NCBI GenBank assembly: GCA_035278895.1 | Contig: DATEIO010000954.1 | Coordinates: 104 to 64,103, forward strand | Reading direction: 5' to 3' | Source of the DNA: Thermoanaerobaculia bacterium | GTDB lineage: Bacteria; Acidobacteriota; Thermoanaerobaculia; Multivoradales; UBA5704 | Length of the DNA stretch: 64,000 nt | Position numbers and translations under genes: made by a program | In this document: piece by piece, positions 1-64,000 of the stretch | Layout: each line of letters begins with the position of its first letter | Position numbering within the stretch: position 1 is the stretch's first letter | Notes under the pieces: model-generated | The model's database searches: none | Told to the model about the DNA's origin: nothing | Seen by the model: the letters and a program-made list of their open reading frames with translations, nothing else

Positions 1-3000
1 CCCTGCGCGCCCTGTTCGAGGGGCCGACCATCGCCGAGTTGGCGGAGCGGGTGCACGCCGCCTTCCAGGCCGGCTCAGGGCTCGAGCTCCCGGCGATCCA
101 GCCGGTGCCGCGCGACCGCGATCTCCCGCTGTCCTTCGCGCAGCAGCGCCTCTGGTTCCTCTGGCAGCTCGAGCCGGAGAGCCCGGCGTACAACAGCCCC
201 AAGGCTCTGCGCATGCGCGGGCCGCTGGACGTCCCGGCTCTTGAGCGCACGCTCGACGAGATCGTGCGGCGCCACGAGGTCCTGCGCACCACGTTCCCCT
301 CCACGGACGGCCGGCCGGTCCAGCGGATCGATCCGGAGGCGCGGCCCGGCTTGCCGGTGCACGATCTCTCGGCGGACCCCGACCGCGAGGAGCGGGCGCG
401 CGCGGCGTTCCGCGCCGAGGCGCAGCGACCGTTCGACTTGGCGCGCGAGATCCCGATCCGCACCCGGCTTCTCGTTCTCGGCCCAGAGGACCACGTCCTC
501 CTGCTGACCACCCATCACATTGCCAGTGACGGATGGTCCGTAGCGGTCCTCGAGCGCGAGGTGACCGCTCTCTACCAGGCATTCTCCGCGGGAGAACCGT
601 CGCCTCTGCCGGAGCTGCCGGTGCAGTACGCCGACTTCGCAGAGTGGCAGCGGGAGTGGCTGCAGGGCGAGGTGCTCGAGCGCCAGCTCGCCTACTGGCG
701 CGGCCAGCTCGCCGGCACGCCGCCGGTTCTGGAGCTGCCGCTCGACCGCCCACGGCCCGCGGTGGCAAGTCCACGCGGGAAACGGCTGGCGTTCGCCGTG
801 CCCTCCGCGTTGTCGCGCTCCTTGACCGAGTTGAGCCAGCGGCGTTCCGTGACGCCGTTCATGACCTTGCTGGCGGGCTTCCAGGTCCTGCTGGCCCGCT
901 CCTCCGGCCAGTCGGACGTGAGTGTGGGAACTCCCATCGCGGGGCGCCGCCACATCGAGACCGAAGGGATGATCGGGTTCTTCGTCAACACGCTGGTGAT
1001 GCGCGGTGCGGTGGAAGGGACCCGGAGCTTCGACGAGCTGCTCGGCCAGGTGCGCGAGACGGCGCTCCAGGCCTACGCCCATCAGGATCTCCCCTTCGAG
1101 CGTCTGGTGGACGAGCTCGCCCCGGAGCGCTCGCTGCAGCATACGCCGCTGTTCCAGGTGATGCTGGTCCTGCAGAACGTGGAGCGGGATGGCGTGCAGA
1201 TCGGCGGCCTGGAGCTGTCGCCGTTCGCCGCGGAGCCCGGCGTGGCGAAGCTCGACCTGCTGCTCAGCCTGGGAGAGGAGGCCGGTGTGCTCCGCGGCGA
1301 GCTCCAGTATCGGACTGAGCTGTTCGACCGGGCGACGATCGCGCGCCTGGCCGGCCATCTGGTCTCCCTGCTCGAAAGCGCTGCCGCGGCTCCGCAGAGC
1401 CTCCTTTCCGATCTCGCTCTACTGGCCCCGGCTGAGCGCCATCAGCTGCTGACGGAGTGGAACGACACGGGGGTCCTCCCGGCGGGGCCCGCGACTCTGC
1501 CCGCGCTGTTCGCGGCGCAGGCGGCGCGGAGCCCGCGCGCCGTGGCCGTGGTCTGCGGTGAAGAATCGCTCACCTACGCCGAGCTCGACCGGCGTGCCGG
1601 CCGGCTGGCGCAGCGCCTGCGGGCCATGGGGGTGGGCCCGGAGGTGCGGGTGGGCCTCTGCGCCGAGCGCTCCCTGGAGATGGTCGTGGGGCTGCTCGGT
1701 GTGCTCAAGGCAGGCGGCGCCTATGTGCCGCTCGATCCCGCCTATCCGCAGGAGCGTCTGGCCTTCATGCTGGAGGACTCGGGCGCGCCGGTGGTGCTGG
1801 CCGGGGCCTCGGTCCTCGACCGGCTGCCCCGGGGGACGACGCGGGTGATGGCTCTGGGCGAGGAAGGGGAGGACGGGCCGGAGGTGTGGGCGACGGACGC
1901 GGAGCTGCCGGTGGAGCCGGGCCATCTCGCGTACCTGATCTACACCTCGGGCTCGACGGGACGGCCCAAAGGCGTGGCCATCGAGCACCGGAGCGCCGCC
2001 GCCCTGCTCGCCTGGGCTCGCGAGGTCTTCTCGGACGAAGAGATCGCGGCCGTCTTCGCCTCCACCTCGATCTGCTTCGACCTGTCCGTCTTCGAGCTCT
2101 TCGTGCCGCTGACGCGGGGCGGGCGGGTGGTGCTGGGCGCCGACGCTCTGGAGCTCCCCGGCCTCCCCGCCGCCCGGGAGGTCACCCTGATCAACACGGT
2201 GCCCTCCGCCTTGAGCGAGCTGCTGCGGATGAATGCGGTGCCGCCGTCGGTGCGCGCGATCAATCTGGCGGGCGAGCCGCTGCGCCGGGCCCTGGTGGAC
2301 CGCATCGCGGCGCTGGGCACCGGTGCGCGGGTGATGAACCTGTACGGCCCCTCGGAAGACACAACCTATTCGACGTTTGCCGAGGTCTCCCAGCGCACCT
2401 CCGAAGAGCCGCGGATCGGCCGGCCGGTGAGCGGTTCCGCGGCCTATGTCCTGGATCGGGACGGGCAGCCGGCGCCGCTGGGAGTGGCCGGCGAGCTCTA
2501 CCTGGCCGGCGCGGGCCTGGCGCGCGGCTACCTGGGCCGGCCGGAGCTGACCGCCGAGCGGTTCGTCCCCGACCCGTTCGGCAGAGAGCCTGGCGGACGC
2601 CTGTATCGCACGGGAGATCTGGTACGGCAGCGGAGAGAAGGCGATCTGGACTTTCTGGGCCGCATCGATCACCAGGTCAAGATCCGCGGATTCCGGATCG
2701 AGCTGGGGGAGATCGAGGCGGCTCTGCTGGCGCAGCCGTGCGTCCGCGAGGCTGTCGTCCTGGTGCGCGAGGACCGGCCGGGAGACCGGCGCCTGGTGGC
2801 CTACGTGGCCGGGGATGCGGTGGAGCCCACGCTCCTCCGGGAGCGGCTCGGCGAGCGGCTCCCCGCCTACATGGTGCCCGCCCTGTTCGTGCAGCTCAGC
2901 GCCTTGCCGCTGACTCCCAATGGCAAGGTCGACCGGCGGTCGCTGCCGGTCCCCGAAGGAGAGCGGCCGGAGCTGCGGTCCGGATTCCTGGCTCCAGGCA

Positions 3001-6000
3001 CGCCTGCCGAGCAGACCCTGGCTGCGATCTGGTCGCAAGTGCTGGGGGTCGCGCAGATCGGCGCTCACGACAACTTCTTCGAGCTCGGCGGCGACTCGAT
3101 CCTGAGCATCCAGATCGTCGCCCGCGCCAATCAGGCGGGGCTGCGGCTGACACCGCGCCAGATCTTCCTGCACCCCACGGTCGCAGGCCTGGCCGCGGCG
3201 GCCGGCGATCCGGAGAGCACGCCCGCCGCCGAGCAGGGGCTGGTCACCGGCCCGGTGCCTCTGACGCCGATCCAGCATTGGTTCTTCGACCAGGGCTTCC
3301 ACAGGGTCGACCATTTCAATCAGGCGGTGTTGCTGGAGGTGAGGAAGCCTCTGGAGCTGAAGGTCCTTGAACAGGCCGTCCTCCACCTCCTGGCCCACCA
3401 CGACGGGCTGCGTCTGCGCTTCGTCCAGGAGCCCTCCGGATGGCGGCAGGAGATCGGGGACCTGCCGCAGCAGGCGCCGGTCCTCTTCCTCGATCTGTCG
3501 GCCCTGCCGGAGGACCCGTGGAAGGACGCGCTGGAAAGGGAGGCGACCCGCGTGCAGGCCAGCCTGAGCCTGACCTCCGGTCCGATCGTCCGCTGCGCCC
3601 TCATCCATCTCGGCGACGGTGAGCCGGACCGCCTGCTGATCGTCGTCCACCACCTCGCCGTGGACGGAGTCTCCTGGCGCGTGCTGCTGGAGGACCTCCA
3701 GAGGGCCTGTGAGCAACTGGCCGCCGGAGGCGAGGCGCGTCTGCCCGCCAAGACCTCCTCGTACCGGCAGTGGGCCGAGAGGCTGGAGAGCCACGCCTGC
3801 TCCGCGGCCGTCCGCGACGAGCCGGGCTTCTGGCTTTCCGAAGACCGCCGCAGGGTCCGGCCCCTGCCGGTCGATGACCTCGAGGGAGCCGCCGGACTGG
3901 CGGGCAACACCGCCGGCTCCACGGTTTCCGTCGCTGTCGAGCTCGAAGAGGACGAGACGCAGGCCCTGCTCCAGGAGGTTCCGAAGGCTTACCGGACGCG
4001 GATCGACGAGGTGCTGCTGGCGGCTCTGGCCCTGGCTTCTGAAGACTGGACGGGCGAGCCGCTCTCCCTGGTCGACCTGGAAGGGCACGGCCGCGAGGAG
4101 CTCGGCGCCGACCTCGACGTATCCCGTACGGTCGGCTGGTTCACCTCGATCTATCCGGCGCTGCTCGACACCCAGGGCCTGCGCAGCCCGGGCGAGCTGT
4201 TGAAGTCGATCAAGGAGCAGGTGCGCGGAATTCCAGGGCGCGGCCTCGGCTATGGGCTGCTGCGCTACGCGGGCGGAGATCCGGAGACCGCCGCGGCTCT
4301 GGGTACGCTGCCCCAGGCGCAGGTGATCTTCAACTATCACGGCCAGATCGACCAGGTGCTGGCCGGAAGCTCCATCTTCGCCCCGGCGAGCGAGACCACG
4401 GGGCCGTCGATGGACCCGTCCGAGCGGCGGCGGCACCTGTTGAGCCTCAACGGGATCGTCTCCGCCGGGCGTCTGCGGATGACCGTGCGTTTCAGCGACC
4501 GGGTCTACCGTCCCGCGACGATCCAGGCGCTGGCCGAAGGTTTCCGGCAGCACCTGCGGGGGCTGATCGAGCATTGCCTGTCCCCGGAGGCCGGCGGTGC
4601 GACCCCGGCGGACTTCCCCCTGCTGCGCGCCAGCCAGCGCGAGCTCGATCTCCTGCTGGCCGCGGTGGCCTCCAGCCGGGCGCCGGAAGGCCGCCCCGAG
4701 ATCCAGGACCTCTATCCGCTCTCCCCGATGCAGGAGGGCATGCTCTTCCATAGCCTCTTCGAAGCGGGAACGACCGCCTACGTCTGCCAGTCGCGATACG
4801 CCCTCGAGAACCTGGACGTCCAGGCTTTCGAGCGTGCCTGGGACGCCGTGATCGCTCGCCAGCCGGTCCTGCGCACCGGGTTCTTCACCACCGGGAGCGG
4901 CCGTCCCGTCCAGGCCGTCGAGCGCAAGGCGCATCTGGCTCTCCGGGCCGAAGACTGGCGCGGGCTCGCGGCCGACCGGCAGCGGGAGGGGCTGGACGAG
5001 CTCGCGCGGCGCGAGCGCCAGGAAGGCTTCGAGCTGACGAAGCCCCCGCTCATGCGCCAGGTCCTCGTGCGCGTGGGAGAGCGCGAGCACCACCTGATCT
5101 GGACGCACCACCACCTTCTGATGGATGGCTGGTCCGTGCCTCTGGTCCTCCGCGAGGTCGCCGCCGCCTACCGCGCTTTCTCCGCCGGAGAGCCGCTGGA
5201 GCTTCCGGAGGCACGCCCGTATCGCGACTACATCGCCTTCCTGCAGGCGCGCGACCCCGGCCCGGCCGAGGAGCTCTGGCGGAGGATCCTCGCCGGTTTC
5301 ACGGTCCCGACGGTCCTGCCGGTCGAGCGGCGCGAGGCCTCCGCAAGCCCGGTTGAGGAGCGGGGGAGAGAACAGGTCCGCTGGCCGGCCACATCCTTCG
5401 CCGGGCTCGAGGCGTTCGCGCGCCGCCACCAGCTTACGGTCCATACCCTGGTGCAGGGTGCCTGGGCGCTCCTCCTGGGGCGCTACAGCGGCAGCGATGA
5501 CGTGGTCTTCGGGAGCGTGGTATCGGGCCGCCCGCCGCAGCTCGCGGGTGTGGAATCCATGGCCGGCCTGTTCATCAACACCCTCCCGGTGCGGGTGCAG
5601 ATGCCGCCCCGCGCGTCTGTCCTCCCCTGGCTGCAGTCCCTCCAGGCCGAGCAGCTCGCCCTGCGCGAGGTCGAGCACACACCGCTCGTCCAGGTCCAGC
5701 GCTGGAGCGAGGTGCCGCCAGGAACACCGCTGTTCGACACATTGCTGGTCTTCGAGAACTATCCGGTCGATCCGCGGATCGGCCAGGGGCTGGGAGCGTT
5801 GCAGATCCGGCGGGTCGAAGCGGTCGAGCACACGAGCTATCCCTTGAACCTCCTGGCCGCGGCGTCCGGCGAGCTCTCGCTGACTCTCGAGCACGACGCC
5901 AGCCGGTTCGAGGCCGCCACCATCTGCGCCCTGCGGCTCCATCTGGAGCAGCTTCTGGGAGGGCTCGTGGAGGATCCGCAGCGGTCGTTGGCGGACCTTC

Positions 6001-9000
6001 CGATGCTCGGTGAGGCCGAGCGTCAGCAGATCCTTTCGGAGCACCAGGGACGGGCTCTGGAGGGAGAGGTCGCACCGCGTCTCCACGCGCTGTTCGAGCG
6101 GCAGGCACGGCAGCAGCCGGATGCCATCGCCGTGGTCTCAGGGGACGGCGAGCTCCGTTACGGAGACCTGGACGCTCGTGCCGAGCGGCTGGCGGACTGC
6201 CTGCGCGCTCTCGGCGTGGGACCGGAGGTGACGGTAGGCGTCTGCCTGGAACGCTCGCCACAGCTGCTGGTGGCGCTTCTCGGCGTGCTCAAAGCGGGCG
6301 GTGCGTACGTGCCGCTCGATCCGGGCTATCCGGCGGAGCGCCTGGCCTTCATGCTCAAGGACTCCGGCGCGGCAGTGGTGCTGAGCGAGTCCTCGGTGGC
6401 CGGAAAGCTGCCGGAGAGCCAGGCTCAGGTGGTGCGGCTAGATGACGCCTGGCCGTGGGCGGTCGGTCCCATGGCGGGACCGCCGGCCGAGCCGGGCCAC
6501 CTCGCCTATGTGATCTACACCTCGGGCTCCACCGGGCAGCCCAAGGGCGTGGCCATCGAGCACCGCAGCGCGGCCGCCCTCCTGGCCTGGGCGCAGGAGC
6601 TTTTCTCGGACCCCGAGGTCTCCGCAGTTTTCGCCTCCACGTCGATCTGCTTCGACCTCTCGATTTTCGAGCTGTTCGTTCCCCTGTCGCGGGGCGGCCG
6701 TGTGATCCTGGGGACTGACGCCCTGCAGCTTCCCGATCTGGCCGCCGCCGGCGAGGTGACGTTGATCAACACGGTGCCCTCGGCGATCAACGAGCTGCTG
6801 CGGATGAACGCGGTGCCGCCGTCGGTACGCACGATCAACCTGGCGGGTGAGCCCCTGCGCCGGGCCCTGGTCGACCGCATCGCGGCGCTCGGCACGGTGA
6901 AACGGGTGCTCAACCTGTACGGCCCGTCAGAGGACACGACCTACTCGACCGTTGCCGACGTCCCCCTGGACAGCGCCAGGGAGCCGCGGATCGGGCGTCC
7001 GGTGAGCGGATCGTCGGCGTTCGTCCTGGATCGCCAGGATCGGCTGGCGCCGCTGGGCGTGCCGGGCGAGCTGGTCCTCGCCGGCTCCGGGCTGGCGCGC
7101 GGCTACCTGGGCCGGCCGGAGCTGACGGCCGAGCGCTTTGTGCCCGATCCTTTCGGCAACGAGCCGGGCGGACGGCTGTACCGCACCGGTGACCTGGTCC
7201 GCCGATTGCGCGACGGCGATCTGGAGTTCCTGGGCCGGATCGATCATCAGGTCAAAGTCCGCGGCTTCCGGATCGAGCTGGGAGAAATCGAGGCGTCCCT
7301 GCTGGCGCAACCTGGGGTCCGCGAAGCGGTGGCCGTGGTGCGCGAGGACCGGCCGGGAGACCGCCGGCTGGTGGCCTACTTCGCTGGCGAGGCGGCGATT
7401 CCGGATCTCCGCGAGCGGCTGCGCGAAAAGCTCCCCGCCTTCATGGTTCCATCCTTGTTCGTCGCTCTCGACGCACTGCCGCTGACCCCCAACGGCAAGG
7501 TCGACCGGCGGGCGCTGCCGGCGCCGGAGAGCGAGCGGCCGGAGCCGCGGGCCGGGTTCTCGGCACCGGGCACGCCGGCCGAGCAGACTCTCGCGGAGAT
7601 CTGGGCGCAGGTGCTGGGGGTCGAGCGGGTGGGCGTGTACGACGACTTCTTCGAGCTCGGCGGGGATTCGATCCTGAGCATCCAGATCGTGGCCCGCGCC
7701 AACCAGTCAGGGCTGCGAGTGACGCCGCGCCAGCTCTTCGAGCACCCCACCGTGGCCGCGCTGGCCGCGGTGGCCGGCACCGCGGAGATTCCCAAGACCG
7801 AGCAGGGGCTGGTCACAGGACCGGTGCCCCTGACGCCGATCCAGCACTGGTTCTTCGAGCGTGGCTTCCAAAAGGTCGACCATTACAACCAGGCGCTGCT
7901 CCTCGAGGTACGGCAGCCCCTGGAGCCGGCGGTCCTCGAGCGGGCCGTCCTCCATCTCCTGACGCACCACGATGCGCTGCGGCTACGCTTCTTCCGCGGT
8001 TCCTCAGGGTGGCAGCAGGAGAGCCGTGGTCTGCCGGCACGGGCTCCGTTCGCCCGGATCGACCTGTCCACCCTGGCGCCCGCGCAGCGGCGGGCCAACC
8101 TCGAAGCGGCGGCGACCTGCGTACAGGCCGGCCTGCATCTGGCCACCGGACCGATCGTCCGTTGCGCCCTGTTCCACTTGGGCTCCGGCGAGCCGGACCG
8201 CCTGCTGATCGCCATCCATCATCTGGCCGTGGACGGCATCTCCTGGCGCGTGCTGCTGGAGGATCTCCAGGGGGCCTGCGAACAGTTGGCCGCGGGAGGT
8301 GAGGTACGCCTGCCGGCCAAGACCTCCTCCTTCCGGCAGTGGTCCGAGGCGCTGGAACGCCACGCCCGCTCCGCGGCGGTCCGCGAGGAGTTGGGCTTCT
8401 GGCTCTCCGGAGAGCGCCGCGGGGTGCGGCCCCTGCCGGTCGATGATCCCGCAGGACCCGTGGCGGCCACGGCCGGCTCGGCATTGTCCGTCGCAGTCTC
8501 CCTGGGAGAGGACGAAACGCGCGCGCTGCTCCAGGACGCGTCCCGGGCCTACGGCACCCGGATCGACGAGGTGCTGCTGTCCGCTCTGGCGTCCGCTTGC
8601 GCGGATTGGACCGGCGAGCCGCTGACCTTGATCGACGTAGAAGGGCACGGCCGTGAGGACCTCGGCGCCGGGATCGATGTGTCCCGCACCGTCGGCTGGT
8701 TCACGACGATCTACCCGGTGCTGCTCGACATCCGCGGCCTGTGGAGCCCGGGAGCGCTCCTGAAGTCGGTCAAGGAGCAGGTGCGCGGGATTCCGGGGCG
8801 CGGCCTGGGTTACGGGTTGCTGCGCCACTCCAGCGGAGATCCGGAGATCGCCGCTGCGCTGGGCGAGCTGCCGCAGGCCCAGATCCTCTTCAACTACCTC
8901 GGCCAAGTCGACCAAGCCCTGTCCGGGAGCGCGACGTTTGGTCCAGCCCGCGAGTCGGCGGGTCTGTCGATGGACCCGGCGGAGAGCCGCGAGTACCTCC

Positions 9001-12000
9001 TGGATGTCCAGGGAGTCGTGACCGGGGGACGGATGCACCTGACGCTGCGTTCCAGCGAACGGGTCCACCGCCGGGAAACCTTGGAGGCGTTGGCCGAAGG
9101 GATCTGGCGGCACCTGCAGGCCCTGATCGAACATTGTCTGTCTCCCGAGGCTGGCGGCTTCACACCCTCCGATTTCCCCCTGGCGGCTCTCTCCCAGGCC
9201 GCGGTCGATCGCCTCACCGCGGACCGCTCCGTCGAGGAGATCTATCCGCTCTCACCGATCCAGCTCGGGATGCTGCTCCACGCCCTGCGCGAGCCCGGCT
9301 CCGAGGTCTACTGCGAGCAGATGAGCTGCGCGTTCCGGGGGGAGCTCGATCGCGGCGCACTGCAGGCGGCCTGGCGCGGAGTGGTGAGCCGGCACTCCAT
9401 TCTGCGCACCGGGTTTGTCTGGGAGGGGCTCACCGAGCCTCTCCAGGTGGTCCATCGAGAGGTTGAGCTGCCGTTCGTCCACCAGCTCTGGCGGGACGTG
9501 CCGCCAGAGCTGGTGGAGGCCCGCTTCGCCGCCTTCCTGCGAGAGGACAAACAGCGCGGCTTCGATCTCGCGCAGGCGCCCCTGATCCGCCTGACCCTGA
9601 TCGAGCTCGCCCCGGGCGACTACCGGTTCGTCTGGACGACCCACCACATCGTCACCGACGGGTGGTCGACACCGGTCCTGGTCCGGGAGATGTTCGCCCT
9701 CTATGAAGCACAGCGGCAGGGGCGTGCGGCCGACCTTGCAACGGTCCGTCCGTTCCGCGGCTACATCGCCTGGCTGCGAGAGCAGAGCCCCGCCGCGGAC
9801 GAGCGCTTCTGGCGGCAGGAGCTCGCCGGCATCACGGGGCCCACCCCGCTCGACGTCGACCGTTGGGCTCCCGTTTCCGAAGAAACGAGGCATGGCGAGG
9901 AAAGAATCCAGCTCTCCGCGGCCGTCACCGCCGCCCTGGTTGCCCTGACCCGCCGTTGCAGTGTCACCCTGAGCACGGTCGTCCAGGGGGCGCTCGCCCT
10001 TCTGCTCGGTCGCTACAGCGGCCGGCGCGACGTGGTATTTGGCGCCACGGTCTCGGGCCGGCCGGCGCTGCTTGCCGGTGTCGAATCGATCGTCGGGCCG
10101 TTCATCAATACCCTGCCGGTCCGCGTCCGTGTCCCTGCGGATGGGGAAGACACGGCGTCGTGGCTCCGCGGGCTCCAGAAGCACCAGGCCGAGCGCCAGC
10201 AGCATGAGCACAGCCCCTCGGTTCAACCGTGGAGCGAAGTGCCCCTGGGACTGCCGCTCTTCGAGGTTCTGCTGGTGGTGGAGAACCAGCGGCAGGAGGT
10301 TCCGGCGGGCGGACCGGAAGCGGTGGCCGCAGCGGTCGAGATCCGCGAGGTGCGCTCGGAGGTGCGGACGCGCTATCCGCTCAACCTGGTCGTCCTGCCG
10401 GGCCGCGAGCTGGCGCTTTATGTGCCGTACAACGCCGCGCGGTTCGACGCCGGCACGATCCAGCGCTTCCTGCGGCACCTGGCGACCGCGTTGGAGAGCA
10501 TCGCGGAGGCTCCCGAAGCCCCGGTCTCCGAGATCGCCCTGTTCGACCGCCGCGAGCGGGAGCTGGTGACGAGTGGCGGCCGGAGCCTGGAGGAGCCTCT
10601 GCGCCGGCTCATCGCAGGACGGCGGTCGTGGGGCGATGAGGCCATGGCCGCGGGTCTGGAGGCCCTCCGCGATCCCCGGGTTCAGGTGTTGGATGAGGAC
10701 GGGCGGCCAGCGCCGGTCGGGGTGTCCGGAGAGCTCTGGGTGGAGGAGACCGGCGAGGGCGAGGTGAAGCGGCTCCGGACCGGCGAGCTGGCGCGCTTCC
10801 AGGAGACCGGGGAGATCGAGCTCCTCGGCCCTCTCGGCCAACGGATCGAGATCCGTGGCCGGCGCGTGGATCCGCAGACGGTCGAGCCGGTGCTCGCGGA
10901 GCATCCCGGGGTCGCCGAGGCCGCGGTGCTGGGGATCGGGTCCGTGGCGGGGGGCGAGCTGTGGGCCGGCGTCGTGGCCGCCCCTGGCCAGCCTCTGGAC
11001 GTGGCTGCCCTGCGGACCTGGCTCGAGAGCCGGCTGCCGAAGCACCGGGTGCCGCGCACGATCGTGCGCCTGGACGATCCCCCTCGGACACCGGACGGTG
11101 TGCTCGACCGCCGCTCCCTGCTCGCCACGGCGCGGAGCGCAGCGGAGGGCGCCGGCAGCGCTCCTGGAGAGCCGCTTCAGGAGATCCTGCTGGGTCTCTG
11201 GCGGGAGGTGCTCGGCGTCGAGGACCTGGGGGTGCACGACGGGTTCCTGGAGCTCGGCGGCCACTCGCTTCTCGCGGTCCGGCTGCTCGCCCGGCTGCGC
11301 GAGGTCTTCCAGGTCGAGGTCCCGCTGCGCACCCTGTTCGATGCGCCCAGCGTGGCGGAGCTCGCGCCGCAGCTCGCAGCGATGCTGGCGCTCGGCGGTC
11401 CGCGCGAAGCGCCCGCCCTCGTCCGGGTCACGGACGACCGCGGGCGGGACTTCGCCCCTTCGTACGCCCAGCAGAGGCTCTGGTTCCTCGATCAGCTCGA
11501 GCCGGACAATCCCTTCTACACGCACCTGTTCGGCGTCCGGCTCACCGGCCGTCTGGAGGCCGGGACGCTTGAAAAGGCCCTGTCCGAGATCGTGCGGCGG
11601 CACGAGGTTCTACGCACGACCCTGCCGGCGGTCGCGGGACAGCCGGTGCAGCGGATCGCGCCGCCGCGACCGGTCCGGCTGCCGCTGACCGACCTGGGCG
11701 GTTGTGCCGCGGAGGTGGCGGAGCAGGAGCTCCAGGCCTGGAGCCGGGAGGAGGCCTTGCGCCCCTTCGATCTGACGCGCGGACCGCTGCTGCGTGCCGC
11801 CCTGTTCCGTCTGGCCCCCGACCGGCATGTGATCTTCCTGACGTTGCACCACATCGTCATCGATGCCTGGTCGATCGGCCTCCTCTTCCGCGAGATGGCC
11901 ACGCTGTACCAGGCGTTCGAAGCCGGACAGGCTTCGCCGCTGCCGGAGCTGACGATCCAGTACGCCGACTTCGCGGAGTGGCAGCGGGGCTGGATGCAGG

Positions 12001-12875
12001 GAGAGGTTCTCGCGGATCACCTCGCTTACTGGAAACGCCATCTCGCAGGTGCCTGGAAGCTGCTGGAGCTCCCGGCCGACCGTCCGCGCCCCGACCGCCT
12101 GAGCTACCGCGGTGCGTGGATCCGGCTGCCCATTGCCGCAGCCACGTCGCAGAAGATCTCGGAGCTCAGCCGGCGTCAAGGGACGACCCCGTTCATGACG
12201 CTGCTCGCCGCCTTCGACGTCCTCTTGGCGCGGCTCTCGGGCCAGGAGGATGTGGTGGTTGGAATGACGGTCGCCAACCGGACCCGCGCGGAGATCGAAA
12301 ATCTGATCGGTTTCTTCGTGAATCTGCTGCCCCTGCGCGTCGATCTCTCGGGCTCCCCTACCTTCCTCGCTCTGCTGCAGCGGGTCCGCGAAGCCTCTCT
12401 CGGCGCGCAGGCCCACCAGGACCTGCCCTTCGACAAGCTGGTCGAAGCCGTGCGTCCCGACCGGAGCGCGGGCGACGCGCCCTTGTTCCGCATCACCTTC
12501 GGCGTGCAGAACACGCCGCAGGAGACCCTGGATCTCCCGGGGCTGCAGCTCAGCGCCTTCGGCCGGCAGGAGGAGACCGTGCGCTTCGATCTCACCGTCT
12601 GGGTGTTCGAGACCGAAACGGGCTTCTCGGTCCAGTGGAGCTACAGCACCGAGCTGTTCGACGAATCGACCATCCGGCTCCTGCACGACCGGTTCGCCCA
12701 GCTCCTCGAGAGCATCGTCGAGCGGCCCGAGGCCGAGATCGAGGCTCTGGAGATGCTCTCGCCCCAGGAGCGCCAGAAGCGGGCGCGTCTTGAAACAGCG
12801 AAGAAGACCTCGCGGCACGCCAAGCTGCTTGAAGCCCAACCGAAAAAACTCCGGCTGACCCGGCCGAACCACTAA
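1..12875 (+). CDS. Non-ribosomal peptide synthetase, 5' end cut by window edge: (T)-C-A-T-E-C-A-T-E-C-A*-T-C
   Basis: The frame is open from base 3 (LRALFEGPTIAELAERV = tail of a carrier domain), so the TTG at 39 in the ORF track is not the true start. Motifs read in translation: LCL-type C (LPLSFAQQRLWF ~121; HHIASDGWS); A (YTSGSTGRPKG ~1940 and ~6520; by-eye code DLFNNALTYK in both, Ala-like); T (LGGDSILS ~3085 and ~7660); E (LTPIQHWFF ~3265 and ~7835; HHLAVDGxSWR); DCL-type C after each E (YPLSPMQEGMLFH ~4714; YPLSPIQLGMLLH ~9241); 190-aa A remnant 10560-11130; T (LGGHSLLA ~11256); terminal C (HHIVIDAWS ~11850). Stop TAA 12873-12875. Confidence 0.95.
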   Translation, partial: LRALFEGPTIAELAERVHAAFQAGSGLELPAIQPVPRDRDLPLSFAQQRLWFLWQLEPESPAYNSPKALRMRGPLDVPALERTLDEIVRRHEVLRTTFPSTDGRPVQRIDPEARPGLPVHDLSADPDREERARAAFRAEAQRPFDLAREIPIRTRLLVLGPEDHVLLLTTHHIASDGWSVAVLEREVTALYQAFSAGEPSPLPELPVQYADFAEWQREWLQGEVLERQLAYWRGQLAGTPPVLELPLDRPRPAVASPRGKRLAFAVPSALSRSLTELSQRRSVTPFMTLLAGFQVLLARSSGQSDVSVGTPIAGRRHIETEGMIGFFVNTLVMRGAVEGTRSFDELLGQVRETALQAYAHQDLPFERLVDELAPERSLQHTPLFQVMLVLQNVERDGVQIGGLELSPFAAEPGVAKLDLLLSLGEEAGVLRGELQYRTELFDRATIARLAGHLVSLLESAAAAPQSLLSDLALLAPAERHQLLTEWNDTGVLPAGPATLPALFAAQAARSPRAVAVVCGEESLTYAELDRRAGRLAQRLRAMGVGPEVRVGLCAERSLEMVVGLLGVLKAGGAYVPLDPAYPQERLAFMLEDSGAPVVLAGASVLDRLPRGTTRVMALGEEGEDGPEVWATDAELPVEPGHLAYLIYTSGSTGRPKGVAIEHRSAAALLAWAREVFSDEEIAAVFASTSICFDLSVFELFVPLTRGGRVVLGADALELPGLPAAREVTLINTVPSALSELLRMNAVPPSVRAINLAGEPLRRALVDRIAALGTGARVMNLYGPSEDTTYSTFAEVSQRTSEEPRIGRPVSGSAAYVLDRDGQPAPLGVAGELYLAGAGLARGYLGRPELTAERFVPDPFGREPGGRLYRTGDLVRQRREGDLDFLGRIDHQVKIRGFRIELGEIEAALLAQPCVREAVVLVREDRPGDRRLVAYVAGDAVEPTLLRERLGERLPAYMVPALFVQLSALPLTPNGKVDRRSLPVPEGERPELRSGFLAPGTPAEQTLAAIWSQVLGVAQIGAHDNFFELGGDSILSIQIVARANQAGLRLTPRQIFLHPTVAGLAAAAGDPESTPAAEQGLVTGPVPLTPIQHWFFDQGFHRVDHFNQAVLLEVRKPLELKVLEQAVLHLLAHHDGLRLRFVQEPSGWRQEIGDLPQQAPVLFLDLSALPEDPWKDALEREATRVQASLSLTSGPIVRCALIHLGDGEPDRLLIVVHHLAVDGVSWRVLLEDLQRACEQLAAGGEARLPAKTSSYRQWAERLESHACSAAVRDEPGFWLSEDRRRVRPLPVDDLEGAAGLAGNTAGSTVSVAVELEEDETQALLQEVPKAYRTRIDEVLLAALALASEDWTGEPLSLVDLEGHGREELGADLDVSRTVGWFTSIYPALLDTQGLRSPGELLKSIKEQVRGIPGRGLGYGLLRYAGGDPETAAALGTLPQAQVIFNYHGQIDQVLAGSSIFAPASETTGPSMDPSERRRHLLSLNGIVSAGRLRMTVRFSDRVYRPATIQALAEGFRQHLRGLIEHCLSPEAGGATPADFPLLRASQRELDLLLAAVASSRAPEGRPEIQDLYPLSPMQEGMLFHSLFEAGTTAYVCQSRYALENLDVQAFERAWDAVIARQPVLRTGFFTTGSGRPVQAVERKAHLALRAEDWRGLAADRQREGLDELARRERQEGFELTKPPLMRQVLVRVGEREHHLIWTHHHLLMDGWSVPLVLREVAAAYRAFSAGEPLELPEARPYRDYIAFLQARDPGPAEELWRRILAGFTVPTVLPVERREASASPVEERGREQVRWPATSFAGLEAFARRHQLTVHTLVQGAWALLLGRYSGSDDVVFGSVVSGRPPQLAGVESMAGLFINTLPVRVQMPPRASVLPWLQSLQAEQLALREVEHTPLVQVQRWSEVPPGTPLFDTLLVFENYPVDPRIGQGLGALQIRRVEAVEHTSYPLNLLAAASGELSLTLEHDASRFEAATICALRLHLEQLLGGLVEDPQRSLADLPMLGEAERQQILSEHQGRALEGEVAPRLHALFERQARQQPDAIAVVSGDGELRYGDLDARAERLADCLRALGVGPEVTVGVCLERSPQLLVALLGVLKAGGAYVPLDPGYPAERLAFMLKDSGAAVVLSESSVAGKLPESQAQVVRLDDAWPWAVGPMAGPPAEPGHLAYVIYTSGSTGQPKGVAIEHRSAAALLAWAQELFSDPEVSAVFASTSICFDLSIFELFVPLSRGGRVILGTDALQLPDLAAAGEVTLINTVPSAINELLRMNAVPPSVRTINLAGEPLRRALVDRIAALGTVKRVLNLYGPSEDTTYSTVADVPLDSAREPRIGRPVSGSSAFVLDRQDRLAPLGVPGELVLAGSGLARGYLGRPELTAERFVPDPFGNEPGGRLYRTGDLVRRLRDGDLEFLGRIDHQVKVRGFRIELGEIEASLLAQPGVREAVAVVREDRPGDRRLVAYFAGEAAIPDLRERLREKLPAFMVPSLFVALDALPLTPNGKVDRRALPAPESERPEPRAGFSAPGTPAEQTLAEIWAQVLGVERVGVYDDFFELGGDSILSIQIVARANQSGLRVTPRQLFEHPTVAALAAVAGTAEIPKTEQGLVTGPVPLTPIQHWFFERGFQKVDHYNQALLLEVRQPLEPAVLERAVLHLLTHHDALRLRFFRGSSGWQQESRGLPARAPFARIDLSTLAPAQRRANLEAAATCVQAGLHLATGPIVRCALFHLGSGEPDRLLIAIHHLAVDGISWRVLLEDLQGACEQLAAGGEVRLPAKTSSFRQWSEALERHARSAAVREELGFWLSGERRGVRPLPVDDPAGPVAATAGSALSVAVSLGEDETRALLQDASRAYGTRIDEVLLSALASACADWTGEPLTLIDVEGHGREDLGAGIDVSRTVGWFTTIYPVLLDIRGLWSPGALLKSVKEQVRGIPGRGLGYGLLRHSSGDPEIAAALGELPQAQILFNYLGQVDQALSGSATFGPARESAGLSMDPAESREYLLDVQGVVTGGRMHLTLRSSERVHRRETLEALAEGIWRHLQALIEHCLSPEAGGFTPSDFPLAALSQAAVDRLTADRSVEEIYPLSPIQLGMLLHALREPGSEVYCEQMSCAFRGELDRGALQAAWRGVVSRHSILRTGFVWEGLTEPLQVVHREVELPFVHQLWRDVPPELVEARFAAFLREDKQRGFDLAQAPLIRLTLIELAPGDYRFVWTTHHIVTDGWSTPVLVREMFALYEAQRQGRAADLATVRPFRGYIAWLREQSPAADERFWRQELAGITGPTPLDVDRWAPVSEETRHGEERIQLSAAVTAALVALTRRCSVTLSTVVQGALALLLGRYSGRRDVVFGATVSGRPALLAGVESIVGPFINTLPVRVRVPADGEDTASWLRGLQKHQAERQQHEHSPSVQPWSEVPLGLPLFEVLLVVENQRQEVPAGGPEAVAAAVEIREVRSEVRTRYPLNLVVLPGRELALYVPYNAARFDAGTIQRFLRHLATALESIAEAPEAPVSEIALFDRRERELVTSGGRSLEEPLRRLIAGRRSWGDEAMAAGLEALRDPRVQVLDEDGRPAPVGVSGELWVEETGEGEVKRLRTGELARFQETGEIELLGPLGQRIEIRGRRVDPQTVEPVLAEHPGVAEAAVLGIGSVAGGELWAGVVAAPGQPLDVAALRTWLESRLPKHRVPRTIVRLDDPPRTPDGVLDRRSLLATARSAAEGAGSAPGEPLQEILLGLWREVLGVEDLGVHDGFLELGGHSLLAVRLLARLREVFQVEVPLRTLFDAPSVAELAPQLAAMLALGGPREAPALVRVTDDRGRDFAPSYAQQRLWFLDQLEPDNPFYTHLFGVRLTGRLEAGTLEKALSEIVRRHEVLRTTLPAVAGQPVQRIAPPRPVRLPLTDLGGCAAEVAEQELQAWSREEALRPFDLTRGPLLRAALFRLAPDRHVIFLTLHHIVIDAWSIGLLFREMATLYQAFEAGQASPLPELTIQYADFAEWQRGWMQGEVLADHLAYWKRHLAGAWKLLELPADRPRPDRLSYRGAWIRLPIAAATSQKISELSRRQGTTPFMTLLAAFDVLLARLSGQEDVVVGMTVANRTRAEIENLIGFFVNLLPLRVDLSGSPTFLALLQRVREASLGAQAHQDLPFDKLVEAVRPDRSAGDAPLFRITFGVQNTPQETLDLPGLQLSAFGRQEETVRFDLTVWVFETETGFSVQWSYSTELFDESTIRLLHDRFAQLLESIVERPEAEIEALEMLSPQERQKRARLETAKKTSRHAKLLEAQPKKLRLTRPNH
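10560..11130 (+). other. Truncated adenylation domain remnant (A*): only A6-A10-like C-terminal part, degenerate
   Basis: Only ~190 aa lie between the C-A linker (EIALFDRRERE ~10530) and the carrier domain. The recognisable relics are GELWVEE (A6), LRTGEL (A7), GQRIEIRGRRVDPQTVE (A8), LPKHRVP (A9) and PDGVLDRR (A10). The A10 Lys is replaced by Val at 11100-11102. There is no SGSTG P-loop and no specificity pocket. Confidence 0.8.
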
Positions 12876-12886
12876 GGAGGATGTCC

Positions 12887-13939
12887 ATGAGCCAACTGAC
12901 GAGCGATTCCAGCTTCAGCCGATTCGCCGCGCGCCCGCGCAAGGCCGTGCGCCTGTCCCAGGAGGAACTGATCAAGACCCGCTTCCTGCCGGAAGCGGAC
13001 GGTCAGGAGCTGCCGCTGGTGATCGAGCCCAACGTGGAGAATCTCAATCTCACCACCTGGGCGGCCAACAACCAGGGCTTCCTGGAAGAGAAGCTCCACA
13101 CCTACGGCGCTCTCCTGTTCCGCGGCTTCGACGTCGACGGCCCCGAACAGTTCCGCGAGGTGGCGCGGGCGATCTGCCCGGACCTGCTCGACTACACCGA
13201 GCGCGCGGCGCCGCGCAACGAGGTGAAGGAGAACGTCTACACCTCGACCGAGTTCCCGCCCGACCAGCACATCCCGATGCACCACGAGATGTCCTACTCG
13301 CACAACTGGCCGACCCGGCTCCTGTTCTTCTGCGATCAACCCTCGCAGGAAGGGGGCTGCACGCCGATCACCGACGATCGAAAAGTGATCGATCTGCTGG
13401 ATCCGGAGGTCAAACAGCGCTTCCTGGAGCGGGGAGTGATGTACGTCCGCAATTACGGAGAAGGGGTCGACATGCCCTGGCAGGTGGTCTTCCAGACCGC
13501 GGACAGGGCCGGGGCCGAGGCCTACTGCCGGGACGCCCACATGGACATCGAGTGGCGCGACGGCGATCGCGTCCGCACCCGCGCCCGGCGCCAGGTGCTC
13601 GCGACCCATCCGAAGACGGGCGACACGGTCTGGTTCAACCATGCCCACCTGTTCCACATGTCCAACCTGGAGCCGGCAGTCCGCGACGCGCTGCTCGCCG
13701 AGTTTGAGCCCGACGAGCTGCCGCGCAACGCCTTCTACGGCGACGGCTCGGCGATCGAGGCGCCGGACCTGGAGCACATCCGCCGCACCTACAGCGACAA
13801 CGCCGTCCGCTTCCTTTGGCAGAAGGGGGACGTCCTTCTGGTCGACAACTTCCTGGTGTCGCACGGCCGCGATCCGTTCAAGGGACCCCGCCGGATCCTG
13901 GTCGCCATGGCGGACCTCTACACCAATCCGGATCTCTGA
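12887..13939 (+). CDS. TauD/SyrP/KtzO-like Fe(II)/2-oxoglutarate-dependent amino-acid hydroxylase
   Basis: AAGGAGG lies at 12874-12880. The track start ATG 12881 abuts it; the in-frame ATG 12887 has a 6-nt spacer and is preferred. The translation shows the TauD-family layout, with an HxE iron ligand pair (PMHHEMSY) and a distal His-Gly-Arg (FLVSHGRDPFKG). The gene starts 5-11 nt after the upstream NRPS stop, inside the NRPS operon. Confidence 0.85.
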   Translation: MSQLTSDSSFSRFAARPRKAVRLSQEELIKTRFLPEADGQELPLVIEPNVENLNLTTWAANNQGFLEEKLHTYGALLFRGFDVDGPEQFREVARAICPDLLDYTERAAPRNEVKENVYTSTEFPPDQHIPMHHEMSYSHNWPTRLLFFCDQPSQEGGCTPITDDRKVIDLLDPEVKQRFLERGVMYVRNYGEGVDMPWQVVFQTADRAGAEAYCRDAHMDIEWRDGDRVRTRARRQVLATHPKTGDTVWFNHAHLFHMSNLEPAVRDALLAEFEPDELPRNAFYGDGSAIEAPDLEHIRRTYSDNAVRFLWQKGDVLLVDNFLVSHGRDPFKGPRRILVAMADLYTNPDL

Positions 13940-13988
13940 TCCCAACGAGACCCTGATCACGAATTCGACTCCGTAGAGGGGATGGCAC

Positions 13989-15280
13989 ATGCGGCAGCAA
14001 GTCATTGAAGGTTTCCGTCTCTCTCCCCAGCAGCGGCAGCTCTGGCGGCACCGCGGCACGGCAGGAGCCCAGGTGGTGCAGTGCGCCGCCACTCTTGAGG
14101 GAGCGGATCCGGACCGTTGGGAACAGGCGCTCCGCGAGGTGGCCTGGCGGCACGAGGCCCTGCGCACCCGCTTCGAATGCCTGCCGGGCATGGAAGTGCC
14201 GATCCAGGTGATCGGCGAGGAGGTCGCGCTCCCGGTACGGCGGATCTCCGCCGGCTCCATGGCTGCCGCGGGAGTGGAGGAGGCGGTCCGGAGCTGGATG
14301 GAGCAGGAGAGGGCTCCTTTCGACCTCCGGTCCGCTCCGCCGGTCCGCTTCGCTCTGGCCTCTCTCGGCGCGGGCCGGGACCTCCTGATCCTCTCTGCTC
14401 ATGCGCTGTGCGCCGATCCCTGGAGCCTGGAGAATCTTCTCTGCGACCTCGTCCAGGCCTGCGCCGCCCCGGGCGACGGCGAGGCCTTCGACGCGGAGGC
14501 TCTGGGATACGTCCAGTTCTCCGAATGGCAGAACGAGCTGCTCGAAGACCGTGAGAACGAAGACGAGGAGGCGTCCGCCTTCTGGGCCCGGCAGACCCGG
14601 GACGACGGCGCGCCGCTCTCGCTGCCGATCGAACGGGCTCCGCACCGCCGGACCACGGCGGAGAGAGCGGCGGCCCCGGCCGTGCGCCGACGCCTGGAGG
14701 CCGCGGCCCTGGAGCGGGCGGCGGAGGCCTGCGGATCCTCGGTCACGACCCTGGTTCTAACCTGCTGGGGGCTCCTCCTGGCCCGCCTCGCGGACGTCGG
14801 GGAGATCTCGATGCAGCTCTACACCCCGGGTCGCAAGTTCCCTGAGCTCCAGGGCGCGATCGGAGCCTTCGGCCGCTATCTTCCGCTGCGCCTGCGGGGG
14901 CCGGCGGGCCGGTCGCTCAAGGCGGAGGCCGCGCGCGTCACGGAAAGGCTGCTGGAGGTCGAGAGGTGGGAGGAGCTTTTCGCCGGGCGCGCGGAATCCG
15001 GCGTGGAGAGCGGCGATCCGGCAGATTTCGGTTTCGATGCCGAGGACCGGCAGACCCTGTTCGAGGAGGGGAGCCTGCGCCTCACAGTCCTCGAGACGGA
15101 GTGGGCGAGCCAGCCTTTCCGGCTCCGCCTGTCGGTGAGCCGCTGCGCCGGTGAGCTCGAGCTGACCTTGCGGTTCGATCCGGCGCACTTCGACCGTGGG
15201 GCCGTGCACCGGCTCGCGGACAGCCTGGAGTCCCTGCTGCGGCAGGCCGCGCGCTCGCCCGAGACCGCCACGGCCGACTT
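13989..15280 (+). other. Full-length condensation-like domain lacking the catalytic His (C*)
   Basis: About 430 aa. It has a C1-like motif (LSPQQRQLW) and its own C-A linker (LDVLGEAERQQMDAWN ~15285). The C3 motif reads H-A-L-C-A-D-P, so the second (catalytic) His is Ala. Confidence 0.7.
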
Positions 15281-18200
15281 GGACGTCCTGGGCGAGGCCG
15301 AGCGGCAGCAGATGGACGCGTGGAATGCGACCGCGATCGATTTCCCGGACGAGGCGAGCCTTTCCTGGCGGTTTGCGGCCCAGGCCGAGCGTGCGCCTGA
15401 AGCGGTGGCCGTGGTGGCACCGGAAGGGCAGCTCACCTTCCGCGCTCTCAGCAAACGCGTCGACCGTCTCGCGGATCGCCTGCGCGGCCTCGGGGTCGGT
15501 CCCGAGGTGCGCGTGGCCCTCTGCCTCGACCGTTCCCTGGATCTGATCACCGGTATTCTGGGCGTGCTGGCGGCGGGCGGAGCCTACGTGCCGTTCGATC
15601 CCTGGCAGCCGGCCGAGCGCCTGGCGGCCCTGCTCGAAGACTCAGGCGCGCCGGTGGTCCTCTGCCAGAGCCGCTCGCGGGGGCGGGTGCCCTGCGGAGC
15701 CTGGCAGGTGGTCTGCCTCGATGGGGAAAGCGCACCCCTGGCGCAGGAGCCGGAGAGGTGTGCGAGCCCGGCAGCCGGACCGGAGAGCCTCGCCTACGCC
15801 ATCTACACCTCGGGCTCCACCGGCCGCCCCAAGGCGGCGTTGATCGAAAACCGGTCCGTGGCGAACCTCCTGTTGGCTCTGGAGCGCGAGATCTACTCCC
15901 GGCTTGACGGCCGCCGGCCCCTGCGGGTGACTCTCAATGCGCCGGTCTCGTTCGATGCCTCCGTCAAGCAGTGGATCCAACTGCTGCAGGGCCGGACCCT
16001 GCTGGTGGTTCCCGAGGAGGTGCGGGCGGACGGCGAAGCGTTGCTCTTGTGGCTCAACCAGAACCACGTGGACGTCCTCGACTGCACGCCGTCGCAGCTC
16101 CGCCTGCTCCTCGCCGCCGGCCTCGGCAGCGAGCCCGACCGCTTCGCGATCTACCCGCGCGCCGTGCTGGTCGGTGGCGAGGCCATCGATCCCGGCCTGT
16201 GGGCACAGCTCGCCCGCGACAAGGGGCGGCTCTTCTTCAACGTCTACGGTCCCACGGAATGCACGGTCGACACGACCGTGTGCCGGGTGGAGCCGGGGGG
16301 CACCCCTTCGATCGGCGGGGCGCTCGCCAATGTCCGGACCTACGTGGTCGACGCCGGGTGGCGCCGGACGCCGATCGGGGTTCCGGGCGAGCTCTGCATC
16401 GCCGGCGCCGGCCTGGCGCGCGGGTATGCCGGGCGCCCCGACCTGACGGCGGAGAAGTTCGTGCCCGATCCGTTCGCCCCTGAGCCGGGCGCCCGTCTCT
16501 ACCGGACCGGCGACCGCGCGCGCTTCTGCGGAGACGGCCGGCTGGAATACCTCGGGCGCGTCGACCACCAGGTCAAGATCCGTGGCTACCGGGTGGAGCT
16601 GGGGGAGATCGAAGGGGTGCTCTCGCGCCACCCGGGCGTGGCACAGACGGTGGCGGCGCTGCGCGAAGACCAGCCCGGACGCCCGCGCCTGGTGGCCTAC
16701 GTGACGCCGCGGCGGCGGCACGCGGAGAAAGTGGGGGAGGGGCAGCACGAGCTGCCGAACGGCCTCCGCGTCACCCACCAGAACCGCAACGAGACCGAGT
16801 ACCTGTACCGGGAGATCTTTGAGAGCCGGTGCTACGCCCGGCACGGAATCTTCCTGCCCGAGGACGCCTGCGTTTTCGACGTCGGTGCCAACATCGGCAT
16901 GTTCACCCTCTTCGTGCAGGGAGAGTGTACGCGGCCGCGGGTCTACGCCTTCGAGCCCCTGTCTGCGATCCACGACTGCCTGCGGGCGAACAGCCAGCGG
17001 TATGGGCTGGACGTGAAGCTCTTCCGGTTCGGCCTGTCGGATCGGGAACGGACGGAGCGGTTCACCTACTACCCCAGCTACTCGATGATGTCCGGGCAGA
17101 GTGCCTACGCTCAGCCGTCCGCCGAGATCGAGGTCATCCGGCGCTTCCTCGAAAACCAGACCGCCAGCGGCATCGCTGGCGCGGACGCCCTGCTGGCCGA
17201 GGCGGGCGACCTGCTTGCCAATCGCTTCCGGATGGAGGAGGCCGAGGTCACCTTGCGCCGTCTCTCCAACGTGATGCGGGAGCAGGGGATCGAGCACGTC
17301 GATCTGTTGAAGATCGACGTGCAGCGGGCCGAGCTGGACGTGCTCCTCGGGATCGACGACGAGGATTGGCCGCGCATCGACCAGGTCGTCCTCGAAGTCC
17401 ACGACGGGGCCGGCGAGGCGACCGAAGGACGGGTCGCTCAGATCCGCGCCCTGCTGGAGCCGCGCGGCTTCCGCGTGGTGGCCGAGCAGGACGAGCTGCT
17501 GACCGGCACCGATCGCTACAACGTCTACGCCATCCGCCAGGGCCTGGAGACCCGGGCCGCCCGCGCCTGCGAGGCTTCAGGGCTCGCCCGGTTGCGCGAG
17601 GCCGGCGCGGCGGAGCTCTCGGCCGACGGCCTTCGCGAGCACGCCCGCCGCTGGCTGCCGGACTTCATGGTCCCCTCCGATCTGGTGATCCTGGACGAGC
17701 TCCCCATCACCCCCAACGGCAAGGTCGACCGCCGCGCGCTGCCGGCGCCGGAAGAGGTGGCCGCAGCCGGGCAGCGCCAGGTCCGGGCGCCACGCACTCC
17801 GATCGAAGAGGTCCTGGTGGGGCTCTTCGCCGCAGTGCTCGGCCTCGACCGGGTCGGCGTCGACGAGAGCTTCTTCGACCTGGGGGGGCACTCCCTGATG
17901 GCCACCCAGCTCATGGCGCGGGTGCGCGAGACCTACCGGGTGGAGATGCCGCTGCGCCTCCTCTTCGAGCGCCCCACGCCGGAGCGGCTGGCCCAGAGCG
18001 TGGCGACCGCTCTGCGCGCCGGCGTCGACGTCCGGGAGTCCATCCCGCCGGTGCCGCGCGAGGGCGATCTGCCGCTCTCGTTCGCGCAGCAGCGGCTCTG
18101 GTTCGTCCAGCAGTTGGAGCCGGACGCCACGATGTACAACAGCATCAAGGCGCTCCGCGCCCGGGGGGAGCTCGACGTCGCGGCCCTGGAGGCCACCTTC

Positions 18201-19475
18201 ACGGAGCTGGTGCGGCGCCACGAGATCCTGCGGACCACCTTCCTCTCGGTCTCCGGCGAGCCCGTGCAGCGCATCCATCCGCCGGCCCCGGTCGACCTCC
18301 CGGTGATCGACCTGGAGGGATTGCCGGAGCCCGTCCGTCTCGACGAGGCGCGCCGCCGGTGCAAGAGCGAGACGACGACCCCCTTCGATCTGGCGCACGA
18401 GGTGATCCGGTTCCGGCTCCTCCGGCTCTCCTCCAAGGATCACGTCATCCTCCTCGGTTTCCACCACATCCTCGGAGACGCCTGGTCGCTGAACGTGATC
18501 GAACGCGAAGTCCGGACCCTGTACGAAGGGTTCCGGGAGGGGCGTCCGGCCGGGTTGCCGGACCTGCCGGTCCAGTACGCCGATTTCGCGTGGTGGCAGC
18601 GCCAGTGGCTGCAGGGGGAGGTCCTCGACGCGCATCTCGCGTACTGGAAGAAGCAGCTCGCCGGGGTGCCGCTGGTCCTCGATCCCGCCGCTCACGAGCC
18701 ACGGCCCCGGGGGGTTGCCCGCCGGCAGGCGGAGAGCCTCGTGGCCCTGGGGCCGGAGATCACGGAGAAGATCAAGGCTCTCGGCCTCCAGCAGGGGACC
18801 ACGCTGTACATGACCCTCCTGTCCGCCTTCTCCGTGCTGATGTCCCGCTTCGCGCAGCAGGACGATCTGGTCCTGGGCACCTCGTTCGCGGGCCGCGAGC
18901 GCGTCGAGACCGAGGGGCTCATCGGGTGCTTCGTCAACGTCCTGCCGATGCGAGCGAATCTCACCGACCGGCCGACGTTCCTGGAGCTTCTGGGGCGCAT
19001 GCGTGAGGTGACGCTGGGCGCCTACGCGCATCAGAACCTCCCCTTCGAGCGCCTGGTCGAAGAGCTGACGGACGAGAGGCGGCTCGGCCGCAATCCGGTC
19101 GTCCAGGTCTTCTTCGGGATCCAGAACGCGCTGGACGTGAAGCTCGGGCTCCCCGGCCTCGAGATGGAGCCCTTCGAGGAGGGATACGAAGAGGTGCGCG
19201 TCGACCTGAGCGTCTGGATGTGGGAATCGGGAGACGCCCTGAAAGGGGTGTGGAGCTACGACACCTCTCTGTTTCTCCCGCAGACCATCGAACGGATGCA
19301 GAAGGGCTTCGAGAATCTCCTCGCAAGCCTCCTCGCCGACCCGGAAGCCCGGGTTCACGACCTGGAGCTCAGGACCGAAGCCGAGAAGGAAGAGCTGCAA
19401 CAACAGGCGAAGGCTCTCAAGCAGTCCAACCTCGAGAGATTCCGCAAAGCGAAGGCCCGGCCGGCTGCTGTCTGA
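13989..19475 (+). CDS. Non-ribosomal peptide synthetase: C*(His-less)-A(Glu-like, interrupted by FkbM-type methyltransferase)-T-C
   Basis: ATG 13989 follows AGAGGGGA. N-terminal C-like domain has MRQQVIEGFRLSPQQRQLW but SAHALCADP in place of HHxxxDG (~14394-14420). A core: YTSGSTGRPK ~15805; by-eye code DAKDLGVVDK. A8: KIRGYRVELGEIE ~16575. Insert 16710-17545. A9/A10: LPDFMVP ~17655, PNGKVDRR ~17715. T: LGGHSLMA ~17880. Terminal C: LPLSFAQQRLWF ~18070, HHILGDAWS ~18465. Stop TGA 19473-19475. Confidence 0.93.
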   Translation: MRQQVIEGFRLSPQQRQLWRHRGTAGAQVVQCAATLEGADPDRWEQALREVAWRHEALRTRFECLPGMEVPIQVIGEEVALPVRRISAGSMAAAGVEEAVRSWMEQERAPFDLRSAPPVRFALASLGAGRDLLILSAHALCADPWSLENLLCDLVQACAAPGDGEAFDAEALGYVQFSEWQNELLEDRENEDEEASAFWARQTRDDGAPLSLPIERAPHRRTTAERAAAPAVRRRLEAAALERAAEACGSSVTTLVLTCWGLLLARLADVGEISMQLYTPGRKFPELQGAIGAFGRYLPLRLRGPAGRSLKAEAARVTERLLEVERWEELFAGRAESGVESGDPADFGFDAEDRQTLFEEGSLRLTVLETEWASQPFRLRLSVSRCAGELELTLRFDPAHFDRGAVHRLADSLESLLRQAARSPETATADLDVLGEAERQQMDAWNATAIDFPDEASLSWRFAAQAERAPEAVAVVAPEGQLTFRALSKRVDRLADRLRGLGVGPEVRVALCLDRSLDLITGILGVLAAGGAYVPFDPWQPAERLAALLEDSGAPVVLCQSRSRGRVPCGAWQVVCLDGESAPLAQEPERCASPAAGPESLAYAIYTSGSTGRPKAALIENRSVANLLLALEREIYSRLDGRRPLRVTLNAPVSFDASVKQWIQLLQGRTLLVVPEEVRADGEALLLWLNQNHVDVLDCTPSQLRLLLAAGLGSEPDRFAIYPRAVLVGGEAIDPGLWAQLARDKGRLFFNVYGPTECTVDTTVCRVEPGGTPSIGGALANVRTYVVDAGWRRTPIGVPGELCIAGAGLARGYAGRPDLTAEKFVPDPFAPEPGARLYRTGDRARFCGDGRLEYLGRVDHQVKIRGYRVELGEIEGVLSRHPGVAQTVAALREDQPGRPRLVAYVTPRRRHAEKVGEGQHELPNGLRVTHQNRNETEYLYREIFESRCYARHGIFLPEDACVFDVGANIGMFTLFVQGECTRPRVYAFEPLSAIHDCLRANSQRYGLDVKLFRFGLSDRERTERFTYYPSYSMMSGQSAYAQPSAEIEVIRRFLENQTASGIAGADALLAEAGDLLANRFRMEEAEVTLRRLSNVMREQGIEHVDLLKIDVQRAELDVLLGIDDEDWPRIDQVVLEVHDGAGEATEGRVAQIRALLEPRGFRVVAEQDELLTGTDRYNVYAIRQGLETRAARACEASGLARLREAGAAELSADGLREHARRWLPDFMVPSDLVILDELPITPNGKVDRRALPAPEEVAAAGQRQVRAPRTPIEEVLVGLFAAVLGLDRVGVDESFFDLGGHSLMATQLMARVRETYRVEMPLRLLFERPTPERLAQSVATALRAGVDVRESIPPVPREGDLPLSFAQQRLWFVQQLEPDATMYNSIKALRARGELDVAALEATFTELVRRHEILRTTFLSVSGEPVQRIHPPAPVDLPVIDLEGLPEPVRLDEARRRCKSETTTPFDLAHEVIRFRLLRLSSKDHVILLGFHHILGDAWSLNVIEREVRTLYEGFREGRPAGLPDLPVQYADFAWWQRQWLQGEVLDAHLAYWKKQLAGVPLVLDPAAHEPRPRGVARRQAESLVALGPEITEKIKALGLQQGTTLYMTLLSAFSVLMSRFAQQDDLVLGTSFAGRERVETEGLIGCFVNVLPMRANLTDRPTFLELLGRMREVTLGAYAHQNLPFERLVEELTDERRLGRNPVVQVFFGIQNALDVKLGLPGLEMEPFEEGYEEVRVDLSVWMWESGDALKGVWSYDTSLFLPQTIERMQKGFENLLASLLADPEARVHDLELRTEAEKEELQQQAKALKQSNLERFRKAKARPAAV
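16710..17545 (+). other. FkbM-family SAM-dependent methyltransferase inserted between A8 and A9 of the adenylation domain
   Basis: About 280 aa are inserted after RLVAYV (~16700) and before LPDFMVP (~17655). The insert contains a VFDVGANIGMF SAM-binding motif (16871-16903) and the stretch YAFEP...RFGLSDRE...LLKIDVQRAELDVL, which is typical of FkbM-type methyltransferases. Confidence 0.8.
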
Positions 19476-19504
19476 CAGGCCTGGAGAGATTTCGGAGGAC
19501 CGCC

Positions 19505-20820
19505 ATGGAACAACTGCAGTCGTCGCTCGAGGGATTCTGGCTTTCTCCCCAGCAGAAGCGCGTGTGGCTCCTGAGCCGGAGCGGCCCCGCTCTGGTCGAA
19601 CAGGGTGTCGTTCTCGTGGAAGGCTCTCTCGATCCGCGCCGCCTCGAAGCGGCGCTGGCGCGGGTTCTCGAGCGGCACGAAATCCTTCGGACCACCTTCA
19701 AAGCGGTGTCCGGCATGGCGTTCCCGCTCCAGGTCGTCGAGGACGGCGCGGACCTCGCGCTGCGCACCATGGACTGGAGCGCCGGAGGCCCCGGAATTGC
19801 GGAGGACGAGGCATTCGACGCCATCCTGCGCGAAGAGCGGGAGACCGGCTTCGACTTCGAGGAAGGGCCGGTCGCACGCTTCTGCCGCATCACGCTCGGC
19901 GGGCAGCGGCACGCGCTGGTGATCACGCTGCCGTCCGTCTGCGGAGATGCGGCGAGCCTCGAAAACCTGGTCGGCGAGATCGGCCGGGAGTATCTCGCGG
20001 AGAGCGGAGTGCCGAGCCTGCAGGAGCAGGAGGAGCCGGTCCAGTACATCCAGTTCTCGGAGTGGCAGAACGAGATCCTGAGCGACACCTCCGAGGAGGG
20101 GGAGCCGGGACGGCGCCACTGGCGGTCGCGCCAGGAGATCTCCGGGCCAGCGCCAAGCCTGCCTCTCGAAGGAGAGGCAGAGGTGGCGCAAGGGGTCTCC
20201 CGGACCTTGCGCCTCTCGCCGGGCCCGGACCTCGGGGCAGGCCTGGCCGCCTGGGCCGCGGCGCGGGGGGTGACGGAGAGCGCGGTCCTCCTCGCAGCCT
20301 GGTGGGGCACGCTCTGCCGGCTGACCGATCGCGAGGAGCTCCGGATTTCCGTGCAGTGCCACGGCCGGGCCTATGAAGAGATGCTCGGGGCCATCGGGCT
20401 CTACGAGCGCTGGCCCGCAATCGGCCGCGGTCTACGCAGCAGCTTCCTGTTTTCGGAGGTGGTCGACTCTTTCTCCCGGGAGCTCGCCGAAGCGCTGGAA
20501 TGGCAGGAGCTCTACGGGCCTGAGGCGCTCGACGGGAGCACCGCCGGAGGCGGGGGATTCGGCTTCGAGTACACCACCCGCCGCGGCGAGCCTTTCCAGG
20601 CGGGGCCGGTGCGCTTCTCCCTGGCGCGGCTCGACGGCTGCACCGAACGCTTCAAGCTCCGCCTCTCCGCAGCGCGCGGTCCGCGAGGGCTCGGGCTCGA
20701 CCTGTGCTTCGATCCGGGCCTGTACGAGGACACGGCGGCGCTGCGCCTCGCGGAGAGCTTCTTCGCCCTGCTCGCCGCGGGTCTGGCAGCGCCCGACACT
20801 CCCGTCCAGGAGCTCGAGGT
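19505..20820 (+). other. Full-length condensation-like domain lacking both His of HHxxxDG (C*)
   Basis: The C1-like motif GFWLSPQQKRVW is present. The C3 position reads LPSVCGDAA (19931-19951), with no His at all. It has its own C-A linker, LEVLGGTELGLLALWN (~20815). Confidence 0.7.
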
Positions 20821-23800
20821 GCTGGGCGGCACGGAGCTTGGGCTCCTCGCCCTGTGGAACCGCACCTCCTGCCCGCGGCCGGCCGAAGAGCGCCTGCACG
20901 AGCTGTTCGCCGAGCAGGCGAGGCGCACCCCCAAGGCCCTGGCGGTGCTCGCCGGCGACGCGCGGCTGACCTTCGCCGAGCTCGACCAGCGGGCCAACCG
21001 GATCGCCTGGCTCCTGGCCGGTCTCGGGATCGGACCCGACGACCGGGTGGCGCTCTGCCTCGAGCGCTCGGCGGACGCCATCGCCGCCCTCCTGGGGATT
21101 CTCAAGGCCGGCGGCGCCTATGTGCCGGTCGACCCCCTGCAGCCGGGCGACCGGCTCGCCGCCATGCTCTCGGACGCCGGGGCCCGGGTGGTCCTGAGTC
21201 AGAGCCGTCTCTCTTCGCGCGTGCCGCCGGGCTCCTGGCGCACGGTGCTTCTGGATGAGGAGAGCGAGCTCCTGGAGCAGCAGCCCGGGACCGCTCCGGA
21301 GGTGAGCGTCACCGCGGAGCACCTAGCCTACGTGATCTATACCTCGGGCTCCACCGGCCGGCCCAAGGGGACGCTCATACGGCACCGGTCCGTGGCCAAC
21401 CTGATCGTCGCTCTCGACCGGGCCATTTACGGCCGGCTGGGAGAGGGGCCGTGGCGGGTGAGCGTCAATGCGCCTCTGTATTTCGACGCCTCGGTCAAGC
21501 AGTGGGTCCGGCTGCTCCGCGGCGACACGCTGGCGATCGTGGCCGAGGAGCTGCGTACCGACGCTCCGGCGCTCCTCGACTGGCTGCGCCGGGAGCAGGT
21601 GGACGTCCTCGACTGCACACCGTCGCTCTTGCGGCTCCTGCTCGGTGCCGGGCTTCCGGCCGCGGATGGCAGGCCTCAGGCCCTGCTGATCGGCGGGGAG
21701 GCGATCGACGCGGCGCTCTGGGAGGCGCTGGCGGCCGACCCTCATCGCCGGTCCTTCAACGTCTACGGCCCCACCGAATGCACCGTCGACGCTGCCATCG
21801 ACGAGATCGCGGCCGGCCGGACGCCGGCCCTCGGCCGGGCGATCGCCAACGTGGAGCTGTACGTCCTCGGCTCGGCGCTGCACCGGCAGCCGCTGGGGAG
21901 CCCGGGTGAGCTGTGCGTGGGCGGGGAAGGGCTGGCGCGCGGCTATCTGGGCCGCCCCGATCTGACGGCGGAGAAGTTCGTGCCCGATCCCTACGGCGGC
22001 CGGCCGGGGGGCCGTCTCTATCGCACGGGCGACCGCGCGCGTTTCCTCCCGGATGGCAGGATCGAGTTCCTCGGCCGCCTGGACCACCAGATCAAGCTGC
22101 GCGGCTTCCGGATCGAGCTGGGCGAGATCGAGGCTGCCCTGGCCAGCCACCCGGAGGTGAGTGAAGCGGTGGCGCTCTTGCGCGAGGACCAGCCCGGCCA
22201 GCCGCGCCTCGTGGCCTATGCCGTGGGGCGGAACCGGGACTGCTCACCGGCGCCGGAAGAGCTGCGCGAGCACCTGCGCGGGCTGCTGCCCGACTACATG
22301 GTCCCGGCCGCCTGCGTGGCCCTCCGGGAGATGCCCCTGACCCGCAACGGCAAGGTCGACCGCCGCGCGCTGCCCGCGCCGGAGGAGGTGGCCACCGAGG
22401 CGCGGGAGCGCCTGACGCCGCGGACCCCCATCGAAGAGATCCTGGTCGGGATCTTTGCCGACGTTCTCGGCATCCAGCCTCCGGGCGCCGACGAGAGCTT
22501 CTTCGAGCTCGGCGGGCACTCGCTTCTGGCCACTCAGCTCATCGCCCGGGTGCGCGAGTCGTTCCGCATCGACCTGCCTCTGCGCGTCCTTTTCGAGGAC
22601 CCCACGGCGGCGGCGCTGGGACCGCGGATCGAAGCCGCTCTGGCAGCCGGAGGCGCTCTGGAGGCGCCGCCACTCCAGGCGATGCCGCGCGAGGGGGACC
22701 TCCCCCTGTCTTTTGCCCAGCAGCGGCTCTGGTTCCTCTGGCAGCTCGAGCCGGACAGCCCGGCGTACAACAACCCCAAGGCCCTGCGGATCCGCGGTCC
22801 GCTGGAGGTCGCCGCCGTGGCGCAGACGCTCCGGGAGATCGTGCGTCGCCACGAGGTCCTGCGCACGACGTTCCCGGCCCTGGAGGGAGAGCCGGTGCAG
22901 CGGATCGAGCCGGCGGCGTTTCTCTCCCTGCCGCGGATCGACCTGTCGTCCCTGCCCGAGGAGGAGCGGGAAGCGGTGGCGCACCACCTTTTCCGCGCGG
23001 ATGCGCGGCGCCCATTCGACCTGGCGTGCGAGATCCCGGTGCGGGCGCAGTTGCTGTGCCTCGACGCCGACGACCATGTCCTGCTTCTCACCTTCCACCA
23101 CATCGCCTGCGACGCCTGGTCGCTGGCGGTTCTGGAGCGCGAGGTGACCCGGCTCTACGAGTCCTTCGCCGCCGGCCGGCCCTCCCCCTTGTCCGAGCTG
23201 CCGGTCCAGTATGTGGACTTCGCGCGCTGGCAGCGCGATTGGCTGCGGGGGGAAGCCCTGGAGCGCCAGCTCGCCCATTGGCGTGGCCGGCTCGAAGGCG
23301 CTCTGCCGGTCCTCGCGCTGCCGCTCGACCGGCCGCGTCCCGCGGTGTCGAGCTCGCGCGGCCGGCGGCAGACGCTCGCGATTCCGGCCCCGCTGTCGCG
23401 CGCCCTGGCCGAGCTGAGCCAGCGGCGGGCGTCGACCCTGTTCATGACTTTGCTGGCCGGCTTCCAGGCCCTGCTGGCCCGCCTCTCGGGGCAGGAGGAC
23501 GTGAGCGTCGGAACCCCGATTGCAGGCCGCCGCCATGTCGAGACCGAAGGGCTGATCGGGTTTTTCGTCAACACCCTCGTGCTGCGCGGACGGATGGAGG
23601 GGAACCCGGCGTTCGAGGATCTCCTGGGACAGGCTCGGGAGACCGCGCTCCAGGCCTACGCTCACCAGGACCTCCCGTTCGAACGCCTGGTCGACGAGCT
23701 CGCTCCGCAGCGCGACATGGCGCACTCGCCGCTCTTCCAGGCCCTGCTCGTTCTGCAGAACGTGGGACGGGACGGTGTGCAGGTCGCCGGCCTGGATCTC

Positions 23801-26800
23801 TCCTCCTTCGGTGCCGGGCCTCTCGTCTCGAAGTTCGATCTGACGTTGAGCCTGACGGAGGGCGCGGAGGGGCTCCAGGGCGGGCTGGAGTACCGCAGCG
23901 AGCTGTTCGATCCGGCGACGATCGCACGGCTCGGCCAGCACCTGATCACCCTGCTGGAGGGAGCCGTCGCCGAGCCGAAGACCCGGTTCGCGGACCTTCC
24001 GCTCCTGACCGCTGCCGAGCGCCACCATCTGCTGGCCGAGTGGAACGACGCTGCGGCCGACATCCCTGAGGTGGCCTTGCACAGCTTGATCGAGGCCCAG
24101 GTCGAGCGTGCTCCGGACGCCGTGGCCGTCACCTTCGCCGGAGAATCGCTGACCTATCGCGAGCTGGATCAGCAAGCCACGGCGCTGGCCTGCCGGTTGC
24201 GCGCCCAGGGGGTCGGCCCGGAGGATCGGGTGGGCCTCTGTGCCGAGCGGTCGCTCGAGCTGGTGGCCGGGCTTCTGGGCATCCTCAAGGCCGGCGGCGC
24301 CTACGTGCCGCTCGACCCGGGGTATCCGGATGCGCGGCTCTCCCAAGTTGCCGAGGACGCCCGGTTCCCGGTGCTGCTGACCCAGGAACCGATGCGGGAA
24401 CGCCTCGCGGCGCTGGCCGGCCCGGAGATCTCTTTGATGGATCTGGCCGCCGGCCCCGCTGCAGACGCCGCCGCGACACCGGCGTGGACGGACAGCGGCG
24501 CCGGCCCCGGCCATGCGGCCTACGTCATCTTCACCTCCGGGTCGACAGGACGCCCGAAGGGAGCGATCAACACTCACCGTGGCATCGTCAACCGCCTGCT
24601 CTGGATGCAGAGCACTTACGGTCTGACGGCTGGGGATTGCGTCCTGCAGAAGACCCCGTTCAGCTTCGACGTCTCGGTGTGGGAATTCTTCTGGCCGCTG
24701 CTGACCGGCGCCCGCCTGGTGCTGGCCCAGCCGGGCGGCCATCAGGATCCGGCCTACCTGGCACGAACCATTGCTGACGAGGGAGTCACCTGTCTCCACT
24801 TCGTGCCTTCGATGCTGCGGGCCTTCCTGGACGAGCCGGATCTGTCGGGCTGCTCGGAGCTGCGGATGGTCATGGCCAGCGGCGAGGCTCTGCCCCTCGA
24901 TCTGGCCAGGCAGTTCCACGAACGTCTGGGCCGACCCTTCGGGACCCGGCTGCACAATCTCTACGGCCCCACGGAAGCGGCGGTGGACGTGACGTTCCAC
25001 GGCTGCCGGTCCGGAGAGGAGAGGGTGCCGATCGGCCGGCCGGTCGCCAACACGCACATCCATCTGCGCGATGCGGCGGGCGGGCTCGCGCCGGTGGGCG
25101 CAGCGGGCGAGCTGCACATTGGTGGCGTGCAGGTCGGGCGCGGTTATCTCGGCCGGCCGGACTTGACCGCAGACCGGTTCGTGCCCGATCCGTTCGGCGC
25201 TCCCGGCAGCCGGCTGTACCGGACCGGTGATCTGGCGCGGCATCTTCCGGACGGCGAGTTGGAGTACCTGGGACGCATCGATCACCAGGTCAAGGTGCGG
25301 GGCTTCCGCATCGAGCTGGCCGAGATCGAGGCGACCCTGGCACAGCACCCGGCCGTTCACGAATCCGTGGTCGTGGCCCGGGAAGGGGCGAACGGTACGG
25401 TCCTCGCCGCCTACGTGGTGCCGGAGGCGGGGAGGAGCGCCGATCCGGCAGCTCTGCGGGATCACCTCAGAGATCGCTTGCCGGAGTTCATGGTGCCTCC
25501 GGCCTGGGTGGTGTTGGATGAATTCCCGCTCCTGCCCAACGGCAAGCTGGACCGCCGGGCCTTGCCGGATCCCGGCCGGATTGAGGCCCCGGGGAGCGGT
25601 GGCCCGGCTCCGCGCACCCCCCTCGAAGAGATCGTGGCCGGGATTTTCGCCGAGGTGCTCGGCATCGGGCTGCCCGGCCCGGAGGCGAGCTTCTTCGATC
25701 TTGGCGGCCATTCGCTGCTCGCTACCCGCGTGATGGCCCGGGTGCGCAGCACGCTTGGAGTGGACCTGCCGCTGCGCACCCTGTTCGAGGCGCCCGCCGC
25801 CGCGACCCTGGCCCGGAGGATCGAAGCCGCGCAGGCGGCCGGCGCCGTCCTCGACATTCCGCCGATCCGGCCCGCGCCGCGCAAGGAGCCTCTCCCGCTG
25901 TCCTTCTCCCAGCAGAGGCTCTGGTTCCTCTGGCAGCTCGAGCCGGCCAGCCCGGCGTACAACGTCCCCCTGGCTCTGCGCATCCACGGGCTGTTGGACG
26001 TGGACGTCCTGGAGCGCGCCCTCTCCGAGGTCGTGCAGCGCCACGAGGCCCTGCGCACGGCCTTCCCGTCGGTGAACGGCGACCCGGTGCAGGTCGTCGA
26101 TCCGGCGGCGCGGCTCGAGCTGCCGCTGGCGGATCTGGCCGACCTGCCGGCCGGGAAGCGCGAAGAGCTGGCGCGGCGCGCCGCCCAGGCCGAGGCACGG
26201 GGTCCCTTCGACCTCTCCCGGGAGCTGCCGGTGCGCGCCAAGCTGCTCCGCCTCGACGCGGAAGATCACCTCCTGCTCCTCACCTTCCATCACATCGTTT
26301 CGGACGCCTGGTCGCTGTCCGTTCTGGAGCGGGAGATGACCGCCCTGTACGAGGCCTTCGCTGCGGGGCGCCCCTCGCCTCTCCAGGACCTGCCGGTCCA
26401 GTACGGCGACTTCGCGGTCTGGCAGCGGCAGTGGCTGCAAGGGGAGACGCTGGAGCGGCAGCTCGCCTTCTGGAGCGATCAGCTCGCCGGCGCCCCGCCG
26501 GTCCTCGACCTGCCGCTGGACCGGCCTCGGCCTCCGGTGGCGGGCCCGCAAGGCGACAGTGTCCCCTTCACCCTGCCTCCCGCCCTGTGCCGCGCCCTTT
26601 CGGGGCTCTGCCGGCAGCGGTCGTCGACTCTGTTCATGACCCTGCTGGCCGGCTTCCAGACTCTGCTGGCCCGCGTTTCCGGCCAGGGAGATGTCAGCGT
26701 CGGGACCCCGATCGCCGGACGGCGCCATGTGGAAACCGAGGGGTTGATCGGATTCTTCGTCAACACGCTCGTGATGCGCGGCCGGTTGGCGAACGATCCC

Positions 26801-29800
26801 ACCTTCGAGGAGCTTCTCGGCCAAGTGCGGGAGACGGCGCTCCAGGCCTATGCCCACCAGGACCTCCCCTTCGAGCGGCTGGTCGACGAGCTGGCCCCCA
26901 CGCGCACCCTGGCGCACACGCCCCTGTTCCAGGTGATGCTCGTGCTGCAGAACGTCGAGCGCAGCGGCGCGTTAAGAGGCGGTCTGCAGCTCTCCCCCTT
27001 CGGCGCCGGGACCGGGGTGACCAAATTCGACCTGAGACTGAGCCTGGCAGAGCGCGGGGACGCGCTCTCCGGCGGGCTGGAGTACCGCACCGACCTGTTC
27101 GACCGGGAGACCCTCGTGCGCCTGGCCGGGCATCTGGAGCGTCTGCTGGAGAGCGCGGTCGCCGAGCCGCGCGCCCGCCTCTCCGAGCTCGCTCTCCTCT
27201 CCTCGGCCGAACGCCACCAGCTCCTGGCCGAGTGGAACGACGCGGCCGTCGAAGTGCCGCAGGAGGCGACCCTGCACGGCCTGTTCGCAGCCCAGGTGGA
27301 GCGCGCGCCCGAGGCCACGGCCGTTCTCGGCGCCGGTGAGCGGTGGACCTATCGCGAGCTCGCCGAACGGGCGTACCGCATTGCCTGGCGGTTGCGCGGT
27401 CTCGGCGTCGGGGCCGAGGACCGGGTGGCCCTCTGCCTGGAGCGCTCGCCGGAGGCCATTGCGGCCCTTCTTGGCGTGCTTGCCGCCGGTGCCGCCTACG
27501 TGCCTCTGGATCCCCGGCAGCCGGCCGGGCGGTTGGCCGACCTGCTCGATGACTGCGGCGCCTCCATCGTGCTCACCACGAGCGCCCTGGCGTCCCGCTT
27601 GCCCTCGGAGGATCGGCGCATCGTTTGCCTCGACGCGGAGCGGGAGGCTCTGGATCGCCTGCCGGCGACCGCCCCGGCTGTGGCCCTTCCGGCCGAAGGG
27701 CTCGCCTACGTCATCTACACCTCGGGCTCGACCGGACGGCCCAAGGGGACGCTGATCCAGCACCGCTCGGTGATCAACCTGGTGAGCGCTCTCGACCGGG
27801 CGGTCTACGACCGCCTGGGCCGCGGGCCCTGGCGGGTGAGCGTCAACGCTCCACTCCTGTTCGACGCCTCGGTCAAGCAGTGGACGCGCCTGCTTCGCGG
27901 CGACGCCCTGGTCCTGGTGCCGGAGGAGCTGCGCGCCGACGGCCCGGCCTTCCTCGCCTGGCTGCGCTCCGCGGAGGTCGACGTGCTCGATTGCACCCCG
28001 TCGCAGCTCCGGTTGCTCTTGGAGGCGGGCCTGGCGGAGACGGACGGAGCGCCGCGGGCCGCCCTGGTCGGGGGCGAGGCCATCGACGCTGCCCTCCGGG
28101 AGACGCTCGCTGCGGATTCGCACCGCCGCTACTTCGACGTCTACGGCCCCACCGAGTGCACGGTGGATGCCGCGATCGGCGAGATCGCGGCCGGCCAGGG
28201 GCCGGGCCTCGGCCGGACGATCGCCAACGTGGAGCTCTTCGTGCTCGATGCAGCGCTCCGGCAACTGCCGCTCGGCGTGCCGGGAGAGCTGTGCATCGGC
28301 GGCGCCGGTCTGGCCCGTGGCTATCTGGGCCGCCCCGACCTGACGGCGGAGAGATTCGTGCCCGATCCGTCCGCCCGGCGCGCCGGGGCCCGGCTGTACC
28401 GCACGGGCGACCGGGCGCGGTTCCTGCCGGACGGCCGTCTCGCGCTCCTCGGCCGCCTCGACCATCAGATCAAGCTGCGCGGCTTCCGCATCGAGCCCGG
28501 CGAGATCGAGGCTGCGCTGGCCAGCCATCCGGCCGTGCACGACGCGGTCGTCCTGCTGCACGAGGACCGGCCCGGGCATCCGCGCCTGGTGGCCTGGGCG
28601 GTGGCGGAGGCCGCTCCGGAAGAGCTGCGCGAGCACCTGCGGCAGCGCCTGCCCGAGCCCATGGTGCCGTCCGCCTGCGTGGTCCTCGACCGGATGCCGC
28701 TGACCCGCAATGGCAAGGTGGACCGCCGCGCGCTGCCCGCTCCTGCCGCGTTGGCGGCAGGCGGTGAAGAGCGGCCGCAGGCGTGGACACCGGGCGAAGA
28801 GATCGTGGCCGGCATCTTCGCCGACGTCCTCGGGATCGAGCGGCCCGGCGCGGAGGCGAGCTTCTTCGATCTCGGCGGCCATTCGCTGCTCGCCACCCGG
28901 GTCATCTCCCGGGTGCGGACCGCGTTCGGCATTGACTTGCCGTTGCGCGCCCTGTTCGAAGAGCCGGCGGTTGCAGGCTTGGCGCGGCGGGTGGAGGAAG
29001 CGAGGGCCGCCAACATGGCTCTGGAGGCTCCGCCGCTCCGGCCGGTGCCGCGCGAGGGGCATCTCCCTCTGTCCTTCGCCCAGCAGCGGCTCTGGTTCCT
29101 CTGGCAGCTCGAGCCCGACAGCCCGGCGTATAACATCCCGCAGGCGCTGCGCATCCGCGGCCCTCTGGACACGGAGGCCCTGGAGCACACCCTCTCCGAG
29201 ATCGTGCGGCGCCACGAGGTCCTGCGCACCACGTTCCCGGCCCTGGAGGGGGAGCCGGTTCAGCACATCGCACCGGCAGCGCAGCTCCAACTGCCGCTCA
29301 CCGACCTGTCGGACCTGCCGGCGGCGGAGCGCGAGGCCATGGCGCGCCGGGCGGCCGGCAGCGAGGCGCGGAACCCGTTCGATCTGGCGCGCGAGATCCC
29401 GGTGCGGGCCCGGTTGCTCCGGCTCGACGCCGCGGACCACGTCCTCCTGCTCACCTTCCACCACATCGCCTCCGATGCCTGGTCGCGGACCGTGCTGCAG
29501 CGGGAGGTGTCGGCTCTGTACGGAGCCTTCGCGGCCGGGCTCCCCTCGCCGCTTCCGGAGCTGCCGATCCAGTATGCGGACTTCGCGCAATGGCAGCGGC
29601 AGTGGCTCCAGGGGGAGGTCCTGGAACGCGAGCTCGCCGACTGGCGCGACCAGCTCGACGGCGCTCCGCCGCTGCTCGACCTGCCCCTGGACCGGCCGCG
29701 GCCGGCGGTCGCGAGCGCGCGCGGCGGGAAGGTGCCCTTCTCCCTGCCGGCCCCCCTGTCGCTCTCCTTGACGGAGCTGAGCCGGCAGCTCTCCTCGACC

Positions 29801-32800
29801 CTGTTCATGACTCTGCTCGCCGGCTTCCAGGCCCTGCTCGCCCGCTATTCCGGCCAGGCGGACGTGAGCGTCGGTACCCCGATCGCAGGCCGGCGGCAGC
29901 TCGAGACCGAGGGGCTGATCGGGTTCTTCGTCAACACGCTCGTGCTGCGCGGCCGGATGGAGGACGACCCGAGCTTCGAGGATCTCGTCACCCAGGCACG
30001 GGAGACGGCCCTGCGGGCCTACGCCCATCAGGACCTCCCCTTCGACCGCCTGGTCGATGAGCTCGCGCCGCAGCGGGACCTCGCGTATACGCCGCTCTTC
30101 CAGGTGATGCTCGCCCTGCAGAACGTGGGGCGGGAGAGCCTCGGGGTGGCCGGCCTGGAGCTCTCCTCGTTCGGCGTGGCCACCGAAGCCACCAAGCTCG
30201 ACCTGATGCTGACCCTGTCCGAAGGGGCCGGGGGGCTCCAGGGGAGCTTCCAGTTCCGCGCCGATCTGTTCGACCCCGCCACCATCGCCTGTCTGGCCGA
30301 GCGCTTCACCGTCCTGCTGGCGAGCGCCGTGGCCGACCCGCGGACCCGTCTCTCGGATCTCGACCTCCTCACCCGGACGGAGCGTCTCCAGCTCCAGGCA
30401 GAGGAGGGCCGGGCGCCGGCCGACCGGCAGGGGACCCTGCCCGGCCTGTTCGAGGCGCAGGCGGAGCGCACCCCGGACGCCGAGGCCGTGCGCTGCGCCG
30501 GAGAGTCGCTGACCTATGCCGAGCTGGACCGGTGGGCCAACCGGATCGCCTGGTGCCTGATCGGGCTCGGGGTGCAGGCCGAAGCCCGGGTGGCGCTCTG
30601 CCTCGAGCGGTCGCCCGCCATGGTGGCCGCTCTGCTCGGGGTGCTCAAGGCTGGCGCCGCCTACGTGCCGCTCGACTCCCGGCAGCCGGTGGACCGTCTC
30701 GCCTCCATGCTGGAGGACGCCGGGGCCGCCGTGGTGCTGGGCGACCGCCACACCGCCTCCCGCCTGCCGGTGGGCGCCTGGCGCCTCGTAGAGCTCGACG
30801 CCGCGAGCGAGCTGCTGGAGCGCCAGCCCGCGACCTGTCCGCCGCTCGCCGTCTCCGCCGAGGGTCTCGCCTATGTCATCTACACCTCGGGCTCGACCGG
30901 GCGTCCCAAGGGGGTGCTCATCGAGCACCGCGCCGCGGTCAACCTGGCCAACGCCCTGGACCGGAGAATCTACGGCCGGATCGGTGGACCCGCGCCCCGG
31001 CGGGTGAGCGCCAATGCGCCGCTGACCTTCGATGCCTCGGTCCAGCAGTGGACGCGCCTGCTGTTCGGCGATGCCCTGGTCATCGTGCCGGAAGAGCTGC
31101 GCGCCGACGGCCCGGCGCTGCTCGAGTGGATGCACCGGGAGCGCCTGGACGTCCTCGACTGCACGCCCTCGCATCTGCGCCTCCTGGCGGAAGCAGGCCT
31201 GATGGAGAGCCCCGGCGCGCCGGGCGCGCTCCTGGTCGGCGGCGAGGCCATCGACCGGACGCTGTGGGAGGCGATGGCCGCCGACTCCCGGCGCTCCTTC
31301 TTCAACGTCTACGGTCCCACGGAATGCACGGTGGATTCCACGGTGGAGGAGATCGCGGCGCGGCCGGAGCCGAGCCTGGGGCAGCCGGTCGACAACGTGG
31401 AGGTGCGGGTGCTCGACGCGGCGCTCCGCAAGGTGCCGCTCGGCCTGCCTGGCGAGTTGTGCATTGCGGGAGCGGGTCTGGCGCGCGGCTACCTGGGCCG
31501 CCCGGACCTCACGGCGGAGAAGTTCGTTCCGGATCCGTTCGGTCTCCCCGGAGCCCGGCTGTATCACAGCGGCGACCGGGTGCGCCTCTTCGCCGACGGC
31601 CGGTTGGAGTTCCTGGGCCGGCTCGACCATCAGGTCAAGCTGCGCGGCTTCCGCATCGAGCTCGGAGAGATCGAGGCCGCGCTGGCCCGTCACCCGGCCG
31701 TGCGCGAGGCCGTGGCGCTGCTGCGCGAGGACGTGCCCGGCCAGCCGCGTCTGGTCGCCTATGCCGTGGCCGCGGCCACGCCGGAAGAGCTCCGCGAGCA
31801 CCTGAGCCGGCTCCTTCCCGAGTACATGGTGCCGTCCGTCTGCGTGGTGCTCGAGCAGATGCCGCTGAACCGTAGCGGCAAGGTCGACCGCCGCGCGCTG
31901 CCGGTGCCGCCGGAGCCCGCCCCGGGCGCGGAGGTGCAGGCGCCGAGCACGCCTCTCGAGGAGATCGTGGCCGGCCTCTTTGCCGACGTGCTGGGGATCG
32001 AGCGGCCCGGCGCGGACGCGAGCTTCTTCTCGCTGGGCGGGCACTCGCTGCTCGCCACCCGCGTGATCTCGCGGGTGCGCGGGGCGTTCGGGGTGGACCT
32101 GCCGCTGCGCATCCTGTTCGAGGCGCCGACCGCGGCGGGTCTGGCGCGGCGGGTGGAGGAGGCGCGGACCGCCGGCGCCGCTCCGGAGGCTCCGCCGATC
32201 CGCCCGGTACCGCGCGAAGGAGCGCTCCCCCTGTCCTTTGCCCAGCAGCGGCTCTGGTTCCTCTGGCAGCTCGATCCGGACAGCCCGGCCTATAACGTTC
32301 CGCAGGCTCTGCGGATCCGCGGAGCCCTGGACGCAGAGGCCCTGGAGCAGGCCCTCGGCGAGATCGTGCGCCGCCACGAGGTGCTGCGCACCACCTTTCC
32401 GGCCCTGGATGGAGAGCCGGTGCAGCGGATCCACCCCGAGGCGCGGCTTGCCATCCCGATCCTCGATCTGGCGCATCTGCCGGCGGAGGATCGCGAGATC
32501 GCCGTAGAGGAACGTGCCCGTGCCGAGGCCCGGATGCCGTTCGATCTGGCGCGCGAGGCGCCGGTGCGCGCCAGGCTTCTCCGTCTCGGCGCGGAGGAGC
32601 ACGTCCTGCTCCTCACTCTCCATCACATCGTTTCCGACGCCTGGTCGCAGACCGTGCTGGAGCGCGAGCTGACGGCCCTGTACCAGGCTTTCCGCGCGGG
32701 GCTCCCTTCTCCTCTGCCGGAGCTGCCGGTCCAGTACGCGGATTTCGCGCAGTGGCAGCGGCAGTGGCTCCAGGGCGAAGCGCTGGAGCGCCAGCTCGGC

Positions 32801-35800
32801 TACTGGCGCGGTCAGTTGGCGGGAGCGCCTCCGGTGCTCGATCTGCCGCTGGACCGGCCGCGGCCGGCGGTGGCGAGCCCTCGCGGCGGCAAGGTCGCTT
32901 TCGCTCCGCCGGCCGTGTTGTCTCGCGCGCTCGCGGAGCTGAGCCAGCGGAGCTCTTCGACCCTGTTCATGACCCTGCTCGCGGGTTTCCAGGCCTTCCT
33001 GGCCCGCTTCTCCGGTCAGCCCGACGTCTGCGTCGGCACGCCCATCGCCGGACGGCGCCACGCCGAGACTGAAAATCTGATTGGTTTCTTCGTCAACACC
33101 CTTGTCTTGCGCGGCTCGATGGAGGGGGATCCGACGTTTTCGGATCTGCTCGCCGGGACGCGGGAGACGGCTCTCCAGGCCTATGCCCACCAGGATCTCC
33201 CGTTCGAGCGCCTGGTCGACGATCTGGCTCCGCAGCGGGACCTGGCGCACACGCCCCTGTTCCAGGTGATGCTCGCGCTCCAGAACGTGGGCCGGAAGGG
33301 GGCTCGCGCGGGCGGTTTGCAGCTCTCTTCCGTGTCTGCGGACGCCGGCGTGGCAAAGCTCGATCTGATGCTCACCCTGGCCGAGGGCAACGGCGAGCTC
33401 CAGGGGAGCTTCGCCTACCGCGCCGAGCTGTTCGACCGGACGACGGTCGAGCGCCTGGCGGGCCACCTGATCACTCTGCTCGAGAGCGCCGCCGCCGATC
33501 CGCAGACCCGCCTTTCCGATCTCGCTCTGCTCACCCCGGCCGAGCGGCTCCATCTCCTGGCCGCGGGCCGCGGCGCCGTGGCCGGCCGTCCCGAGGGAGC
33601 GACTCTGCACGGCCTGTTTGCCCTCCAGGTAGAGCGGAGCCCGGAGGCCGAGGCCGTGCGCTGCGGAGACGACCGGCGGACCTACCGCGAGCTCGACGCA
33701 CAGGCGAACCGGATCGCCTGGCTCCTGCGCGAGCTCGGAGTGCGGGCCGAGGACCGGGTGGCCCTCTGCCTGGAACGCTCGCCCGAGGCCCTGGCCGCCC
33801 TGCTCGGAACGCTCAAGGCCGGCGCCGCCTACGTGCCGCTCGATCCGCGGCAGCCGGGAGAACGTCTCGCCGCCATGCTCGCCGACTCCGGGGCCTCTGT
33901 GGTGCTCGGATCCCGCCGCGTCCCCGGGCTGCCGGTGGGGAGCTGGCATCCGGTGCTGCTCGACGCCGAACCGGAGACGCTGGCGCGGCAGCCTGTGACG
34001 GCTCCTCCCGTCCCCCTCACCGGGGAGAGCCTCGCCTATGTCATCTACACCTCGGGCTCGACCGGCCGCCCCAAGGGGACGCTCATCTCTCACGGTGCGG
34101 CGATCAATCTGGCTCTGGCCCTGGACCGGGCGATTCACGGCCAGCTCGCCGATCCTGCACCGCGCCGGGTGAGCCTCAACGCGCCGCTGACGTTCGACGC
34201 CTCGGTGCAGCAATGGACGCGCCTGCTGTTCGGCGACACCGTCTCGATCGTCTCTGAGGAGATGCGCGCTGACGGCCCGGCTCTGCTCGAGTGGATGCGG
34301 AGCGAGCGCCTGGACGTCTTCGACTGCACGCCCTCGCATCTGCGTCTCCTGGTGGAGTCGGGCCTTCTGGAGACCCCGGGCGCGCCGCGCGCTCTCCTGG
34401 TCGGCGGCGAGGCCATCGACGTTTCTCTCTGGAGAGCCCTGGCCTCCGATGCGTCGCGCCGCTTCTTCAACGTCTACGGCCCCACCGAGTGCACGGTGGA
34501 TTCCACGGTGGAGGAGATCGGAGCCCGGCCGGAGCCGAGCCTGGGCGTTGCAGTGGACAACGCGGCCTGCCGGGTGCTCGATGCCGCGCTCGGTCCGGTG
34601 CCGCTCGGCGTTTCCGGCGAGCTGTGCATCGCGGGAGCGGGTCTGGCGCGCGGCTACCTGGGCCGCCCGGACCTCACGGCGGAGAAGTTCGTTCCGGATC
34701 CGTTCGGGGCTCCCGGAGCCCGGCTGTACCGCAGCGGCGACCGGGTGCGCCGCTTCGCCGACGGCCGGCTGGAGTTCCTGGGCCGGCTCGACCACCAGGT
34801 CAAGCTGCGCGGCTTCCGGATCGAGCTCGGAGAGATCGAGGCCGCGCTGGCCCGTCACCCGGCCGTGCGCGAAGCGGTCGCTCTGCTGCGTGAGGACGTG
34901 CCCGGCCAGCCGCGCCTCATCGCCTACGCCGTGGCTGCGGCCACGCCCCAGGCCCTGCGGGATCACCTGCGCCAGAGCCTGCCGGAGTACATGGTCCCGT
35001 CCGCCTGCGTGGTGCTCGACGAGATGCCCCTGAACCGCAGCGGCAAGGTGGATCGCCGCGCGCTGCCGGAACCGAAGGTCGAGGCGGCCGGAGAGAGCCT
35101 GCAGGAAGCGGCGCCGCGCACCCCTCTCGAGGAGATCCTAGCCGGGATCTTCGCCGAGGTGCTCGGCCGCGAGCGGCTCGACATCGACACGAGCTTCTTC
35201 GAGCTCGGTGGCCATTCCCTGCTGGTCACCCGGGTGATCTCCCGGATCGCCAGCCTGCTGCGGGTGGACCTGCCGTTGCGGGCTCTGTTCGAGAATCCGA
35301 CCGCGAGGGCCCTCGCCCGGCAGGCCGAGACGGCGCTGAGCTCCAGCACCGGGCTGGAAGCGCCGCCGATCCGGCCGGTGCCACGGACCGGAGATCTCCC
35401 TCTCTCCTTCGCGCAGCAGCGGCTCTGGCTCATCGACCAGCTCGAGCCGGGAAGCGCGCTGTACAACATGCCGAGCACCCTCCGCCTGCGCGGCGCGCTC
35501 AGCGCCACGGCTCTGCGCAACGCCTTCGACGGTCTGGTGCGGCGGCACGAGGCCCTGCGCACCCGATTCGCCGAGGTGGCGGGCGTGCCGGTCCAGATCA
35601 TCGATCCGCCTTCGGATTGGAGCCTGCCACAGGTCGACCTGTCCGCTCTGCCGGAGGCCGTGCGAGAGGCCGAGGCGCGGCGGCTGGCGCGCCGTGAGGC
35701 CGCGCGGCCCTTCGACCTGGTGCGAGGCCCGGTGCTGCGCACCACGCTCCTGCGGCTGGCGGCTGAAGAGCACATCCTGCTGATGAACCTGCATCACATC

Positions 35801-38800
35801 GCCGGAGACGGCTGGTCGATGGACGTGCTGTCTCGCGAGCTCGCGGCCCTCTACCGGGCAGCGGCCTTGCCGGAGCTCCCCATCCAGTACGCCGATTTCG
35901 CGGCCTGGCAGCGGCAGTGGCTGTCAGGCGAGGTGCTGGAGCGGGAGATCGCCTACTGGCGCGGGCGTCTGCAGGAGGATGCCGAGCTGAGCCTGCCCAC
36001 CGACCGGCCCCGTCCGGCGGTTTCGAGCCGCCGTGGGGGCCGGTGGCCGTTCTCCCTGCCCGAGCCCGTGGCGGAGAAGCTGTCCGTCCTCTCCCGGAAC
36101 GCGGGCACGACGCTCTTCATGACCCTGCTCGCGGCCTGGAAAACCCTGCTGTTCCGCAGCTCCACGAACGAGGGAGACATCCGGGTCGGCACCCCCATCG
36201 CAGGGCGGCGCCAGCTCGAGACCGAGGGCCTGATCGGCTTTTTTGTGAATACGCTCGTCCTGCGCACCGAGCTGGCCTTAGAGCAGACGGTCCGCGAGCT
36301 GCTGGAGCGGGTGCGCGAGACGGCGCTCCAGGCCTATGCGCACCAGGATCTCCCGTTCGAGAAGCTTGTCGAGGAGCTCCAACCGGAACGCCATCTGAGC
36401 CGGGTGCCTCTGTTCCAGGCGATCTTCTCGTTCCAGACCGCTCCGGCCGCGGAGCCGGGGCTCCAGGGAATCCGGATCGAAGGGCTGGAGATCGACTCCG
36501 GCATGGCCAAGTTCGACCTCGGTCTCTTCATGGCCGAGAGGAGATCGGCCCTGAGCGGAACGCTCCAGTACGACGCCGACCTGTTCGACTCGACCACTGC
36601 CGCCCGGCTGGCGACCCACCTGGAGCGGCTGCTGACGGCCATGGTGGCCGGTCCGGGCCTGCGCTTGGATGAGCTGCCGCTCCTCTCCGACGCAGAGCGG
36701 CACCAGCTCACAGGGGAGTGGAACGACGCGGCCGCGGTCTATGAACGGGAGCGTTGCATCCACGAGCTGCTCGCCGAGCAGACCGCGCGGACCCCCGAGG
36801 CTCCGGCCGTGCTCTTCGGCGCGACCAAGTGGAGCTACGGCGAGCTCGAACGCCGCGCCAACCGTTTGGCCCATGCCCTGCTCCGGCGCGGCGTGGGGCC
36901 CGAGGCGAGGGTGGGAGTCCTCCTGGAGCGATCGGCCGAGATGGTCCTGGCTCTGGTGGCGATCCTCAAGGCCGGCGGAGCCTACGTGCCGCTCGACCTT
37001 GCCTCTCCCCGCGAGCGGCTGTCCCTGCTGGCGCACGAAGCGGGCCTGGCCGCCCTCGTCTCGGACCGGGCCACCCTCGATCTTCTCGACGCCGGGCTCA
37101 ACCTGCCCCGGGTGCTGCTCGATGAAGAGGCCGCCGAGATCGACCGCTGCCCGGACGCTCCGCCACAGGCGGCGGTGGCCGCGGAGAGCCTCGCCTACGT
37201 GATGTACACCTCCGGATCGACCGGAGTGCCCAAGGGGGTCGCGATCACCCACCGAGCGATCGCGCGGCTGGTGCGGGGGACGGATTACATCCGTCTGGCG
37301 CCTGGCGACCGCGTAGCCCAGGCCTCCAACGTGGCCTTCGATGCCGCGACGTTCGAAATCTGGGGCGCTCTGCTCAACGGCGCCACGCTCGTCGGGGTGC
37401 CGCGCGAGGTGCTGCTGTCAACGCAGGAGCTCGGAGAACAGCTCGAGCGCGACCGGATCGATGTCCTGTTCCTGACCACGGCTCTTTTCCATCAGCTCGC
37501 CCTGGAGGCGCCCCGGGCGCTGTCCTCGGTGCGCGACCTGCTGTTCGGCGGCGAGGCGTCCGATGCGGACCGCGTGCGCGCCCTGCTGGCCGCCGGAGGG
37601 CCGCGGCGGCTGCTGCACGTCTACGGTCCGACCGAATGCACGACCTTCGCCTCCTGGCAGCGGGTGAGCGCGGTCCCGCCGGGAGCGGCGACGGTGCCGA
37701 TCGGCCGGCCTGTCGCCAATACCGGCCTCTACGTGCTGGACCGCGCGATGCGGCTGGTGCCCACGGGCGTCGTGGGCGAGCTCTACCTGGGCGGCGACGG
37801 CTTGGCGCGGGGCTACCTGGACCGGCCGGATCTGAGCGCCGACCGCTTCGTTCCCGACCCCTTCGCCGATCGCCCGGGAGAGCGGCTCTATCGCACCGGC
37901 GACCTCTGCCGCCGGACCGGCCGGGGAGAGGTCGAGATCCTCGGCCGCCTCGATACGCAGGTCAAGATCCGCGGATTCCGTATCGAGCCGGGGGAGATCG
38001 AGGCGGCTCTGCGGGCGCATTCCGCAGTGCGAGAGGCTGTGGTCCTGGCCCGCCAGGAGAAGGACTCTCCGGGCCGGAGGCTCGTCGCCTATGTCGTGGC
38101 CGCTCCGGGAGCGGACGTCTCCGCCGCCGGGCTCCGGAGCTTCCTGGGCGAGACGCTCCCAGCCTACATGGTGCCCTCCGCGATCGTGCGGATGGTGGCC
38201 CTGCCCCTCACCCCCAATGGCAAGATCGACCGCCGGGCCCTGCCCGAGCCTGAGCCGGAACGGGAGGGCTTCAGCGCGCCCCGCACCCCGACCGAAGAGC
38301 TGGTGGCCGCGGTCTGGGCGGACCTGCTGCAGGTCGACCGGGTCGGTCTCGAGGACGACTTCTTCGCGCTCGGCGGGCATTCTCTGGTCGCGACCCGCCT
38401 GATGTCCCGGCTGCGTCAGGGCTTCGGAATCGAGATGCCGCTGCGGGTGCTGTTCGAGAGCCCCACCCTGGGCGGGCTGGCGCGGGAGGTCGAGGAGCGC
38501 CTGCGCGCCGCGCAGGCCTGCGTGGCTCCGCCCCTCTTGCGCGGGGAGCGTCCGGAGCGCCTGCCGCTCTCCTTCGCGCAGCAGCGGCTCTGGTTCCTCG
38601 ACCGGTTAGAGCCCGGAAGCACCGCCTACAACATTCCGCTCGCTTTCCGGCTTTACGGCCTCCTGGACCGGACGGCCCTGGAAGCGAGCCTTGCGGAGGT
38701 GGTCCGGCGGCACGAGGTGCTGCGCACTGTCTTCCGCGAGGTCGACGGGGAGGCGGTCCAGGTCGTCGAGCCCGCCCGGTCGCGCCCCCTGCCGTTGGTG

Positions 38801-41800
38801 GACCTCTCCAGCCTGCCGGAGGAGGCGCGCGGGACGGAGCTGCTCCGGCTCGCTCGGAACGAGGCCCGGTGCCCCTTTGACCTGGAGAGCGGGCCGGTGC
38901 TGCGCGCCTCCCTGGTCCGGTTGGGCGGGGAAGAGCACGCTCTGCTCGCCACCCTGCACCACATTGCGGGCGACGGCTGGTCCCTGGGCCTTCTGAGCCG
39001 CGAGATCGGCACCCTCTACCGGGACTTCGCCGCCGGCCGGCCGCCCTCCCTGCCGGAGCTCCCGGTCCAGTACGCCGACTTCGCCGCCTGGCAGCGGCGG
39101 TGGCTCCAGGGCGAGACCTTGAAGGCCGAGCTGGCCCTCTGGCGCAACCGGCTGCAGGGGGCCCCGGTCCAGATCGAGCTGCCTACCGATCGCCCGCGTC
39201 CCGCAGTGCCGAGCCGGCAGGGCCGCTCGGTTCCCTTCGCGCTCCCGGCAGGGCTGGCCACCGCGATCCGGGACCTCGGCCGCGCGCACACGGCGACCTC
39301 CTTCATGGTCCTGCTCGCTGCCTTTCAGACCCTGCTCTCCCGCCTCTCAGGCCAGGATGACGTCAGTGTCGGCACCCCGATCGCCGGGCGGACCCGGGTC
39401 GAGACCGAGGGGCTCATCGGCTTCTTCGTGAACACCCTGGTTCTGCGCGTTGATCTCTCTGGGGATCCGGCGTTTGCCGGCCTGCTGGCGCGCGTGCGAG
39501 AGGTCGCCTTGGACGCGCATCTCCATCAGGACATCCCATTCGAGAAGCTCGTCGAGGAGCTCGATCCGCAGCGAAGCCTTTCGCGGGCGCCCCTTTTCCA
39601 GGTCATGCTCGCCTATCAGAACCTGCCGGAGCCGACCGCCGAGGGGCTCCCGGGCCTTCAGGTGGCTTCGCTGCCGGCGTCCCCGGGGACGGAGAAGTTC
39701 GATCTCACACTGGCCGTGCGCGAGCTGGAAGACGGGCTGTCCGGCGGCCTTTCCTACGCCTGCGATCTCTTTGATGCCTCCACGATCGAGCGCCTGTTCG
39801 GCCACTTCGGCCAGCTCCTCGAAGAGGTCGTCGCCGACCCGCGGCGCCGGCTGTCCGAAATCGCCCTCTTGACGGCTACCGAGCGCCACCAGCTCCTCGC
39901 CGAGTGGCAGGGTGTGGCGGTGGCGATCCCGGAAGCGACTCTGCACGGCCTGATTCGGGCGCAGGCGGAGCGTACGCCCGGCGCGGTGGCCGTGGTCTTC
40001 GAGCAGGACGCGCTGACCTATGCCCAATTGGACCGCCAGGCCGCGGTCCTGGCCAGGCGGCTGCGGGCTCTGGGAGTCGGTCCGGAGGTGCGGGTGGGCC
40101 TCTGCGCCGAGCGCTCGCTGGAGCTGGTCGTGGGGCTCCTGGGCATCCTTGAGGCCGGCGGCGCCTATGTGCCCCTCGATCCGGGCTACCCGGATGCACG
40201 GCTGGCCCTGGTGGCCGAGGACGCGCGCGTGGCCGTGTTGCTGACCCAGGCCCCCTTGCGCGAGCGCCTGGCCGGGCTCGTGGGGGAAACGCCCGTGGTG
40301 GAGCTCGCCCTGGACGATGAAGCTGCCGCTCCGGACTGGCGCCTCGAAGACGGGGCGGAGCCGGATCACGCCGCGTACGTCATCTTCACCTCCGGTTCGA
40401 CGGGACGTCCCAAGGGAGCGGTCAACAGCCACCGCGGCATCGTCAACCGGCTGCTCTGGATGCAGAGCGCGTATGGTCTGACCCCCGCGGACCGGGTGCT
40501 GCAGAAGACCCCGTTCAGCTTCGACGTCTCGGTGTGGGAATTTTTCTGGCCGCTTTTGACTGGAGCGCGCTTGGTGGTGGCGCGTCCGGGAGGCCATCAG
40601 GATCCAGCCTATCTGGTGCGGACCATCGCCGAGGCCGGGATCACCCACGTGCACTTTGTGCCGTCCATGCTGCGGGCCTTCCTGGAGGAACCCGATCTCT
40701 CGGGCTGCTCCAGCTTGCGGCAGGTGATGGCGAGCGGAGAGGCCCTGCCGGCCGATCTGGCCGAGCTCTTCCACGCCCGCCTGGGGGTCCCCTTCGGCAT
40801 CGAGCTGCACAACCTGTACGGGCCGACCGAGGCCGCGGTGGACGTGACGTTCCACTCCTGCCGTCCCGGGGAGGAGCGGATCCCCATTGGCCGGCCCGTG
40901 GACAACACGCGCATCCATATCGTCGATACCCAGGGCGGCCTTTCGCCGCTGGGGGCTCCCGGCGAGCTGCACATCGGCGGCGTGCAGGTGGGGCGCGGCT
41001 ACCTCGGCCGGCCCGACCTGACCGCGGAGCGCTTCGTCCCCGATCCGTTCGGGGAGCCGGGCGCGCGGCTGTACCGCACCGGTGACTTGGCGCGGTATCT
41101 GCCGGATGGAGAGGTGGAGTACCTGGGCCGTCTCGACCATCAAGTCAAGATCCGGGGCGTGCGCATCGAGCTGGGCGAGATCGAGGCGGCCCTGGCGCGG
41201 CACCCCGGGGTCCACACCGCCGTGGTGATGGCCCGCCAAGGGGCGGACGCAACGTTCCTGGCAGCCTGGGTCGTGGCGAAGCCGGAGAGCGAAGCCGGTC
41301 CCATGGTCTGGCGCGAGCATCTGCAGCGCCACCTGCCCGAGGCGATGGTGCCCTCAGCCTGGGCCGTGCTCGACGAGTTGCCGCTCCTGCCCAATGGAAA
41401 GGTCGACCGGCGGGGCCTGCCCTCGCCGCTTCCGATCGGACGCGCGCAGGGTGCCTCGATCGCGCCGCGCACGCCGGTGGAAGAGATCGTGGCCGGGATC
41501 TTCGCCGAGGTCCTGGGCGTCGAGCAGCCCGGCGTCGAGGCGAGCTTCTTCGATCTCGGCGGCCACTCGCTGCTCGCCACCCGGGTCGTCTCCCGGATCC
41601 GGACCTCGTTCGCCATCGACCTGCCGCTGCGCGCCCTGTTCGAGGAACCGACAGTCGCGGGCCTGGCGCGGCGGGTGGAGGAGGCGCTGACCGCCGGCGC
41701 CGCTCTGGAAGCTCCGCCCCTCCGGCCGTCACCGCGCGAGCGGGGGCCCCTCCCCCTTTCCTTTGCCCAGCAGCGGCTCTGGTTCCTCTGGCAGCTCGAG

Positions 41801-44800
41801 CCCGACAGCCCGGCCTACAACATGCCGCAGGTGCTGCGCATCCGCGGAGGTCTGGACGTGCCGGCCCTCACTCGTGCTTTCGGCGAGATCGTGCGCCGCC
41901 ACGAGGTGTTGCGCACCACGTTTCCGTCCCTCAACGGCGAGCCGGTGCAGCACATCGATCCGGCGGCGCGGCTCACCTTGCCGATCGTCGACCTAACGGA
42001 TCTGCCGGTGGATGAGCGCGAGGTCTCGGCTCGCCACATGGCTCGCATCGAGGCGCGGACCCCGTTCGATCTGGCGCACGAGCTGCCGGTGCGCGCCCGT
42101 CTGCTCCGTCTCGGCGCGGAGGAGCACGTCCTGCTTCTCACCCTTCATCACATCGCCTCCGATGCCTGGTCGCAGACCGTGCTGGAGCGTGAGGTGGGCG
42201 CGCTGTACCAAGCCTTCTCTGCGGGCCTCCCCGCCCCCTTGCCGGAGCTGCCGGTGCAGTATGCGGACTTCGCGCGGTGGCAGCGGGAGTGGCTCCAGGG
42301 CGAGGTGCTGGAGGGCCAGCTCGCCTTCTGGCGCGATCATCTCGCCGGTGCTCCACCGGTGCTGGATCTTCCGCTGGACCGGCCCCGTCCGCCGGTGGCG
42401 AGCTCGCGGGGCGGCAGCCTTCCGCTCACCCTGCCGACTCCCGTGTCCCGCGCCCTCGCGGAGCTCTGCCGGCGGCGGTCGTCGACGCTGTTCATGGCTC
42501 TGTTGGCGGGCTTCCAGGCCCTGCTGGCCCGCTGCTCCGGCCAGGGGGACGTCAGCGTCGGCACCCCGATCGCCGGCCGCCGTCATCTGGAAACCGAAGG
42601 GCTGATCGGGTTCTTCGTCAACACGCTCGTGCTGCGCAGCCGGATGGAGGACGATCCGGCGTTCGAGGATCTTCTCGGCCAGGCGCGGGAGACGGCGCTC
42701 CAGGCCTATGCGCACCAGGATCTCCCGTTCGAGCGCCTGGTCGACGAGCTGGCGCCGCAGCGCGATCTGGCGAACACGCCGCTCTTCCAGGCGATGCTCG
42801 TTTTGCAAAACGTGACGCGCCAGGGTGTGCGGGCGGGAGGCCTGGAGCTCTCCTCGGCCGGCGGCGAGCCCGGAGTGGCCAAGTTCGATCTGACGCTGGC
42901 GCTGTCCGAAGGGAGCGAAGGGCTCCGCGGCAGCTTCAGCTACCGGGCCGGGCTGTTCGATGCAACGACGATGGAGCGTCTGGCAGATCGCCTCATCACC
43001 CTTCTGGAAGGCGCCGTGGCCAATCCACAGGCCCGCCTCTCCGATCTCCCCCTCCTGACTTCGGCCGAGCGCCAGCAGCTCCTGGCTGCGGCAGAGGGAG
43101 CGGCGAGCGAGATCCCGGAAGCGACCCTGCACGGCCTGATCGAGACGCAGGTCGAGCGCACCCCCGGCGCCGTGGCCGTGGTGTTCGAAGGGGAATCGCT
43201 GACCTACCGCGAGCTGGACCGGCGCGCTACGGCGCTGGCCCACCGGCTGCGCGCCCGGGGCGTCGGTCCGGAGGAGCGGGTGGGCCTCTGCGCCGAACGG
43301 TCGCTCGAGCTGGTGATCGGTCTGCTGGGCATCCTCAAAGCCGGCGGCGCCTGGGTGCCTCTCGACCCGGGCTATCCGGATGCGCGGCTCGCCCTGGTAA
43401 TCGAGGACGCCCGGTTCTCGGTGGTGCTGACGCAGAAGCCCCTCGAAGAACGCCTGGAAGCCCTGGTCGGCGCAGAAACCTGCCTGGTGGATCTGGCAGC
43501 CGGCGCCGCTGCGGATTCCATCGCGATGGAGGCGCGGATGGACAGCGGTTCCGGCCCGGACCATGCGGCCTACGTCCTCTTCACTTCCGGGTCGACCGGA
43601 CGTCCGAAGGGAGCGATCAACACCCACCGCGGCATCGTCAACCGCCTGCTCTGGTTCCAGCGGCAGCGTCCGTTGACGGCCGCTGACCGGGTCCTGCAGA
43701 AGACGCCATTCAGCTTCGACGTCTCGGTATGGGAATTCTTCTGGCCGCTTTTGACCGGCGCGCGCCTGGTGCTGGCCCGTCCGGGCGGTCATCAGGATCC
43801 CGCCTATCTGGCGCGGACCATCGCGGAGGAGGGGATCACCTGTCTGCACTTCGTCCCTTCCATGCTGCGGATCTTCCTGGAAGAGCCCGATCTGTCCGGT
43901 TGCTCCGGCCTGCGGCGGGTGCTCGCGAGCGGTGAGGCCCTGCCGGCCGATCTGGCCGAGAGCTTTGCGGCTCGCCTGGGGCGTCCCTTCGACGTCGAGC
44001 TCCACAACCTGTATGGCCCCACCGAAACCGCGGTGGAGGTGACTTGGCATCTCTGCCAGCCCGGCGAGAAGCGCATCCCGATTGGCCGGCCGGTGGACAA
44101 CGTGCGCATCCAGATCCTCGATCCCCAGAACCGGCTCGCGCCGGTCGGGGTGGCAGGCGAGCTCCACATCGGCGGCGTCCAGGTCGGGCGCGGCTATCTC
44201 GGGCGGCCTGACCTGACAGCAGAGCGCTTCGTGCCCGATCCGTTCGGGCCTCCCGGTACGCGGCTGTACCGGACCGGAGACTTGGCGCGGCAGCTGCCGG
44301 ACGGCGAGGTGGAGTACCTGGGGCGCCTCGACCACCAGGTCAAGGTGCGGGGCTTCCGCATCGAGCTGGCCGAGATCGAGGCGGCCCTGGCGCAGCACCC
44401 GGCCGTTCGCGAGTCCGTGGTCGTGGCGCGCGAAAGGGCGACCGGCACGTTCTTGGCCGCCTACGTGGTGCCGGAGTCCGGGGGGGAGGCCGATCTGGCC
44501 GCGCTGCGGGATCACCTCAAGGACCGCTTGCCGGAGTACATGGTGCCGGCGGCGTGGACGGTGTTGAACGAATTTCCGCTTCTGCCCAACGGCAAGCTCG
44601 ACCGCCGTGCCCTGCCGGACCCCGGCCGGGTCGAGGCGCAGACGGCTGGCGGGCTGGCGCCGCGCACTCCCCTCGAAGAGATCGTTTCGGGGATCTTTGC
44701 CAAGGTGCTCGGGATCGAGCTGCCCGGTGTCGAGACGAGCTTCTTCGAGCTCGGCGGCCACTCCCTGCTTGCCACCCGGCTCATCTCCCGGCTGCGACGG

Positions 44801-47800
44801 GATCTGGGCGTGGACCTCCCGCTGCGGGCGGTCTTCGAAGAACCCACCGCGGCCAGGTTGGCGCGGCAGGTGGAGGAGCGCCTCCGTACGCCGGGCTCCG
44901 CTGCGTCTCCGGCCCTGGTCCGGGCGCCGCGTCCGGAGTACCCGCCGCTCTCCTTCGCCCAGCAGCGGCTCTGGTTCCTCGACTGCCTGGAACCCGGGAG
45001 CCCGGCCTACAACATCCCGCTCGCCCTGCGGGTGGACGGCCCGCTGGAGCGGGCGGCCCTGGAAGGGGGCTTGACCGAGGTGATACGCCGGCACGAGGTC
45101 CTGCGCACCGTGTTCCGGGCGGTGGACGGCGAGCCTTTCCAGGTGATCGAGCCGGCCCGCGCCTGGAGCCTGCCACTGGTGGATCTCTCCGGTCTCCCGG
45201 AAGCGGCGCGCCACTCCGAGGCCCTCCGGCTCGCCCGGACCGAGGCCCGGCGTCCCTTCGACCTCGTGAGGGGGCCGGTCCTGCGCACGGCCCTGGTCAG
45301 GCTCGGAGCCGAAGAGCACCATCTCCTCGTCACCCTGCACCACATCGCGGGAGACGGCTGGTCCCTGAGTCTCCTGAGCCGCGAGATCGGGACCCTCTAC
45401 CGCGATCTCGCCGCCGGACGGCCTTCCTCCTTGCCGGAGCTCCCGGTCCAGTACGCCGACTTCGCCGCGTGGCAGCGGCGGTGGCTTCAGGGCGAGACGC
45501 TGGAGGCCGAGCTGGCCCACTGGCGCAGCCGGCTGCAGGGAGCCCCGGCCCTCCTCGAGCTGCCTGCCGACCGGCCGCGCCCCGCGGTGCCGAGCCGGCG
45601 CGGCCGCGCGATCTCCTTCGCATTGCCGGCCGACCTGACGGCTGCGATCCACGACCTCGGCCGGGCCGAGACAGCGACCCCCTTCATGGTCCTGCTCGCC
45701 GCCTTCCAGGTCCTGCTTGGCCGCTTCTCGGGCCAGGACGACGTCAGCGTCGGCGCCCCGATCGCGGGGCGGACCCGGCTAGAGGTCGAGGGGCTCGTCG
45801 GGTTCTTCGTGAACACCCTCGTCCTGCGCACGGACCTCGCTGGAAATCCGACCTTCCGCGACCTGCTGGCCCGCGTGCGCGAAACCTGTCTCGACGCGCA
45901 TCTCCACCAGGACGTCCCGTTCGAGAAGCTCGTCGAAGAGCTCGAGCCGCAACGGAGCCTGTCGCGGGCGCCGCTGTTCCAGGCCATGCTCGCCTACCAG
46001 AACCTGCCCGAGCCGGACGCGGAGGGCTTCCCCGGCCTGCGCGTGGCTGCGCTGCCGGTCTCCCAGGGCGCCGAGAAGTTCGACCTGACCCTGGCGGTGC
46101 GCGACCGGGAGGGCGGGCTCTCCGGAAGCCTCTCCTACGCTTGCGACCTGTTCGACGCCTCCACGGCCGAGCAGATGCTCGCAAGCTTCTGCGAGCTCCT
46201 GAGCGCGGCGGTGGCCGATCCGGCGCAGCGTGTAACCGATCTGCCCCTGCTGAGCGCGGGCGACCGCGAGCGGATGCTTGCCGGGACGGCCGGACCGGTC
46301 GCGGCCTGGCCCGAGCGGCGGCTCCACGAGCTGTTCGAAGAGAGCGCATGGCGGACGCCGGAGGCCGTGGCCGCCTCCTGCGAAGGGCAGGCGCTCACCT
46401 ACGGCGAGCTTGAAGCGCGGTCCAACCGGCTGGCGCGCTACCTCCGCACGCTGGGCGTGGGGGTGGAGACGCGGGTCGGCATCTGCCTCGATCGCTCGCT
46501 CGACCTCCTGGCCGCCCTGCTCGGGGTGCTCAAGGCCGGAGGTGCCTGGGTACCGCTCGATCCCTCGTATCCGCAGGGGTGGCTGGACCTCGTGCTCCGC
46601 GATGCCGCGGCGCCCGTGGTGGTGACCACCTCGTCCCTGGCGGCACGCTTGCCGGAGAGCCTGCCGGTCCGCCGGCTCCTCCTCGACACTGAACGGCCGG
46701 CCCTCGAGGCGGAGAGCCCCGAGCCGCTGCCGCTCCAGGGCTGCGGACAGAGCGCCGCCTACCTCCTCTACACCTCGGGATCGACCGGCCGTCCCAAGGG
46801 GGTGGTCGTCTCACACACCGCCATCGTCAACCACATGCTCTGGATGCAGGAGGCGTATCCGCTGAAGCCGGGCGACCGGGTCTTCCAGAAGACCCCCTTC
46901 GGCTTCGACGCCTCGATCTGGGAGCTCTTCCTCCCTCTCCTGGCGGGAGCCCGGGTGGTGCTGGCACGGCCAGGCGGGCATCAGGACCCCGCCTACCTCG
47001 TGGAGACCCTGGAGCGGGAGCAGATCACCGTGCTGCAGGTCGTGCCCTCGCTGCTGCGCATGCTCCTGGAAACCCCGGGTCTGGAGCGTTGCGCTCACCT
47101 CCGGCGGCTCTTCTGCGGCGGCGAGGCCCTGCCGCTCGACCTGGTCGAGGACTTCCGGAGCCGGAACGGTGCCGCGGTGATCAACCTCTACGGGCCGACC
47201 GAGGCGGCCATCGACGCCACTTCCTGGGCCTTCGCGCCGGGAACGCGGGGACCGGTCGCCCCCCTCGGCCAACCGATCTCGAACGTGAGCCTCCTGGTTC
47301 TCAACCGCTCAGGGCAGCCGGTCCCGCCGGGAGTCGCGGGAGAGCTTTGCATTGCCGGCACCGCTCTCGCCCGCGGCTACCTCGGCCGGCCGGACCTCAC
47401 CGCCTTATGCTTCGTGCCCGCGCCCTTCGCGGCCGAGCCCGGAGCGCGCCTCTACCGTACCGGCGATGCGGTGCGGCAGCGCGCGGACGGCACCCTGGAG
47501 TTCCTGGGCCGGCTCGACCGCCAGGTCAAGCTGCGGGGATTCCGGATCGAGCTCGAAGAGATCGAGGCCGCTCTGCGGCGGCAGCCGGAGGTCCGGGAGG
47601 CCGCGGTCGTCCTCCAGGAGAACGCGGAAGGGGGGCCGCGTCTGGTCGCCTGCGTAGTCCCGGCCGAGGGCTCGTCCCCCACGGTCGAGGCTCTGCAGCG
47701 CGGGCTGCAGGGCGAGCTGCCGAAGCACATGGTCCCGGCGGTGTTCTCCCTGCGGGATTCCCTGCCCAGGACCCCGAGCGGCAAGCTCGACCGCGGGAAG

Positions 47801-48913
47801 CTGGCCGATGGCCTGCCCCAGGTCTCTGAAACCGCCGGCGCGGTGCTCCCGCGCGACCCCATGGAGCTCGATCTGTGCCGGATCGCCGCCGAGGTCCTGG
47901 GCGTGCCGCGGGTCGGCGTGCGGGATGACTTCTTCGCCCTGGGCGGGCACTCGCTCCTGGCGGTCCGGTTCCTCGCCCGCCTGCGCAGGCAGTTCGGTGT
48001 GGACCTCCCGCTGTCCTGCCTGTTCGAGAGCCCGACTATGGAGCACCTGGCCACCGTCCTGCGGCGTCGCGGTCCGGCGCGCCCGGCCTCGGCCCTGGTG
48101 AAGATCGAGGGGCGGGGGAGCGAGCGCCCGATCTTCTGCGTCCATCCGATCGGCGGCCAGGTCCTCTGCTATGCGGAGCTGGCGCGGAGCCTTGGCCCCG
48201 GCCAGCCCTTCTACGGCCTCCAGGTCGCCGCGCCGTCTCAGGGCTCGATGGCCGAGCGGGCGGCGGAGTACCTGCGGGAGGTCCGGAATGTCCAGCCCAC
48301 CGGCCCGGTCCGCCTCGCGGGCTGGTCCATGGGCGGCGTCCTGGCCTTCGAGATGGCGCGGCAGCTCTGCGAACGGGGCGACGAGGTGGAGGCTCTCTTC
48401 CTCCTCGACACCACGGCTCCGGGCCATGCGAGCTATCCCCGGGCCGAGCCCGAGAGCGCGCTGCTCCTGGAGTTCGCTCGCGATTTCGCCGCGATCGGCG
48501 GTCTCAACGGCCAGGCCAGGCCGGCTCTGGGAGAGATCGCCCGGGCCGAGCCGGAGGAGGCCGTCCAGCGGCTGCTCCGCCTGGCCCGCGAGCACGACCT
48601 GCTCCCCGCGGACCTGGAGGAGGAAGACGTCCGGCGCTGGTTCGAGGTGTTCCGGAGCAACCACCGCGCGATGGTGTCGTACCGCCCCGCGGCCTACCCG
48701 GGCCCCGTCGTCCTCCTGCGCGCGGCCGAAGGCATCCGGCCGGGCCGTGAGGGGGACCTGGGGTGGAACCGGCTGGCTCTCGACGGCGCCGAGGTCCGCA
48801 CCGTCCCAGGAAACCACTACAGCCTGCTGCGGGAGCCCCATGTGGGCGAGCTCGCCCGCGAGATGGCAGAGATTCTCGGCCTCGCAAAGAAAGAGAGGAG
48901 GTCCCGTCCATGA
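19505..48913 (+). CDS. Giant non-ribosomal peptide synthetase (9,802 aa): C*-A-T-(C-A-T)x8-TE
   Basis: GGAGG lies at 19494-19498, 6 nt before ATG 19505 (MEQLQSSLEGFWLSPQQKRVW). The track start 19220 would overlap the upstream gene. There are nine SGSTG A cores, at ~21345, 24535, 27720, 30885, 34050, 37210, 40390, 43585 and 46775. By-eye Stachelhaus codes: A1 DAKDLGVVDK (Glu), A2 DVWHMSLVDK (Ser), A3 DAKDLGVVDK (Glu), A4 and A5 DAQDLGVVDK (Gln), A6 DAFFLGVTFK (branched aliphatic), A7 DVWHMSLVDK (Ser), A8 DVWHLSLVEK (Ser), A9 DAWQFGLIDK (Gln). Each module has a GGHS carrier motif. All eight internal C domains are LCL-type (LPLSFAQQRLWF...; HHIxxDxWS). TE has GWSMGG ~48320. Stop TGA 48911-48913. 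Confidence 0.95.
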   Translation: MEQLQSSLEGFWLSPQQKRVWLLSRSGPALVEQGVVLVEGSLDPRRLEAALARVLERHEILRTTFKAVSGMAFPLQVVEDGADLALRTMDWSAGGPGIAEDEAFDAILREERETGFDFEEGPVARFCRITLGGQRHALVITLPSVCGDAASLENLVGEIGREYLAESGVPSLQEQEEPVQYIQFSEWQNEILSDTSEEGEPGRRHWRSRQEISGPAPSLPLEGEAEVAQGVSRTLRLSPGPDLGAGLAAWAAARGVTESAVLLAAWWGTLCRLTDREELRISVQCHGRAYEEMLGAIGLYERWPAIGRGLRSSFLFSEVVDSFSRELAEALEWQELYGPEALDGSTAGGGGFGFEYTTRRGEPFQAGPVRFSLARLDGCTERFKLRLSAARGPRGLGLDLCFDPGLYEDTAALRLAESFFALLAAGLAAPDTPVQELEVLGGTELGLLALWNRTSCPRPAEERLHELFAEQARRTPKALAVLAGDARLTFAELDQRANRIAWLLAGLGIGPDDRVALCLERSADAIAALLGILKAGGAYVPVDPLQPGDRLAAMLSDAGARVVLSQSRLSSRVPPGSWRTVLLDEESELLEQQPGTAPEVSVTAEHLAYVIYTSGSTGRPKGTLIRHRSVANLIVALDRAIYGRLGEGPWRVSVNAPLYFDASVKQWVRLLRGDTLAIVAEELRTDAPALLDWLRREQVDVLDCTPSLLRLLLGAGLPAADGRPQALLIGGEAIDAALWEALAADPHRRSFNVYGPTECTVDAAIDEIAAGRTPALGRAIANVELYVLGSALHRQPLGSPGELCVGGEGLARGYLGRPDLTAEKFVPDPYGGRPGGRLYRTGDRARFLPDGRIEFLGRLDHQIKLRGFRIELGEIEAALASHPEVSEAVALLREDQPGQPRLVAYAVGRNRDCSPAPEELREHLRGLLPDYMVPAACVALREMPLTRNGKVDRRALPAPEEVATEARERLTPRTPIEEILVGIFADVLGIQPPGADESFFELGGHSLLATQLIARVRESFRIDLPLRVLFEDPTAAALGPRIEAALAAGGALEAPPLQAMPREGDLPLSFAQQRLWFLWQLEPDSPAYNNPKALRIRGPLEVAAVAQTLREIVRRHEVLRTTFPALEGEPVQRIEPAAFLSLPRIDLSSLPEEEREAVAHHLFRADARRPFDLACEIPVRAQLLCLDADDHVLLLTFHHIACDAWSLAVLEREVTRLYESFAAGRPSPLSELPVQYVDFARWQRDWLRGEALERQLAHWRGRLEGALPVLALPLDRPRPAVSSSRGRRQTLAIPAPLSRALAELSQRRASTLFMTLLAGFQALLARLSGQEDVSVGTPIAGRRHVETEGLIGFFVNTLVLRGRMEGNPAFEDLLGQARETALQAYAHQDLPFERLVDELAPQRDMAHSPLFQALLVLQNVGRDGVQVAGLDLSSFGAGPLVSKFDLTLSLTEGAEGLQGGLEYRSELFDPATIARLGQHLITLLEGAVAEPKTRFADLPLLTAAERHHLLAEWNDAAADIPEVALHSLIEAQVERAPDAVAVTFAGESLTYRELDQQATALACRLRAQGVGPEDRVGLCAERSLELVAGLLGILKAGGAYVPLDPGYPDARLSQVAEDARFPVLLTQEPMRERLAALAGPEISLMDLAAGPAADAAATPAWTDSGAGPGHAAYVIFTSGSTGRPKGAINTHRGIVNRLLWMQSTYGLTAGDCVLQKTPFSFDVSVWEFFWPLLTGARLVLAQPGGHQDPAYLARTIADEGVTCLHFVPSMLRAFLDEPDLSGCSELRMVMASGEALPLDLARQFHERLGRPFGTRLHNLYGPTEAAVDVTFHGCRSGEERVPIGRPVANTHIHLRDAAGGLAPVGAAGELHIGGVQVGRGYLGRPDLTADRFVPDPFGAPGSRLYRTGDLARHLPDGELEYLGRIDHQVKVRGFRIELAEIEATLAQHPAVHESVVVAREGANGTVLAAYVVPEAGRSADPAALRDHLRDRLPEFMVPPAWVVLDEFPLLPNGKLDRRALPDPGRIEAPGSGGPAPRTPLEEIVAGIFAEVLGIGLPGPEASFFDLGGHSLLATRVMARVRSTLGVDLPLRTLFEAPAAATLARRIEAAQAAGAVLDIPPIRPAPRKEPLPLSFSQQRLWFLWQLEPASPAYNVPLALRIHGLLDVDVLERALSEVVQRHEALRTAFPSVNGDPVQVVDPAARLELPLADLADLPAGKREELARRAAQAEARGPFDLSRELPVRAKLLRLDAEDHLLLLTFHHIVSDAWSLSVLEREMTALYEAFAAGRPSPLQDLPVQYGDFAVWQRQWLQGETLERQLAFWSDQLAGAPPVLDLPLDRPRPPVAGPQGDSVPFTLPPALCRALSGLCRQRSSTLFMTLLAGFQTLLARVSGQGDVSVGTPIAGRRHVETEGLIGFFVNTLVMRGRLANDPTFEELLGQVRETALQAYAHQDLPFERLVDELAPTRTLAHTPLFQVMLVLQNVERSGALRGGLQLSPFGAGTGVTKFDLRLSLAERGDALSGGLEYRTDLFDRETLVRLAGHLERLLESAVAEPRARLSELALLSSAERHQLLAEWNDAAVEVPQEATLHGLFAAQVERAPEATAVLGAGERWTYRELAERAYRIAWRLRGLGVGAEDRVALCLERSPEAIAALLGVLAAGAAYVPLDPRQPAGRLADLLDDCGASIVLTTSALASRLPSEDRRIVCLDAEREALDRLPATAPAVALPAEGLAYVIYTSGSTGRPKGTLIQHRSVINLVSALDRAVYDRLGRGPWRVSVNAPLLFDASVKQWTRLLRGDALVLVPEELRADGPAFLAWLRSAEVDVLDCTPSQLRLLLEAGLAETDGAPRAALVGGEAIDAALRETLAADSHRRYFDVYGPTECTVDAAIGEIAAGQGPGLGRTIANVELFVLDAALRQLPLGVPGELCIGGAGLARGYLGRPDLTAERFVPDPSARRAGARLYRTGDRARFLPDGRLALLGRLDHQIKLRGFRIEPGEIEAALASHPAVHDAVVLLHEDRPGHPRLVAWAVAEAAPEELREHLRQRLPEPMVPSACVVLDRMPLTRNGKVDRRALPAPAALAAGGEERPQAWTPGEEIVAGIFADVLGIERPGAEASFFDLGGHSLLATRVISRVRTAFGIDLPLRALFEEPAVAGLARRVEEARAANMALEAPPLRPVPREGHLPLSFAQQRLWFLWQLEPDSPAYNIPQALRIRGPLDTEALEHTLSEIVRRHEVLRTTFPALEGEPVQHIAPAAQLQLPLTDLSDLPAAEREAMARRAAGSEARNPFDLAREIPVRARLLRLDAADHVLLLTFHHIASDAWSRTVLQREVSALYGAFAAGLPSPLPELPIQYADFAQWQRQWLQGEVLERELADWRDQLDGAPPLLDLPLDRPRPAVASARGGKVPFSLPAPLSLSLTELSRQLSSTLFMTLLAGFQALLARYSGQADVSVGTPIAGRRQLETEGLIGFFVNTLVLRGRMEDDPSFEDLVTQARETALRAYAHQDLPFDRLVDELAPQRDLAYTPLFQVMLALQNVGRESLGVAGLELSSFGVATEATKLDLMLTLSEGAGGLQGSFQFRADLFDPATIACLAERFTVLLASAVADPRTRLSDLDLLTRTERLQLQAEEGRAPADRQGTLPGLFEAQAERTPDAEAVRCAGESLTYAELDRWANRIAWCLIGLGVQAEARVALCLERSPAMVAALLGVLKAGAAYVPLDSRQPVDRLASMLEDAGAAVVLGDRHTASRLPVGAWRLVELDAASELLERQPATCPPLAVSAEGLAYVIYTSGSTGRPKGVLIEHRAAVNLANALDRRIYGRIGGPAPRRVSANAPLTFDASVQQWTRLLFGDALVIVPEELRADGPALLEWMHRERLDVLDCTPSHLRLLAEAGLMESPGAPGALLVGGEAIDRTLWEAMAADSRRSFFNVYGPTECTVDSTVEEIAARPEPSLGQPVDNVEVRVLDAALRKVPLGLPGELCIAGAGLARGYLGRPDLTAEKFVPDPFGLPGARLYHSGDRVRLFADGRLEFLGRLDHQVKLRGFRIELGEIEAALARHPAVREAVALLREDVPGQPRLVAYAVAAATPEELREHLSRLLPEYMVPSVCVVLEQMPLNRSGKVDRRALPVPPEPAPGAEVQAPSTPLEEIVAGLFADVLGIERPGADASFFSLGGHSLLATRVISRVRGAFGVDLPLRILFEAPTAAGLARRVEEARTAGAAPEAPPIRPVPREGALPLSFAQQRLWFLWQLDPDSPAYNVPQALRIRGALDAEALEQALGEIVRRHEVLRTTFPALDGEPVQRIHPEARLAIPILDLAHLPAEDREIAVEERARAEARMPFDLAREAPVRARLLRLGAEEHVLLLTLHHIVSDAWSQTVLERELTALYQAFRAGLPSPLPELPVQYADFAQWQRQWLQGEALERQLGYWRGQLAGAPPVLDLPLDRPRPAVASPRGGKVAFAPPAVLSRALAELSQRSSSTLFMTLLAGFQAFLARFSGQPDVCVGTPIAGRRHAETENLIGFFVNTLVLRGSMEGDPTFSDLLAGTRETALQAYAHQDLPFERLVDDLAPQRDLAHTPLFQVMLALQNVGRKGARAGGLQLSSVSADAGVAKLDLMLTLAEGNGELQGSFAYRAELFDRTTVERLAGHLITLLESAAADPQTRLSDLALLTPAERLHLLAAGRGAVAGRPEGATLHGLFALQVERSPEAEAVRCGDDRRTYRELDAQANRIAWLLRELGVRAEDRVALCLERSPEALAALLGTLKAGAAYVPLDPRQPGERLAAMLADSGASVVLGSRRVPGLPVGSWHPVLLDAEPETLARQPVTAPPVPLTGESLAYVIYTSGSTGRPKGTLISHGAAINLALALDRAIHGQLADPAPRRVSLNAPLTFDASVQQWTRLLFGDTVSIVSEEMRADGPALLEWMRSERLDVFDCTPSHLRLLVESGLLETPGAPRALLVGGEAIDVSLWRALASDASRRFFNVYGPTECTVDSTVEEIGARPEPSLGVAVDNAACRVLDAALGPVPLGVSGELCIAGAGLARGYLGRPDLTAEKFVPDPFGAPGARLYRSGDRVRRFADGRLEFLGRLDHQVKLRGFRIELGEIEAALARHPAVREAVALLREDVPGQPRLIAYAVAAATPQALRDHLRQSLPEYMVPSACVVLDEMPLNRSGKVDRRALPEPKVEAAGESLQEAAPRTPLEEILAGIFAEVLGRERLDIDTSFFELGGHSLLVTRVISRIASLLRVDLPLRALFENPTARALARQAETALSSSTGLEAPPIRPVPRTGDLPLSFAQQRLWLIDQLEPGSALYNMPSTLRLRGALSATALRNAFDGLVRRHEALRTRFAEVAGVPVQIIDPPSDWSLPQVDLSALPEAVREAEARRLARREAARPFDLVRGPVLRTTLLRLAAEEHILLMNLHHIAGDGWSMDVLSRELAALYRAAALPELPIQYADFAAWQRQWLSGEVLEREIAYWRGRLQEDAELSLPTDRPRPAVSSRRGGRWPFSLPEPVAEKLSVLSRNAGTTLFMTLLAAWKTLLFRSSTNEGDIRVGTPIAGRRQLETEGLIGFFVNTLVLRTELALEQTVRELLERVRETALQAYAHQDLPFEKLVEELQPERHLSRVPLFQAIFSFQTAPAAEPGLQGIRIEGLEIDSGMAKFDLGLFMAERRSALSGTLQYDADLFDSTTAARLATHLERLLTAMVAGPGLRLDELPLLSDAERHQLTGEWNDAAAVYERERCIHELLAEQTARTPEAPAVLFGATKWSYGELERRANRLAHALLRRGVGPEARVGVLLERSAEMVLALVAILKAGGAYVPLDLASPRERLSLLAHEAGLAALVSDRATLDLLDAGLNLPRVLLDEEAAEIDRCPDAPPQAAVAAESLAYVMYTSGSTGVPKGVAITHRAIARLVRGTDYIRLAPGDRVAQASNVAFDAATFEIWGALLNGATLVGVPREVLLSTQELGEQLERDRIDVLFLTTALFHQLALEAPRALSSVRDLLFGGEASDADRVRALLAAGGPRRLLHVYGPTECTTFASWQRVSAVPPGAATVPIGRPVANTGLYVLDRAMRLVPTGVVGELYLGGDGLARGYLDRPDLSADRFVPDPFADRPGERLYRTGDLCRRTGRGEVEILGRLDTQVKIRGFRIEPGEIEAALRAHSAVREAVVLARQEKDSPGRRLVAYVVAAPGADVSAAGLRSFLGETLPAYMVPSAIVRMVALPLTPNGKIDRRALPEPEPEREGFSAPRTPTEELVAAVWADLLQVDRVGLEDDFFALGGHSLVATRLMSRLRQGFGIEMPLRVLFESPTLGGLAREVEERLRAAQACVAPPLLRGERPERLPLSFAQQRLWFLDRLEPGSTAYNIPLAFRLYGLLDRTALEASLAEVVRRHEVLRTVFREVDGEAVQVVEPARSRPLPLVDLSSLPEEARGTELLRLARNEARCPFDLESGPVLRASLVRLGGEEHALLATLHHIAGDGWSLGLLSREIGTLYRDFAAGRPPSLPELPVQYADFAAWQRRWLQGETLKAELALWRNRLQGAPVQIELPTDRPRPAVPSRQGRSVPFALPAGLATAIRDLGRAHTATSFMVLLAAFQTLLSRLSGQDDVSVGTPIAGRTRVETEGLIGFFVNTLVLRVDLSGDPAFAGLLARVREVALDAHLHQDIPFEKLVEELDPQRSLSRAPLFQVMLAYQNLPEPTAEGLPGLQVASLPASPGTEKFDLTLAVRELEDGLSGGLSYACDLFDASTIERLFGHFGQLLEEVVADPRRRLSEIALLTATERHQLLAEWQGVAVAIPEATLHGLIRAQAERTPGAVAVVFEQDALTYAQLDRQAAVLARRLRALGVGPEVRVGLCAERSLELVVGLLGILEAGGAYVPLDPGYPDARLALVAEDARVAVLLTQAPLRERLAGLVGETPVVELALDDEAAAPDWRLEDGAEPDHAAYVIFTSGSTGRPKGAVNSHRGIVNRLLWMQSAYGLTPADRVLQKTPFSFDVSVWEFFWPLLTGARLVVARPGGHQDPAYLVRTIAEAGITHVHFVPSMLRAFLEEPDLSGCSSLRQVMASGEALPADLAELFHARLGVPFGIELHNLYGPTEAAVDVTFHSCRPGEERIPIGRPVDNTRIHIVDTQGGLSPLGAPGELHIGGVQVGRGYLGRPDLTAERFVPDPFGEPGARLYRTGDLARYLPDGEVEYLGRLDHQVKIRGVRIELGEIEAALARHPGVHTAVVMARQGADATFLAAWVVAKPESEAGPMVWREHLQRHLPEAMVPSAWAVLDELPLLPNGKVDRRGLPSPLPIGRAQGASIAPRTPVEEIVAGIFAEVLGVEQPGVEASFFDLGGHSLLATRVVSRIRTSFAIDLPLRALFEEPTVAGLARRVEEALTAGAALEAPPLRPSPRERGPLPLSFAQQRLWFLWQLEPDSPAYNMPQVLRIRGGLDVPALTRAFGEIVRRHEVLRTTFPSLNGEPVQHIDPAARLTLPIVDLTDLPVDEREVSARHMARIEARTPFDLAHELPVRARLLRLGAEEHVLLLTLHHIASDAWSQTVLEREVGALYQAFSAGLPAPLPELPVQYADFARWQREWLQGEVLEGQLAFWRDHLAGAPPVLDLPLDRPRPPVASSRGGSLPLTLPTPVSRALAELCRRRSSTLFMALLAGFQALLARCSGQGDVSVGTPIAGRRHLETEGLIGFFVNTLVLRSRMEDDPAFEDLLGQARETALQAYAHQDLPFERLVDELAPQRDLANTPLFQAMLVLQNVTRQGVRAGGLELSSAGGEPGVAKFDLTLALSEGSEGLRGSFSYRAGLFDATTMERLADRLITLLEGAVANPQARLSDLPLLTSAERQQLLAAAEGAASEIPEATLHGLIETQVERTPGAVAVVFEGESLTYRELDRRATALAHRLRARGVGPEERVGLCAERSLELVIGLLGILKAGGAWVPLDPGYPDARLALVIEDARFSVVLTQKPLEERLEALVGAETCLVDLAAGAAADSIAMEARMDSGSGPDHAAYVLFTSGSTGRPKGAINTHRGIVNRLLWFQRQRPLTAADRVLQKTPFSFDVSVWEFFWPLLTGARLVLARPGGHQDPAYLARTIAEEGITCLHFVPSMLRIFLEEPDLSGCSGLRRVLASGEALPADLAESFAARLGRPFDVELHNLYGPTETAVEVTWHLCQPGEKRIPIGRPVDNVRIQILDPQNRLAPVGVAGELHIGGVQVGRGYLGRPDLTAERFVPDPFGPPGTRLYRTGDLARQLPDGEVEYLGRLDHQVKVRGFRIELAEIEAALAQHPAVRESVVVARERATGTFLAAYVVPESGGEADLAALRDHLKDRLPEYMVPAAWTVLNEFPLLPNGKLDRRALPDPGRVEAQTAGGLAPRTPLEEIVSGIFAKVLGIELPGVETSFFELGGHSLLATRLISRLRRDLGVDLPLRAVFEEPTAARLARQVEERLRTPGSAASPALVRAPRPEYPPLSFAQQRLWFLDCLEPGSPAYNIPLALRVDGPLERAALEGGLTEVIRRHEVLRTVFRAVDGEPFQVIEPARAWSLPLVDLSGLPEAARHSEALRLARTEARRPFDLVRGPVLRTALVRLGAEEHHLLVTLHHIAGDGWSLSLLSREIGTLYRDLAAGRPSSLPELPVQYADFAAWQRRWLQGETLEAELAHWRSRLQGAPALLELPADRPRPAVPSRRGRAISFALPADLTAAIHDLGRAETATPFMVLLAAFQVLLGRFSGQDDVSVGAPIAGRTRLEVEGLVGFFVNTLVLRTDLAGNPTFRDLLARVRETCLDAHLHQDVPFEKLVEELEPQRSLSRAPLFQAMLAYQNLPEPDAEGFPGLRVAALPVSQGAEKFDLTLAVRDREGGLSGSLSYACDLFDASTAEQMLASFCELLSAAVADPAQRVTDLPLLSAGDRERMLAGTAGPVAAWPERRLHELFEESAWRTPEAVAASCEGQALTYGELEARSNRLARYLRTLGVGVETRVGICLDRSLDLLAALLGVLKAGGAWVPLDPSYPQGWLDLVLRDAAAPVVVTTSSLAARLPESLPVRRLLLDTERPALEAESPEPLPLQGCGQSAAYLLYTSGSTGRPKGVVVSHTAIVNHMLWMQEAYPLKPGDRVFQKTPFGFDASIWELFLPLLAGARVVLARPGGHQDPAYLVETLEREQITVLQVVPSLLRMLLETPGLERCAHLRRLFCGGEALPLDLVEDFRSRNGAAVINLYGPTEAAIDATSWAFAPGTRGPVAPLGQPISNVSLLVLNRSGQPVPPGVAGELCIAGTALARGYLGRPDLTALCFVPAPFAAEPGARLYRTGDAVRQRADGTLEFLGRLDRQVKLRGFRIELEEIEAALRRQPEVREAAVVLQENAEGGPRLVACVVPAEGSSPTVEALQRGLQGELPKHMVPAVFSLRDSLPRTPSGKLDRGKLADGLPQVSETAGAVLPRDPMELDLCRIAAEVLGVPRVGVRDDFFALGGHSLLAVRFLARLRRQFGVDLPLSCLFESPTMEHLATVLRRRGPARPASALVKIEGRGSERPIFCVHPIGGQVLCYAELARSLGPGQPFYGLQVAAPSQGSMAERAAEYLREVRNVQPTGPVRLAGWSMGGVLAFEMARQLCERGDEVEALFLLDTTAPGHASYPRAEPESALLLEFARDFAAIGGLNGQARPALGEIARAEPEEAVQRLLRLAREHDLLPADLEEEDVRRWFEVFRSNHRAMVSYRPAAYPGPVVLLRAAEGIRPGREGDLGWNRLALDGAEVRTVPGNHYSLLREPHVGELAREMAEILGLAKKERRSRP
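30420..36760 (+). repeat. Tandem duplicated C-A(Gln)-T modules (period 3175 nt) inside the giant NRPS
   Basis: Modules 4 and 5 share the same specificity code. They also share long near-identical DNA, including a perfectly identical 77-mer at 31466-31542 and 34641-34717 (gcgggagcgggtctggcgcgcggctacctgggccgcccggacctcacggcggagaagttcgttccggatccgttcgg). Confidence 0.85.
48110..48880 (+). other. Type I thioesterase domain terminating the assembly line
   Basis: PIFCVHPIGGQVLCYAELA, GxSxG nucleophile elbow GWSMGG (~48318-48335) and C-terminal VPGNHYSLL (His of the triad). Confidence 0.85.
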
Positions 48914-50568
48914 AGCTGGTTCATATTCTCCTGCGGTACTCGCGCGGTGCGGCGCTCCTGGCCATCGCTGCGGGGTGCCTGTCGGGGCTCGCGGGCACCG
49001 GGCTGCTCGCGGTGCTCAACAGCGCCATCCACCGGTCCGCCCAGGGCACCCCGGGAGATCTGCTGCTGCCGTTCCTCGGGCTTGCCGGGCTCTTCGCGGC
49101 GTCCCGGCTCCTCTCCGGCTACCTCCTCGACCGGGTCAGCCTGAGCACCGTCTTCGGCCTGCGGAGCCAGTTGAGCTGGGACATCCTGGGTACGCCGCTG
49201 AACCGGCTCGAGAGCATCGGCTCCCATCGCCTCACGGCGGTCCTGACCTCAGACATCAGCAGCATCGCAGGGGCGCTCCAGCGATTGTCTCCCCTGTGCA
49301 TCAACTTCGCGATCCTGCTCGGCGGCCTCGCCTACCTGGGGTGGCTCTCCTGGAAGGTTCTGCTGCTGGTGGTGGTCATCCTGCCGTTCGGCGTGGTGAC
49401 CTATCAGCTCCCGAATCTGCGGGCCCGCAGCCGGCAACGGCAGGCGCGCGCGGTGACCGACCAGGTCTTCGAGCACTACCGTGGAGTGACCGAAGGAGCC
49501 AAGGAGCTACAGCTCAACCGGCGGCGGCGCCATGCGTTCATGACCCGGCTCGACGAGGCGGGGCGGCTCTTCCAGAAGCTCCGCATCGAGTCGCTGACCC
49601 TCTTCCGGATCGCCTCGACCTGGGGACAGCTCTTGTTGTTCCTCCTCATCGGCACCCTGGTCTTCTTCCTGGCCCGGACGATCGGGCTGCCGCAGGCCAC
49701 GGTCACCGGGGCGGCTCTGGTGCTGCTCTACATCCTCAATCCTCTGCAATCGCTTCTCGACGCCCTGCCCGACCTCGCTCAGGCCGCCGTGTCCCTGGAA
49801 AACGTCGAGAAGCTCGGCCTCTCGCTCGCGCGGACCCGGGGAGACCACGCCGCCGAGCCCGAGCCCATCCTGCCCGTCGCCGCCCTGGAGCTCCGCGGCG
49901 TCCGCTACAGCCATCCGGGCGAGGAGGAGATCGGGTTCAGCGTGGGGCCCATCGACCTGCGGCTCGAGCCTGGCGAGCTGGTGTTCGTGACCGGAGGCAA
50001 TGGCAGCGGCAAGACCACCCTGGCCAAGCTGATCACCGGCCTCTATACGCCGGTCGAGGGGCAGGTCCGGTTGAACGGCCGGGTGATCACCCCGGAGACT
50101 CTGGAGTGGTGCCGCCAGCACGTCTCCGCCGTCTTTGCCGACTTCTACCTCTTCCGCGAGCTTCTGGGGCTCGGCCAGGGCGCCGCCTTCGCGGGCGTCC
50201 AGGATCTGCTGACCCGTCTCCAGCTTCGCCACAAAGTACGGATCGAAGACGGCTCGTTCACCACCTTGAGCCTGTCGCAAGGGCAGCGCAAACGCCTCGC
50301 CCTGCTCACGACCTGGCTGGAAGACCGCCCCCTGGTGCTGTTCGACGAATGGGCCGCCGATCAGGATCCCGTGTTCCGGGATTTCTTCTACACCCAGGTG
50401 TTGCCGCAGCTCAAAGAACAGGGGAAGACCGTGGTCGTGATCTCTCACGACGACCGCTATTACGGGATCGCCGACCGCGTCCTGAAGCTCGACCAGGGGG
50501 CCCTTCTGAGCGAAGAGAGGGTGAGGGAGCCGAGGATCGCCATAGCCGCCCGGGGAATGGCGGGATGA
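48910..50568 (+). CDS. Cyclic-peptide/siderophore-type ABC exporter (fused TMD-NBD; SyrD/PvdE/YojI-like)
   Basis: ATG 48910 overlaps the NRPS stop (ATGA, 48910-48913). The N-terminal half is hydrophobic (MKLVHILLRYSRGAALLAIAAG...). NBD motifs: Walker A GGNGSGKTT, signature LSQGQRKRL, Walker B LVLFDEWAADQD, H-loop ISHDD. The track's upstream extension (48763) lies inside the NRPS. Confidence 0.9.
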   Translation: MKLVHILLRYSRGAALLAIAAGCLSGLAGTGLLAVLNSAIHRSAQGTPGDLLLPFLGLAGLFAASRLLSGYLLDRVSLSTVFGLRSQLSWDILGTPLNRLESIGSHRLTAVLTSDISSIAGALQRLSPLCINFAILLGGLAYLGWLSWKVLLLVVVILPFGVVTYQLPNLRARSRQRQARAVTDQVFEHYRGVTEGAKELQLNRRRRHAFMTRLDEAGRLFQKLRIESLTLFRIASTWGQLLLFLLIGTLVFFLARTIGLPQATVTGAALVLLYILNPLQSLLDALPDLAQAAVSLENVEKLGLSLARTRGDHAAEPEPILPVAALELRGVRYSHPGEEEIGFSVGPIDLRLEPGELVFVTGGNGSGKTTLAKLITGLYTPVEGQVRLNGRVITPETLEWCRQHVSAVFADFYLFRELLGLGQGAAFAGVQDLLTRLQLRHKVRIEDGSFTTLSLSQGQRKRLALLTTWLEDRPLVLFDEWAADQDPVFRDFFYTQVLPQLKEQGKTVVVISHDDRYYGIADRVLKLDQGALLSEERVREPRIAIAARGMAG

Positions 50569-50647
50569 GTGGGAAGCGGTTTACCCCGGCACGGGAAAGG
50601 AGTTACCCGAAGGCCGGTATTTTCAAGGGGTTGCGGCGCCTCCGGCC

Positions 50648-50663
50648 TGGCACTTGCCTTGCT
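50648..50663 (+). promoter_or_regulatory. Sigma54 (-24/-12) promoter element TGGCAC-N5-TTGCT
   Basis: The sequence TGGCACttgccTTGCT has exact GG-N10-GC spacing. It sits 80 nt after the exporter stop and 114 nt before the ADOP permease ATG, on the same strand. Confidence 0.55.
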
Positions 50664-50776
50664 CAATCGTCTTCGCGAGGTTGAGCATGAGCTGGCAAAC
50701 GCCCGCGAACGAAGCAGAACCTCGCGAGTTGGAATGAGTGGCTGATGACAGCCACGGAGAACCAGGAGACATCGCC

Positions 50777-53233
50777 ATGGAATTCTTCATCCAAGATCTT
50801 CGCCTCAGCGCGCGCACGCTGGCCAAGAGCCCTGTGTTCACCACGATGGCGGTGTTGACACTGGCTCTTGGGATCGGTGCGAACGCCGCGATTTTCAGTT
50901 TTTTCAAGTCGACCGCGCTCCACCCTCTGCCGTTTCCCGGGGCCGAGCGCCTGGTGAACGTTCACGGGACCGTGGTGCGCGATGGGAAAGAGGAGGTGCG
51001 CGGGGCTTCGTACCCCGACTTCCAGGACTGGGCCGCGCAGACGCGGTCCGTCGAATCGATCGCGGGCTTCAGCCGGGAGGCGTTCAACCTGGTGGGGGAG
51101 GGGAGCGCCGAGCGCGTCGAGGTCGACATGGTGACGCCCGACTACTTCCGCGTCTATGGGTTTGCCCCGCAGATCGGCCGGACCTTCCGGAAGGAGGAGA
51201 ATCAGACGCCCAACGGAGCGCCGGTGGCCGTCCTCAGCCACCGCCTCTGGCAGCAGCGCTTCGGCGCGGACCCGGGCGTTCTGGGGCAGACCCTGATCCT
51301 GAGCGGTGTGTCGCTTCAGGTGATCGGCGTCATGCCGGAGCGCTTCCGGGGCTCCTGGGGAGACACCGATCTCTGGATCCCGGTCCGCAAGGCCGCGGAT
51401 CTGATGCCGAACCGCGCGCCCAGGGTCTTCGAGAGCCGGGGCTCGCGCTGGCTGGACGTCGCCGCCCGTCTCGCTCCCGGAAAGACCGCGGATGAGCTGC
51501 AGTCGGAGATGACCGCGATCTCGAGCCGGCTGGCGCAGGAGTATGCGGACACCAACGCCGACCGTGCCGCCAAGGTCGTCCCTCTCGAGGAGGACCTGCT
51601 GGGCGAGGTCCAGGGGACGTTCCGGCTGCTGTTCGGCGCCGTGGGCCTGGTCTTGCTGATCGCATGCACCAACGTGACCAACCTGCTCATGGCGCGGACA
51701 ACGAACCGGCGCAAGGAGGTGGCCATCCGGGCGGCCATTGGCGCGCCACGCAGCCGTCTGGTGCTGCTGGTGGCGGCCGAGACTCTCCTGCTCGGGATCC
51801 TGGGCGGGATCGTGGGGCTGGGAGTCGGGAGGATCGGGGTCGCCCTGCTGCAGCGGTACAGCCCTCTCGAGCTCCCCGAATACGTGGAGGTGGGGGTCGA
51901 TCCGGTGGTGTTCGGGTTCGCCCTCGTGCTGTCGCTCCTGGCCGGGCTCCTGCTGGGCCTCCTGCCGGCCGCGCAGGTGATCAAGACGGACCTGACCGGC
52001 ACCCTCAAGGACGCCCGCGGGGCGGCGCAGGAGGGGCTCGGCGGCTTCCGCCGCCTGCGCTCGCAGAACCTGCTGGTCGCCGCCGAGGTGGCCATCGCCG
52101 TGCCGGTCCTGATCGGGGCCGGTCTGGTGCTGCAGAGCTTCCACCAGCAGCAGTCGGTCAAGCCGGGGTTCTCGAGCGAAGAGCTGCTGACCTTCCAGGT
52201 GCACCTCCCCCCCGGCGTCTATCCCGAGGAGAAATCGATCGCCATGGTCCAGCGGCTCCACGAGCGGGTGAAAGCGCTGCCGGGAGTGGACACGGTGGCC
52301 CTGGCTTCCGACCTGCCCCTGGGCGGGGGCTCGCGCGCGCGGCTGATCGGGATCGAGGATCAACTGGCGCGCGATCCCGAAAGCGAGGTCCGGGTCTACG
52401 AGCACCTGGTGAGCCCCGAGTTCTTCGCCGCCACCCGGATTCCTCTCCTGCAGGGGAGCGGCTTCACGCCGCACGCGCCGGGCCAGCCGTCCCAGGAGGT
52501 GATCGTCAGCAAGGCGCTCGCCGAAGAGGCCTGGCCCGGCCAGAGCCCCCTCGGCAAGCGGATCGTCAACGGCGAGAACAAGTGGGTCGTCGTGGGCGTG
52601 GCAGGAGACGTCCGCTACCGGTCGCTCCTGCCGGATCCGGAGGGGAACCCGGACGACCCGGACGTCTATCGTCCGATCCTGCAGACCGGCGTGGCCAGCC
52701 TGGGGGTGATCGTGAAGAGCCAGTCCGACCCGGCCGCGCTCACGAATCAGGTGCGGCAGGCGGTGCGGGAGCTCGATCCCGCGCTGCCGGTGTTCGAGAT
52801 CACGACCCTGCAGCAGGCCGTGGCGGAAGAGACGGCCCTGGGCCGGTTCAGCTCGCTGCTGTTCGGGCTGTTCGGAGCCCTGGCGCTGTTCCTGATCGGG
52901 ATCGGCATCTACGGAGTGACGAACTACTCGGTGTCGCAGAGGAGACGGGAGATTGGCATTCGGATGGCGATCGGTGCGCGTCCGGGACAGGTGTTGATGC
53001 ATGTGTTGCGGGAGGGGCTCTGGATCACTCTGCTCGGGTTGGGCCTGGGGCTCTTCGCCGCTTACGCGTCGACGCGCCTCCTGCAGAACATCCTGTTCGG
53101 AGTGAGCGCCACCGACGCCCTCACGTTCGTGGCGGGGGTTCTGATCGTTCTCGCCCTGGCCCTCCTCGCCTGCTATGCCCCGGCGCGCCGCGCCTCGCGC
53201 CTGGACCCGCTGCTCTCGCTCAAGCAGGAGTAG
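50777..53233 (+). CDS. ADOP-family duplicated FtsX/MacB-type ABC permease (no cognate ATPase adjacent)
   Basis: ATG 50777 gives MEFFIQDLRLSARTLAKSPVFTTMAVLTLALGIGANAAIF, the characteristic N-terminus of this family. The 818-aa protein has two FtsX-like 4-TM blocks, each preceded by a large periplasmic domain. GGAGAC lies upstream of the ATG. Confidence 0.85.
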   Translation: MEFFIQDLRLSARTLAKSPVFTTMAVLTLALGIGANAAIFSFFKSTALHPLPFPGAERLVNVHGTVVRDGKEEVRGASYPDFQDWAAQTRSVESIAGFSREAFNLVGEGSAERVEVDMVTPDYFRVYGFAPQIGRTFRKEENQTPNGAPVAVLSHRLWQQRFGADPGVLGQTLILSGVSLQVIGVMPERFRGSWGDTDLWIPVRKAADLMPNRAPRVFESRGSRWLDVAARLAPGKTADELQSEMTAISSRLAQEYADTNADRAAKVVPLEEDLLGEVQGTFRLLFGAVGLVLLIACTNVTNLLMARTTNRRKEVAIRAAIGAPRSRLVLLVAAETLLLGILGGIVGLGVGRIGVALLQRYSPLELPEYVEVGVDPVVFGFALVLSLLAGLLLGLLPAAQVIKTDLTGTLKDARGAAQEGLGGFRRLRSQNLLVAAEVAIAVPVLIGAGLVLQSFHQQQSVKPGFSSEELLTFQVHLPPGVYPEEKSIAMVQRLHERVKALPGVDTVALASDLPLGGGSRARLIGIEDQLARDPESEVRVYEHLVSPEFFAATRIPLLQGSGFTPHAPGQPSQEVIVSKALAEEAWPGQSPLGKRIVNGENKWVVVGVAGDVRYRSLLPDPEGNPDDPDVYRPILQTGVASLGVIVKSQSDPAALTNQVRQAVRELDPALPVFEITTLQQAVAEETALGRFSSLLFGLFGALALFLIGIGIYGVTNYSVSQRRREIGIRMAIGARPGQVLMHVLREGLWITLLGLGLGLFAAYASTRLLQNILFGVSATDALTFVAGVLIVLALALLACYAPARRASRLDPLLSLKQE

Positions 53234-53279
53234 CTGGACGCGGGAGGCCAGAGCCACAGCCAGGGTATGATCCTGGTTG

Positions 53280-54544
53280 ATGCTAAAGCGGCTCGAGCGG
53301 CTCGTCGGAAGGTGGTGGAGGCGCAGGCGAGTCGACCGCCGCGCCTTCCAGGAGCTGGGCCGCTCGCTCGCGCTGATCGTCGACCGCGAGGCCTTGAAGT
53401 CGAGCGTGGCCGCGCGCATCCGCGAGCTGTTCGATCCGGACCGGCTCATCGTCCTGGAGCCCGACCTCGGAGAAGCCGTGTTCCAGCCCGGCTTCTCCTT
53501 CGGCCTCGATCCGGCCGAGCTCGAAGGGGTCGAGCTCCCCGCCCGCGGCAAGCTCGCGCGCTGGCTCACGGTCAACGAGGTCTCCTTCGTCCGCGACCGT
53601 CAGTCGGGGGTTTTCGACTATCTCGATCCGGCAGAGAAGGACCTCTTCGACCGCTTGCGGGTCACGGTCGCGGTCCCCATGGTCTCGCTCAACCGCATGA
53701 CCGGGATCCTTCTCCTCGGATGGGACCAGTCAGGGCGCCAGTTGCTCGGGAGCGACCTGGAGCTGCTGCAGCTCCTGGCCTCCCAGGCGAGCCTCGCCTT
53801 CGAGAACGCGGCCCTCTACCGCGCGCAGCAGGAGCGCCTCGACCGCCTCCACCGCGCCGAACGCCTGGCTGCGGTCGGTCAGCTCGCGGCCGGCGTAGCC
53901 CACGAGATCCGCAACCCGCTGACCGCGATCCGTTCGACCATGCAGTACCTCCTCCAGGGCCTCGACCCTGCCGAGCCGCGCCATCAGCTCGTCGCCGAGA
54001 TCCTGAGCGAGGTCGACCGCATCAACGGCACGGTCGGCGGGCTGCTCAGCCTCAGCCGGGCCGGCGAGGTCCATCTGACGGAGACCGATCTGACCGATCT
54101 GGTGTCCACGTCGATCCATCTGGTCCAGGCCCGCGCGGGAGAGCAGGGGGTCGTTCTCGAAGCCCGCCTCGGCAGCGAGCCGCTGCGCGTCCTGGCCGAC
54201 GCCGGTCAGCTCAAGCAGGTCTTTCTCAATCTGCTCTTGAACGCTCTGCAGTCCATGCCCGGTGGTGGCCGGATCACCGTCACCGCGTCCCCCTGGCGTT
54301 CGCCGCTCGGGGGCGGGCAGCGCTGGGCCCAGGTCCGGATCGCCGATACGGGGCCCGGAATTCCCTCCGACCAGCTCCGCCATATCTTCGACCCCTTCTA
54401 TACGACCAAACGGGAAGGCACTGGTCTGGGGCTCGCCATCTGCTACGGTATTGTCGAGAGGCACCAGGGGGAGATCCAGCTGGAGAGCGAGCTGGGAAAA
54501 GGGACCACGGCCTCTGTCCGACTGCCGCTCGCGGAGAAAAAAGC

Positions 54545-54560
<16 letters not shown>
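53280..54560 (+). CDS. Soluble sensor histidine kinase (GAF-like N-terminal domain, HisKA, HATPase_c)
   Basis: H-box AHEIRNPLTAIRST. N/G boxes LNLLLNALQSMP, IADTGPGIP, GTGLGLAICYGIV. No hydrophobic TM segments. The track start is TTG 53277; ATG 53280 is the next codon. Confidence 0.85.
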
Positions 54561-55951
<1,391 letters not shown>

Positions 55952-55963
55952 CCTCCCGGTCTT

Positions 55964-56686
55964 TCAGCGCGCGGTCAGCCCGCCGCGCATGTAGTCGAGA
56001 TAGAGGCGCTCCAGGTCCTCATAGCGCAGCTCCTCCCGGCTGCGGACGAGGACCTGCCGCCCCTCCTGGAGGATCCCCATGCGGTCGGCGATCCGGCGTA
56101 CCCAGACCAGGTCCTGCAGGGTGACGAGCAGCGCCTTGCCGCGGTCGCGCAGGGTCTCGATCAGCTCGACGAGCTCGGCGGCGGCCTTGGGATCGAGCCC
56201 GGAGAGCGGCTCGTCGAGCACCAGGGCGGAGGCGTCCTTGACCAGAGCCACGGCCATGCCGACCTTGCGGACGGCGCCGGGACCGAGATCCACCAGGCAC
56301 TGATCGAATGCCGCCTCGGGGAGCCCGACCTCGCGCAGAGCCATCTCGCAGCGGTCCCGCAGCATCGGACGGCCGCACCCTAAGCTGGCGAAATATTCGA
56401 GGTTCTGGCGCGCGGTCAGGCGATCGTAGAAACCCGTACCACTGCTAAAGAACGCGACCCGCCGCTTTGCGGCGAGAGGCTCCCGGTCCACGTCGATCCC
56501 ATCGATCAGGCAGTGGCCGGCGGTCGGCCGGGTCAGGCCGAGGAACAGGTCGATCACCGTGGTCTTGCCGGCTCCCTGGGCTCCGACGAGACAGTAGATC
56601 TCCCCGGCCTGCACTTTCAGATTCAGAGCATCCAGGGCGAGCCGGCCGCTCGGATAGCGCTTGCTGAGATCGATGGCTTCGATCAT
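55964..56686 (-). CDS. ABC transporter ATP-binding protein (ABC-2 type) with degenerate Q-loop, signature and H-loop
   Basis: Walker A GAQGAGKTT and Walker B LVLDEPLSGLD are intact. The signature reads LGPGAVRKV instead of LSGGxxQR, the Q-loop region reads FFSSGTGFY (no Gln), and the H-loop position reads TLQDL (Gln for His). Confidence 0.8.
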   Translation of the reverse strand: MIEAIDLSKRYPSGRLALDALNLKVQAGEIYCLVGAQGAGKTTVIDLFLGLTRPTAGHCLIDGIDVDREPLAAKRRVAFFSSGTGFYDRLTARQNLEYFASLGCGRPMLRDRCEMALREVGLPEAAFDQCLVDLGPGAVRKVGMAVALVKDASALVLDEPLSGLDPKAAAELVELIETLRDRGKALLVTLQDLVWVRRIADRMGILQEGRQVLVRSREELRYEDLERLYLDYMRGGLTAR

Positions 56687-56690
56687 CGGG

Positions 56691-58151
56691 TCACCCGGGC
56701 TCGGAGCGGTAGAAGACGAACAGGGTCGCTCCCAAAAGACCCAGGGTCTCGAGCGCGAACATCAGCAGGGCCGGACCGGCGGCCGTGAAGCCTTCGCGCA
56801 TGGAGCTCTCACGGAAGGTGAAGCGAGGGAGGTCGTCCGGCTGGACCGGCCGGCCGGACATGTAGCCGCGGAAGAAGAGCAGATGCGGGCTCGCCGGGTC
56901 CGCGGCATCGAGCGCCCGGACCCGTTCCGCGAGTTGGGAGTGGAAAGCCGCGGCTTGGTCGAGGAAGGAGTGCTCGCGCCACCGTCCGGCGCCGGCCAGG
57001 CGTTCCGCGATCTGCTGGACCAGAGAGAACGGGGAGGCGGCCGCGAAATCGTCCGCCAGGTGCGCCTGCTCCAGCTTTCGGTCCAGCTCCTCCTGCCGGA
57101 TCCGGTCACGCAACGCGGCGCGCCGATTCTCGGCCCGGGCCGAGATCTTCTCCCAGGCATAGTCGTCCGCCACGGCCCACTGAGGGCGCCGCCAGCGTCC
57201 CTGCAGGCCACCGAGCTCGCGATCGATCCGGGCGCTGGCTTCGGCCATGCGCTGCGCGATCTCCTCTTCCTCTGGAACCGGCCGCAGGACATGGGCGAGC
57301 AGGAGAGCGAGCGCCGGGATCACCACCACGCCCGTGATCCAGAGCAGGGCCAGAGCGCCCAGACTGGTGGACGGATCGCGCGTGAGCGACGACACCAGCA
57401 GCGCCGCCAGGATGAAAAACGCCGCGGCCCAGAGACCCAGGAGCACCACGAGCCCGGCCTTGACGAGATCCGTGGAGGTCAACCGGAGCCCCCCCAGGCC
57501 GGTGGCCAACGCCAGGCTCAGAGCGGCGCCAGCCATCAGGGGAACTGCCAGACAGGCCCAGGCGGCGAGGAATTTGCCCGCCAGCACCTTCCAGCGCGGG
57601 ATGGGGCAGGAGAGGAGGAGGCGCAGCCTCTCGCTCCGGCGCTCCTCGCAGATCGCGTCGTGACAGAGCAGGAAGGCGCCGATCGAAAGGACGATTCGGA
57701 TGGCGAACATCCAGTCGATTGGCACGGTACGGGGCAGAAGCCTGGAGTCGCCGCGGGTGCTCCGGATCTCGGGTGTAATCAGCGCGCTCAAGGCCTGCAG
57801 AGAGGCGTCGGGGGTCACGGACTGCCCGCCGTCGACTACCAGGGCGAGACGCCAGGGCGCCTTGAGCGCGGGATGGAGGATCTCGACGGCGCTGTCCAGA
57901 GAGATGCCGGAGATCTGACGCTCGTAGGCTTCGAGAACGGCGGCGCGCTCAGCGGATTCGAAGCGGTGGCGGGCCGCGGCGGTCACGGCCGCCAGACCCA
58001 TGAGGATGATCAGCAGCAGCGCGGGAGCCCAGAACCGGAGGCTGCCCGCCGCCCTCCGGACGTCATGGCGGAGGATGGTCCCCACCACGGTCACCCGCCT
58101 CGTCTCCAGGGGCCGGGGAACCAGAAGAGAGCCGTCCTCCCGGCCGATCAT
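56691..58151 (-). CDS. ABC-2 family transporter permease with large C-terminal soluble extension
   Basis: The start ATG (58151-58149 on the minus strand) overlaps the upstream stop (ATGA). MIGREDG...RFWAPALLLIILMGLAAV is followed by six or so hydrophobic helices, then a ~200-aa soluble tail. The track's 132-aa N-terminal extension overlaps the upstream gene and is Arg/Pro-rich junk. Confidence 0.75.
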   Translation of the reverse strand: MIGREDGSLLVPRPLETRRVTVVGTILRHDVRRAAGSLRFWAPALLLIILMGLAAVTAAARHRFESAERAAVLEAYERQISGISLDSAVEILHPALKAPWRLALVVDGGQSVTPDASLQALSALITPEIRSTRGDSRLLPRTVPIDWMFAIRIVLSIGAFLLCHDAICEERRSERLRLLLSCPIPRWKVLAGKFLAAWACLAVPLMAGAALSLALATGLGGLRLTSTDLVKAGLVVLLGLWAAAFFILAALLVSSLTRDPSTSLGALALLWITGVVVIPALALLLAHVLRPVPEEEEIAQRMAEASARIDRELGGLQGRWRRPQWAVADDYAWEKISARAENRRAALRDRIRQEELDRKLEQAHLADDFAAASPFSLVQQIAERLAGAGRWREHSFLDQAAAFHSQLAERVRALDAADPASPHLLFFRGYMSGRPVQPDDLPRFTFRESSMREGFTAAGPALLMFALETLGLLGATLFVFYRSEPG

Positions 58152-59749
58152 GCGAGGAGCTCCCTGCGGAAGAGGGAGAGGGAGAGGGCCCCGGCGGCAG
58201 CATTGAGGGCGAGCAGGACGAACGCTTCGAAAGCGCCATCCTGGAGACTCGCGAGCAGGCGGGGGCTCGGGGCGTGGAAACGCGGCAGATCGTCCAGCCG
58301 CAGTCGCTGCGACGGATCGTGCTCCCGGGCTTCGAGATCCCGCCGGACCTGTGCGGCCACCTGCGGGTCGCTGAAGCGGCTGAACAGGCTTTGAGCATTG
58401 GTCTCGCTCACGTCCTCGGGAGCGAGACCCAGGAAGCGCGGCCAGGGAGTGAGGCTCTCCGGACGGTCGTCCGTGAACCAGCGCCAGGACGCGAAGGCGT
58501 TCTTGCGCTCGAGATAGCGGATAAGCTCGAGCCGATAGCTCCGGCAAGCCGCAAGGAACTGCTCGTGCTCCGCGAGCGACGTCCCGGCCAGGGACTCCGA
58601 CAGGCCATCGAGCAGAGCGGCCGGGGAGAGCGCGGCGACCCCGGCCGCAAACCGCTCGCTGCGACGCTGTCGCGCCTGGATCTGCTGCTGCACGGCGAAA
58701 ACCTCGCCGGCATAGCGCATCCCTTCCCGTACCTCGAAACGGAAGTAATCGCTCAAGGCGTCGTAGTAGGCCGCGGAGCCGTGGCGGTACCGCACGGCCC
58801 CATGAGCCCGCCCGGAAAAGTTGACTGCCGTGTGTCCGCTGAACGTCGCGAGGAGCGGCTCGCTCCGAAGCTCCGCGGCGAGCCGCTCCTCATGCCGGGC
58901 GGCCATCCGCTCCTGCTGTGCCCGGGCGGCCCGCTGGCCCTCCCGGATGCCGGCCAGGTCCTCTGCCGTGGCCCAGACCGCGCCGGGCAGGAGCAGGATG
59001 AAAGTCAGCCAGACGATGACCGAGGCCGTCAGGGCTGTCGACGGGCTGCGCCTCCCCAGCGAAACGACGAGCCCCACCAGGAACATCAGGCAGAGATAGG
59101 CGACGTAGACCACGGTGAGGGCGGCGATGCGCAGCCAGTGGCCGGCCGTCAGCTCTGCCGTGGTCGCGAATCTCAGGATCGCGAGGCTCACCAGGAGGGC
59201 CCCGCCGAGCGGCAACGCCAGGGTCAGAATGCCGCCGAGGATCTTGCCGATCAACAGGGGCGACCGCCGGACTCCTTGGGCGAGGACTGCGCGGAGCATG
59301 CCGTTCTCCCGCTCACAGGTGACGGAATCGCCGGCGAGGAGCAGGGCCAGCAGCCCCAGGACGACCGTCACGATCGTGGTGAGGTCCAGAGCAGGCACGC
59401 CCACCAGAAGCTCATTGCCGCGATGGCCGCCGACGGCGACCGCGGGGACCGTGTAGACGTGGATCACGACCTCGGTGCCAAGGTGGGCATCAAACCCCTG
59501 GTCGAGAATGCTCAGCGGCTCGGGCGGACGTACCACCACGGGCTGCAGGTAGGAATAGACCGAAGCCCGCGACAGAGCCCGCGCGTGCTCGGCGACCTGC
59601 TCCCGCCAAGTGCGCAGGCGCAGGTCGTAGTCGCGTGCCGCGATCAGAGCGGACGACGCGGCGAGGAGGATCGCGAGGAACGCCCCGACCCGGAAGCGGA
59701 AGCCTGCCAGATGGTACTGGCACTCCTTGCGGATGATGGCGCGTAGCAT
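58148..59749 (-). CDS. ABC-2 family transporter permease with large C-terminal soluble extension
   Basis: MLRAIIRKECQYHLAGFRFRVGAFLAILLAA... It has multiple TM helices, including the ABC-2-like stretch SVTCERENGMLRAVLAQGVRR, and is a paralogue of the downstream permease. First gene of the minus-strand three-gene operon. Confidence 0.8.
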   Translation of the reverse strand: MLRAIIRKECQYHLAGFRFRVGAFLAILLAASSALIAARDYDLRLRTWREQVAEHARALSRASVYSYLQPVVVRPPEPLSILDQGFDAHLGTEVVIHVYTVPAVAVGGHRGNELLVGVPALDLTTIVTVVLGLLALLLAGDSVTCERENGMLRAVLAQGVRRSPLLIGKILGGILTLALPLGGALLVSLAILRFATTAELTAGHWLRIAALTVVYVAYLCLMFLVGLVVSLGRRSPSTALTASVIVWLTFILLLPGAVWATAEDLAGIREGQRAARAQQERMAARHEERLAAELRSEPLLATFSGHTAVNFSGRAHGAVRYRHGSAAYYDALSDYFRFEVREGMRYAGEVFAVQQQIQARQRRSERFAAGVAALSPAALLDGLSESLAGTSLAEHEQFLAACRSYRLELIRYLERKNAFASWRWFTDDRPESLTPWPRFLGLAPEDVSETNAQSLFSRFSDPQVAAQVRRDLEAREHDPSQRLRLDDLPRFHAPSPRLLASLQDGAFEAFVLLALNAAAGALSLSLFRRELLA

Positions 59750-59805
59750 GAGTACCTTTGGAACCGGTCAAGCTCGGCTTCTGAAGTCTATCAGCAAGTG
59801 CAGAA

Positions 59806-59821
59806 TGCAGCCTGCGTGCCA
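59806..59821 (-). promoter_or_regulatory. Sigma54 (-24/-12) promoter element, minus strand: TGGCACG-N4-CTGCA
   Basis: The reverse complement of 59806-59821 is TGGCACgcaggCTGCA, with exact GG-N10-GC spacing. It lies ~57 nt upstream of the ABC-2 operon start (59749) in the correct orientation. Confidence 0.5.
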
Positions 59822-59868
59822 TGGCGGAGCCCTGGAGCCGCGGACGTTCGCCAGCCCGAGGGGGAAAC

Positions 59869-59899
59869 AGTTTACCCTGCTTTGAGTAAGAGTTTACCC
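59869..59899. promoter_or_regulatory. Direct repeat AGTTTACCC x2 (22-bp spacing) between divergent sigma54-type promoters; candidate activator site
   Basis: AGTTTACCC occurs at 59869-59877 and 59891-59899, 48-78 bp from the minus-strand -24 element and 54-84 bp from the plus-strand one. The core TTACCCAT recurs at 61638-61645, upstream of the third element. Confidence 0.3.
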
Positions 59900-59952
59900 A
59901 TTTTCCGAGGCTCTGCTCCTCGCCTCTTCCGGAAGGTTTCCTTTTCAGGACG

Positions 59953-59968
59953 TGGTCCGCCTCTTGCA
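59953..59968 (+). promoter_or_regulatory. Sigma54-like -24/-12 element TGGTCCG-N4-TTGCA
   Basis: The sequence TGGTCCgcctcTTGCA has exact GG-N10-GC spacing and lies 80 nt upstream of the radical SAM ATG (60048). The -24 box deviates from the CAC consensus. Confidence 0.4.
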
Positions 59969-60047
59969 AACTATCTGGTCGCCCAAGGCAAAACGAGATA
60001 GTTGGCTCGTCGAAACACAATCCGACTTCACTCCAGAGAGGTGCTCC

Positions 60048-61550
60048 ATGCTGCGCACGAGCAGTTATACGATCTTCGTCCATCTGCCCGGCAACGAACG
60101 AGAGATCCTGCTGGTACATGGTTATACCGGCGCCTATGACAAGGTCTCGCGGGAGGTGGCTGATTTCCTCCGCTCGCGCGAGGTCCAGGAGAGGGCCAGG
60201 CCCTTGTATGGCGAGTGGAGTCAGGAGCCGGAGCCCGTGGGGGCACCGGGATCTCCTTCGGAAGAGACGATCGATCTGTTGCGCGAGCAGGGCTATCTGA
60301 CCGAGCTCGCGCCGGAAGACGAAGAGGCCTTCTTCGGCCGCCTCGCCAACGCGCTCCATGAACGGGCTCTGCGCCAGGCCCCCAGCTATATCTTCATGCC
60401 CACCTATGACTGCAACCTGCGGTGCTCCTATTGTTATCAGGACCACATGCGTAACGATTGCAGCTTCCATCACCTGCTCCGCTCCATGCGGCCGGCCATG
60501 ATCGATCGCATCTTCGCGGCCCTGCCGCGGATCGAGAGGCTCCATGGTCTCGATCCGGATGCGTTCAGGCGGCGCAACGTCGGCCTCTTCGGGGGCGAGC
60601 CGCTGCTGGCGGCCCATCGCCCCGCCATCGAGCACCTCCTCCGCCGCACCTTTGAGCTGGGGGAGGCGGATGTCTGGGCGGTGACCAACGGCACCGAGCT
60701 CCAGGCCTACCGCGACCTGCTGGGCCCCGGTGGGATCGCGACTCTCCAGATCACGCTCGACGGACCGCCGCAGGAACACGACCGCCGCCGGATCTATGCG
60801 GATGGCACGGGCTCCTATGAGCGGATTGCGGCCAATATCACGATGGCCCTTGAACAGGGTGCCGCGGTCAGCATCCGTCTCAACGTCGATCGCAACAACC
60901 TCATGGATCTGCCGGCCGTGGCCGCCGAGATCGAGGCCCGCGGCTGGGATCGCCACCCCCGGTTCTCGGCCTACACCTCGCCCGTGCGGGGCGGCAATGG
61001 CAAGACCGATCCCAAAAGCGTGCTGAGCTCGTGGGATCTCGACCGGGAGCTGACGCGGATGCGCGAAGAGAATCCGCGCCTGGCAGGGCTGGCGCGCCCC
61101 GATGAGGCTCTGCGCGTCCGGGCGCGCCGGATCTTTGATGCGCCCGAATCCGTGCTGCCGAGCCTGCGGCCGAGTTTCTGCAGCGCGCACGACCGCATGT
61201 ACATCTTCGATCCTTTCGGAGACATCTACGCCTGCTGGGAGAAGACCGGAGATCCGGAGGTCCGGATCGGCCGCGTGCTGCCCGAGGGAGAGATCGAGCT
61301 CAAAGTCGAGGAGTCGAAGATGTGGCGCAGCCGCACGGTGGCGAGCAATCCGGTCTGCCGGCGCTGCCGTTACGCTCTCCACTGCGGCGGTGGCTGCGCG
61401 GTGCTCGCGTGGGCGGGAAGCGGGCAGTTCCATTCGAGCTATTGCGACGGCTTCGCCTCCCGCTTCAAGGCGAGCGTCGCCGACGCCTATCTGGCGCACG
61501 CTGCAGGAGCTCCCACCTCCGCACTCGGTAAAAGGGTCTGCGATCTCTGA
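60048..61550 (+). CDS. Radical SAM/SPASM-domain peptide-modifying enzyme
   Basis: ATG 60048 follows GAGAGGTG (the track start 59952 is an upstream extension). There is a ~100-aa N-terminal domain (SYTIFVHLPGNEREILLVHGYTGAYDKV...TIDLLREQGYLT). The radical SAM cluster motif is CNLRCSYC (YDCNLRCSYCYQ). The C-terminal Cys-rich SPASM region reads FCSAHD...DIYACWE...CRRCRYALHCGGGCAV. Confidence 0.85.
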   Translation: MLRTSSYTIFVHLPGNEREILLVHGYTGAYDKVSREVADFLRSREVQERARPLYGEWSQEPEPVGAPGSPSEETIDLLREQGYLTELAPEDEEAFFGRLANALHERALRQAPSYIFMPTYDCNLRCSYCYQDHMRNDCSFHHLLRSMRPAMIDRIFAALPRIERLHGLDPDAFRRRNVGLFGGEPLLAAHRPAIEHLLRRTFELGEADVWAVTNGTELQAYRDLLGPGGIATLQITLDGPPQEHDRRRIYADGTGSYERIAANITMALEQGAAVSIRLNVDRNNLMDLPAVAAEIEARGWDRHPRFSAYTSPVRGGNGKTDPKSVLSSWDLDRELTRMREENPRLAGLARPDEALRVRARRIFDAPESVLPSLRPSFCSAHDRMYIFDPFGDIYACWEKTGDPEVRIGRVLPEGEIELKVEESKMWRSRTVASNPVCRRCRYALHCGGGCAVLAWAGSGQFHSSYCDGFASRFKASVADAYLAHAAGAPTSALGKRVCDL

Positions 61551-61563
61551 TCCACGGCAGATT

Positions 61564-61586
61564 CCCCTTCGGTCATTCCGGAGGGG
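61564..61586 (+). terminator. Hairpin 14 nt after radical SAM stop (possible intrinsic terminator/attenuator)
   Basis: CCCCTTCGG-tcatt-CCGGAGGGG forms a 9-bp stem (one G:U pair) with a 5-nt loop. It is followed by a C/T-rich tract rather than a clean U-run. Confidence 0.35.
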
Positions 61587-61703
61587 CCTTCACCCTTCTC
61601 ATCAACCTTTTAAAAACTCTGGTCACCTGGTCAAGAATTACCCATCCTTGAGTCGTGGCTTACTCACGGAGAGGGTTTGAAAGGCTTTTTCCTCCAGACT
61701 GGC

Positions 61704-61719
61704 TGGTCTGCCCCTTGCA
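61704..61719 (+). promoter_or_regulatory. Sigma54-like -24/-12 element TGGTCTG-N4-TTGCA
   Basis: The sequence TGGTCTgccccTTGCA has exact GG-N10-GC spacing and lies 70 nt upstream of the 64-codon ORF. It matches the element at 59953 at 15 of 17 positions (TGGTCYGCCYCTTGCAA). Confidence 0.4.
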
Positions 61720-61788
61720 ATGATCACATTTCGTAGCAGGCACAAGTCGAATTGATCAAAGCTATCCGTATCGCACCAAGGAGAAGGA

Positions 61789-61983
61789 ATGAAGAAGAAC
61801 CGGGTTTTGCGAGATATGGCGTCTCTCAACCGTGCAGCCTTCCGAGTCGGAATCCAGGACCTTGGGAGTGGATCGCTGGAGGATCTTCTGGCAAAAGTGG
61901 TGGGCAGCCTGTCCGATCAACCCTCGGCGACCTGCACGGAATTCACCTGCAACCTGTACGCCCCTCCTCCTCCTGAGAGTTAA
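61789..61983 (+). CDS. Small ORF (64 aa), candidate RiPP precursor peptide for the adjacent radical SAM/SPASM enzyme
   Basis: AAGGAG lies at 61778-61783, 5 nt before ATG 61789. Translation: MKKNRVLRDMASLNRAAFRVGIQDLGSGSLEDLLAKVVGSLSDQPSATCTEFTCNLYAPPPPES. The N-terminal ~39 aa look like a helical leader; the tail is Cys/Thr/Ser/aromatic/Pro-rich (CTEFTC, PPPP). GC3 is about 64% in a region of ~49% GC. It sits 239 nt downstream of the rSAM gene on the same strand. Confidence 0.5.
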   Translation: MKKNRVLRDMASLNRAAFRVGIQDLGSGSLEDLLAKVVGSLSDQPSATCTEFTCNLYAPPPPES

Positions 61984-62149
61984 AATTTTTCCCAGCCGTA
62001 CGAAGTTTTCCCGCGCGCTGAAGCCCGCCGTGACTCCAGAGCCGCGGCGGCACCGCGCAGGATAGGGTCCTGTCTCGCCGCGAAACGCGGCGGAGCGCTC
62101 TCGACTTCGGCGGGCCCTCGCAAACCGTGATGGGACGCCCGCGCCCGAT

Positions 62150-62503
62150 TCGACGCGAAGTCTCGTCGCCGAGATCATCGTCCAGGGCCGCTTCGATCAC
62201 CGCGACCGCGCCGTCGAACGTCTCGTCCAGCGTCCGCGCGATCTCCTCGTGCTTGCGCTCGCGCATCTTGTCGCGCCGAAGGGCGTCGATGGCGCGCCGT
62301 TTGGCGAGGGCCATCAGCCAGGCGCCCGGATTGGCCGGAACGCCGATCCGCGGCCATTCGGACAGGGCAACGACCAGCGCGTCCTGCGCCAGCTCCTCGG
62401 CAAGGTCGACATTCCGCACCACGCGGACCAGGCCCGCGATGAGCCTGGCCCGTTCAATGCGAAAGGTCGCTTCGATCGCCCGGTGCGTCTCGCCTACGGT
62501 CAC
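62150..62503 (-). pseudogene. 3'-truncated ECF-type sigma factor (COG4941-like sigma-2 region only)
   Basis: The first ~115 aa (THRAIEATFRIERARLIAGLVRVVRNVDLAEELAQDALVVALSEWPRIGVPANPGAWLMALAKRRAIDALRR...ALDDDLGD) look like the N-terminal region of the long YCII-associated ECF sigma factors. After DDDLGD the expected RLRLIF/CHP region-4 sequence is absent in all three frames. The remaining track ORF is Arg-rich read-through into low-GC DNA that overlaps the small ORF. Confidence 0.45.
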
Positions 62504-62577
62504 AGCTCATTTTCGGCCAAGGCCCCAAGGGAGGCAAACCGGAGGCAAGCCGGCTCCAGCCGGCCAGCCGGCGATCA

Positions 62578-62996
62578 TCAGGCGACGCCGAGCTTCCCGC
62601 GCGTCCCTTCACGGGGCGTCGCGAGCTCCTCGGGCGTCAGAAACTCGGCCAGATCCTCCGCCTCGAGGAACGGCCGGATCTCGATCTCGCTCCGGCCCGG
62701 CATGACATTGGGGGAGCGCATCGCCCAGGCCACGGCCTCGTCCATGTCCCTGACCTCCCAGAGCCGACGAACAGCTCGCGGGTCTCGGCGAACGGCCCAT
62801 CGATGACCGTGCGGCCGGGGCCCTCGCAAACGATGCGCTTGGATTGGGCGGAGGGCTTGAGGCCGGCGGCGGCCACCAGGACGCCGGCCTGGACCAGCTC
62901 CTCGGTGAATCGGTCCATCGCCTCGAACGCCTCGGGAGTGGGGGGAACGCTCTGTTCGCTGTCCTCAGTGGCTTTGGCGAATACCATGACCCGCAT
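62578..62996 (-). pseudogene. YCII/DGPF-domain protein gene with a frameshift near 62770-62785
   Basis: AAGGAGG precedes ATG 62996. MRVMVFAKATEDSEQSVPPTPEAFEAMDRFTEELVQAGVLVAAAGLKPS...VIDGPFAETRELF continues in another frame as LWEVRDMDEAVAWAMRSPNVMPGRSEIEIRPFLEAEDL... (track ORFs 62637..63122 and 62578..62829). This is either a real frameshift or a sequencing error. Confidence 0.5.
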
Positions 62997-63034
62997 TGTC
63001 TGCCTCCTTGTTTGAGACGGCCTTTTTTGGCCTC

Positions 63035-63589
63035 TCATTGGGGCGTCGAACGAGCTTGCCGGAAATCGACATCGTTCTGCGAACTTTGTTCGCCGCTGGC
63101 GCCTCCCCTTTTCGGCCCCCATTTCTCCAGGAACGCCAGGATCAGGTCCGGGACGTACTTGTCGTCCTTCATGAAGTCGTCCGGAGTCTGCGAGAGCAAC
63201 AGCGAGCCGTCCGATTCGAGGAGGAAGAGATGGGGGTAGGACGGGATCTCTGGATAGCGAGAAAGGAAGGCCTCGTTCTTTACCTTGTCGCTGAAGTTGA
63301 CCTTGACGACCACAAACCCGTCGCGCAGGCGTTGCGTCAGGCGCTCATCCTCGTGGATGACCTTGTTGAGAATGCGGCAGTAGATGCACCACTCGCCGCC
63401 AACCTCGAGAAGGATGCGTTTGTTCTCCCGCTGCGCCTGGGCGACCGCGGCCTTCAGGTCGGCGGCGGGGTCACGGGACTCGTCGTATCCGGCCGGGGGG
63501 AGCTTCGCTGAGCCTCCCGCGGCCCCCGCTGTCGTCGCCAGGGTCAAGAGCATGGCCGAGAGCAGCCGGAGAATCCTCGTCCGTTTCAT
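63035..63589 (-). CDS. Secreted thioredoxin-fold protein (WCxxC)
   Basis: AAGGAGG lies 6 nt before ATG 63589. Signal peptide MKRTRILRLLSAMLLTLATTAGAAGG; redox motif GGEWCIYCR; thioredoxin-like layout (ILLEVGG...VVVKVNF...PHLFLL). Confidence 0.75.
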   Translation of the reverse strand: MKRTRILRLLSAMLLTLATTAGAAGGSAKLPPAGYDESRDPAADLKAAVAQAQRENKRILLEVGGEWCIYCRILNKVIHEDERLTQRLRDGFVVVKVNFSDKVKNEAFLSRYPEIPSYPHLFLLESDGSLLLSQTPDDFMKDDKYVPDLILAFLEKWGPKRGGASGEQSSQNDVDFRQARSTPQ

Positions 63590-63724
63590 TGCAATCCTCC
63601 TTGAGAGATAGCTTGTCGCTCAGCAAGTATCCCTCAGAGGGGGAGGTTCCGAAAGCTTGGACGGCAAGGATTCCGTTAAGATCGCCCGCGACTTCATCCG
63701 CCGGGCGCGGGTGGTGGAGGGTCT

Positions 63725-64000
63725 ATGAGGTTGCGCAACCTGATCCGGGGCCTTCTCGTTCTCGTCCTCGCTGCTGGCGGTCTGGCTGCGCCCGCGGCGG
63801 GCGCCTCCTTTCCCGAGCCGGTCGAATGGGACTTCGTCCTGCGCGATTTCCGCTTCGGAACGGGCGAAACCCTCCCCGAGCTGAAGCTCCACTACCGCAC
63901 ACTGGGACGGCCGGTCCGCGACGACCGGGGAAGGACGACCAATGCCGTGCTGGTGCTCCATGGCACGGGCGGCTCGGGGAGCAACTTCCTGACGGAGACC
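63725..64000 (+). CDS. Alpha/beta hydrolase (homoserine acetyltransferase-like family), 3' end cut by window edge
   Basis: GGAGGG lies 5 nt before ATG 63725. Translation: MRLRNLIRGLLVLVLAAGGLAAPAAGA (signal peptide), then FRFGTGETLPELKLHYRTLG...NAVLVLHGTGGSGSNF. It is not in the ORF track because no stop is reached before the window ends. Confidence 0.6.
   Translation, partial: MRLRNLIRGLLVLVLAAGGLAAPAAGASFPEPVEWDFVLRDFRFGTGETLPELKLHYRTLGRPVRDDRGRTTNAVLVLHGTGGSGSNFLTET

Follow-up and report, generated by a model that had tools for sequence, protein, structure and literature searches.

A conserved adenylation-domain remnant and a candidate AMB-type oxygenase unit in a large acidobacterial non-ribosomal peptide synthetase

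The window, the whole 64-kb (64,000-nucleotide) stretch of Thermoanaerobaculia DNA analysed here, contains a non-ribosomal peptide synthetase (N1) whose module 3 has only a stub of an adenylation (A) domain and is followed directly by a TauD-type oxygenase gene. We consider it probable that module 3 is a working module with a dead stub (A*), and that the oxygenase belongs to a separate AMB-type unit formed with the next synthetase, N2. The anatomy of the locus, its conservation and the homology of the cassette described below were observed directly. An initial annotation had joined stub and oxygenase into one hydroxylation module that followed the logic of KtzH.

Anatomy and conservation of the module 3 remnant

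At its C-terminal end N1 has the domain order ...C-A-T-E-C-A-T-E-C-A*-T-C. The protein is open through the left window edge and its stop lies at 12873-12875; the tail of a T domain can be read at nucleotides 3-38, so that N1 is incomplete within the window, a minor correction to the initial annotation. Modules 1 and 2 are near-duplicates of each other. Module 3, C-A*-T-C, consists of the following parts:

9279..10559, + strand: C3, condensation domain after an E domain (DCL-type by position), HHIVTDGWS intact
10560..11183, + strand: C-A linker and A* remnant, comprising the A_core tail and the whole of A_sub (A6-A10 region only)
11184..11393, + strand: T3 carrier, GGHSL, Ser codon 11265-11267
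11454..12776, + strand: C4, C-terminal LCL-type condensation domain of N1, HHIVIDAWS intact

The condensation and carrier motifs described as intact at the outset were all present. C4 was also considered as a dehydrating or 'interface'-type domain, an assignment that was rejected given its plain LCL-like character.

C3 ends at residue 3507 (nucleotide 10559) and T3 starts at about residue 3716, leaving a gap of ∼208 residues (nucleotides 10560-11183) where the initial annotation had put a shortened A domain of ∼190 residues. In this gap the Pfam AMP-binding model matched only with positions 349-375 of 384 (E 0.04), together with positions 2-75 of 76 of AMP-binding_C (E 1.5e-10), which is the outcome of the HMM comparison that the annotation had proposed as a check. 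For the NCBIfam ligase models only the last ∼120-160 positions matched the A* region. The motifs GELWVEE (10728-10748), LRTGEL (10773-10790), IEIRGRRVDPQTVE (10845-10886), LPKHRVP (11034-11054) and PDGVLDRR (from 11091) lie where the initial annotation had read them, and the remnant spans the A6-A10 region only. When A* was aligned with the complete A domains of modules 1 and 2 (A1 and A2), motifs A1-A5 proved to be gone, and with them the P-loop and specificity pocket that had been reported missing. A further ∼23 residues are absent after A6, and the A7 Asp has become Glu. The A10 Lys is replaced by Val, encoded by GTG at 11100-11102, exactly as originally read.

A* truncations with identical boundaries were found in WUUC01133594.1 (L001/L090), in ERZ1758171 and SRR28401904 (L004/L005) and in JGI 3300055048 (L086). 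The same truncation therefore occurs in four lineages, at a divergence of dS 0.35 to ∼1.2, and the reading frame, whose preservation had been noted for the window, is kept in the independent assemblies as well. A repetitive synthetase gene with near-duplicate modules 1 and 2 is a place where a full-length A domain could be collapsed or deleted during assembly. However, the truncation is not an artefact, because three other independent assemblies, made from different samples, share it with the same boundaries; with relatives this diverged and the frame kept, an assembly error is effectively refuted.

The A* remnant is under purifying selection, with a dN/dS of 0.31-0.45 compared with 0.13-0.31 for neighbouring domains, which agrees with the reported requirement for the A* of KtzH in loading by KtzN (PMC10587159). 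The best conserved piece of module 3 is T3, with 95% identity to L001 and a dN/dS of 0.13. In an AF2 model both A_sub and T were confidently predicted, and a Foldseek search with this model returned the A-T parts of DhbF, LgrA and EntF at E 1e-19. The proteins found in a homolog search with the stub were all short and fragmentary, and a metagenome scan with A* re-found the WUUC contig and one ordinary full-length A domain, with nothing else. Judged from its sequence, A* is a catalytically dead remnant, apparently left by a single ancestral truncation of an A domain.

The oxygenase and its recurrent cassette

The gene behind N1 and the two synthetases that follow it are laid out as listed here:

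12887..13939, + strand: TauD/TfdA Fe(II)/2-oxoglutarate oxygenase (Pfam TauD E 2e-47; alternative ATG 12881)
13989..15323, + strand: C' of N2, N-terminal C-like domain without the catalytic His (SAHALCADPWS)
15372..17753, + strand: N2 A domain, Glu code DAKDLGVVDK
16854-17498, + strand: FkbM-family methyltransferase (MT) in the N2 A domain, inserted between a8 and a9
17799..18023, + strand: N2 carrier, GGHSL at 17883
18066..19397, + strand: N2 C-terminal condensation domain, ordinary LCL-type
19505..22237, + strand: start of N3, His-less C' (LPSVCGDAAS), then a Glu-code A domain (DAKDLGVVDK) without MT

The TauD gene starts 5-11 nucleotides past the N1 stop, depending on whether ATG 12881 or 12887 is used, and a Shine-Dalgarno sequence (AAGGAGG, 12874-12880) favours the latter. 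The protein has H134-x-E136 and H328-G-R330, the iron triad and the 2OG-binding Arg, and both HHE and H-x-R aligned with PDB 1y0z (E 2.8e-43). Spacing and residues are those given in the initial annotation. An exact-sequence look-up of TauD found no match, its closest match in a species-representative genome set was a protein of 77% identity from a Thermoanaerobaculia MAG, and NCBIfam held no specific model for these oxygenases. A foreign origin of the gene, at which total GC dips, was rejected on the basis of its GC3 of 0.90, which is like that of the neighbouring genes.

In N2 the A domain occupies residues 462-906 and 1213-1255 and the MT residues 964-1163 (TIGR01444 FkbM, E 1.9e-27), so that the domain is interrupted in the a8-M-a9 manner that defines family 2 (PMC8341866). 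The preceding C' occupies the place that the N-terminal 'Q' region has in AmbE, and a motif alignment showed it to be conserved and His-less in 18 loci. The terminal condensation domain of N2 had Txo1/Txo2 as its best PDB match (298 bits) and reached just 85 bits with AmbE; as with C4, a dehydrating or 'interface'-type function was rejected in favour of a plain LCL-like one. N3 probably starts at ATG 19505 and not at GTG 19220. Within the window the assembly line comprises at least 13 modules.

Across ∼80 related loci from several phyla the TauD clade was found in one recurrent cassette, in which a synthetase ending in A-T-C is followed by one or two TauD genes and then by a synthetase with the order (C')-A(Glu code)-FkbM MT-T-C. 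The upstream A domain carries the code DLFNCALTY (Ala) in ∼50 loci, and elsewhere a code for Ser (L013) or Gln (L007), a Gly-like (L089) or Ile/Val-like (L088) code, or is reduced to A*; even among the closest single-TauD loci the upstream residue varies. The downstream module is constant, with the Glu code D(A/G/S)KDLG(V/L)VD throughout and an A domain interrupted by the FkbM MT. Adjacency of TauD to A*-T therefore does not support the view that TauD serves that carrier, since the gene takes the same position in dozens of loci with a full upstream A domain. As read from gene and domain order, the layout of the cassette is that of P. aeruginosa AmbB, AmbC/AmbD and AmbE.

A neighbour-joining (NJ) tree of the TauD proteins separated a clade holding the first enzyme of tandem pairs from one holding the second. 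The window TauD fell into the second-of-tandem clade, and so did, among the tree entries listed, the TauD of each single-TauD locus with an MT module (L004 and L013). We assign it to the AmbD-position clade, a putative, indirect placement made by gene order, clade structure and co-retention of the MT. The best 120 matches to the second TauD of Bradyrhizobium were soil and metagenome relatives and did not contain the named P. aeruginosa AmbD. In two-TauD loci the condensation domain after A-MT-T resembles AmbE-C2 and McyA (247-259 bits with 7r9x; 247-294 bits over the AmbE and McyA matches). The window cassette is reduced, having one TauD and an LCL-type domain in place of the dehydrating one.

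A proposed route and its rivals

The A*-T3 carrier looks functional by its motifs and conservation. Because A* is dead while T3, C3 and C4 appear intact, T3 must be aminoacylated by another A domain. Neither strand of the 64-kb window held a further A domain and no MbtH motif was detected in it, which bears out the initial annotation's statement that stand-alone A and MbtH genes are lacking there; the 5' part of the cluster extends beyond the window. Candidate loaders of T3 are the A2 domain of N1 (Ala code), the Glu-code A domains of N2 or N3, and an unlinked stand-alone A domain. When A*, T3, C3 and C4 were compared with every domain in the related loci, no signal emerged that would discriminate where module 3 came from or what cargo it carries. 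T3 was about equally similar to the carriers of N2 and N3 and to other pre-LCL carriers, so that carrier similarity speaks neither for nor against recognition of T3 by TauD.

In the AMB pathway Glu tethered to T1 of AmbE is hydroxylated at C3 by AmbC and at C4 by AmbD, and the embedded MT methylates the 4-hydroxyl group after hydroxylation (PMC8968710, PMC10880069). Condensation by the AmbB C domain follows modification of Glu (PMC8968710, PMC10880069, PMC4357302). By analogy we propose the following route. C4, placed where AmbB has its C domain, would be the equivalent of that domain, TauD would correspond to the AmbD-position oxygenase, and N2 would correspond to the Q-A-MT-T1 part of AmbE. 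C3-A*-T3-C4 would act as a working elongation module in which T3 is charged by some other A domain and the stub, A_core tail plus A_sub, is retained in folded form as a spacer or for recognition. The N2 A domain would place Glu on the N2 carrier, the predicted site of both modifications; TauD would hydroxylate this tethered Glu, probably at C4 of the side chain, and the embedded MT would O-methylate the hydroxyl group thus installed. C4 would then join the T3-held peptide to the modified Glu. The predicted N2 residue is a hydroxylated, O-methylated Glu, probably 4-methoxy-Glu. It should remain methoxy-Glu and not become vinylglycine, because the AmbC-position C3 hydroxylase and the dehydrating condensation domain are missing. 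With only one oxygenase, the predicted chemistry is different from that of AMB.

Part of the KtzH analogy thus stands and part does not. A dead A* before a trans-loaded carrier remains the best description of module 3, and TauD-type enzymes do act on carrier-bound Glu, as KtzO and KtzP (PMC11611013) and AmbC and AmbD illustrate; adjacency no longer counts as proof that TauD serves A*-T, and the carrier served here is more likely that of N2. In its full form the KtzH reading has a stand-alone or Glu-code A domain charge T3 with Glu in trans, and TauD hydroxylate this T3-bound Glu to give hydroxy-Glu at module 3. It can draw on an A* with an intact T domain directly upstream of TauD, on the Glu-code A domains found just downstream in all four A* lineages, and on precedents: the A* of KtzH is reported as needed for KtzN-mediated loading (PMC10587159, a secondary account citing Strieker 2009), and the AMB system itself trans-loads an A-less carrier, by the AmbB A domain (PMC4357302). 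We nevertheless regard it as unlikely. The position of TauD is explained without A*, its clade also occurring beside Ala, Ser, Gln, Gly and Ile/Val modules; a loading gene of the KtzN kind is lacking in 64 kb; and this account leaves the MT-interrupted Glu module N2 unused, its MT being deprived of the hydroxyl group that is methylated in the AMB paradigm. A version in which T3 receives its Glu from the A domain of N2 and is then hydroxylated is less parsimonious than the AMB-type reading.

TauD may not be restricted to a single carrier. In an improbable combination, the Glu-activating A domain of N2, docked to N1 via C4 and C', would load both its own carrier and that of A*-T3, with the A_sub stub as recognition element and the His-less C' recruiting the single TauD to both. 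This would yield consecutive Glu residues with different modifications (hydroxy-Glu, then methoxy-Glu and perhaps a second hydroxy-Glu), and it would account for A* as well as for Q and answer how AmbC/D-type oxygenases are recruited. Even less probable is that A*-T3 is a structural relic, skipped or never loaded, with the chain passing from module 2 to C4 and A*-T3 merely stabilizing the megasynthase. The somewhat more relaxed evolution of A* fits such a role, as does the description of the domains other than C in GdnB C13-A*-T13 as structurally needed (PMC10587159). In contrast, T3 is the piece under the strongest constraint and keeps GGHSL, C3 and C4 both retain HHxxxD, and an internal module needs a T3 acceptor to hand the chain on, whereas in glidonin the module concerned serves termination and uses a free amine. 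On balance we favour the AMB-type reading, with T3 loaded by another A domain.

Relation to known systems

The window shares with AMB its gene order, in which an upstream protein ending in a condensation domain is followed by an Fe/2OG oxygenase and then by a protein with a ∼450-residue non-catalytic N-terminal region, a Glu-code A domain with the MT between a8 and a9, a carrier and a condensation domain; an A-less carrier is also common to both. It differs in having a single oxygenase where AMB has two, with no member of the AmbC-position clade, and in an ordinary LCL-type domain after the carrier where AMB has the dehydrating AmbE-C2 and a T2-TE. At the AmbB position it has an A* stub and no Ala-activating A domain. 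Finally, the unit is embedded in a line of at least 13 modules, and methoxy-Glu, not vinylglycine, is the expected outcome. A literature search for methoxy-glutamate in peptides found it as an AMB intermediate only, with no finished non-ribosomal peptide in which it is a building block.

KtzH reportedly combines a truncated A* before a functional carrier with an a8-M-a9 interrupted, O-methylating A domain. Its module 3 resembles the one described here in the dead A*, the functional carrier and a TauD-type oxygenase in the cluster, but a KtzN-like stand-alone A gene has no counterpart in the window. The window hydroxylase clade is also partnered by a downstream Glu-MT module, unlike in the KtzH system, in a comparison made on gene organization. 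The N2 A domain is interrupted like those of family 2 (KtzH A4, ThxA2), here by an FkbM MT; its code is for Glu and not for Ser/Thr or Tyr, and the methyl acceptor would be an enzyme-installed hydroxyl group. Module 13 of GdnB (C-A*-T-TE) likewise retains an A* without A_core and specificity code, with ∼190 of 409 residues covered, and needs it for integrity (PMC10587159). That module is for termination, its C domain using free putrescine, whereas module 3 is internal and would hand its chain on via T3.

Gene adjacency misled the first reading of this locus: the hydroxylase appears to be one component of an AMB-like unit, made up of oxygenase, Glu-activating A domain and MT, that is portable and spans phyla. 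The truncated A*, kept under selection, adds to a small set of described examples (KtzH, GdnB) and offers a natural test case for the role of an A_sub stub and for how A-less carriers are supplied. The 'Q' region of AmbE is left unexplained in the AMB work (PMC4357302), and the C-like domain with which AmbE-like proteins begin, conserved and His-less, is a specific candidate for it, one that also bears on the recruitment of AmbC/D-type oxygenases. Uncultured Acidobacteria would have built an AMB-like unit, in reduced form, into a very large non-ribosomal peptide synthetase.

Organization of the locus

The window (GC ∼71%) holds an NRPS locus whose nearest relatives are uncultured Acidobacteriota, chiefly Thermoanaerobaculia, Blastocatellia and Pyrinomonadaceae. 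Domains were mapped with Pfam and by phmmer searches seeded with domains from the window itself, and specificity codes were taken at GrsA positions. Three consecutive NRPS proteins (N1 to N3) and one Fe(II)/2-oxoglutarate oxygenase (TauD) gene were assigned; A* denotes a truncated adenylation (A) stub and C′ a C-like domain lacking the catalytic His.

Left edge (open) to 12875: N1, ...T, then C-A-T-E-C-A-T-E-C-A*-T-C
12881/12887-13939: TauD gene
13989-19475: N2, C′-A (FkbM methyltransferase, MT, inserted)-T-C
19505 (probable start) to 48913: N3, C′-A-T, then eight C-A-T modules and TE

N1 is incomplete in the window. Nucleotides 3-38 encode the last residues of a carrier domain (LRALFEGPTIAELA) and the frame is open to the edge; the assembly line therefore begins outside. 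A TTG at 39 was rejected as the N1 start because the open frame reads this carrier-domain end upstream of it. The N1 ortholog on WUUC01133594.1 has at least 4632 aa. Modules 1 and 2 (1509-8900), both C-A-T-E, are near-duplicates (A1 versus A2, 764 bits; E1 versus E2, 662 bits) and carry DLFNNALTYK, an Ala code, in both A domains, so that two D-Ala residues in succession are predicted. The long N3 reading frame from GTG 19220 overlaps the end of N2, and its first 95 codons look non-coding for an NRPS; the homologous N-terminus (MEQLQSSLEGFWLSPQQ; compare MRQQVIEGFRLSPQQ in N2) begins at ATG 19505, the probable true start. The N3 codes (20906-48913) read, in order, Glu, Ser, the Glu-like variant DAKDPAVVDK, Gln, Gln, hydrophobic (DAFFLGVFAK), Ser, Ser and Gln, followed by a TE motif (GWSMGG) at 48320. 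N3 contains no E domain, and its peptide portion is predicted to be very polar.

Genes 3′ of the NRPS genes encode an ABC exporter, a MacB/FtsX pump, a sigma-54 activator (53267-55951) with an unassigned ∼430-aa N-terminal region, ABC-2 permeases and, downstream of the exporters, a 532-aa radical-SAM protein (59952-61550).

The truncated A domain of module 3

In N1, C3 (to aa 3507) and T3 (from about aa 3716) are separated by about 208 aa. Pfam matches in this stretch were confined to positions 349-375 of 384 in AMP-binding and 2-75 of 76 in AMP-binding_C, and NCBIfam ligase models matched only over their last 120-160 positions. In an alignment with A1 and A2, the full-length A domains of N1, the stub begins just before A6, lacks A1-A5 and is missing ∼23 more residues after A6. 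Its remaining motifs are A7 RTGEL (Asp to Glu), A8 GPLGQRIEIRG, A9 LPKHRVP and A10 DGVLDR, with GTG (Val) at 11100-11102 in place of the A10 Lys. The catalytic motifs of C3, T3 (GGHSL) and C4 are intact. The initial annotation, which had described an A6-A10 remnant without the A10 Lys between intact C, T and C domains, is thus borne out by both profiles and alignment.

The same gene order, C-A*-T-C, TauD, C′-A-MT-T-C, was found in three further assemblies, all independent: WUUC01133594.1 (TauD identity 96%), ERZ1758171 with SRR28401904 (74%) and JGI 3300055048 (65%). Truncation boundaries are identical in all A* assemblies, and the A10 Lys (replaced by V, A, L or R) and A7 Asp are gone in every A* lineage. 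The dN/dS of the stub is 0.31 against WUUC01133594.1 (L001; dS 0.35) and 0.43-0.45 against L004, from the 74% lineage (dS 1.1-1.2); neighbouring domains gave 0.13-0.31, with T3 under the strongest constraint. The stub is thus under selection, and its recurrence in the three further assemblies all but rules out an assembly artefact. A*-T was modelled with AlphaFold2 from aligned A-T regions of the window itself; mean pLDDT was 77, with A_sub and carrier confident, the A_core β-strand remnant moderately confident and the first ∼37 residues disordered. In Foldseek the model aligned with A_sub-T of DhbF, LgrA and EntF (E about 1e-19). Judged by shared boundaries, dN/dS and these structural predictions, A* is a folded, retained and catalytically dead piece derived from one ancestral truncation.

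In L004 (11064-21041) and in L086, the JGI locus (11090-21050), TauD is followed by two successive C′-A(Glu)-MT-T-C proteins, an arrangement suggestive of a pair of methoxy-Glu residues in those lineages; unlike these, the window has one such protein, and its next Glu module lacks an MT.

An AMB-type cassette and the substrate of the oxygenase

TauD retains H-x-E...H-G-R and starts 5 or 11 nt past the N1 stop, as initially annotated; an AAGGAGG site favours the second ATG. We fetched about 80 genome loci encoding TauD relatives and annotated them by the same domain mapping. A recurrent cassette emerged: [A-T-C], then as a rule a tandem pair of TauD genes, less often one, then [(C′)-A-FkbM MT-T-C]. 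It is present in Micromonospora, Streptomyces, Saccharothrix, Sorangium, Burkholderia, Bradyrhizobium and Acidobacteria. The upstream A code is DLFNCALTY (Ala) in about 50 loci, and the MT-interrupted downstream A domain reads D(A/G/S)KDLG(V/L)VD (Glu) throughout (DAKDLGVVDK in N2). In two-TauD loci, AmbE-C2 (7r9x) or McyA is the top match (247-294 bits) of the C domain behind A-MT-T, and these loci are bona fide AMB-like. Among L006-L085, Micromonospora (for instance L023-L057) and other actinomycetes widely carry highly conserved cassettes of this kind (Ala A-T-C, two TauDs, Glu A-MT-T, AmbE-C2-like C), and several Proteobacteria (Bradyrhizobium L017, Burkholderia L082) have them too. Many Micromonospora loci carry an extra A-T (DMPQVGLVW) just upstream.

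This architecture is that of Pseudomonas aeruginosa AmbB / AmbC, AmbD / AmbE. [quoted passage not shown] In contrast, the window has a single TauD, without an enzyme in the AmbC (C3 hydroxylase) position; the C domain that follows the N2 carrier is of ordinary LCL type (Txo1/2, 298 bits; AmbE, 85 bits), and the unit lacks T2-TE. In a neighbour-joining tree the oxygenases split cleanly into first- and second-of-tandem clades, and the window TauD falls in the second, the AmbD position, as do those of L004 and L013 (single-TauD loci with an MT module, among the tree entries listed). The hydroxylase kept is therefore the one adjoining the A-MT gene, whose AMB counterpart makes the hydroxyl that receives the methyl group, and the C3 hydroxylase and dehydrating C domain have been lost together. 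This pattern points to a hydroxylated, O-methylated Glu that would remain in the peptide, probably 4-methoxy-Glu (residue 159.05 Da), with regiochemistry inferred from AmbD, itself assigned by position and clade.

The nearest genome-resolved TauD relatives (66-77% identity; L002/L006 and L087) are not beside an A-MT module. In L002/L006 (6440-8624; a Thermoanaerobaculia MAG) two TauD genes end a cluster beside sulfotransferase, ABC transporter and MacB genes, and on the 9.3-Mb contig L087 the relatives adjoin radical-SAM and MacB genes; members of this oxygenase clade thus also occur outside the cassette.

The initial annotation had proposed KtzH-like logic, in which T3 is both loaded with Glu and hydroxylated by TauD. 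Its dead A* and functional-looking carrier in need of another A domain stand, but adjacency does not prove that TauD serves T3, because the cassette always places an oxygenase gene there. The closest single-TauD loci in which the upstream A domain is full-length have unrelated codes there (L013 Ser-like, L007 Gln, L089 Gly-like, L088 Ile/Val-like) and AMB-like loci have Ala, whereas the downstream Glu-MT module is invariant. Hydroxylation on T3 is therefore the weaker reading; given also the published AMB biochemistry, the parsimonious substrate carrier would be that of N2.

The C′ domains and loading of T3

The C′ domains of N2 (13989-15323) and N3 (19505-20848) span ∼440 aa and read SAHALCADPWS and LPSVCGDAAS, with the motif Asp retained. 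In 18 loci, including the bona fide AMB-like L017, a His-less C′ follows directly on the TauD gene or genes; throughout these the second His is replaced and the Asp kept. Besides the window, C′ is recorded at L004, L007, L009-L011, L013, L016, L017, L059, L063, L073, L086, L088 and L089. The proteins preceding N2 and N3 end in an active C domain, making each junction T-C, then C′-A-T. The N-terminus of AmbE is an unexplained ∼461-aa region, ‘Q’ (PMC4357302, PMC8968710, PMC10880069); C′ is its positional counterpart and probably that region, and may serve to dock the terminal C domain of the preceding protein or to bring in the oxygenase.

T3, C3 and C4 all look functional, and an internal module can hand on the chain only if its carrier bears an acceptor; a different A domain therefore most likely loads T3. 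No further A domain or MbtH gene occurs in the 64-kb window, in agreement with the initial annotation; the 5′ part of the cluster lies outside. Candidate loaders are N1-A2 with its Ala code, the A domains of N2 or N3 with Glu codes, and an unlinked A domain. Comparisons of A*, T3, C3 and C4 with domains of the related loci did not discriminate between possible ancestries or cargoes of module 3. In L086 the counterpart of N1-A2 has a Phe-like code. In AMB, an A-less carrier is loaded across proteins (PMC4357302), and in kutzneride biosynthesis, according to the summary in PMC10587159, A* is required for such loading. In sum, an A* stub of the KtzH/GdnB kind occupies the AmbB position of a reduced AMB-type unit, which is itself part of a giant acidobacterial NRPS.

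Follow-up and report, generated by a model that had tools for sequence, protein, structure and literature searches.

A conserved His-less interface-type domain behind a TauD hydroxylase at a split nonribosomal peptide synthetase junction

Anatomy of two synthetase junctions

The window, by which we mean the whole 64,000-nucleotide stretch of DNA analysed here, from a Thermoanaerobaculia bacterium, contains two junctions between successive nonribosomal peptide synthetases (NRPS-1 to NRPS-3), at each of which a protein ending in a condensation (C) domain is followed by one that opens with a C-like, interface-type (I) domain. The features concerned are as follows.

39..12875, + strand: NRPS-1 reading frame, with a complete C domain at its C-terminal end
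11157..11396, + strand: last carrier (T) domain of NRPS-1 (aa 3707-3786; phmmer domain map; Pfam PP-binding, 1.6e-17)
11463..12782, + strand: terminal LCL condensation domain of NRPS-1 (aa 3809-4248; Pfam Condensation, 1.9e-111, 373 bits)
12783..12872, + strand: basic C-terminal tail of NRPS-1, ARLETAKKTSRHAKLLEAQPKKLRLTRPNH (30 aa, net charge +7)
12881..13939, + strand: stand-alone TauD-family Fe(II)/alpha-ketoglutarate hydroxylase, 352 aa (Pfam TauD, 2e-47)
12914..12979, + strand: N-terminal motif of the hydroxylase, FSRFAARPRKAVRLSQEELIKT, similar to motifs in the basic tails of both NRPS-1 and NRPS-2
13989..19475, + strand: NRPS-2 gene, opening with a C-like domain
13989..15323, + strand: interface-type domain of NRPS-2 (aa 1-445; Pfam Condensation, 7.8e-50)
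15354..16748, + strand: adenylation (A) domain core of NRPS-2 (Pfam AMP-binding, 1.3e-71)
16809..17498, + strand: FkbM-family methyltransferase (MT) inside the NRPS-2 A domain (Pfam Methyltransf_21, PF05050, 1.2e-16)
17784..18023, + strand: T domain of NRPS-2 (Pfam PP-binding, 3.2e-16; FFDLGGHSL motif)
18081..19397, + strand: terminal LCL condensation domain of NRPS-2 (HHILGDAWS)
19398..19472, + strand: basic tail of NRPS-2, QQQAKALKQSNLERFRKAKARPAAV (net charge +6)
19511..20857, + strand: second interface-type domain, at the N-terminus of NRPS-3 (Pfam Condensation, 2.9e-37)

This anatomy was observed directly, and at the first junction it bears out the original prediction in every structural detail: a complete C domain ending NRPS-1, a break inside the C-A linker with a Lys/Arg-rich tail, a hydroxylase gene, and an NRPS-2 that opens with a full C-like domain whose catalytic His is replaced by Ala and which has its own linker into a Glu-code A domain. 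The terminal C domain of NRPS-1 spans positions 8-454 of the 456 in the Pfam profile and is thus full length; its HHIVIDAWS motif is intact and aligns with 12 other His-containing C domains in the window. Upstream of it the last T domain keeps its FLELGGHSL motif and is presumed to be the donor carrier. The chain departs from a normal C-A linker at LEMLSPQERQK, and the tail sets in at the usual start point of the linker helix. A GGAGG ribosome-binding site for the hydroxylase gene overlaps the NRPS-1 stop region, and the two genes are predicted to be translationally coupled. The hydroxylase, with its HHE at residues 134-136, has At3g21360 as its closest PDB relative (2.8e-43) and is 62% and 58.6% identical to TauD proteins at the same position in two related loci (L057 and L063).

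The interface-type domain of NRPS-2 is equally full length (profile positions 7-455 of 456). When all 15 C-like domains of the window are aligned with MAFFT, the 13 domains outside this type read x-H-H-x-x-x-D, whereas the NRPS-2 domain reads A-H-A-L-C-A-D, with the first His kept and the catalytic second His changed to Ala. An AF2 model (pLDDT 80, pTM 0.84) predicts a complete C-domain fold, with TM scores of about 0.8 to Txo2, DhbF and X-domain structures. Behind the linker LDVLGEAERQQMDAWN comes an A domain whose Stachelhaus code, read with a numbering validated on GrsA, is DAKDLGVVDK, the classic code for Glu. The FkbM methyltransferase, which had previously been overlooked, is inserted into this A domain after core motif A8. 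The T domain that follows is presumed, from AMB and Mxg biochemistry (PMC8968710, PMC13638107), to be the site of Glu hydroxylation and methylation and the acceptor for the terminal C of NRPS-1. The terminal C of NRPS-2 scores 405 bits against that of NRPS-1 and is thus of the ordinary LCL type.

At the second junction NRPS-3 starts at an ATG at 19505 behind a GGAGGA ribosome-binding site. Its interface-type domain reads L-P-S-V-C-G-D, with His at neither position, and the A domain behind it again has a Glu code (DAKDLGVVD). Between the terminal C of NRPS-2 and this domain there is no hydroxylase gene. Module 3 of NRPS-3 is an ordinary C-A(Glu)-T module.

A His-less family at protein N-termini

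How general is this arrangement? Our survey comprised 103 interface-type domains from 78 related loci; these represent five phyla or more and span Acidobacteriota, Cyanobacteria, Chloroflexia, Myxococcota, Bacillus, Actinomycetota and Nitrospiria. Both the conservation of the family and its synteny are direct observations. The domain is the first of its protein in all 103 cases and internal in none, and 80 of the 103 lie directly behind a TauD hydroxylase, which is fused to the upstream ..T-C protein in 37 and stands alone in 43. The original prediction had proposed an inactive interface-type domain tied to the neighbouring TauD, and the survey agrees with it. It had further named stand-alone, TauD-type Asp hydroxylases as the partners of such domains. 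That description is too narrow: hydroxylases occur fused as well as stand-alone, the commonest arrangement among the related loci is a fused ..T-C-TauD protein followed by one with an interface domain and an Asp-code A domain (37 fused cases; Asp codes in 57 modules), and Glu/Gln-like, Asn, Thr and other codes are also present. The Glu variant with an embedded MT recurs in locus L063, from Sorangium cellulosum So ce26, and in L014, an acidobacterial locus.

None of 104 distinct family sequences has His at the catalytic position, although the motif Asp is invariant, and the loss of His is a family trait far beyond chance. A Cys stands two residues ahead of this Asp in 82 of the 104, with Ile, Ser, Tyr, Val or Gly as the variants. 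LSPQQ and EWQN are conserved signatures, and G8, LSPQQ, W19, D143, Y174, WQN and G281-R282 are invariant. Identity between the window's two copies is only 31%, yet neither departs from any invariant column. The C6/C7 core motifs (HQDxPFE) are lost, while the signatures LP-A-L-C-A-D and EWQNELLE, specific to the family, are absent from LCL domains, which argues for positive conservation of new features rather than drift. Together these domains form a deep, conserved His-less clade.

The tails of the upstream proteins form a second conserved element. Terminal C domains before a TauD have tails of 24-47 aa with a median charge of +5 (n=21), and those directly before an interface-type domain have tails of the same kind (median +4.5, n=6), whereas tails preceding an ordinary C domain are acidic (median -5, n=5). 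Basic tails are thus specific to the cassette of C domain, TauD and interface-type domain. Fused C-TauD proteins contain a single copy of NFxKFKSVKPKAVSLPQ in the linker; in split systems the motif occurs twice, as QKLKxxKRKxV in the tail of the C protein and as KLGxVRRKAVxLSxxELIKT at the TauD N-terminus. The presence of the tail motif in the N-terminal part of the hydroxylase suggests a shared binding site. After EWQN the I domains have an acidic stretch with a median charge of -4, against -1 in LCL domains; this complementarity to the tails is a correlation, not an interaction.

Possible roles of the interface-type domain

What are the implications of such a cassette for peptide assembly? 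We consider it probable that a conserved cassette, made up of a C domain with its tail, a TauD hydroxylase and an I domain, is present at junction 1 in split-gene form, and that in it Glu is processed and then joined in trans. In this proposal the order of catalysis, the regiochemistry and docking by the I domain are inferred, with known systems as models, two of which have been studied biochemically. In myxoglucamide biosynthesis the upstream C domain of MxgA performs the condensation and its Ox domain hydroxylates Glu-S-PCP (PMC13638107). In AMB biosynthesis the C domain of AmbB condenses in trans onto AmbE-T1 (PMC8968710). [quoted passage not shown] By the same logic, the A domain of NRPS-2 would load L-Glu on its carrier domain, the TauD hydroxylase would oxidize this carrier-bound Glu at C3 or at C4, C4 having a slight edge given the enzyme's greater similarity to AmbD than to AmbC, and the embedded FkbM methyltransferase would O-methylate the hydroxyl group so formed. 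Elongation at the NRPS-2 module presumably falls to the terminal C of NRPS-1, which would then join the upstream peptide to the modified Glu in trans; the trans role foreseen in the original prediction fits these analogies. The I domain itself would form no bond. It would keep the C-A platform of the I-A(Glu)-MT-T module, offer a landing site for the basic tail of the upstream C domain and/or for the hydroxylase with its similar N-terminal motif, and mark Glu-loading modules for processing, leaving the ordinary module 3 of NRPS-3 unmarked. At junction 2 the NRPS-2 C domain with its tail and the I-A(Glu)-T module of NRPS-3 would use the same docking pair.

The junctions that lack a hydroxylase bear directly on this proposal. 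Besides junction 2, six related junctions in the 78-locus survey have no TauD gene between the C domain and the interface-type domain, L075 and L076 have none within their 10 kb flanks, and the hydroxylase-less module in L053/L023 has a Thr code. The I domain cannot therefore be solely a hydroxylase recruiter, and of the two functions first suggested for it, recruitment platform and structural surrogate, the docking and surrogate half is favoured. One might go further and propose that the domain is purely a docking and structural element, which takes the place of C within the C-A platform and binds the upstream tail but neither recruits nor activates the hydroxylase, the latter reaching its carrier-bound substrate alone or via the upstream C. 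Basic tails accompany the domain with or without TauD, and in vitro the I domain of MxgB is dispensable for coupled hydroxylation and condensation, C_MxgA alone being sufficient (PMC13638107), so that the contribution of an I domain may be kinetic or structural only. However, a position immediately behind TauD in the large majority of cases is hard to explain if the two are functionally unrelated, the tail motif at the hydroxylase N-terminus suggests a common binding site, and, according to a citation in PMC13638107 of Chen et al. 2022, His hydroxylation by GlmF in glidomide biosynthesis is reported to require the I domain. We regard the purely docking role as possible but rather unlikely.

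The dispensability of the MxgB domain would also suit an evolutionary relic, a C domain that decayed after a gene split or hydroxylase insertion and was kept for the stability of the A domain, as would the loss of the catalytic His and of the C6/C7 motifs and the divergence of the AmbE 'Q' domain beyond recognition by a conserved-domain search. A decaying domain would hardly maintain its own invariant residues across at least five phyla, with signatures foreign to LCL domains, nor would its two diverged copies in the window retain all the invariant columns; we hold this explanation to be very improbable. Even less credible, and already disfavoured, is an active, starter-like C domain that makes the peptide bond itself while the upstream C, for example, presents the substrate to the hydroxylase. 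Such a domain could point to its N-terminal position, the invariant Asp with the frequent Cys ahead of it and the complete modelled fold, but the catalytic His is absent throughout, the Cys is not universal and the family profile is far closer to an LCL structure (TycC, 1.6e-60) than to starter C structures (RzmA, 3e-15; CDA-C1, 2e-17). Moreover, upstream C domains with perfect HHxxxDxxS motifs would be left as orphans, and the upstream C is the condensing domain in both homologous systems studied biochemically (PMC13638107, PMC8968710).

Comparison with known systems

The cassette favoured here has clear counterparts. Reitz and colleagues reportedly treated the siderophore interface domain in 2019, and antiSMASH 8 carries an interface-domain profile; indirect evidence from sequence suggests that the domains of the window belong to this named clade. 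In MxgA (..ACP-C-Ox) and MxgB (I-A(Glu)-PCP) (PMC13638107), as in the window, an LCL domain with HHxxxDG closes the upstream protein and has an alpha-KG dioxygenase attached to it or following it, and the next protein opens with a C-like domain that lacks the second His, followed in MxgB by A(Glu)-T. In such systems a carrier-bound amino acid is hydroxylated and the upstream C performs the condensation. The hydroxylase is a separate gene in the window and fused in MxgA. Unlike these systems, the window has an FkbM methyltransferase embedded in the A domain and a second I-domain junction without its own hydroxylase, and its cassette is part of a large assembly line composed of NRPS modules alone, at least 13 of them. 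In cyanochelin biosynthesis CcsJK (..C-TauD) and CcsL jointly install a beta-OH-Asp residue; a fused ..T-C-TauD protein precedes one that opens with an interface domain and an Asp-code A domain, so that Asp and a fused hydroxylase stand against Glu and a split one here. Cyanochelin is a siderophore with a transporter cassette, whereas the window contains no siderophore uptake genes.

The AMB pathway of Pseudomonas aeruginosa comprises AmbB (A-T-C), AmbC, AmbD and AmbE (Q-A(Glu)-MT-T1-C2-T2-TE), and shares with the window the order of a C-terminated synthetase, TauD-type oxygenase(s) and a synthetase that opens with a non-catalytic domain. In both AmbE and NRPS-2 this domain, of about 450 aa, precedes an A(Glu) domain in which an FkbM MT is embedded, and a T domain comes next. 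Homology to AmbE and AmbD was observed directly. The MT of NRPS-2 is 53% identical to a P. aeruginosa fragment (P0056), in which the same MT follows an A8 motif and which was mapped, within the amb locus, to the AmbE region; residues 589-1148 of NRPS-2 are 42-48% identical to the AmbE region; and the hydroxylase is 54% identical to AmbD as against 41% to AmbC, values read from a frameshift-ridden amb assembly. Our family HMM matches the AmbE 'Q' region at 4e-11 and 2e-6, with the family signatures present, which places the 'Q' domain in the same family. There are also differences: one oxygenase in place of two, an ordinary LCL domain after T in NRPS-2 where AMB has the dehydrating CmodAA type, no T2-TE here, and an AmbB C-terminus that, in the frameshifted assembly, has no obvious basic tail motif. 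Since neither a CmodAA-type C nor a T2-TE is present, a methoxyvinylglycine residue is not predicted.

The X domain of glycopeptide NRPSs is likewise an inactive C-fold scaffold for trans-acting oxidative enzymes, and its structures 4tx2/4tx3 are among the matches of the modelled domain (TM 0.80-0.81). It lies, however, after T at the C-terminal end of the last module, recruits cytochrome P450s (Oxy) and belongs to a different clade of the C superfamily. A C domain followed by a His-less one is a widespread and already described arrangement, less unusual than at first implied, and the architecture of the window matches those of MxgA/MxgB, CcsJK/CcsL, glidomide and AmbB-AmbC/D-AmbE. What may be new with respect to these systems is the conserved basic tail motif repeated at the hydroxylase N-terminus, and the second junction in which the two synthetase genes have no hydroxylase gene between them.

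Architecture of the operon and its junctions

The plus strand of the window carries an operon of three synthetase genes, with a TauD-family gene between NRPS-1 and NRPS-2. The intergenic gaps are 5, 49 and 29 nt, and a GGAGG-like site precedes every start codon.

Features of the operon and its 3' flank. Synthetase domains were assigned with phmmer (for NRPS-1 with the window's own domains) and Pfam. C*, His-less C-like domain; MT, methyltransferase.
Off the left edge (frame from 39) to 12875, +: NRPS-1, ..T-C-A-T-E-C-A-T-E-C-(degenerate A remnant)-T-C-tail
12881..13939, +: TauD-family gene, 352 aa
13989..19475, +: NRPS-2, C*-A-(FkbM MT embedded)-T-C-tail
ATG 19505..48913, +: NRPS-3, C*-A-T-(C-A-T)x8-TE
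48763-53233 and 53267-55951, 3' of TE: ABC exporter (TMD+NBD), MacB/FtsX-type permease, sigma-54 enhancer-binding response regulator

The original prediction described junction 1 as a complete C domain closing NRPS-1, a break inside the C-A linker followed by a basic tail, a hydroxylase gene, and a full C-like domain opening NRPS-2, in which Ala replaces the catalytic His and which leads through its own linker into a Glu-code A domain. Each of these elements was recovered. The terminal C of NRPS-1 matches Pfam Condensation in full (373 bits) and has HHIVIDAWS intact; the protein leaves the linker at LEMLSPQERQK and ends in a 30-aa tail of net charge +7. Beyond the TauD gene, the NRPS-2 C* matches Pfam Condensation over its full length (7.8e-50), as does the NRPS-3 C* (2.9e-37). 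When all 15 C-like domains of the window are aligned with MAFFT, 13 carry HHxxxD[GA]WS; at this position the NRPS-2 C* reads AHALCAD, with the first His retained and the catalytic His changed to Ala, and the NRPS-3 C* reads LPSVCGD. The HHxxxDG core and C motifs of an active elongating (LCL) domain are found in the terminal C of NRPS-1 and of NRPS-2 (HHILGDAWS) and in neither C*, from which HQDxPFE-type C6/C7 motifs are absent and in which a separate C-A linker is present. The AF2 model of the NRPS-2 C* (pLDDT 80, pTM 0.84) is a complete C fold, and Foldseek aligns it at TM ~0.8 to Txo2, DhbF and the glycopeptide X domain. Each C* opens its ORF and has A(-T) behind it. The order C+tail / TauD / C* is found at junction 1; at junction 2, where the NRPS-2 C and tail directly precede NRPS-3, C* has no such partner, the nearest TauD gene lying 5.6 kb upstream, and the window holds only one TauD gene.

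With code numbering checked on GrsA, for which DAWTIAAICK was recovered, the A domains behind both C* give DAKDLGVVD(K), the classic Glu code. In NRPS-3 this first Glu* is followed by Ser, Glu, Gln, Gln, Ile/Val-like, Ser, Ser and Gln and then the TE; the codes include a second Glu, and therefore one further Glu module has an ordinary C. The peptide is predicted to be rich in Glu/Gln and Ser, with Glu* at the NRPS-2 position. Two NRPS-1 modules have the code DLFNNALTY, with an E domain after each. In the last full NRPS-1 module, ~190 aa lie between C and T (10572-11156, NRPS-1 aa 3512-3706); this remnant matches the A7-A10 end only (Pfam AMP-binding_C only) and has lost the A10 Lys (PRTPDGVLDRR). 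Judged from these motifs, the module has no working adenylation domain, and its T, which is intact (FLELGGHSL) and feeds the junction 1 terminal C, must be loaded in trans, or the module skipped.

No siderophore-uptake genes, TonB-dependent receptor or siderophore-binding protein were seen in the window, so that the product is probably not a siderophore, in contrast to most described interface-domain clusters. A close relative of the whole assembly line was not found; the best domain identities are 30-62%, to Acidobacteriota and Sorangium.

The C* family and its genomic setting

The relatives retrieved by a protein search with C*, from Acidobacteriota and cyanobacteria, are all distant (<=40% identity); they begin without exception at the N-terminus with IEGFRLSPQQ..LW and carry LPxLCAD in place of HHxxxDG. 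A scan of one genome per species gave at least 561 relatives, and the best 78 loci, used here, come from Acidobacteriota, Cyanobacteria, Chloroflexia, Sorangium, Bacillus, Actinomycetota and Nitrospiria. Of 104 distinct sequences, 70 have Ala at the catalytic position, 29 Ser, 2 Gly, 2 Val, 1 Thr and none His; the first His position is occupied by Pro (84), Ser (18) or His (2), and the motif Asp is invariant. The original prediction would have failed had C* grouped with active starter domains and kept a catalytic His. The data point the other way: that His is missing throughout, and the family profile lies far nearer to the TycC LCL domain (1.6e-60) than to the starter structures (RzmA Cs, 3e-15; CDA C1, 2e-17), which disfavours an active starter C. 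A decayed, functionless relic is likewise disfavoured, because the His-less state and the signatures are conserved family-wide.

We regard the window C* as a putative interface (I) domain by likeness to the myxoglucamide (MxgA/B) and cyanochelin (CcsJK/L) systems, to whose descriptions its architecture is identical. The founding paper on interface domains is reportedly Reitz et al. 2019. Profiles for these domains and their hydroxylases are contained in antiSMASH 8. The PDB matches of our searches included no solved structure of an I domain or an NRPS-type hydroxylase; 8z0q, a 'special condensation domain', is HtmB2-CT rather than an I domain, and 9yut is a sulfoquinovose dioxygenase. Neither C* domains nor hydroxylases separated cleanly by substrate (Glu versus Asp) at this sampling.

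C*, LCL, A, T and TauD domains were mapped on all six frames of the best 78 loci, in which 103 C* were counted. None is internal; all are the first domain of an ORF with A(-T) behind, and TauD lies immediately upstream of 80.

Upstream context of C* in the best 78 loci (n=103)
Fused ..T-C-TauD protein: 37
Stand-alone TauD: 43
C + tail without TauD between: 6
Nearest upstream gene >450 bp off: 11
Locus edge: 6

A ..C+tail protein is visible before TauD, exactly as at junction 1, in 18 of the 43 stand-alone cases; the remainder are cut by the locus edge (18), have another neighbour (4) or have tandem hydroxylases (3). The six TauD-less C+tail cases reproduce the junction 2 arrangement exactly, and the Blastocatellia locus L053/L023 repeats the window pattern as C+tail / TauD / C*-A-T-C+tail / C*-A-T... 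In this organism, Blastocatellia bacterium AA13, a C+basic-tail protein is followed at once, without an intervening hydroxylase, by a Thr-code (DFWNIGMVH) C*-A-T (L053 12947-17557, L023 538-5148), which suggests that interface-type domains can be junction elements where the residue needs no hydroxylation.

Most modules behind C* have an Asp code (57), followed by DSALIAEVW (10) and Glu-like codes (9), with Gln, Asn and Thr also present. The embedded-MT variant occurs in five modules, in Sorangium So ce26 (L063), both C* modules of the acidobacterial locus L014, L047 and L011. Three loci (L044 2819-4198, L020 8921-9997, L041 3678-3980) show a fused ..C-TauD and, between it and the C* module, another TauD that stands alone, tandem hydroxylases that recall ambC/ambD; the modules concerned in L044 and L020 have the Glu-like code DSKDLGVVD.

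Basic tails and a candidate docking pair

Where C and TauD are fused, the linker between them reads LEMLTEAEKQKQ, followed by ~20 K/E/Q-rich residues and then NFxKFKSVKPKAVSLPQ. In split systems the tail of the C-terminated protein ends in QKLKxxKRKxV and the stand-alone TauD begins with KLGxVRRKAVxLSxxELIKT, and the motif is therefore present twice. The window shows the split pattern, with the motif in the NRPS-1 tail (AKLLEAQPKKLRLT), the TauD N-terminus (SRFAARPRKAVRLSQEELIKT) and the NRPS-2 tail (LERFRKAKARPAAV). The median net charge of the tails is +5 before TauD (n=21) and +4.5 before C* (n=6); terminal-C tails before an ordinary C (n=5) are acidic, with a median of -5 and a different ..FDFD motif. 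I domains have an acidic stretch after EWQN, with a median charge of -4; for the corresponding stretch of LCL domains the median is -1. The tail charge and the I-domain acidity are correlative evidence for a putative electrostatic docking pair.

A second kind of C-terminated subunit, with short acidic tails (..LEREVTFDFE.., ..DELDDFDFD), occurs in L021, L024, L046, L059, L071, L078, L052 and L056. In the loci that show the next gene (L052, L056; likewise L023, L025, L055), that gene opens with a C-like domain of the ordinary kind, and these tails may be a different docking code.

The basic tail mirrored at the hydroxylase N-terminus offers a concrete, testable docking hypothesis, and a docking code based on the doubled basic motif may be new. 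In its widest form, which we consider possible if rather doubtful, the motif ([FL]-K-x-x-K-[RP]-K-x-V after a helix rich in K/E/Q) and the acidic I domain would be a dedicated inter-subunit docking pair for NRPSs split after C, working with or without a hydroxylase. The hydroxylase would reach the marked module via a copy of the same motif at its N-terminus, in competition with the upstream C tail or through a second site. If this were true, the I domain would primarily be a communication domain, and the window, in which a single TauD accompanies two I-A(Glu)-T modules and an ordinary C-A(Glu)-T, would be a natural test bed.

The junction 1 cassette and known systems

The best-supported reading of junction 1 is a trans-acting cassette, whose anatomy, conservation, synteny and homology are direct observations. 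By analogy with Mxg and AMB biochemistry, from which both the catalytic order and the docking role are taken, Glu would be loaded on the NRPS-2 T domain, hydroxylated there by TauD and O-methylated by the embedded MT; the NRPS-1 terminal C would then condense in trans, and C* would take the place of C in the C-A platform and serve as scaffold or docking site. C* probably marks a residue oxidised on the assembly line, here also O-methylated, the active C for a C* module being on the preceding protein. The original prediction, in which C* recruits the hydroxylase and/or stands in structurally while the real C acts in trans, was essentially right; the arrangement nevertheless belongs to an already described kind and is less exceptional than was thought.

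What does C* contribute to such a junction? The main rival explanation is that it is a docking or structural element only, with no role in recruiting the hydroxylase. The adjacency of TauD to C* in 80 of 103 cases and the motif common to tail and hydroxylase count against this, whereas the TauD-less junctions favour it. Biochemistry is divided too. According to PMC13638107, MxgA ends in ..ACP-C-Ox and MxgB consists of I-A(Glu)-PCP; Glu-S-PCP is beta-hydroxylated by Ox, condensation is done by C_MxgA, and the two reactions are mutually dependent. There the I domain is dispensable in vitro, which supports a docking-only C*; the same source cites the glidomide I domain as indispensable, which argues for more, and on these accounts the role of the I domain is disputed. 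The locus provides an internal control series, all Glu-loading: I with a hydroxylase, I lacking one next to it, and a module with an ordinary C. Such a series in one locus may be new, as may I-domain junctions without hydroxylase. C/C* junctions should not be annotated as module duplication or as a broken gene. With a trans-acting cassette the product prediction changes to hydroxy/methoxy-Glu at the NRPS-2 position and possibly also at NRPS-3 position 1.

The window TauD matches Pfam TauD at 2e-47 (positions 12-265 of 267) and has HHE at residues 134-136 within PMHHEMSYSHNWP, to which AmbD's PPHHEMSYSHNWP is near-identical; with the fold, the HxD/E...H motif and an NRPS operon around it, it is a putative TauD/TfdA carrier-protein-dependent hydroxylase. 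It is 58.6% identical to the TauD of the Sorangium locus L063, and no database record matched it exactly. The embedded MT shares 53% identity with a P. aeruginosa NRPS fragment in which the same MT comes after the A8 motif, and relatives of this fragment map to the amb locus (L079); a literature search on embedded FkbM MTs beside hydroxylases gave nothing specific. The amb comparisons used this locus from CP083355.1, a frameshift-ridden assembly, and the tblastn identities are per-fragment figures: 54% (AmbD) and 41% (AmbC) for the window TauD, and 42-48% (AmbE) for NRPS-2 aa 589-1148. The literature assigns no function to the AmbE N-terminal Q domain and describes it as escaping conserved-domain search. 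The C* alignment HMM matches this region (L079 7764-9311, ambE 5' end) at 4e-11 and 2e-6; it carries the family signatures LSPLQTRAW, MPGMSLPVQVL, LLLAAPAFVVDAASL, FQHFSEWANEAL and SGRLFNEF, a His-less A-P-A-F-V-V-D motif and FSEWANE.

In the AMB pathway, T1-bound Glu receives hydroxyl groups at C3 and C4 from AmbC and AmbD and a methyl group on the 4-OH from the MT, and AmbB's C condenses in trans (PMC8968710). The shared MT, TauD, Q/C* and A-domain homology thus makes NRPS-2 AmbE-like up to T1. The likeness is limited to C / oxygenase / I(Q)-A(Glu)-MT-T, and the window does not hold the full AMB-type oxyvinylglycine cassette of two oxygenases, CmodAA, T2 and TE: it has one TauD gene instead of two oxygenases, the C that follows T in NRPS-2 resembles LCL domains (405 bits to the NRPS-1 C) and is not a dehydrating CmodAA, and no T2-TE follows the NRPS-2 Glu-MT-T. 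We predict from these domains a hydroxy/methoxy-Glu at NRPS-2 and not methoxyvinylglycine, with similarity slightly favouring hydroxylation at C4 over C3. Assigning AmbE Q to the C* family, as its signatures suggest, may be new, and would tie the classical AMB pathway to I-domain systems.

What the first reader, a model, noticed from the sequence alone, without database searches (positions are those of the whole stretch)
16710..17545. FkbM-type methyltransferase embedded in a Glu-specific adenylation domain, next to a hydroxylase
Seen:
- A ~280-aa insert with the FkbM-family SAM motif VFDVGANIGMF interrupts the A domain between A8 (KIRGYRVELGEIE) and A9 (LPDFMVP).
- The by-eye specificity code is DAKDLGVVDK (Glu).

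Established:
- Interrupted A domains with methyltransferases inserted at the a8-a9 site are known, including O-methylating ones.
- FkbM itself is an O-methyltransferase.
- 3-methoxy-Asp in A54145 arises by hydroxylation followed by O-methylation.

Inference: this module could make either a Glu gamma-methyl ester or, together with the TauD enzyme and the C* domain, a beta-methoxy-Glu residue. I am not aware of an interrupted Glu A domain of this kind.
Basis: partly seen in the sequence, partly recalled or inferred. Interest (0 to 1): 0.7.

Follow-up and report, generated by a model that had tools for sequence, protein, structure and literature searches.

The report
AmbE-like methoxy-glutamate NRPS module
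A peptide-assembly module that loads glutamate, carries a built-in O-methyltransferase and sits next to a hydroxylase is really there. It is an in-line relative of the known Pseudomonas AmbE/AmbD machinery, so it is less novel than first thought, and it most likely installs a 4-methoxy-glutamate residue.

Summary
ORF 13989-19475 encodes Q(dead C-like)-A(Glu)-[FkbM methyltransferase]-T-C. The roughly 280-aa insert (16710-17545) lies between motifs a8 and a9. The specificity code is DAKDLGVVDK, and a TauD-family gene (12881-13939) sits directly upstream.

A characterised precedent exists: AmbE, from methoxyvinylglycine (AMB) biosynthesis in Pseudomonas aeruginosa. AmbE is a Glu A domain interrupted at a8-a9 by the same methyltransferase type. 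It works with the Fe/αKG oxygenases AmbC (C3-OH) and AmbD (C4-OH), and its MT methylates the 4-OH.

The window protein aligns colinearly with an AmbE ortholog (MT 54% identical), and its TauD falls in the AmbD clade. More than 545 related modules exist in species-representative genomes; 69 of 76 readable codes are Glu-like, and TauD synteny is conserved.

Unlike AmbE, the window has no AmbC-type enzyme and no dehydrating C(modAA) domain. An ordinary LCL-type C domain continues the chain into a peptide of at least 13 residues.

Best reading: Glu on the carrier is hydroxylated, probably at C4, then O-methylated, giving 4-methoxy-Glu. It would be 3-hydroxy-4-methoxy-Glu if an AmbC-type gene lies upstream of the window. 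A γ-methyl ester or a vinyl ether is unlikely. This is a new variant of a known kind, of moderate interest.

The parts
12881..13939 (+). Stand-alone Fe(II)/α-ketoglutarate dioxygenase (TauD family) of the AmbD clade. It is the only TauD homolog in the 64-kb window.
   Evidence: PF02668 scores 162.8 bits. It is 47% identical to AmbD and 44% to AmbC of L077. In an NJ tree it falls in the AmbD clade of 37 members, not the AmbC clade of 31. tblastn finds no second copy in the window. The HHE and SHGR metal/αKG motifs align with 1Y0Z.
13989..19475 (+). NRPS2: Q - A(Glu) interrupted by MT - T - C. A single-module protein colinear with the first five domains of AmbE.
   Evidence: One BLASTP HSP covers aa 6-1686 against the L077 AmbE ortholog (35% identity, 733 bits).
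13989..15323 (+). N-terminal Q domain. It has a full-length condensation-family fold but lacks the catalytic HH (SAHALCAD in place of HHxxxDG). It is the equivalent of AmbE's N-terminal domain of unknown function.
   Evidence: Pfam Condensation scores 170 bits over profile positions 7-455 of 456. The motif alignment gives a family consensus LPALCAD, and AmbE has VPPFVAD. It aligns with the AmbE N-terminus at 28% over 458 aa.
15324..16709 (+). A-domain core (a1-a8) with the Glu specificity code D A K D L G V V D.
   Evidence: Code positions are aa 656, 657, 660, 698, 727, 729, 752, 760 and 761. It is 42% identical to the AmbE A core. The same code occurs in 41 of 76 related interrupted A domains.
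16710..17545 (+). FkbM-type (type II, DVGxNxG) SAM-dependent O-methyltransferase inserted between a8 and a9.
   Evidence: PF05050 and TIGR01444 both score above their cutoffs. It is 54% identical to the AmbE MT. All family-invariant residues are present. The AF2 model has pLDDT 92.5 and a class I MT fold.
17546..17810 (+). Remainder of the A subdomain (linker, a9 LPDFMVP, a10 NGKVDR with the code Lys).
   Evidence: AMP-binding_C covers aa 1205-1245.
17811..17996 (+). Carrier (T) domain. The Ppant serine lies in FFDLGGHSL (nt 17871-17897).
   Evidence: PP-binding covers aa 1275-1336. Motif.
18024..19472 (+). Ordinary elongation C domain (LCL-like, HHILGDA), not a dehydrating CmodAA domain.
   Evidence: It is 45-50% identical to ten other C domains of the window but only 29% to AmbE CmodAA. 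The HH motif is at nt 18462-18482.
11439..12845 (+). C-terminal C domain of the upstream synthetase NRPS1 (HHIVIDAWS intact). It is the probable catalyst joining the upstream peptide to the modified Glu in trans, as AmbB-C does for AmbE.
   Evidence: Its role here is inferred.
19505..22606 (+). Start of NRPS3: a second Q domain (33% identical to the first, also lacking HH), an uninterrupted Glu A domain (DAKDLGVVDK) and a T domain. It is a likely second target of the hydroxylase, without methylation.
   Evidence: In relatives the equivalent module carries the MT insert. Its role here is inferred.

Best explanation
This is an in-line, AmbE-type 'hydroxylate then O-methylate glutamate on the carrier' module.

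Proposed sequence of events:
1. The A domain activates L-Glu and loads it on its T domain.
2. The adjacent AmbD-clade Fe/αKG dioxygenase hydroxylates the tethered Glu, most probably at C4.
3. The FkbM-type methyltransferase embedded between a8 and a9 transfers a methyl group from SAM to that hydroxyl.
4. The C-terminal C domain of the upstream synthetase NRPS1 joins the growing peptide to the modified residue.
5. The ordinary LCL-type C domain at the end of NRPS2 passes the chain to NRPS3. NRPS3 carries nine more modules and a TE.

The window shows no AmbC-type C3-hydroxylase and no dehydrating CmodAA domain. The residue should therefore stay as 4-methoxy-Glu, or as 3-hydroxy-4-methoxy-Glu if an AmbC-type gene lies upstream of the window. 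It should not collapse to the vinyl ether of methoxyvinylglycine.

The catalytically dead N-terminal Q domain probably acts as a docking or recruitment platform for the upstream C domain and/or the hydroxylase.

Shown: domain order, homology, code, clade membership and synteny statistics.
Inferred: substrate, regiochemistry, order of steps and the role of Q.
For: Anatomy.

Homology to AmbE:
- The protein is colinear with an AmbE ortholog in an ambABCDE-syntenic locus (L077). Identities are 54% for the MT and 42% for the A core, and the Q domain aligns.
- L077 is 76% identical to the P. aeruginosa protein fragment P0022.
- AmbE itself has the a8-MT-a9 arrangement.

Published biochemistry:
- AmbE-A loads L-Glu. 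AmbC hydroxylates T1-bound Glu at C3 and AmbD at C4, and the MT acts afterwards (PMC8968710).
- The MT O-methylates the 4-OH. The C2/CmodAA domain then performs a 2,3-dehydration and a decarboxylative vinyl shift (PMC10880069).

Window-specific evidence:
- The window TauD is in the AmbD clade.
- There is only one TauD in the window.
- The downstream C domain is LCL-like.

Family-wide evidence:
- 69 of 76 readable codes of FkbM-interrupted A domains are Glu-like.
- A TauD gene lies directly upstream in nearly all loci with enough flank.
- Loci with AmbC plus AmbD types never continue into an LCL domain: 5 have CmodAA and 16 end after T. Single-TauD loci do continue into LCL in 11 of 12 cases (Fisher p = 6e-8).

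MT integrity: all invariant residues are conserved and the model has a class I MT fold.
Against: - No biochemistry exists for any in-line member of this family.
- In AMB biosynthesis AmbD acts after AmbC, so activity of an AmbD-type enzyme on unmodified Glu is unproven.
- Most NRPS-associated TauD enzymes are β-hydroxylases (my own knowledge).
- The MT phylogeny follows cluster and taxon, not TauD clade, so it gives no independent support for the regiochemistry.
- The window starts inside NRPS1. Close relatives (L080; the contig pairs L001/L026, L044/L005 and L009/L047) carry an AmbC-clade TauD and further Q-A(MT) modules upstream. A second hydroxylase may therefore exist outside the window.
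- The TauD gene also lies next to a C-A*(truncated)-T module of NRPS1, which could be an additional or alternative target.
Confidence: 0.6

Rival explanations
1. β-Methoxy-Glu. The TauD enzyme hydroxylates C3 of the tethered Glu, as most NRPS-associated TauD enzymes do, and the MT methylates the 3-OH.
For: NRPS-linked TauD enzymes are typically β-hydroxylases (my own knowledge: KtzO/KtzP on Glu, AsnO, SyrP). MT domains of modules that follow AmbC-clade and AmbD-clade TauD genes in one cluster are close relatives, so the MT may not discriminate between positions. Single AmbC-clade TauD loci with the same module type exist.
Against: The window TauD belongs to the AmbD clade. AmbD is reported to hydroxylate C4 and AmbC to hydroxylate C3. 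The only characterised MT of this family methylates the 4-OH.
Confidence: 0.2
2. An in-line methoxyvinylglycine (AMB-like vinyl ether) residue. It would form by double hydroxylation, 4-O-methylation, 2,3-dehydration and decarboxylation, as in the AMB pathway.
For: The module is homologous to AmbE. A second, AmbC-type hydroxylase could be encoded upstream of the window, as in relatives.
Against: No AmbC-clade gene is present in 64 kb. The C domain after T is LCL-like, with 29% identity to AmbE CmodAA against 45-50% to the cluster's ordinary C domains. Across loci, LCL continuation never co-occurs with the two-hydroxylase arrangement.
Confidence: 0.05
3. A Glu γ-methyl ester, or an inactive relic MT. 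The MT would methylate the side-chain carboxylate or do nothing, and the TauD enzyme would serve another module, for example the C-A*-T module of NRPS1 or NRPS3 module 1.
For: The TauD gene lies immediately downstream of the A*-T-C end of NRPS1. A few related loci show no TauD within 10 kb.
Against: The characterised homolog is a hydroxyl O-methyltransferase, as is the type II KtzH M domain. TauD-to-Q-A(MT) synteny is near-universal, including in amb where no A* module exists. All invariant MT residues are kept and the model is confident.
Confidence: 0.06

Closest known systems
AmbE with AmbC/AmbD (and AmbB): methoxyvinylglycine (AMB) biosynthesis in Pseudomonas aeruginosa (PMC4357302, PMC8968710, PMC10880069)
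   Same: Both have an N-terminal Q (dead C-like) domain, a Glu-activating A domain interrupted at a8-a9 by an FkbM-type MT (54% identical), and a T domain. In both, a TauD-family gene lies directly upstream, of the AmbD clade here. In both, the upstream synthetase ends in a C domain that must act in trans (AmbB = A-T-C; NRPS1 = ...T-C).
   Different: The window has no AmbC-clade C3-hydroxylase, no dehydrating CmodAA domain and no T2-TE. Instead an LCL-type C domain hands the residue on within an assembly line of at least 13 modules. The expected product is a retained methoxy-Glu residue, not a vinyl-ether amino acid released as Ala-AMB.
Type II M domains / family 2a interrupted A domains, e.g. 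KtzH(A8-MII-A9) in kutznerides (Lundy et al. 2020, PMC8341866)
   Same: Same a8-a9 insertion site, same DVGx(N/H)xG SAM motif (DVGANIG) and same L(V/A/I)(A/G)(Y/F)xxx boundary (LVAYVTP). Both perform side-chain O-methylation of an aliphatic hydroxyl.
   Different: Family 2a is described for Ser/Thr, which already carry the hydroxyl. Here the A domain is Glu-coded and the hydroxyl must first be installed by a separate oxygenase. That survey does not mention AmbE or Glu.
KtzO/KtzP with KtzH C-A*-T and KtzN: β-hydroxy-Glu in kutznerides (my own knowledge; cited as Strieker 2009 in PMC7100376)
   Same: TauD-family oxygenases hydroxylate carrier-bound Glu. The window also contains a truncated A* module (NRPS1) next to the TauD gene.
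   Different: There is no methylation in kutznerides. The relatedness of the window TauD to KtzO/KtzP was not tested.
β-Methoxy-Asn/Asp routes with stand-alone enzymes
   Same: The same chemical logic: hydroxylation of a carrier-bound acidic or amide amino acid, then O-methylation.
   Different: The methyltransferase is a separate protein there, the substrate is Asp/Asn, and the position is β. Homology was not tested here.
Interface (I) domains that partner with stand-alone β-hydroxylases in siderophore NRPSs (Reitz et al. 2019; my own knowledge, paper not held)
   Same: A condensation-family domain lacking the HHxxxDG histidines is found with modules whose residue is hydroxylated by a stand-alone TauD-type enzyme.
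   Different: Membership of the Q domain in the I-domain subtype could not be tested, because no reference sequences or models were available.

Membership tests
AmbE-type module / AMB (oxyvinylglycine) pathway | Glu-activating A domain | tested here: met
   The code is DAKDLGVVDK. The AmbE ortholog has DSKDLGLVNK, and AmbE loads L-Glu experimentally. This is an in-silico test only.
AmbE-type module / AMB (oxyvinylglycine) pathway | MT domain homologous to AmbE-MT, inserted between a8 and a9 | tested here: met
   54% identity over 265 aa. The AmbE ortholog has its MT motif at aa 954 and a9 at aa 1214.
AmbE-type module / AMB (oxyvinylglycine) pathway | N-terminal Q domain of about 450 aa | tested here: met
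   The alignment is colinear from aa 6. The domain has a C-family fold without HH, as in the AmbE ortholog.
AmbE-type module / AMB (oxyvinylglycine) pathway | Two Fe/αKG oxygenases, AmbC (C3) and AmbD (C4) | tested here: not met
   The window holds only one TauD gene, of the AmbD clade. A second one upstream of the window cannot be excluded.
AmbE-type module / AMB (oxyvinylglycine) pathway | Dehydrating CmodAA domain after T1, then T2-TE | tested here: not met
   The downstream C domain is LCL-like, 45-50% identical to other window C domains against 29% to AmbE CmodAA. The protein ends after this C domain.
Interrupted A domain family 2a / type II M domain (Lundy 2020) | Insertion between a8 and a9 with the L(V/A/I)(A/G)(Y/F)xxx boundary | tested here: met
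   RLVAYVTP lies at nt 16686-16709, directly before the insert.
Interrupted A domain family 2a / type II M domain (Lundy 2020) | SAM motif DVGx(N/H)xG | tested here: met
   VFDVGANIGMF lies at nt 16872-16904.
Interrupted A domain family 2a / type II M domain (Lundy 2020) | Ser/Thr substrate | tested here: not met
   The code is the Glu code, not a Ser/Thr code. The window's own Ser modules read DVWHMSLVDK.
FkbM family methyltransferase (PF05050 / TIGR01444) | Profile score above the curated cutoff | tested here: met
   61.8 bits against a cutoff of 22.7, and 96.5 bits against a cutoff of 37.7.
FkbM family methyltransferase (PF05050 / TIGR01444) | Class I SAM-MT fold and SAM-dependent activity | tested here: inconclusive
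   The fold is met: AF2 pLDDT 92.5, with Foldseek top hits all class I SAM methyltransferases. SAM binding and activity are not testable in silico.
TauD/TfdA Fe(II)/αKG dioxygenase acting on carrier-bound amino acids | TauD profile and metal/αKG-binding residues | tested here: met
   PF02668 scores 162.8 bits. HHE and SHGR align with the corresponding residues of 1Y0Z. Action on a carrier-bound substrate is inferred from AmbC/AmbD.
Interface (I) domain subtype of the C superfamily | Clusters with reference I domains; lacks the catalytic His; partners a stand-alone hydroxylase | not testable with these tools
   Loss of HH and TauD linkage are shown. No I-domain references or models were available, and the Reitz 2019 paper is not held.

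The most novel reading that the evidence does not exclude
Q-A(Glu)-MT-T plus a single AmbD-type oxygenase is a widespread, uncharacterised in-line cassette, found mostly in Acidobacteriota and Myxococcota. It would install 4-methoxy-glutamate, a residue I could not find reported in any nonribosomal peptide. The catalytically dead Q domain would be the tag that decides which modules the free-standing hydroxylase visits. Under this reading NRPS3 module 1, which has Q but no MT, would give 4-hydroxy-Glu right next to the methoxy-Glu.
Probability: 0.35. Interest if true: 0.6.

Novelty: new variant of a known kind. Interest (0 to 1): 0.42.

Why it matters
The AMB machinery is known only as a small dedicated pathway that makes a vinyl-ether toxin. 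This window, and hundreds of related loci, show the same Glu-hydroxylation and O-methylation module reused as an ordinary building block in very large peptide assembly lines of uncultured soil bacteria.

The two components that create the vinyl ether, AmbC and CmodAA, are lost or absent together in these loci. This yields a concrete genome-mining rule:
- Two TauD genes with CmodAA, or with a chain that ends after T, indicate the oxyvinylglycine type.
- One TauD gene with an LCL-type C domain indicates a retained methoxy-Glu residue.

It also gives a testable handle on the unexplained Q domain of AmbE. It does not overturn any established principle.

Tried and rejected
- An exact-protein lookup of the window TauD found nothing on record.
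- An exact 60-mer search of the metagenome collection found nothing.
- A scan for relatives of the first C domain of NRPS1, meant to recover sequence upstream of the window, gave a best hit of only 67% identity with almost no upstream flank. Whether an AmbC-type gene lies upstream stays open.
- A sequence search of the insert against the PDB gave no real hit. The profile search with A1 was dominated by the A-subdomain and T flanks.
- The primary AMB papers and the I-domain paper are not held: Patteson 2018 and 2022, and Reitz 2019. The AmbC/AmbD regiochemistry therefore rests on two secondary accounts.
- I built an MT-domain tree to see whether MT clades track the TauD clade, which would have been independent evidence on regiochemistry. 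They do not.
- I considered and rejected the idea that the C domain after T is a CmodAA dehydratase.
- I considered and rejected the idea that the N-terminal domain is a starter or active C domain.
- A literature search for methoxy-glutamate residues returned only unrelated glucosinolate papers and the AMB intermediate.
Full report
**What is in the sequence**

The window is about 70% G+C. It is dominated by three co-directional NRPS genes:
- NRPS1, 39-12875, open at the 5' end of the window.
- NRPS2, 13989-19475.
- NRPS3, 19505-48913, which ends in a TE domain.

A 352-aa gene (12881-13939) lies between NRPS1 and NRPS2. Pfam and NCBIfam place the following in NRPS2:
- a full-length Condensation-family domain, aa 11-442;
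- AMP-binding, aa 462-813;
- Methyltransf_21/FkbM, aa 964-1163 (61.8 bits; TIGR01444 96.5 bits; both above their curated cutoffs);
- AMP-binding_C, aa 1205-1245;
- PP-binding, aa 1275-1336;
- a second Condensation domain, aa 1358-1803.

The a8 motif ends at nt 16613 and the conserved A/M boundary RLVAYVTP ends at nt 16709. The SAM motif VFDVGANIGMF is at 16872-16904, and a9 LPDFMVP is at 17655-17675. Mapping the Stachelhaus positions gives DAKDLGVVDK, the classical Glu code (my own knowledge of Stachelhaus 1999). The small gene is a TauD-family dioxygenase (162.8 bits) with its metal and αKG motifs in place. An AlphaFold2 model of the insert (pLDDT 92.5) matches only class I SAM methyltransferases.

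**There is a characterised precedent**

A homology search with the insert returned many fragments in which the FkbM domain is flanked by a8 and by AMP-binding_C/PP-binding. One cluster, of 249 sequences, comes from Pseudomonas aeruginosa (53% identity).

A scan of species-representative genomes found more than 545 relatives. One of them, L077 from a Pseudomonas species, has the ambABCDE gene order and is 76% identical to the P. aeruginosa fragment.

NRPS2 aligns with that AmbE ortholog in a single colinear HSP over aa 6-1686. Identities are 54% for the MT and 42% for the A core, and the N-terminal domain aligns as well. In AmbE the MT likewise sits between a8 and a9.

[quoted passage not shown] The pathway runs as follows (PMC4357302; PMC8968710; PMC10880069):
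1. The A domain loads L-Glu.
2. AmbC hydroxylates the T1-bound Glu at C3 and AmbD at C4.
3. The MT O-methylates the 4-OH.
4. The C2 (CmodAA) domain performs a 2,3-dehydration.
5. A decarboxylative vinyl shift follows, giving methoxyvinylglycine.

The published survey of interrupted A domains does overlook AmbE. That survey defines the same MT type (type II, DVGx(N/H)xG, a8-a9) for Ser/Thr only.

**The module type is widespread and strongly linked to TauD**

- Of 76 related interrupted A domains with a readable code, 69 are Glu-like and 41 are identical to the window's.
- Nearly every locus with enough flank has a TauD gene ending about 2.7 kb upstream of the MT, directly before the NRPS gene, as in the window.
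- The module almost always begins a new protein, preceded by the roughly 440-aa Q domain.
- Across the family, including AmbE, this domain has lost the HH of HHxxxDG. The consensus is LPALCAD, and the window has SAHALCAD with Ala at the catalytic His position. Ordinary C domains of the window, AmbB-C and AmbE-CmodAA all keep HH.

**How the window differs from AMB**

The TauD proteins of the related loci split into two clades. One contains AmbD, usually the gene next to the NRPS. The other contains AmbC. The window protein sits in the AmbD clade: 51-68% identity to its members against 41-49% to AmbC-clade members. tblastn finds no second TauD gene in the 64 kb.

The C domain that follows T in NRPS2 is 45-50% identical to ten other elongation C domains of the window, but only 29% to AmbE-CmodAA.

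Across loci these two features go together:

| TauD genes upstream | What follows the T domain | Loci |
|---|---|---|
| AmbC type and AmbD type | CmodAA | 5 |
| AmbC type and AmbD type | Protein ends after T | 16 |
| AmbC type and AmbD type | LCL-type C | 0 |
| Single TauD | LCL-type C | 11 of 12 |

Fisher's exact test gives p = 6e-8. The window belongs to the second, 'in-line' class.

**Most likely mechanism**

Glu is loaded on NRPS2-T. The AmbD-clade oxygenase hydroxylates it, probably at C4. The embedded MT methylates that hydroxyl. The intact C-terminal C domain of NRPS1 (HHIVIDAWS) adds the upstream peptide in trans, as AmbB-C does for AmbE. The LCL domain then transfers the chain to NRPS3.

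Without a C3-OH and without CmodAA, the residue should persist as 4-methoxy-Glu. The steps from 'hydroxylates' onward are inferred from homology.

My estimates:
- about 0.75 for hydroxylation plus hydroxyl O-methylation;
- about 0.5 for C4 specifically.

**Caveats**

- AmbD normally acts after AmbC.
- The AmbC/AmbD assignment comes from secondary accounts, because the primary papers are not held.
- The MT phylogeny does not track the TauD clade.
- The window starts inside NRPS1. Relatives with 64-74% identical parts carry, further upstream, an AmbC-clade TauD gene and more Q-A(MT) modules in the same cluster. These are L080 and the contig pairs L001/L026, L044/L005 and L009/L047. 3-Hydroxy-4-methoxy-Glu is therefore a live alternative.
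- A vinyl-ether residue, a γ-methyl ester and a dead MT are each unlikely. Reasons are given under the rival explanations.

**Context of the cluster**

Domain mapping gives:
- NRPS1: ...C-A-T-E-DCL-A-T-E-DCL-A*(truncated)-T-C.
- NRPS2: Q-A(Glu, MT)-T-C.
- NRPS3: Q-A(Glu)-T, then modules coded Ser, Glu, Gln, Gln, DAFFLGVTFK, Ser, Ser and DAEQFGLIDK, then TE.

ABC and MacB-type exporters and a σ54 activator follow the synthetases.

NRPS3 thus opens with a second Q domain in front of an uninterrupted Glu A domain. In relatives that module also carries the MT. This fits the idea that Q marks the modules visited by the hydroxylase, but the idea is untested. It resembles the 'interface' domains described for siderophore β-hydroxylases (my own knowledge; paper not held).

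The source genome was not found. The nearest sequence is an 88%-identical metagenome contig (L079). The best named hits are Thermoanaerobaculia (Acidobacteriota) MAGs.

**Verdict**

It is a relative of a characterised system rather than something without precedent. It is best classed as a new, in-line variant of the AmbE/AmbD module: it lacks the vinyl-ether-forming parts and likely delivers a methoxy-Glu residue that I could not find reported in a nonribosomal peptide. Interest is moderate.

Noticed in passing
window 10596-11396 (NRPS1, last module): The last module of NRPS1 has a truncated A domain of about 185 aa. Only the equivalent of A-core residues 333-441 and a trace of AMP-binding_C remain, with no binding pocket. 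It lies between a DCL-type C and a T domain, so this T must be loaded in trans. The spacing is conserved in relatives L079 and L080. It sits right next to the TauD gene, which recalls the KtzH A*-T module of kutznerides (my own knowledge).
   Followed up: partly
window 19505-22606 (start of NRPS3): A second Q-type dead C domain (33% identical to the first, motif TLPSVCGD) precedes an uninterrupted A domain with the same Glu code. In relatives L003, L005, L026 and L080 the equivalent module carries the FkbM insert. This suggests the MT was lost here, or was never gained.
   Followed up: partly
L001+L026 (JBDSHF010000538.1), L044+L005 (CAWBWZ010000022.1), L009+L047 (JBDTZG010000009.1), L080: Giant Acidobacteriota clusters hold up to four Q-A(Glu,MT)-T modules and two TauD genes of different clades (AmbC-like and AmbD-like). 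The two TauD genes are placed far apart, and each directly precedes a pair of Q-starting NRPS genes.
   Followed up: partly
L030, L035, L046, L050, L063, L068: These FkbM-interrupted A domains have codes that look Asp-like (xxxK[VL]GHVG). Several have a TauD gene upstream. They are candidate built-in β-methoxy-Asp modules.
   Followed up: no
L061 1561-3180, L064 4232-5908, L073 3803-5488, L075 5180-6820: Two FkbM-like domains lie back to back inside one Glu-coded A domain. The second copy is 45-48% identical to the window MT. This is an apparent a8-M-M-a9 double interruption with two methyltransferases of the same type.
   Followed up: no
L028 (Corallococcus sicarius); similar L029, L032, L034: These myxobacterial loci read AmbB-like A-T-C, AmbC-like, AmbD-like, Q-A(MT)-T (protein ends after T), then a PKS module KS-AT-KR-DH-ACP. 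The modified Glu appears to be handed to a polyketide synthase rather than to a CmodAA domain.
   Followed up: partly
window 46313-48052 and L072: The last A domain of NRPS3 has the unassigned code DAEQFGLIDK. The same code occurs in the FkbM-interrupted A domain of locus L072.
   Followed up: no
window 12700-12875 and 19370-19475: NRPS1 and NRPS2 both end in charged, probably helical tails of 40-50 aa after their terminal C domains. NRPS2 and NRPS3 both start with EGF(R/W)LSPQQ. This is consistent with docking between a C-terminal C domain and an N-terminal Q domain.
   Followed up: no
window 48763-63511: Downstream of the TE domain lie an ABC exporter (48763-50568), a MacB-like permease (50738-53233), a σ54-dependent response regulator (53267-55951), ABC-2 transporter genes on the minus strand (55964-59749), a radical SAM protein (59952-61550) and an ECF-type sigma factor (61943-62503, minus strand).
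   Followed up: no

Follow-up and report, generated by a model that had tools for sequence, protein, structure and literature searches.

An orphan interface domain at a split glutamate module in an Acidobacteriota nonribosomal peptide synthetase operon

Interface domains have only recently been added to the logic of nonribosomal peptide synthetases (NRPSs). Reitz, Hardy, Suk, Bouvet and Butler (PNAS 2019) reportedly described the interface domain alongside the Asp/His beta-hydroxylases of siderophore pathways, whether NRPS-fused or free-standing, and are said to have proposed that the domain positions the hydroxylase as well as the amino acid on the T domain. To our knowledge, the literature still treats physical binding of the hydroxylase by the interface domain as a proposal, and interface domains have so far been tied to hydroxylation of Asp and His in siderophores. 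In kutzneride biosynthesis, KtzO and KtzP reportedly beta-hydroxylate Glu-S-T of KtzH (Strieker et al. 2009), and the two enzymes are mentioned in PMC7100376; we know of no report of an interface domain in this pathway. In glycopeptide NRPSs, the X domain (PDB 4tx2, 4tx3 and 6m7l) recruits Oxy cytochrome P450s. For cyanochelin B, the CcsL residue was established as beta-OH-Asp by NMR and MS (PMC12628792). Interface-domain profiles are included in antiSMASH 8 (PMC12230676).

Here we analysed a stretch of 64,000 nucleotides (the window) that holds an NRPS operon with two condensation-like (C*) domains, C*1 at junction 1 and C*2 at junction 2. Judging from its sequence, C*2 is a member of the known interface (I) domain family. 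Its occurrence in front of a Glu module without a hydroxylase gene of its own is an uncommon but recurrent, conserved variant. A preliminary description of this DNA had suggested that C* may recruit a hydroxylase; the idea is not new and corresponds to the published interface-domain model.

Layout of the two junctions

Junction 2 lies between NRPS-2 (orf3, 13989..19475) and the giant NRPS (orf4, 19505..48913; 9,802 aa, with a TE at its end), and the features around it are collected in Table 1. The terminal C domain of orf3 carries an intact C3 motif, HHILGDAWS (18462-18488), and the protein ends in ...LELRTEAEKEELQQQAKALKQSNLERFRKAKARPAAV, followed by TGA at 19473-19475. Its tail opens like a C-A linker (LELRTEAEKEELQQQ) and closes on a basic end (AKALKQSNLERFRKAKARPAAV), with a net charge of +6 across the last 25 aa; it occupies the position of the C-to-TauD linker of fused relatives, which have ...KFKSIKPKAVSL there. 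With only 29 nt between orf3 and orf4, there is no TauD at junction 2, and a scan of this gap found no promoter- or terminator-like site. The N-terminus of orf4 reads MEQLQSSLEGFWLSPQQKRVW. The internal module A3, behind a C domain with HHIVSDAWS, has a code identical to that of the A domain after C*2. The anatomy given in the preliminary description (an intact C domain with a basic tail, 29 nt, a His-less C3 position and a Glu code) was all present in place, as was the normal C domain that it had noted as the only one of the internal Glu module. We also considered a frameshift artefact fusing orf3 and orf4; this was ruled out by the Shine-Dalgarno sequence and ATG and by the relatives, 108/108 of which begin a protein here.

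Table 1. Features at junctions 1 and 2 of the window
Feature	Position	Strand	Basis or detail
TauD/TfdA-family dioxygenase gene, between orf1 and orf3	12881..13939	+	Pfam PF02668, E 2e-47
C*1, interface-type domain, junction 1	13989..15323	+	dead C3 motif SAHALCADPWS
Terminal intact C domain of NRPS-2 (orf3)	18060..19397	+	Pfam PF00668 aa 1358-1803, motif alignment
Basic C-terminal tail of NRPS-2	19398..19472	+	sequence
orf3-orf4 gap, 29 nt	19476..19504	+	Shine-Dalgarno GGAGG 19494-19498, 6 nt upstream of ATG 19505
C*2, N-terminal domain of orf4	19505..20827	+	Pfam, family alignment, clade, AF2 model
A domain after C*2, code DAKDLGVVDK (Glu)	20906..22354	+	Pfam, code; normal C-A type linker ELEVLGGTELGLLALWNRT to C*2
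T (PCP) domain, first orf4 module	22439..22618	+	Pfam PP-binding, aa 979-1038

As had been claimed, the arrangement of C and C* occurs twice in the operon, each C* standing before a Glu-code A domain, and the two C* modules have an identical Glu code. At junction 1, the A domain (code DAKDLGVVD) contains an inserted FkbM-type methyltransferase (16878-17477). The TauD gene of junction 1 lies 5.6 kb upstream of C*2 in the same operon and is the sole tblastn TauD match within the 64-kb window; orf1 extends past the left window edge, and this count of hydroxylase genes is that of the window only. Phylogenetically, the encoded enzyme belongs to the same clade as TauDs adjoining Glu-code modules, where it groups with those of loci L053 (Glu code), L001 and L002.

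The C*2 domain and its family

C*2 spans the whole Condensation profile (Pfam PF00668; aa 13-441 against positions 7-448 of 456, E 4.8e-43), it has PDB sequence matches to Txo1/Txo2 C domains (E 4e-20, aa 14-441), and its AF2 model has a C-domain fold (pLDDT 82, TM 0.75-0.84 to C domains). NCBIfam assigned it a generic NRPS model only, and PDB and fold searches returned no solved interface-domain structure. At the C3 position, C*2 reads LPSVCGDAAS (19928-19957) and lacks both His of HHxxxDG, whereas every canonical C domain in the window has HHxxxD[AG]WS. C*1 and C*2 share 32% identity with one another but only 21-28% with the window's 15 canonical C/E domains, and both contain family-specific motifs common to ~100 relatives elsewhere. 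Family-conserved columns are retained at 80% in C*2 and 77% in C*1, compared with 57-59% in canonical C domains. The I domains are also unusually acidic (-27 in C*2), and the tails are basic (+6, +7). The pattern is not a chance one, and C*2 belongs to a distinct conserved clade and is not a decayed C domain.

To define the family, we surveyed 108 C* domains in 83 loci (82 fetched loci and the window), drawn from the best 80 of ~590 genome hits; a profile search of 1.84 billion proteins ranked giant NRPSs by their summed ordinary-C-domain scores and was useless for this definition. Within these best 80 of ~590 hits, all 108 C* domains stand at the start of a protein, where LSPQQ follows after a median of 10 aa (12 aa in C*2); the HH motif and catalytic His are absent from 108/108, the consensus being LPALCAD instead; and the upstream protein supplies an intact C domain for every C* with upstream sequence at hand. 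The link to a hydroxylase proposed in the preliminary description is real: a TauD gene or domain lies immediately upstream of 81/108 C* domains (best 80 of ~590 hits), and in 41 of the 81 it forms one protein with the terminal C domain upstream, so that a C-TauD ends the upstream NRPS. The C* domains form a monophyletic clade, separated from canonical C domains by a long stem. Clades within it track hydroxylase type (fused versus free-standing), and TauD clades track A-domain code. Both C*1 and C*2 fall in the acidobacterial clade, in which free-standing TauDs and Glu/Gln codes accompany the C* domains; Glu or Gln codes after C* are also found in L017, L053, L061, L075, L052 and L020. Each of 16 relatives with two C* domains per locus has an own TauD for each C* (best 80 of ~590 hits), which makes a shared hydroxylase the exception.

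The similar N-termini of the two C* proteins (EGFRLSPQQ and EGFWLSPQQ) had been taken to argue for a docking or recruitment device, but they follow a family-wide start, M-x(5-16)-LSPQQ, and are no docking signal specific to these junctions. Likewise, the resemblance seen between the tails is mainly compositional: scored against the family tail/linker motif, the tail of orf3 was a marginal match (p about 0.07-0.08) and that of orf1 was not significant. The argument from similar tails and N-termini is weak. Among the window tails and the TauD N-terminus, only the latter (SFSRFAARPRKAVRL) passed a composition-preserving shuffle test against the C-TauD linker motif found in relatives with the fusion (p 1e-4 to 1.5e-3). 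We searched a six-frame translation of the window with a 33-column C-TauD linker HMM and obtained no significant match; we therefore do not claim homology of the window tails to this linker.

Orphan members and the reading of junction 2

In 13/108 C* domains, junction 2 included, the terminal C domain lies directly upstream and no hydroxylase intervenes (best 80 of ~590 hits). Orphans elsewhere have dN/dS of 0.22-0.25 compared with 0.18-0.35 for hydroxylase-linked members, and purifying selection acts on orphan C* domains as strongly as on partnered ones.

C*2 is a non-catalytic paralogue of a condensation domain, placed at an NRPS N-terminus directly before an A domain, in a module divided over two proteins. 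We consider it probable that it acts as the interface domain of this split Glu module and that the junction-1 TauD serves both C* domains. The terminal C domain of NRPS-2 would make the peptide bond, and C*2-A-T at the start of orf4 would select and carry Glu, with the T domain presenting it to the C domain of orf3 and perhaps also to the hydroxylase. Because the normal C-A linker is kept, C*2 probably holds the usual place of a C domain against the A domain, and it would serve as the junction piece between the two proteins, with the basic orf3 tail possibly acting in docking. In the family, C* is the partner of a beta-hydroxylase of the TauD type, which modifies the amino acid on the T domain ahead of condensation, and C* would recruit this enzyme physically. 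The stand-alone TauD of junction 1, the own module of which loads Glu, is the candidate trans-acting beta-hydroxylase. The predicted outcome is beta-hydroxy-Glu at both C* positions and an unmodified Glu from the internal module A3 with its normal C domain. For the junction-2 Glu, we regard hydroxylation in trans as an evenly balanced question. The preliminary description had allowed up to three hydroxylated residues; for residue X this is unsupported, as the last module of orf1 is A-less and without a C*, and the junction-2 Glu is uncertain since one hydroxylase per C* is usual in relatives.

Alternatively, C*2 may have lost its former hydroxylase and act only as a structural or docking N-terminal cap, leaving the junction-2 Glu unhydroxylated. 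We hold this to be possible but doubtful. It is consistent with the usual pattern of one TauD per C* and with the orphan members, which remain under purifying selection even though several of their loci (L043, L048, L069 and L081) lack a TauD in the 10 kb to each side. The orphan C* of L038 goes with an Asp code and the only nearby TauD falls in the His clade, which speaks against service by a neighbouring TauD in at least some orphans. In Pleurocapsales, the tails end within the C-TauD linker motif (LAKFKTIKSSR* and LAKFKAIKTK*), as might be left after deletion of a fused TauD. C*2 itself has CGD and not CAD in its dead motif, a signature that goes with absence of TauD: CGD is strongly enriched, with 9/19 C* domains without an adjacent TauD versus 1/81 with one (best 80 of ~590 hits), and the substitution may mark a changed function. 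On the other hand, a cap alone fits less well with a Glu-clade TauD a few kilobases upstream in the same operon, with two C* modules that load the same amino acid, and with family-specific columns that are as well kept in C*2 as in the TauD-adjacent C*1.

The same CGD enrichment could mean that C*2 recruits another tailoring enzyme, or serves epimerisation control or methylation, in place of a TauD. L015 and L046 each have a B12-binding radical SAM gene immediately ahead of a C*-A(Asp) protein of the CGD type, and a methyltransferase occupies the slot between terminal C and C* in L027; these are few and anecdotal neighbourhoods, no such gene is present at junction 2, and we judge the reading very unlikely. 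The sole radical SAM gene of the window (59952-61550) was rejected as a partner of C*2 by analogy with L015, being located 11 kb past the NRPS and unrelated to the L015 enzyme. A broader proposal joins two parts: that CGD orphans including C*2 are hydroxylase-independent, forming a general docking or tailoring platform for modules split between C and A-T, with a shared trans hydroxylase or other enzymes (radical SAM, methyltransferase), and that the acidobacterial-type TauD/I system has switched its target from Asp/His to Glu/Gln and has been joined by an A-embedded O-methyltransferase. Taken jointly, we find this unlikely. Finally, the loss of both HHxxxDG His and the tandem with an intact C domain might suggest a functionless, decaying duplicate C domain, or one that is still catalytic with an unusual active site. 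The clade is ancient and has its own conserved motifs, dN/dS is about 0.2, the AF2 model of C*2 is well folded, and the whole family lacks the catalytic His while the upstream protein gives an intact C wherever sequence is at hand, so that decay or catalysis would be extremely improbable. The earlier argument for a functional device and against a relic is borne out by the monophyly and motifs of the clade, by the four-fifths of family columns that C*2 retains and by the selection on orphans.

Comparison with described systems

The window and several Acidobacteriota relatives place an interface device before Glu- and Gln-code modules. The conserved orphan form separates two normally confounded roles, that of joining or docking the parts of a split module and that of a hydroxylase platform. 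A single operon here holds one TauD, two interface domains and an unmarked Glu module, and it offers a natural test of whether the interface domain alone chooses the hydroxylated residue. For genome mining, an interface domain alone is no predictor of beta-OH-Asp. If the re-targeted system with its A-embedded O-methyltransferase is real, it would yield beta-hydroxy- and beta-methoxy-Glu in a non-siderophore peptide.

C*2 is not a glycopeptide X domain, and the likeness is in the fold only. Both are dead C-fold domains regarded as platforms for trans oxygenases (TM 0.73-0.84 to the C*2 model), but the X domain is C-terminal in the last module, works with P450s and not TauD, and belongs to another sequence clade; no P450 was found among the window genes scanned with Pfam. 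The kutzneride pathway shares with the window a TauD-family beta-hydroxylation of carrier-bound Glu, putative in our case, and its truncated A* is matched here by the A-less last module of orf1.

The interface domains of 2019 and C*2 agree in being members of the condensation superfamily without the catalytic His, located at an NRPS N-terminus before an A domain, and in following an upstream NRPS that ends in C (often TauD-fused in the known systems). They differ in that junction 2 has no hydroxylase gene or domain, the code is for Glu here and for Asp or His there, one TauD gene faces two interface domains, and at junction 1 a methyltransferase is inserted in the partner A domain. In addition, unlike the siderophore systems, the window carries ABC and MacB exporters, and none of its genes is an obvious candidate for siderophore uptake. 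Among individual proteins, CcsL (BAU16061) of the cyanochelin B cluster, on plasmid 2 of Leptolyngbya sp. NIES-3755, offers a direct comparison. It starts with a C* (LPSLCAD) that gives a full-length tblastn match to C*2 (E 1e-43, about 30% identical). The substrate there is Asp, the hydroxylase lies at the junction and the product is a cyanobacterial siderophore, which sets this system apart from junction 2. As at junction 1, a free-standing TauD (CcsK) lies between the upstream NRPS and the C* protein, and, as in the window, that upstream NRPS ends in a C domain with a basic tail (...LQRLKLTKRRKQH* in the cyanochelin B cluster).

Domain organisation at the orf3/orf4 junction

At the junction between the consecutive NRPS proteins orf3 and orf4, an intact terminal condensation (C) domain faces a condensation-like domain without the catalytic His, the interface (I) or C* domain. 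The orf3 C domain (motif HHILGDAWS) is followed by a tail, ...LELRTEAEKEELQQQAKALKQSNLERFRKAKARPAAV, and a 29-nt intergenic gap with GGAGG six bases upstream of the orf4 ATG; no promoter- or terminator-like site was found in this gap. The orf4 protein begins with MEQLQSSLEGFWLSPQQ, and its N-terminal domain, C*2, gave an end-to-end match to the Condensation profile (E 4.8e-43), with LPSVCGDAAS at the active-site C3 position, where every canonical C/E domain in the window has HHxxxD. The orf4 A-domain codes read, in order, Glu, Ser, Glu, Gln, Gln, Ile, Ser, Ser and Gln. The code DAKDLGVVDK is common to A1 and the internal A3, which follows a normal C domain, and DAKDLGVVD was also read after C*1, the C* that opens orf3. 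Every feature of this junction in the preliminary description (C-domain end, tail, gap, C3 sequence, Glu code and A3) was found in the sequence.

The last module of orf1, the preceding NRPS, has no A-domain core ahead of its terminal C; an AMP-binding_C remnant with a substituted A10 Lys (PDGVLDR) is followed by an intact T domain. This module must either receive its residue in trans or be skipped, and it resembles the A*-T that KtzH contributes to kutzneride biosynthesis. As orf1 is open at the left window edge, the assembly line extends upstream and only part of the cluster lies within the window. Among the ORFs scanned downstream of the NRPS genes, there were no obvious TonB-receptor or siderophore-uptake genes.

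Features of the window and of the fetched loci of relatives carrying C* (L numbers)
Locus	Feature	Coordinates	Details
Window	orf1 T-domain end at left edge	1-38	LRALFEGPTIAELAERV
Window	orf1 last module	10560-11200	
Window	AMP-binding_C remnant	10881-11099	orf1
Window	TauD-family gene	12881..13939	PF02668, E 2e-47; between orf1 and orf3; the window's only one
Window	orf3 (NRPS-2)	13989..19475	C*1 - A (FkbM-type methyltransferase inserted) - T - C
Window	FkbM-type methyltransferase	16878-17477	PF05050; in A domain after C*1
Window	orf3 stop codon	19473-19475	
Window	orf4 (giant NRPS)	19505..48913	ATG at 19505; 9,802 aa; nine A domains; terminal TE
Window	Gly of CGD in C*2	19943-19945	
Window	Genes downstream of NRPS	48763-61550	ABC transporter, MacB/FtsX permease, sigma-54 response-regulator activator, ABC-2 permeases, radical SAM gene
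L061	PF05050 insertion after C*	3061-3750; 12791-13531	
L053	PF05050 insertion after C*	6313-7059	
L052	PF05050 insertion after C*	6308-6958	
L077	PF05050 insertion after C*	7816-8559	
L002	PF05050 insertion after C*	13059-13583	
L015 (Acidobacteriota)	B12-binding radical SAM gene	8207-9934	directly upstream of C*-A(Asp) protein
L046 (Acidobacteriota)	B12-binding radical SAM gene	8127-9863	directly upstream of C*-A(Asp) protein
L027 (Nostoc)	Free-standing C plus methyltransferase gene	7595-9863	in usual TauD slot, ahead of C*-A(His) protein
L020	Two C*	7431-8720; 10001-11308	1.3 kb between; no room for full A-T-C

The C* family and its conservation

C*1 shares 32% identity with C*2, and either of them 21-28% with the canonical C domains of the window; the N-terminal similarity previously pointed out between them is family consensus only. 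A protein search with C*2 picked up relatives from Acidobacteriota MAGs that are 31-38% identical to it, with three common traits (LPALCAD replacing HHxxxDG, a start of M..IEGFRLSPQQ, and the motif QYxQFSEWQNELLE) and the contig order "...A-T-C, TauD, C*-A", where TauD is a TauD/TfdA-family dioxygenase and candidate beta-hydroxylase. Scanning one genome per species gave 591 confirmed relatives; we kept the best 80 of these 591, which span Cyanobacteria, Acidobacteriota, Nitrospira, Chloroflexota and Verrucomicrobiota. Mapping every C-type and TauD-type segment in the kept loci yielded 108 C* domains, all 108 at a protein start (median 10 residues ahead of LSPQQ). TauD lay directly upstream in 81, fused to the terminal C of the upstream NRPS in 41 of them; 13, including C*2, were orphans (terminal C directly upstream, no TauD), and 14 lay at a locus edge or in another context. 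In a neighbour-joining tree, C* formed one clade, with a long stem separating the canonical C domains. Fused and free-standing TauDs fell into different clades, and the C* domains sorted likewise. The A codes after C* were mostly Asp (DLTK[IV]GH[IV]G), with one His-type clade (DSALIAEVW); in Acidobacteriota we found Glu (twice in the window, L017, L053, L061, L075) or Gln (L020, L052, L061).

Several results argue against junction 2 being a relic. Across columns at least 80% conserved among TauD-linked C* members, C*2 retains 80% (71% of family-specific ones) and C*1 77% (69%), versus 57-59% (14-19%) in canonical C domains. Orphan C* occur at about ten places in the tree, with dN/dS of 0.22-0.25 (Pleurocapsales L043, L048 and L081; L015/L046), compared with 0.18-0.35 for TauD-linked C* and 0.09-0.17 for adjoining A domains. 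The alternative of a sporadic pseudogenised domain therefore fails, and the earlier proposal of a functional rather than decayed element is upheld.

Possible docking, methylation and hydroxylation

Fused relatives join C to TauD through a linker made of a charged stretch and then NFSKFKSIKPKAVSL, conserved in 41 loci (L003, L006, L008 and 38 more) as ...EKQKQ..KREK.NFSKFKSIKPKAVSL...; a version ends most unfused upstream NRPSs (...RQKLKSIKRKVV..., ...LAKFKTIKPQIS*), and free-standing TauDs start with this motif. By composition-preserving shuffle tests, the window TauD N-terminus (SFSRFAARPRKAVRL) gave a significant match to the linker (p 1e-4 to 1.5e-3), the orf3 tail (NLERFRKAKARPAAV) a marginal one (p 0.07-0.08) and the orf1 tail none; an unbiased HMM search for this linker across the window was negative. 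The similarity claimed for the two tails lies mainly in composition, both being basic (+6 for orf3, +7 for orf1). An unusually acidic charge marks the I domains, with a mean of -19 and -27 for C*2, against -6 to -17 for the window's canonical C/E domains; these charges are compatible with electrostatic docking.

The methyltransferase insertion behind C* recurs among several relatives from Acidobacteriota whose codes are Glu, Gln or Asp, which suggests that a TauD, I and A(MT) unit may be able to make beta-methoxy residues. L071 and L028 also contain the insertion, its position relative to a C* not being established.

We propose that one module is split over two proteins, in which the orf3 C domain would condense while C*2-A-T of orf4 would load and carry Glu. 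Because the normal C-A linker comes after C*2, C*2 would stand in for a C domain in the C-A platform. It would serve as an inter-protein junction piece and likely TauD landing site, with hydroxylation on Glu-S-T ahead of condensation.

The junction-1 TauD, between orf1 and orf3, may also hydroxylate the junction-2 Glu, with evidence both ways. The C*1 and C*2 modules load the identical amino acid, the window TauD clusters with TauDs adjoining Glu-code modules (L053, with L001 and L002), and C* clades track hydroxylase type, with C*1 and C*2 both in the clade paired with free-standing TauDs and Glu/Gln codes. However, 16 loci with two C* have a TauD for each, and in L038 an orphan C* (Asp code) lies beside a TauD of the His clade. 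The TauD count also covers the window only, and orf1 runs past its edge, so further TauD genes are possible. C*2 moreover has CGD rather than CAD, and CGD was read in 9 of the 19 C* that lack an adjacent TauD versus 1 of the 81 that have one (Fisher test, 4e-7 on sequences and about 5e-4 on a rough count of lineages), having replaced CAD in about six separate lineages. The Gly of CGD, next to the conserved Asp in the dead C3 motif, was also seen in L043, L048, L055, L066, L079, L015, L046 and L074. Separately, L038, L070 and L079 have two C* in consecutive proteins with at most one TauD within reach.

Relation to known interface domains

A full-length match to C*2 was found at the N-terminus of BAU16061, which is encoded on plasmid 2 of Leptolyngbya sp. 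NIES-3755 and is the CcsL protein of the cyanochelin B cluster. There CcsL follows the free-standing hydroxylase CcsK, and NMR and MS identified its residue as beta-OH-Asp (PMC12628792). In a cyanochelin C preprint, one NRPS is described as ending with "a C-domain and TauD" that work jointly with the following ORF. AF2 modelled C*2 as a complete C fold (pLDDT 82, pTM 0.83); the nearest solved structures were ordinary C domains and glycopeptide X domains, with no interface-domain structure among the matches. A 2019 paper reportedly described the interface domain as a non-canonical member of the condensation family, with a proposed role in positioning both the hydroxylase and the amino acid bound to the NRPS. 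Given this description and the match to CcsL, the arrangement of C followed by C* is the already published interface-domain architecture. The junction is thus known in kind, and its departures are the Glu/Gln specificity, an orphan C* that may share a hydroxylase, and the recurrent A-domain methyltransferase insertion.
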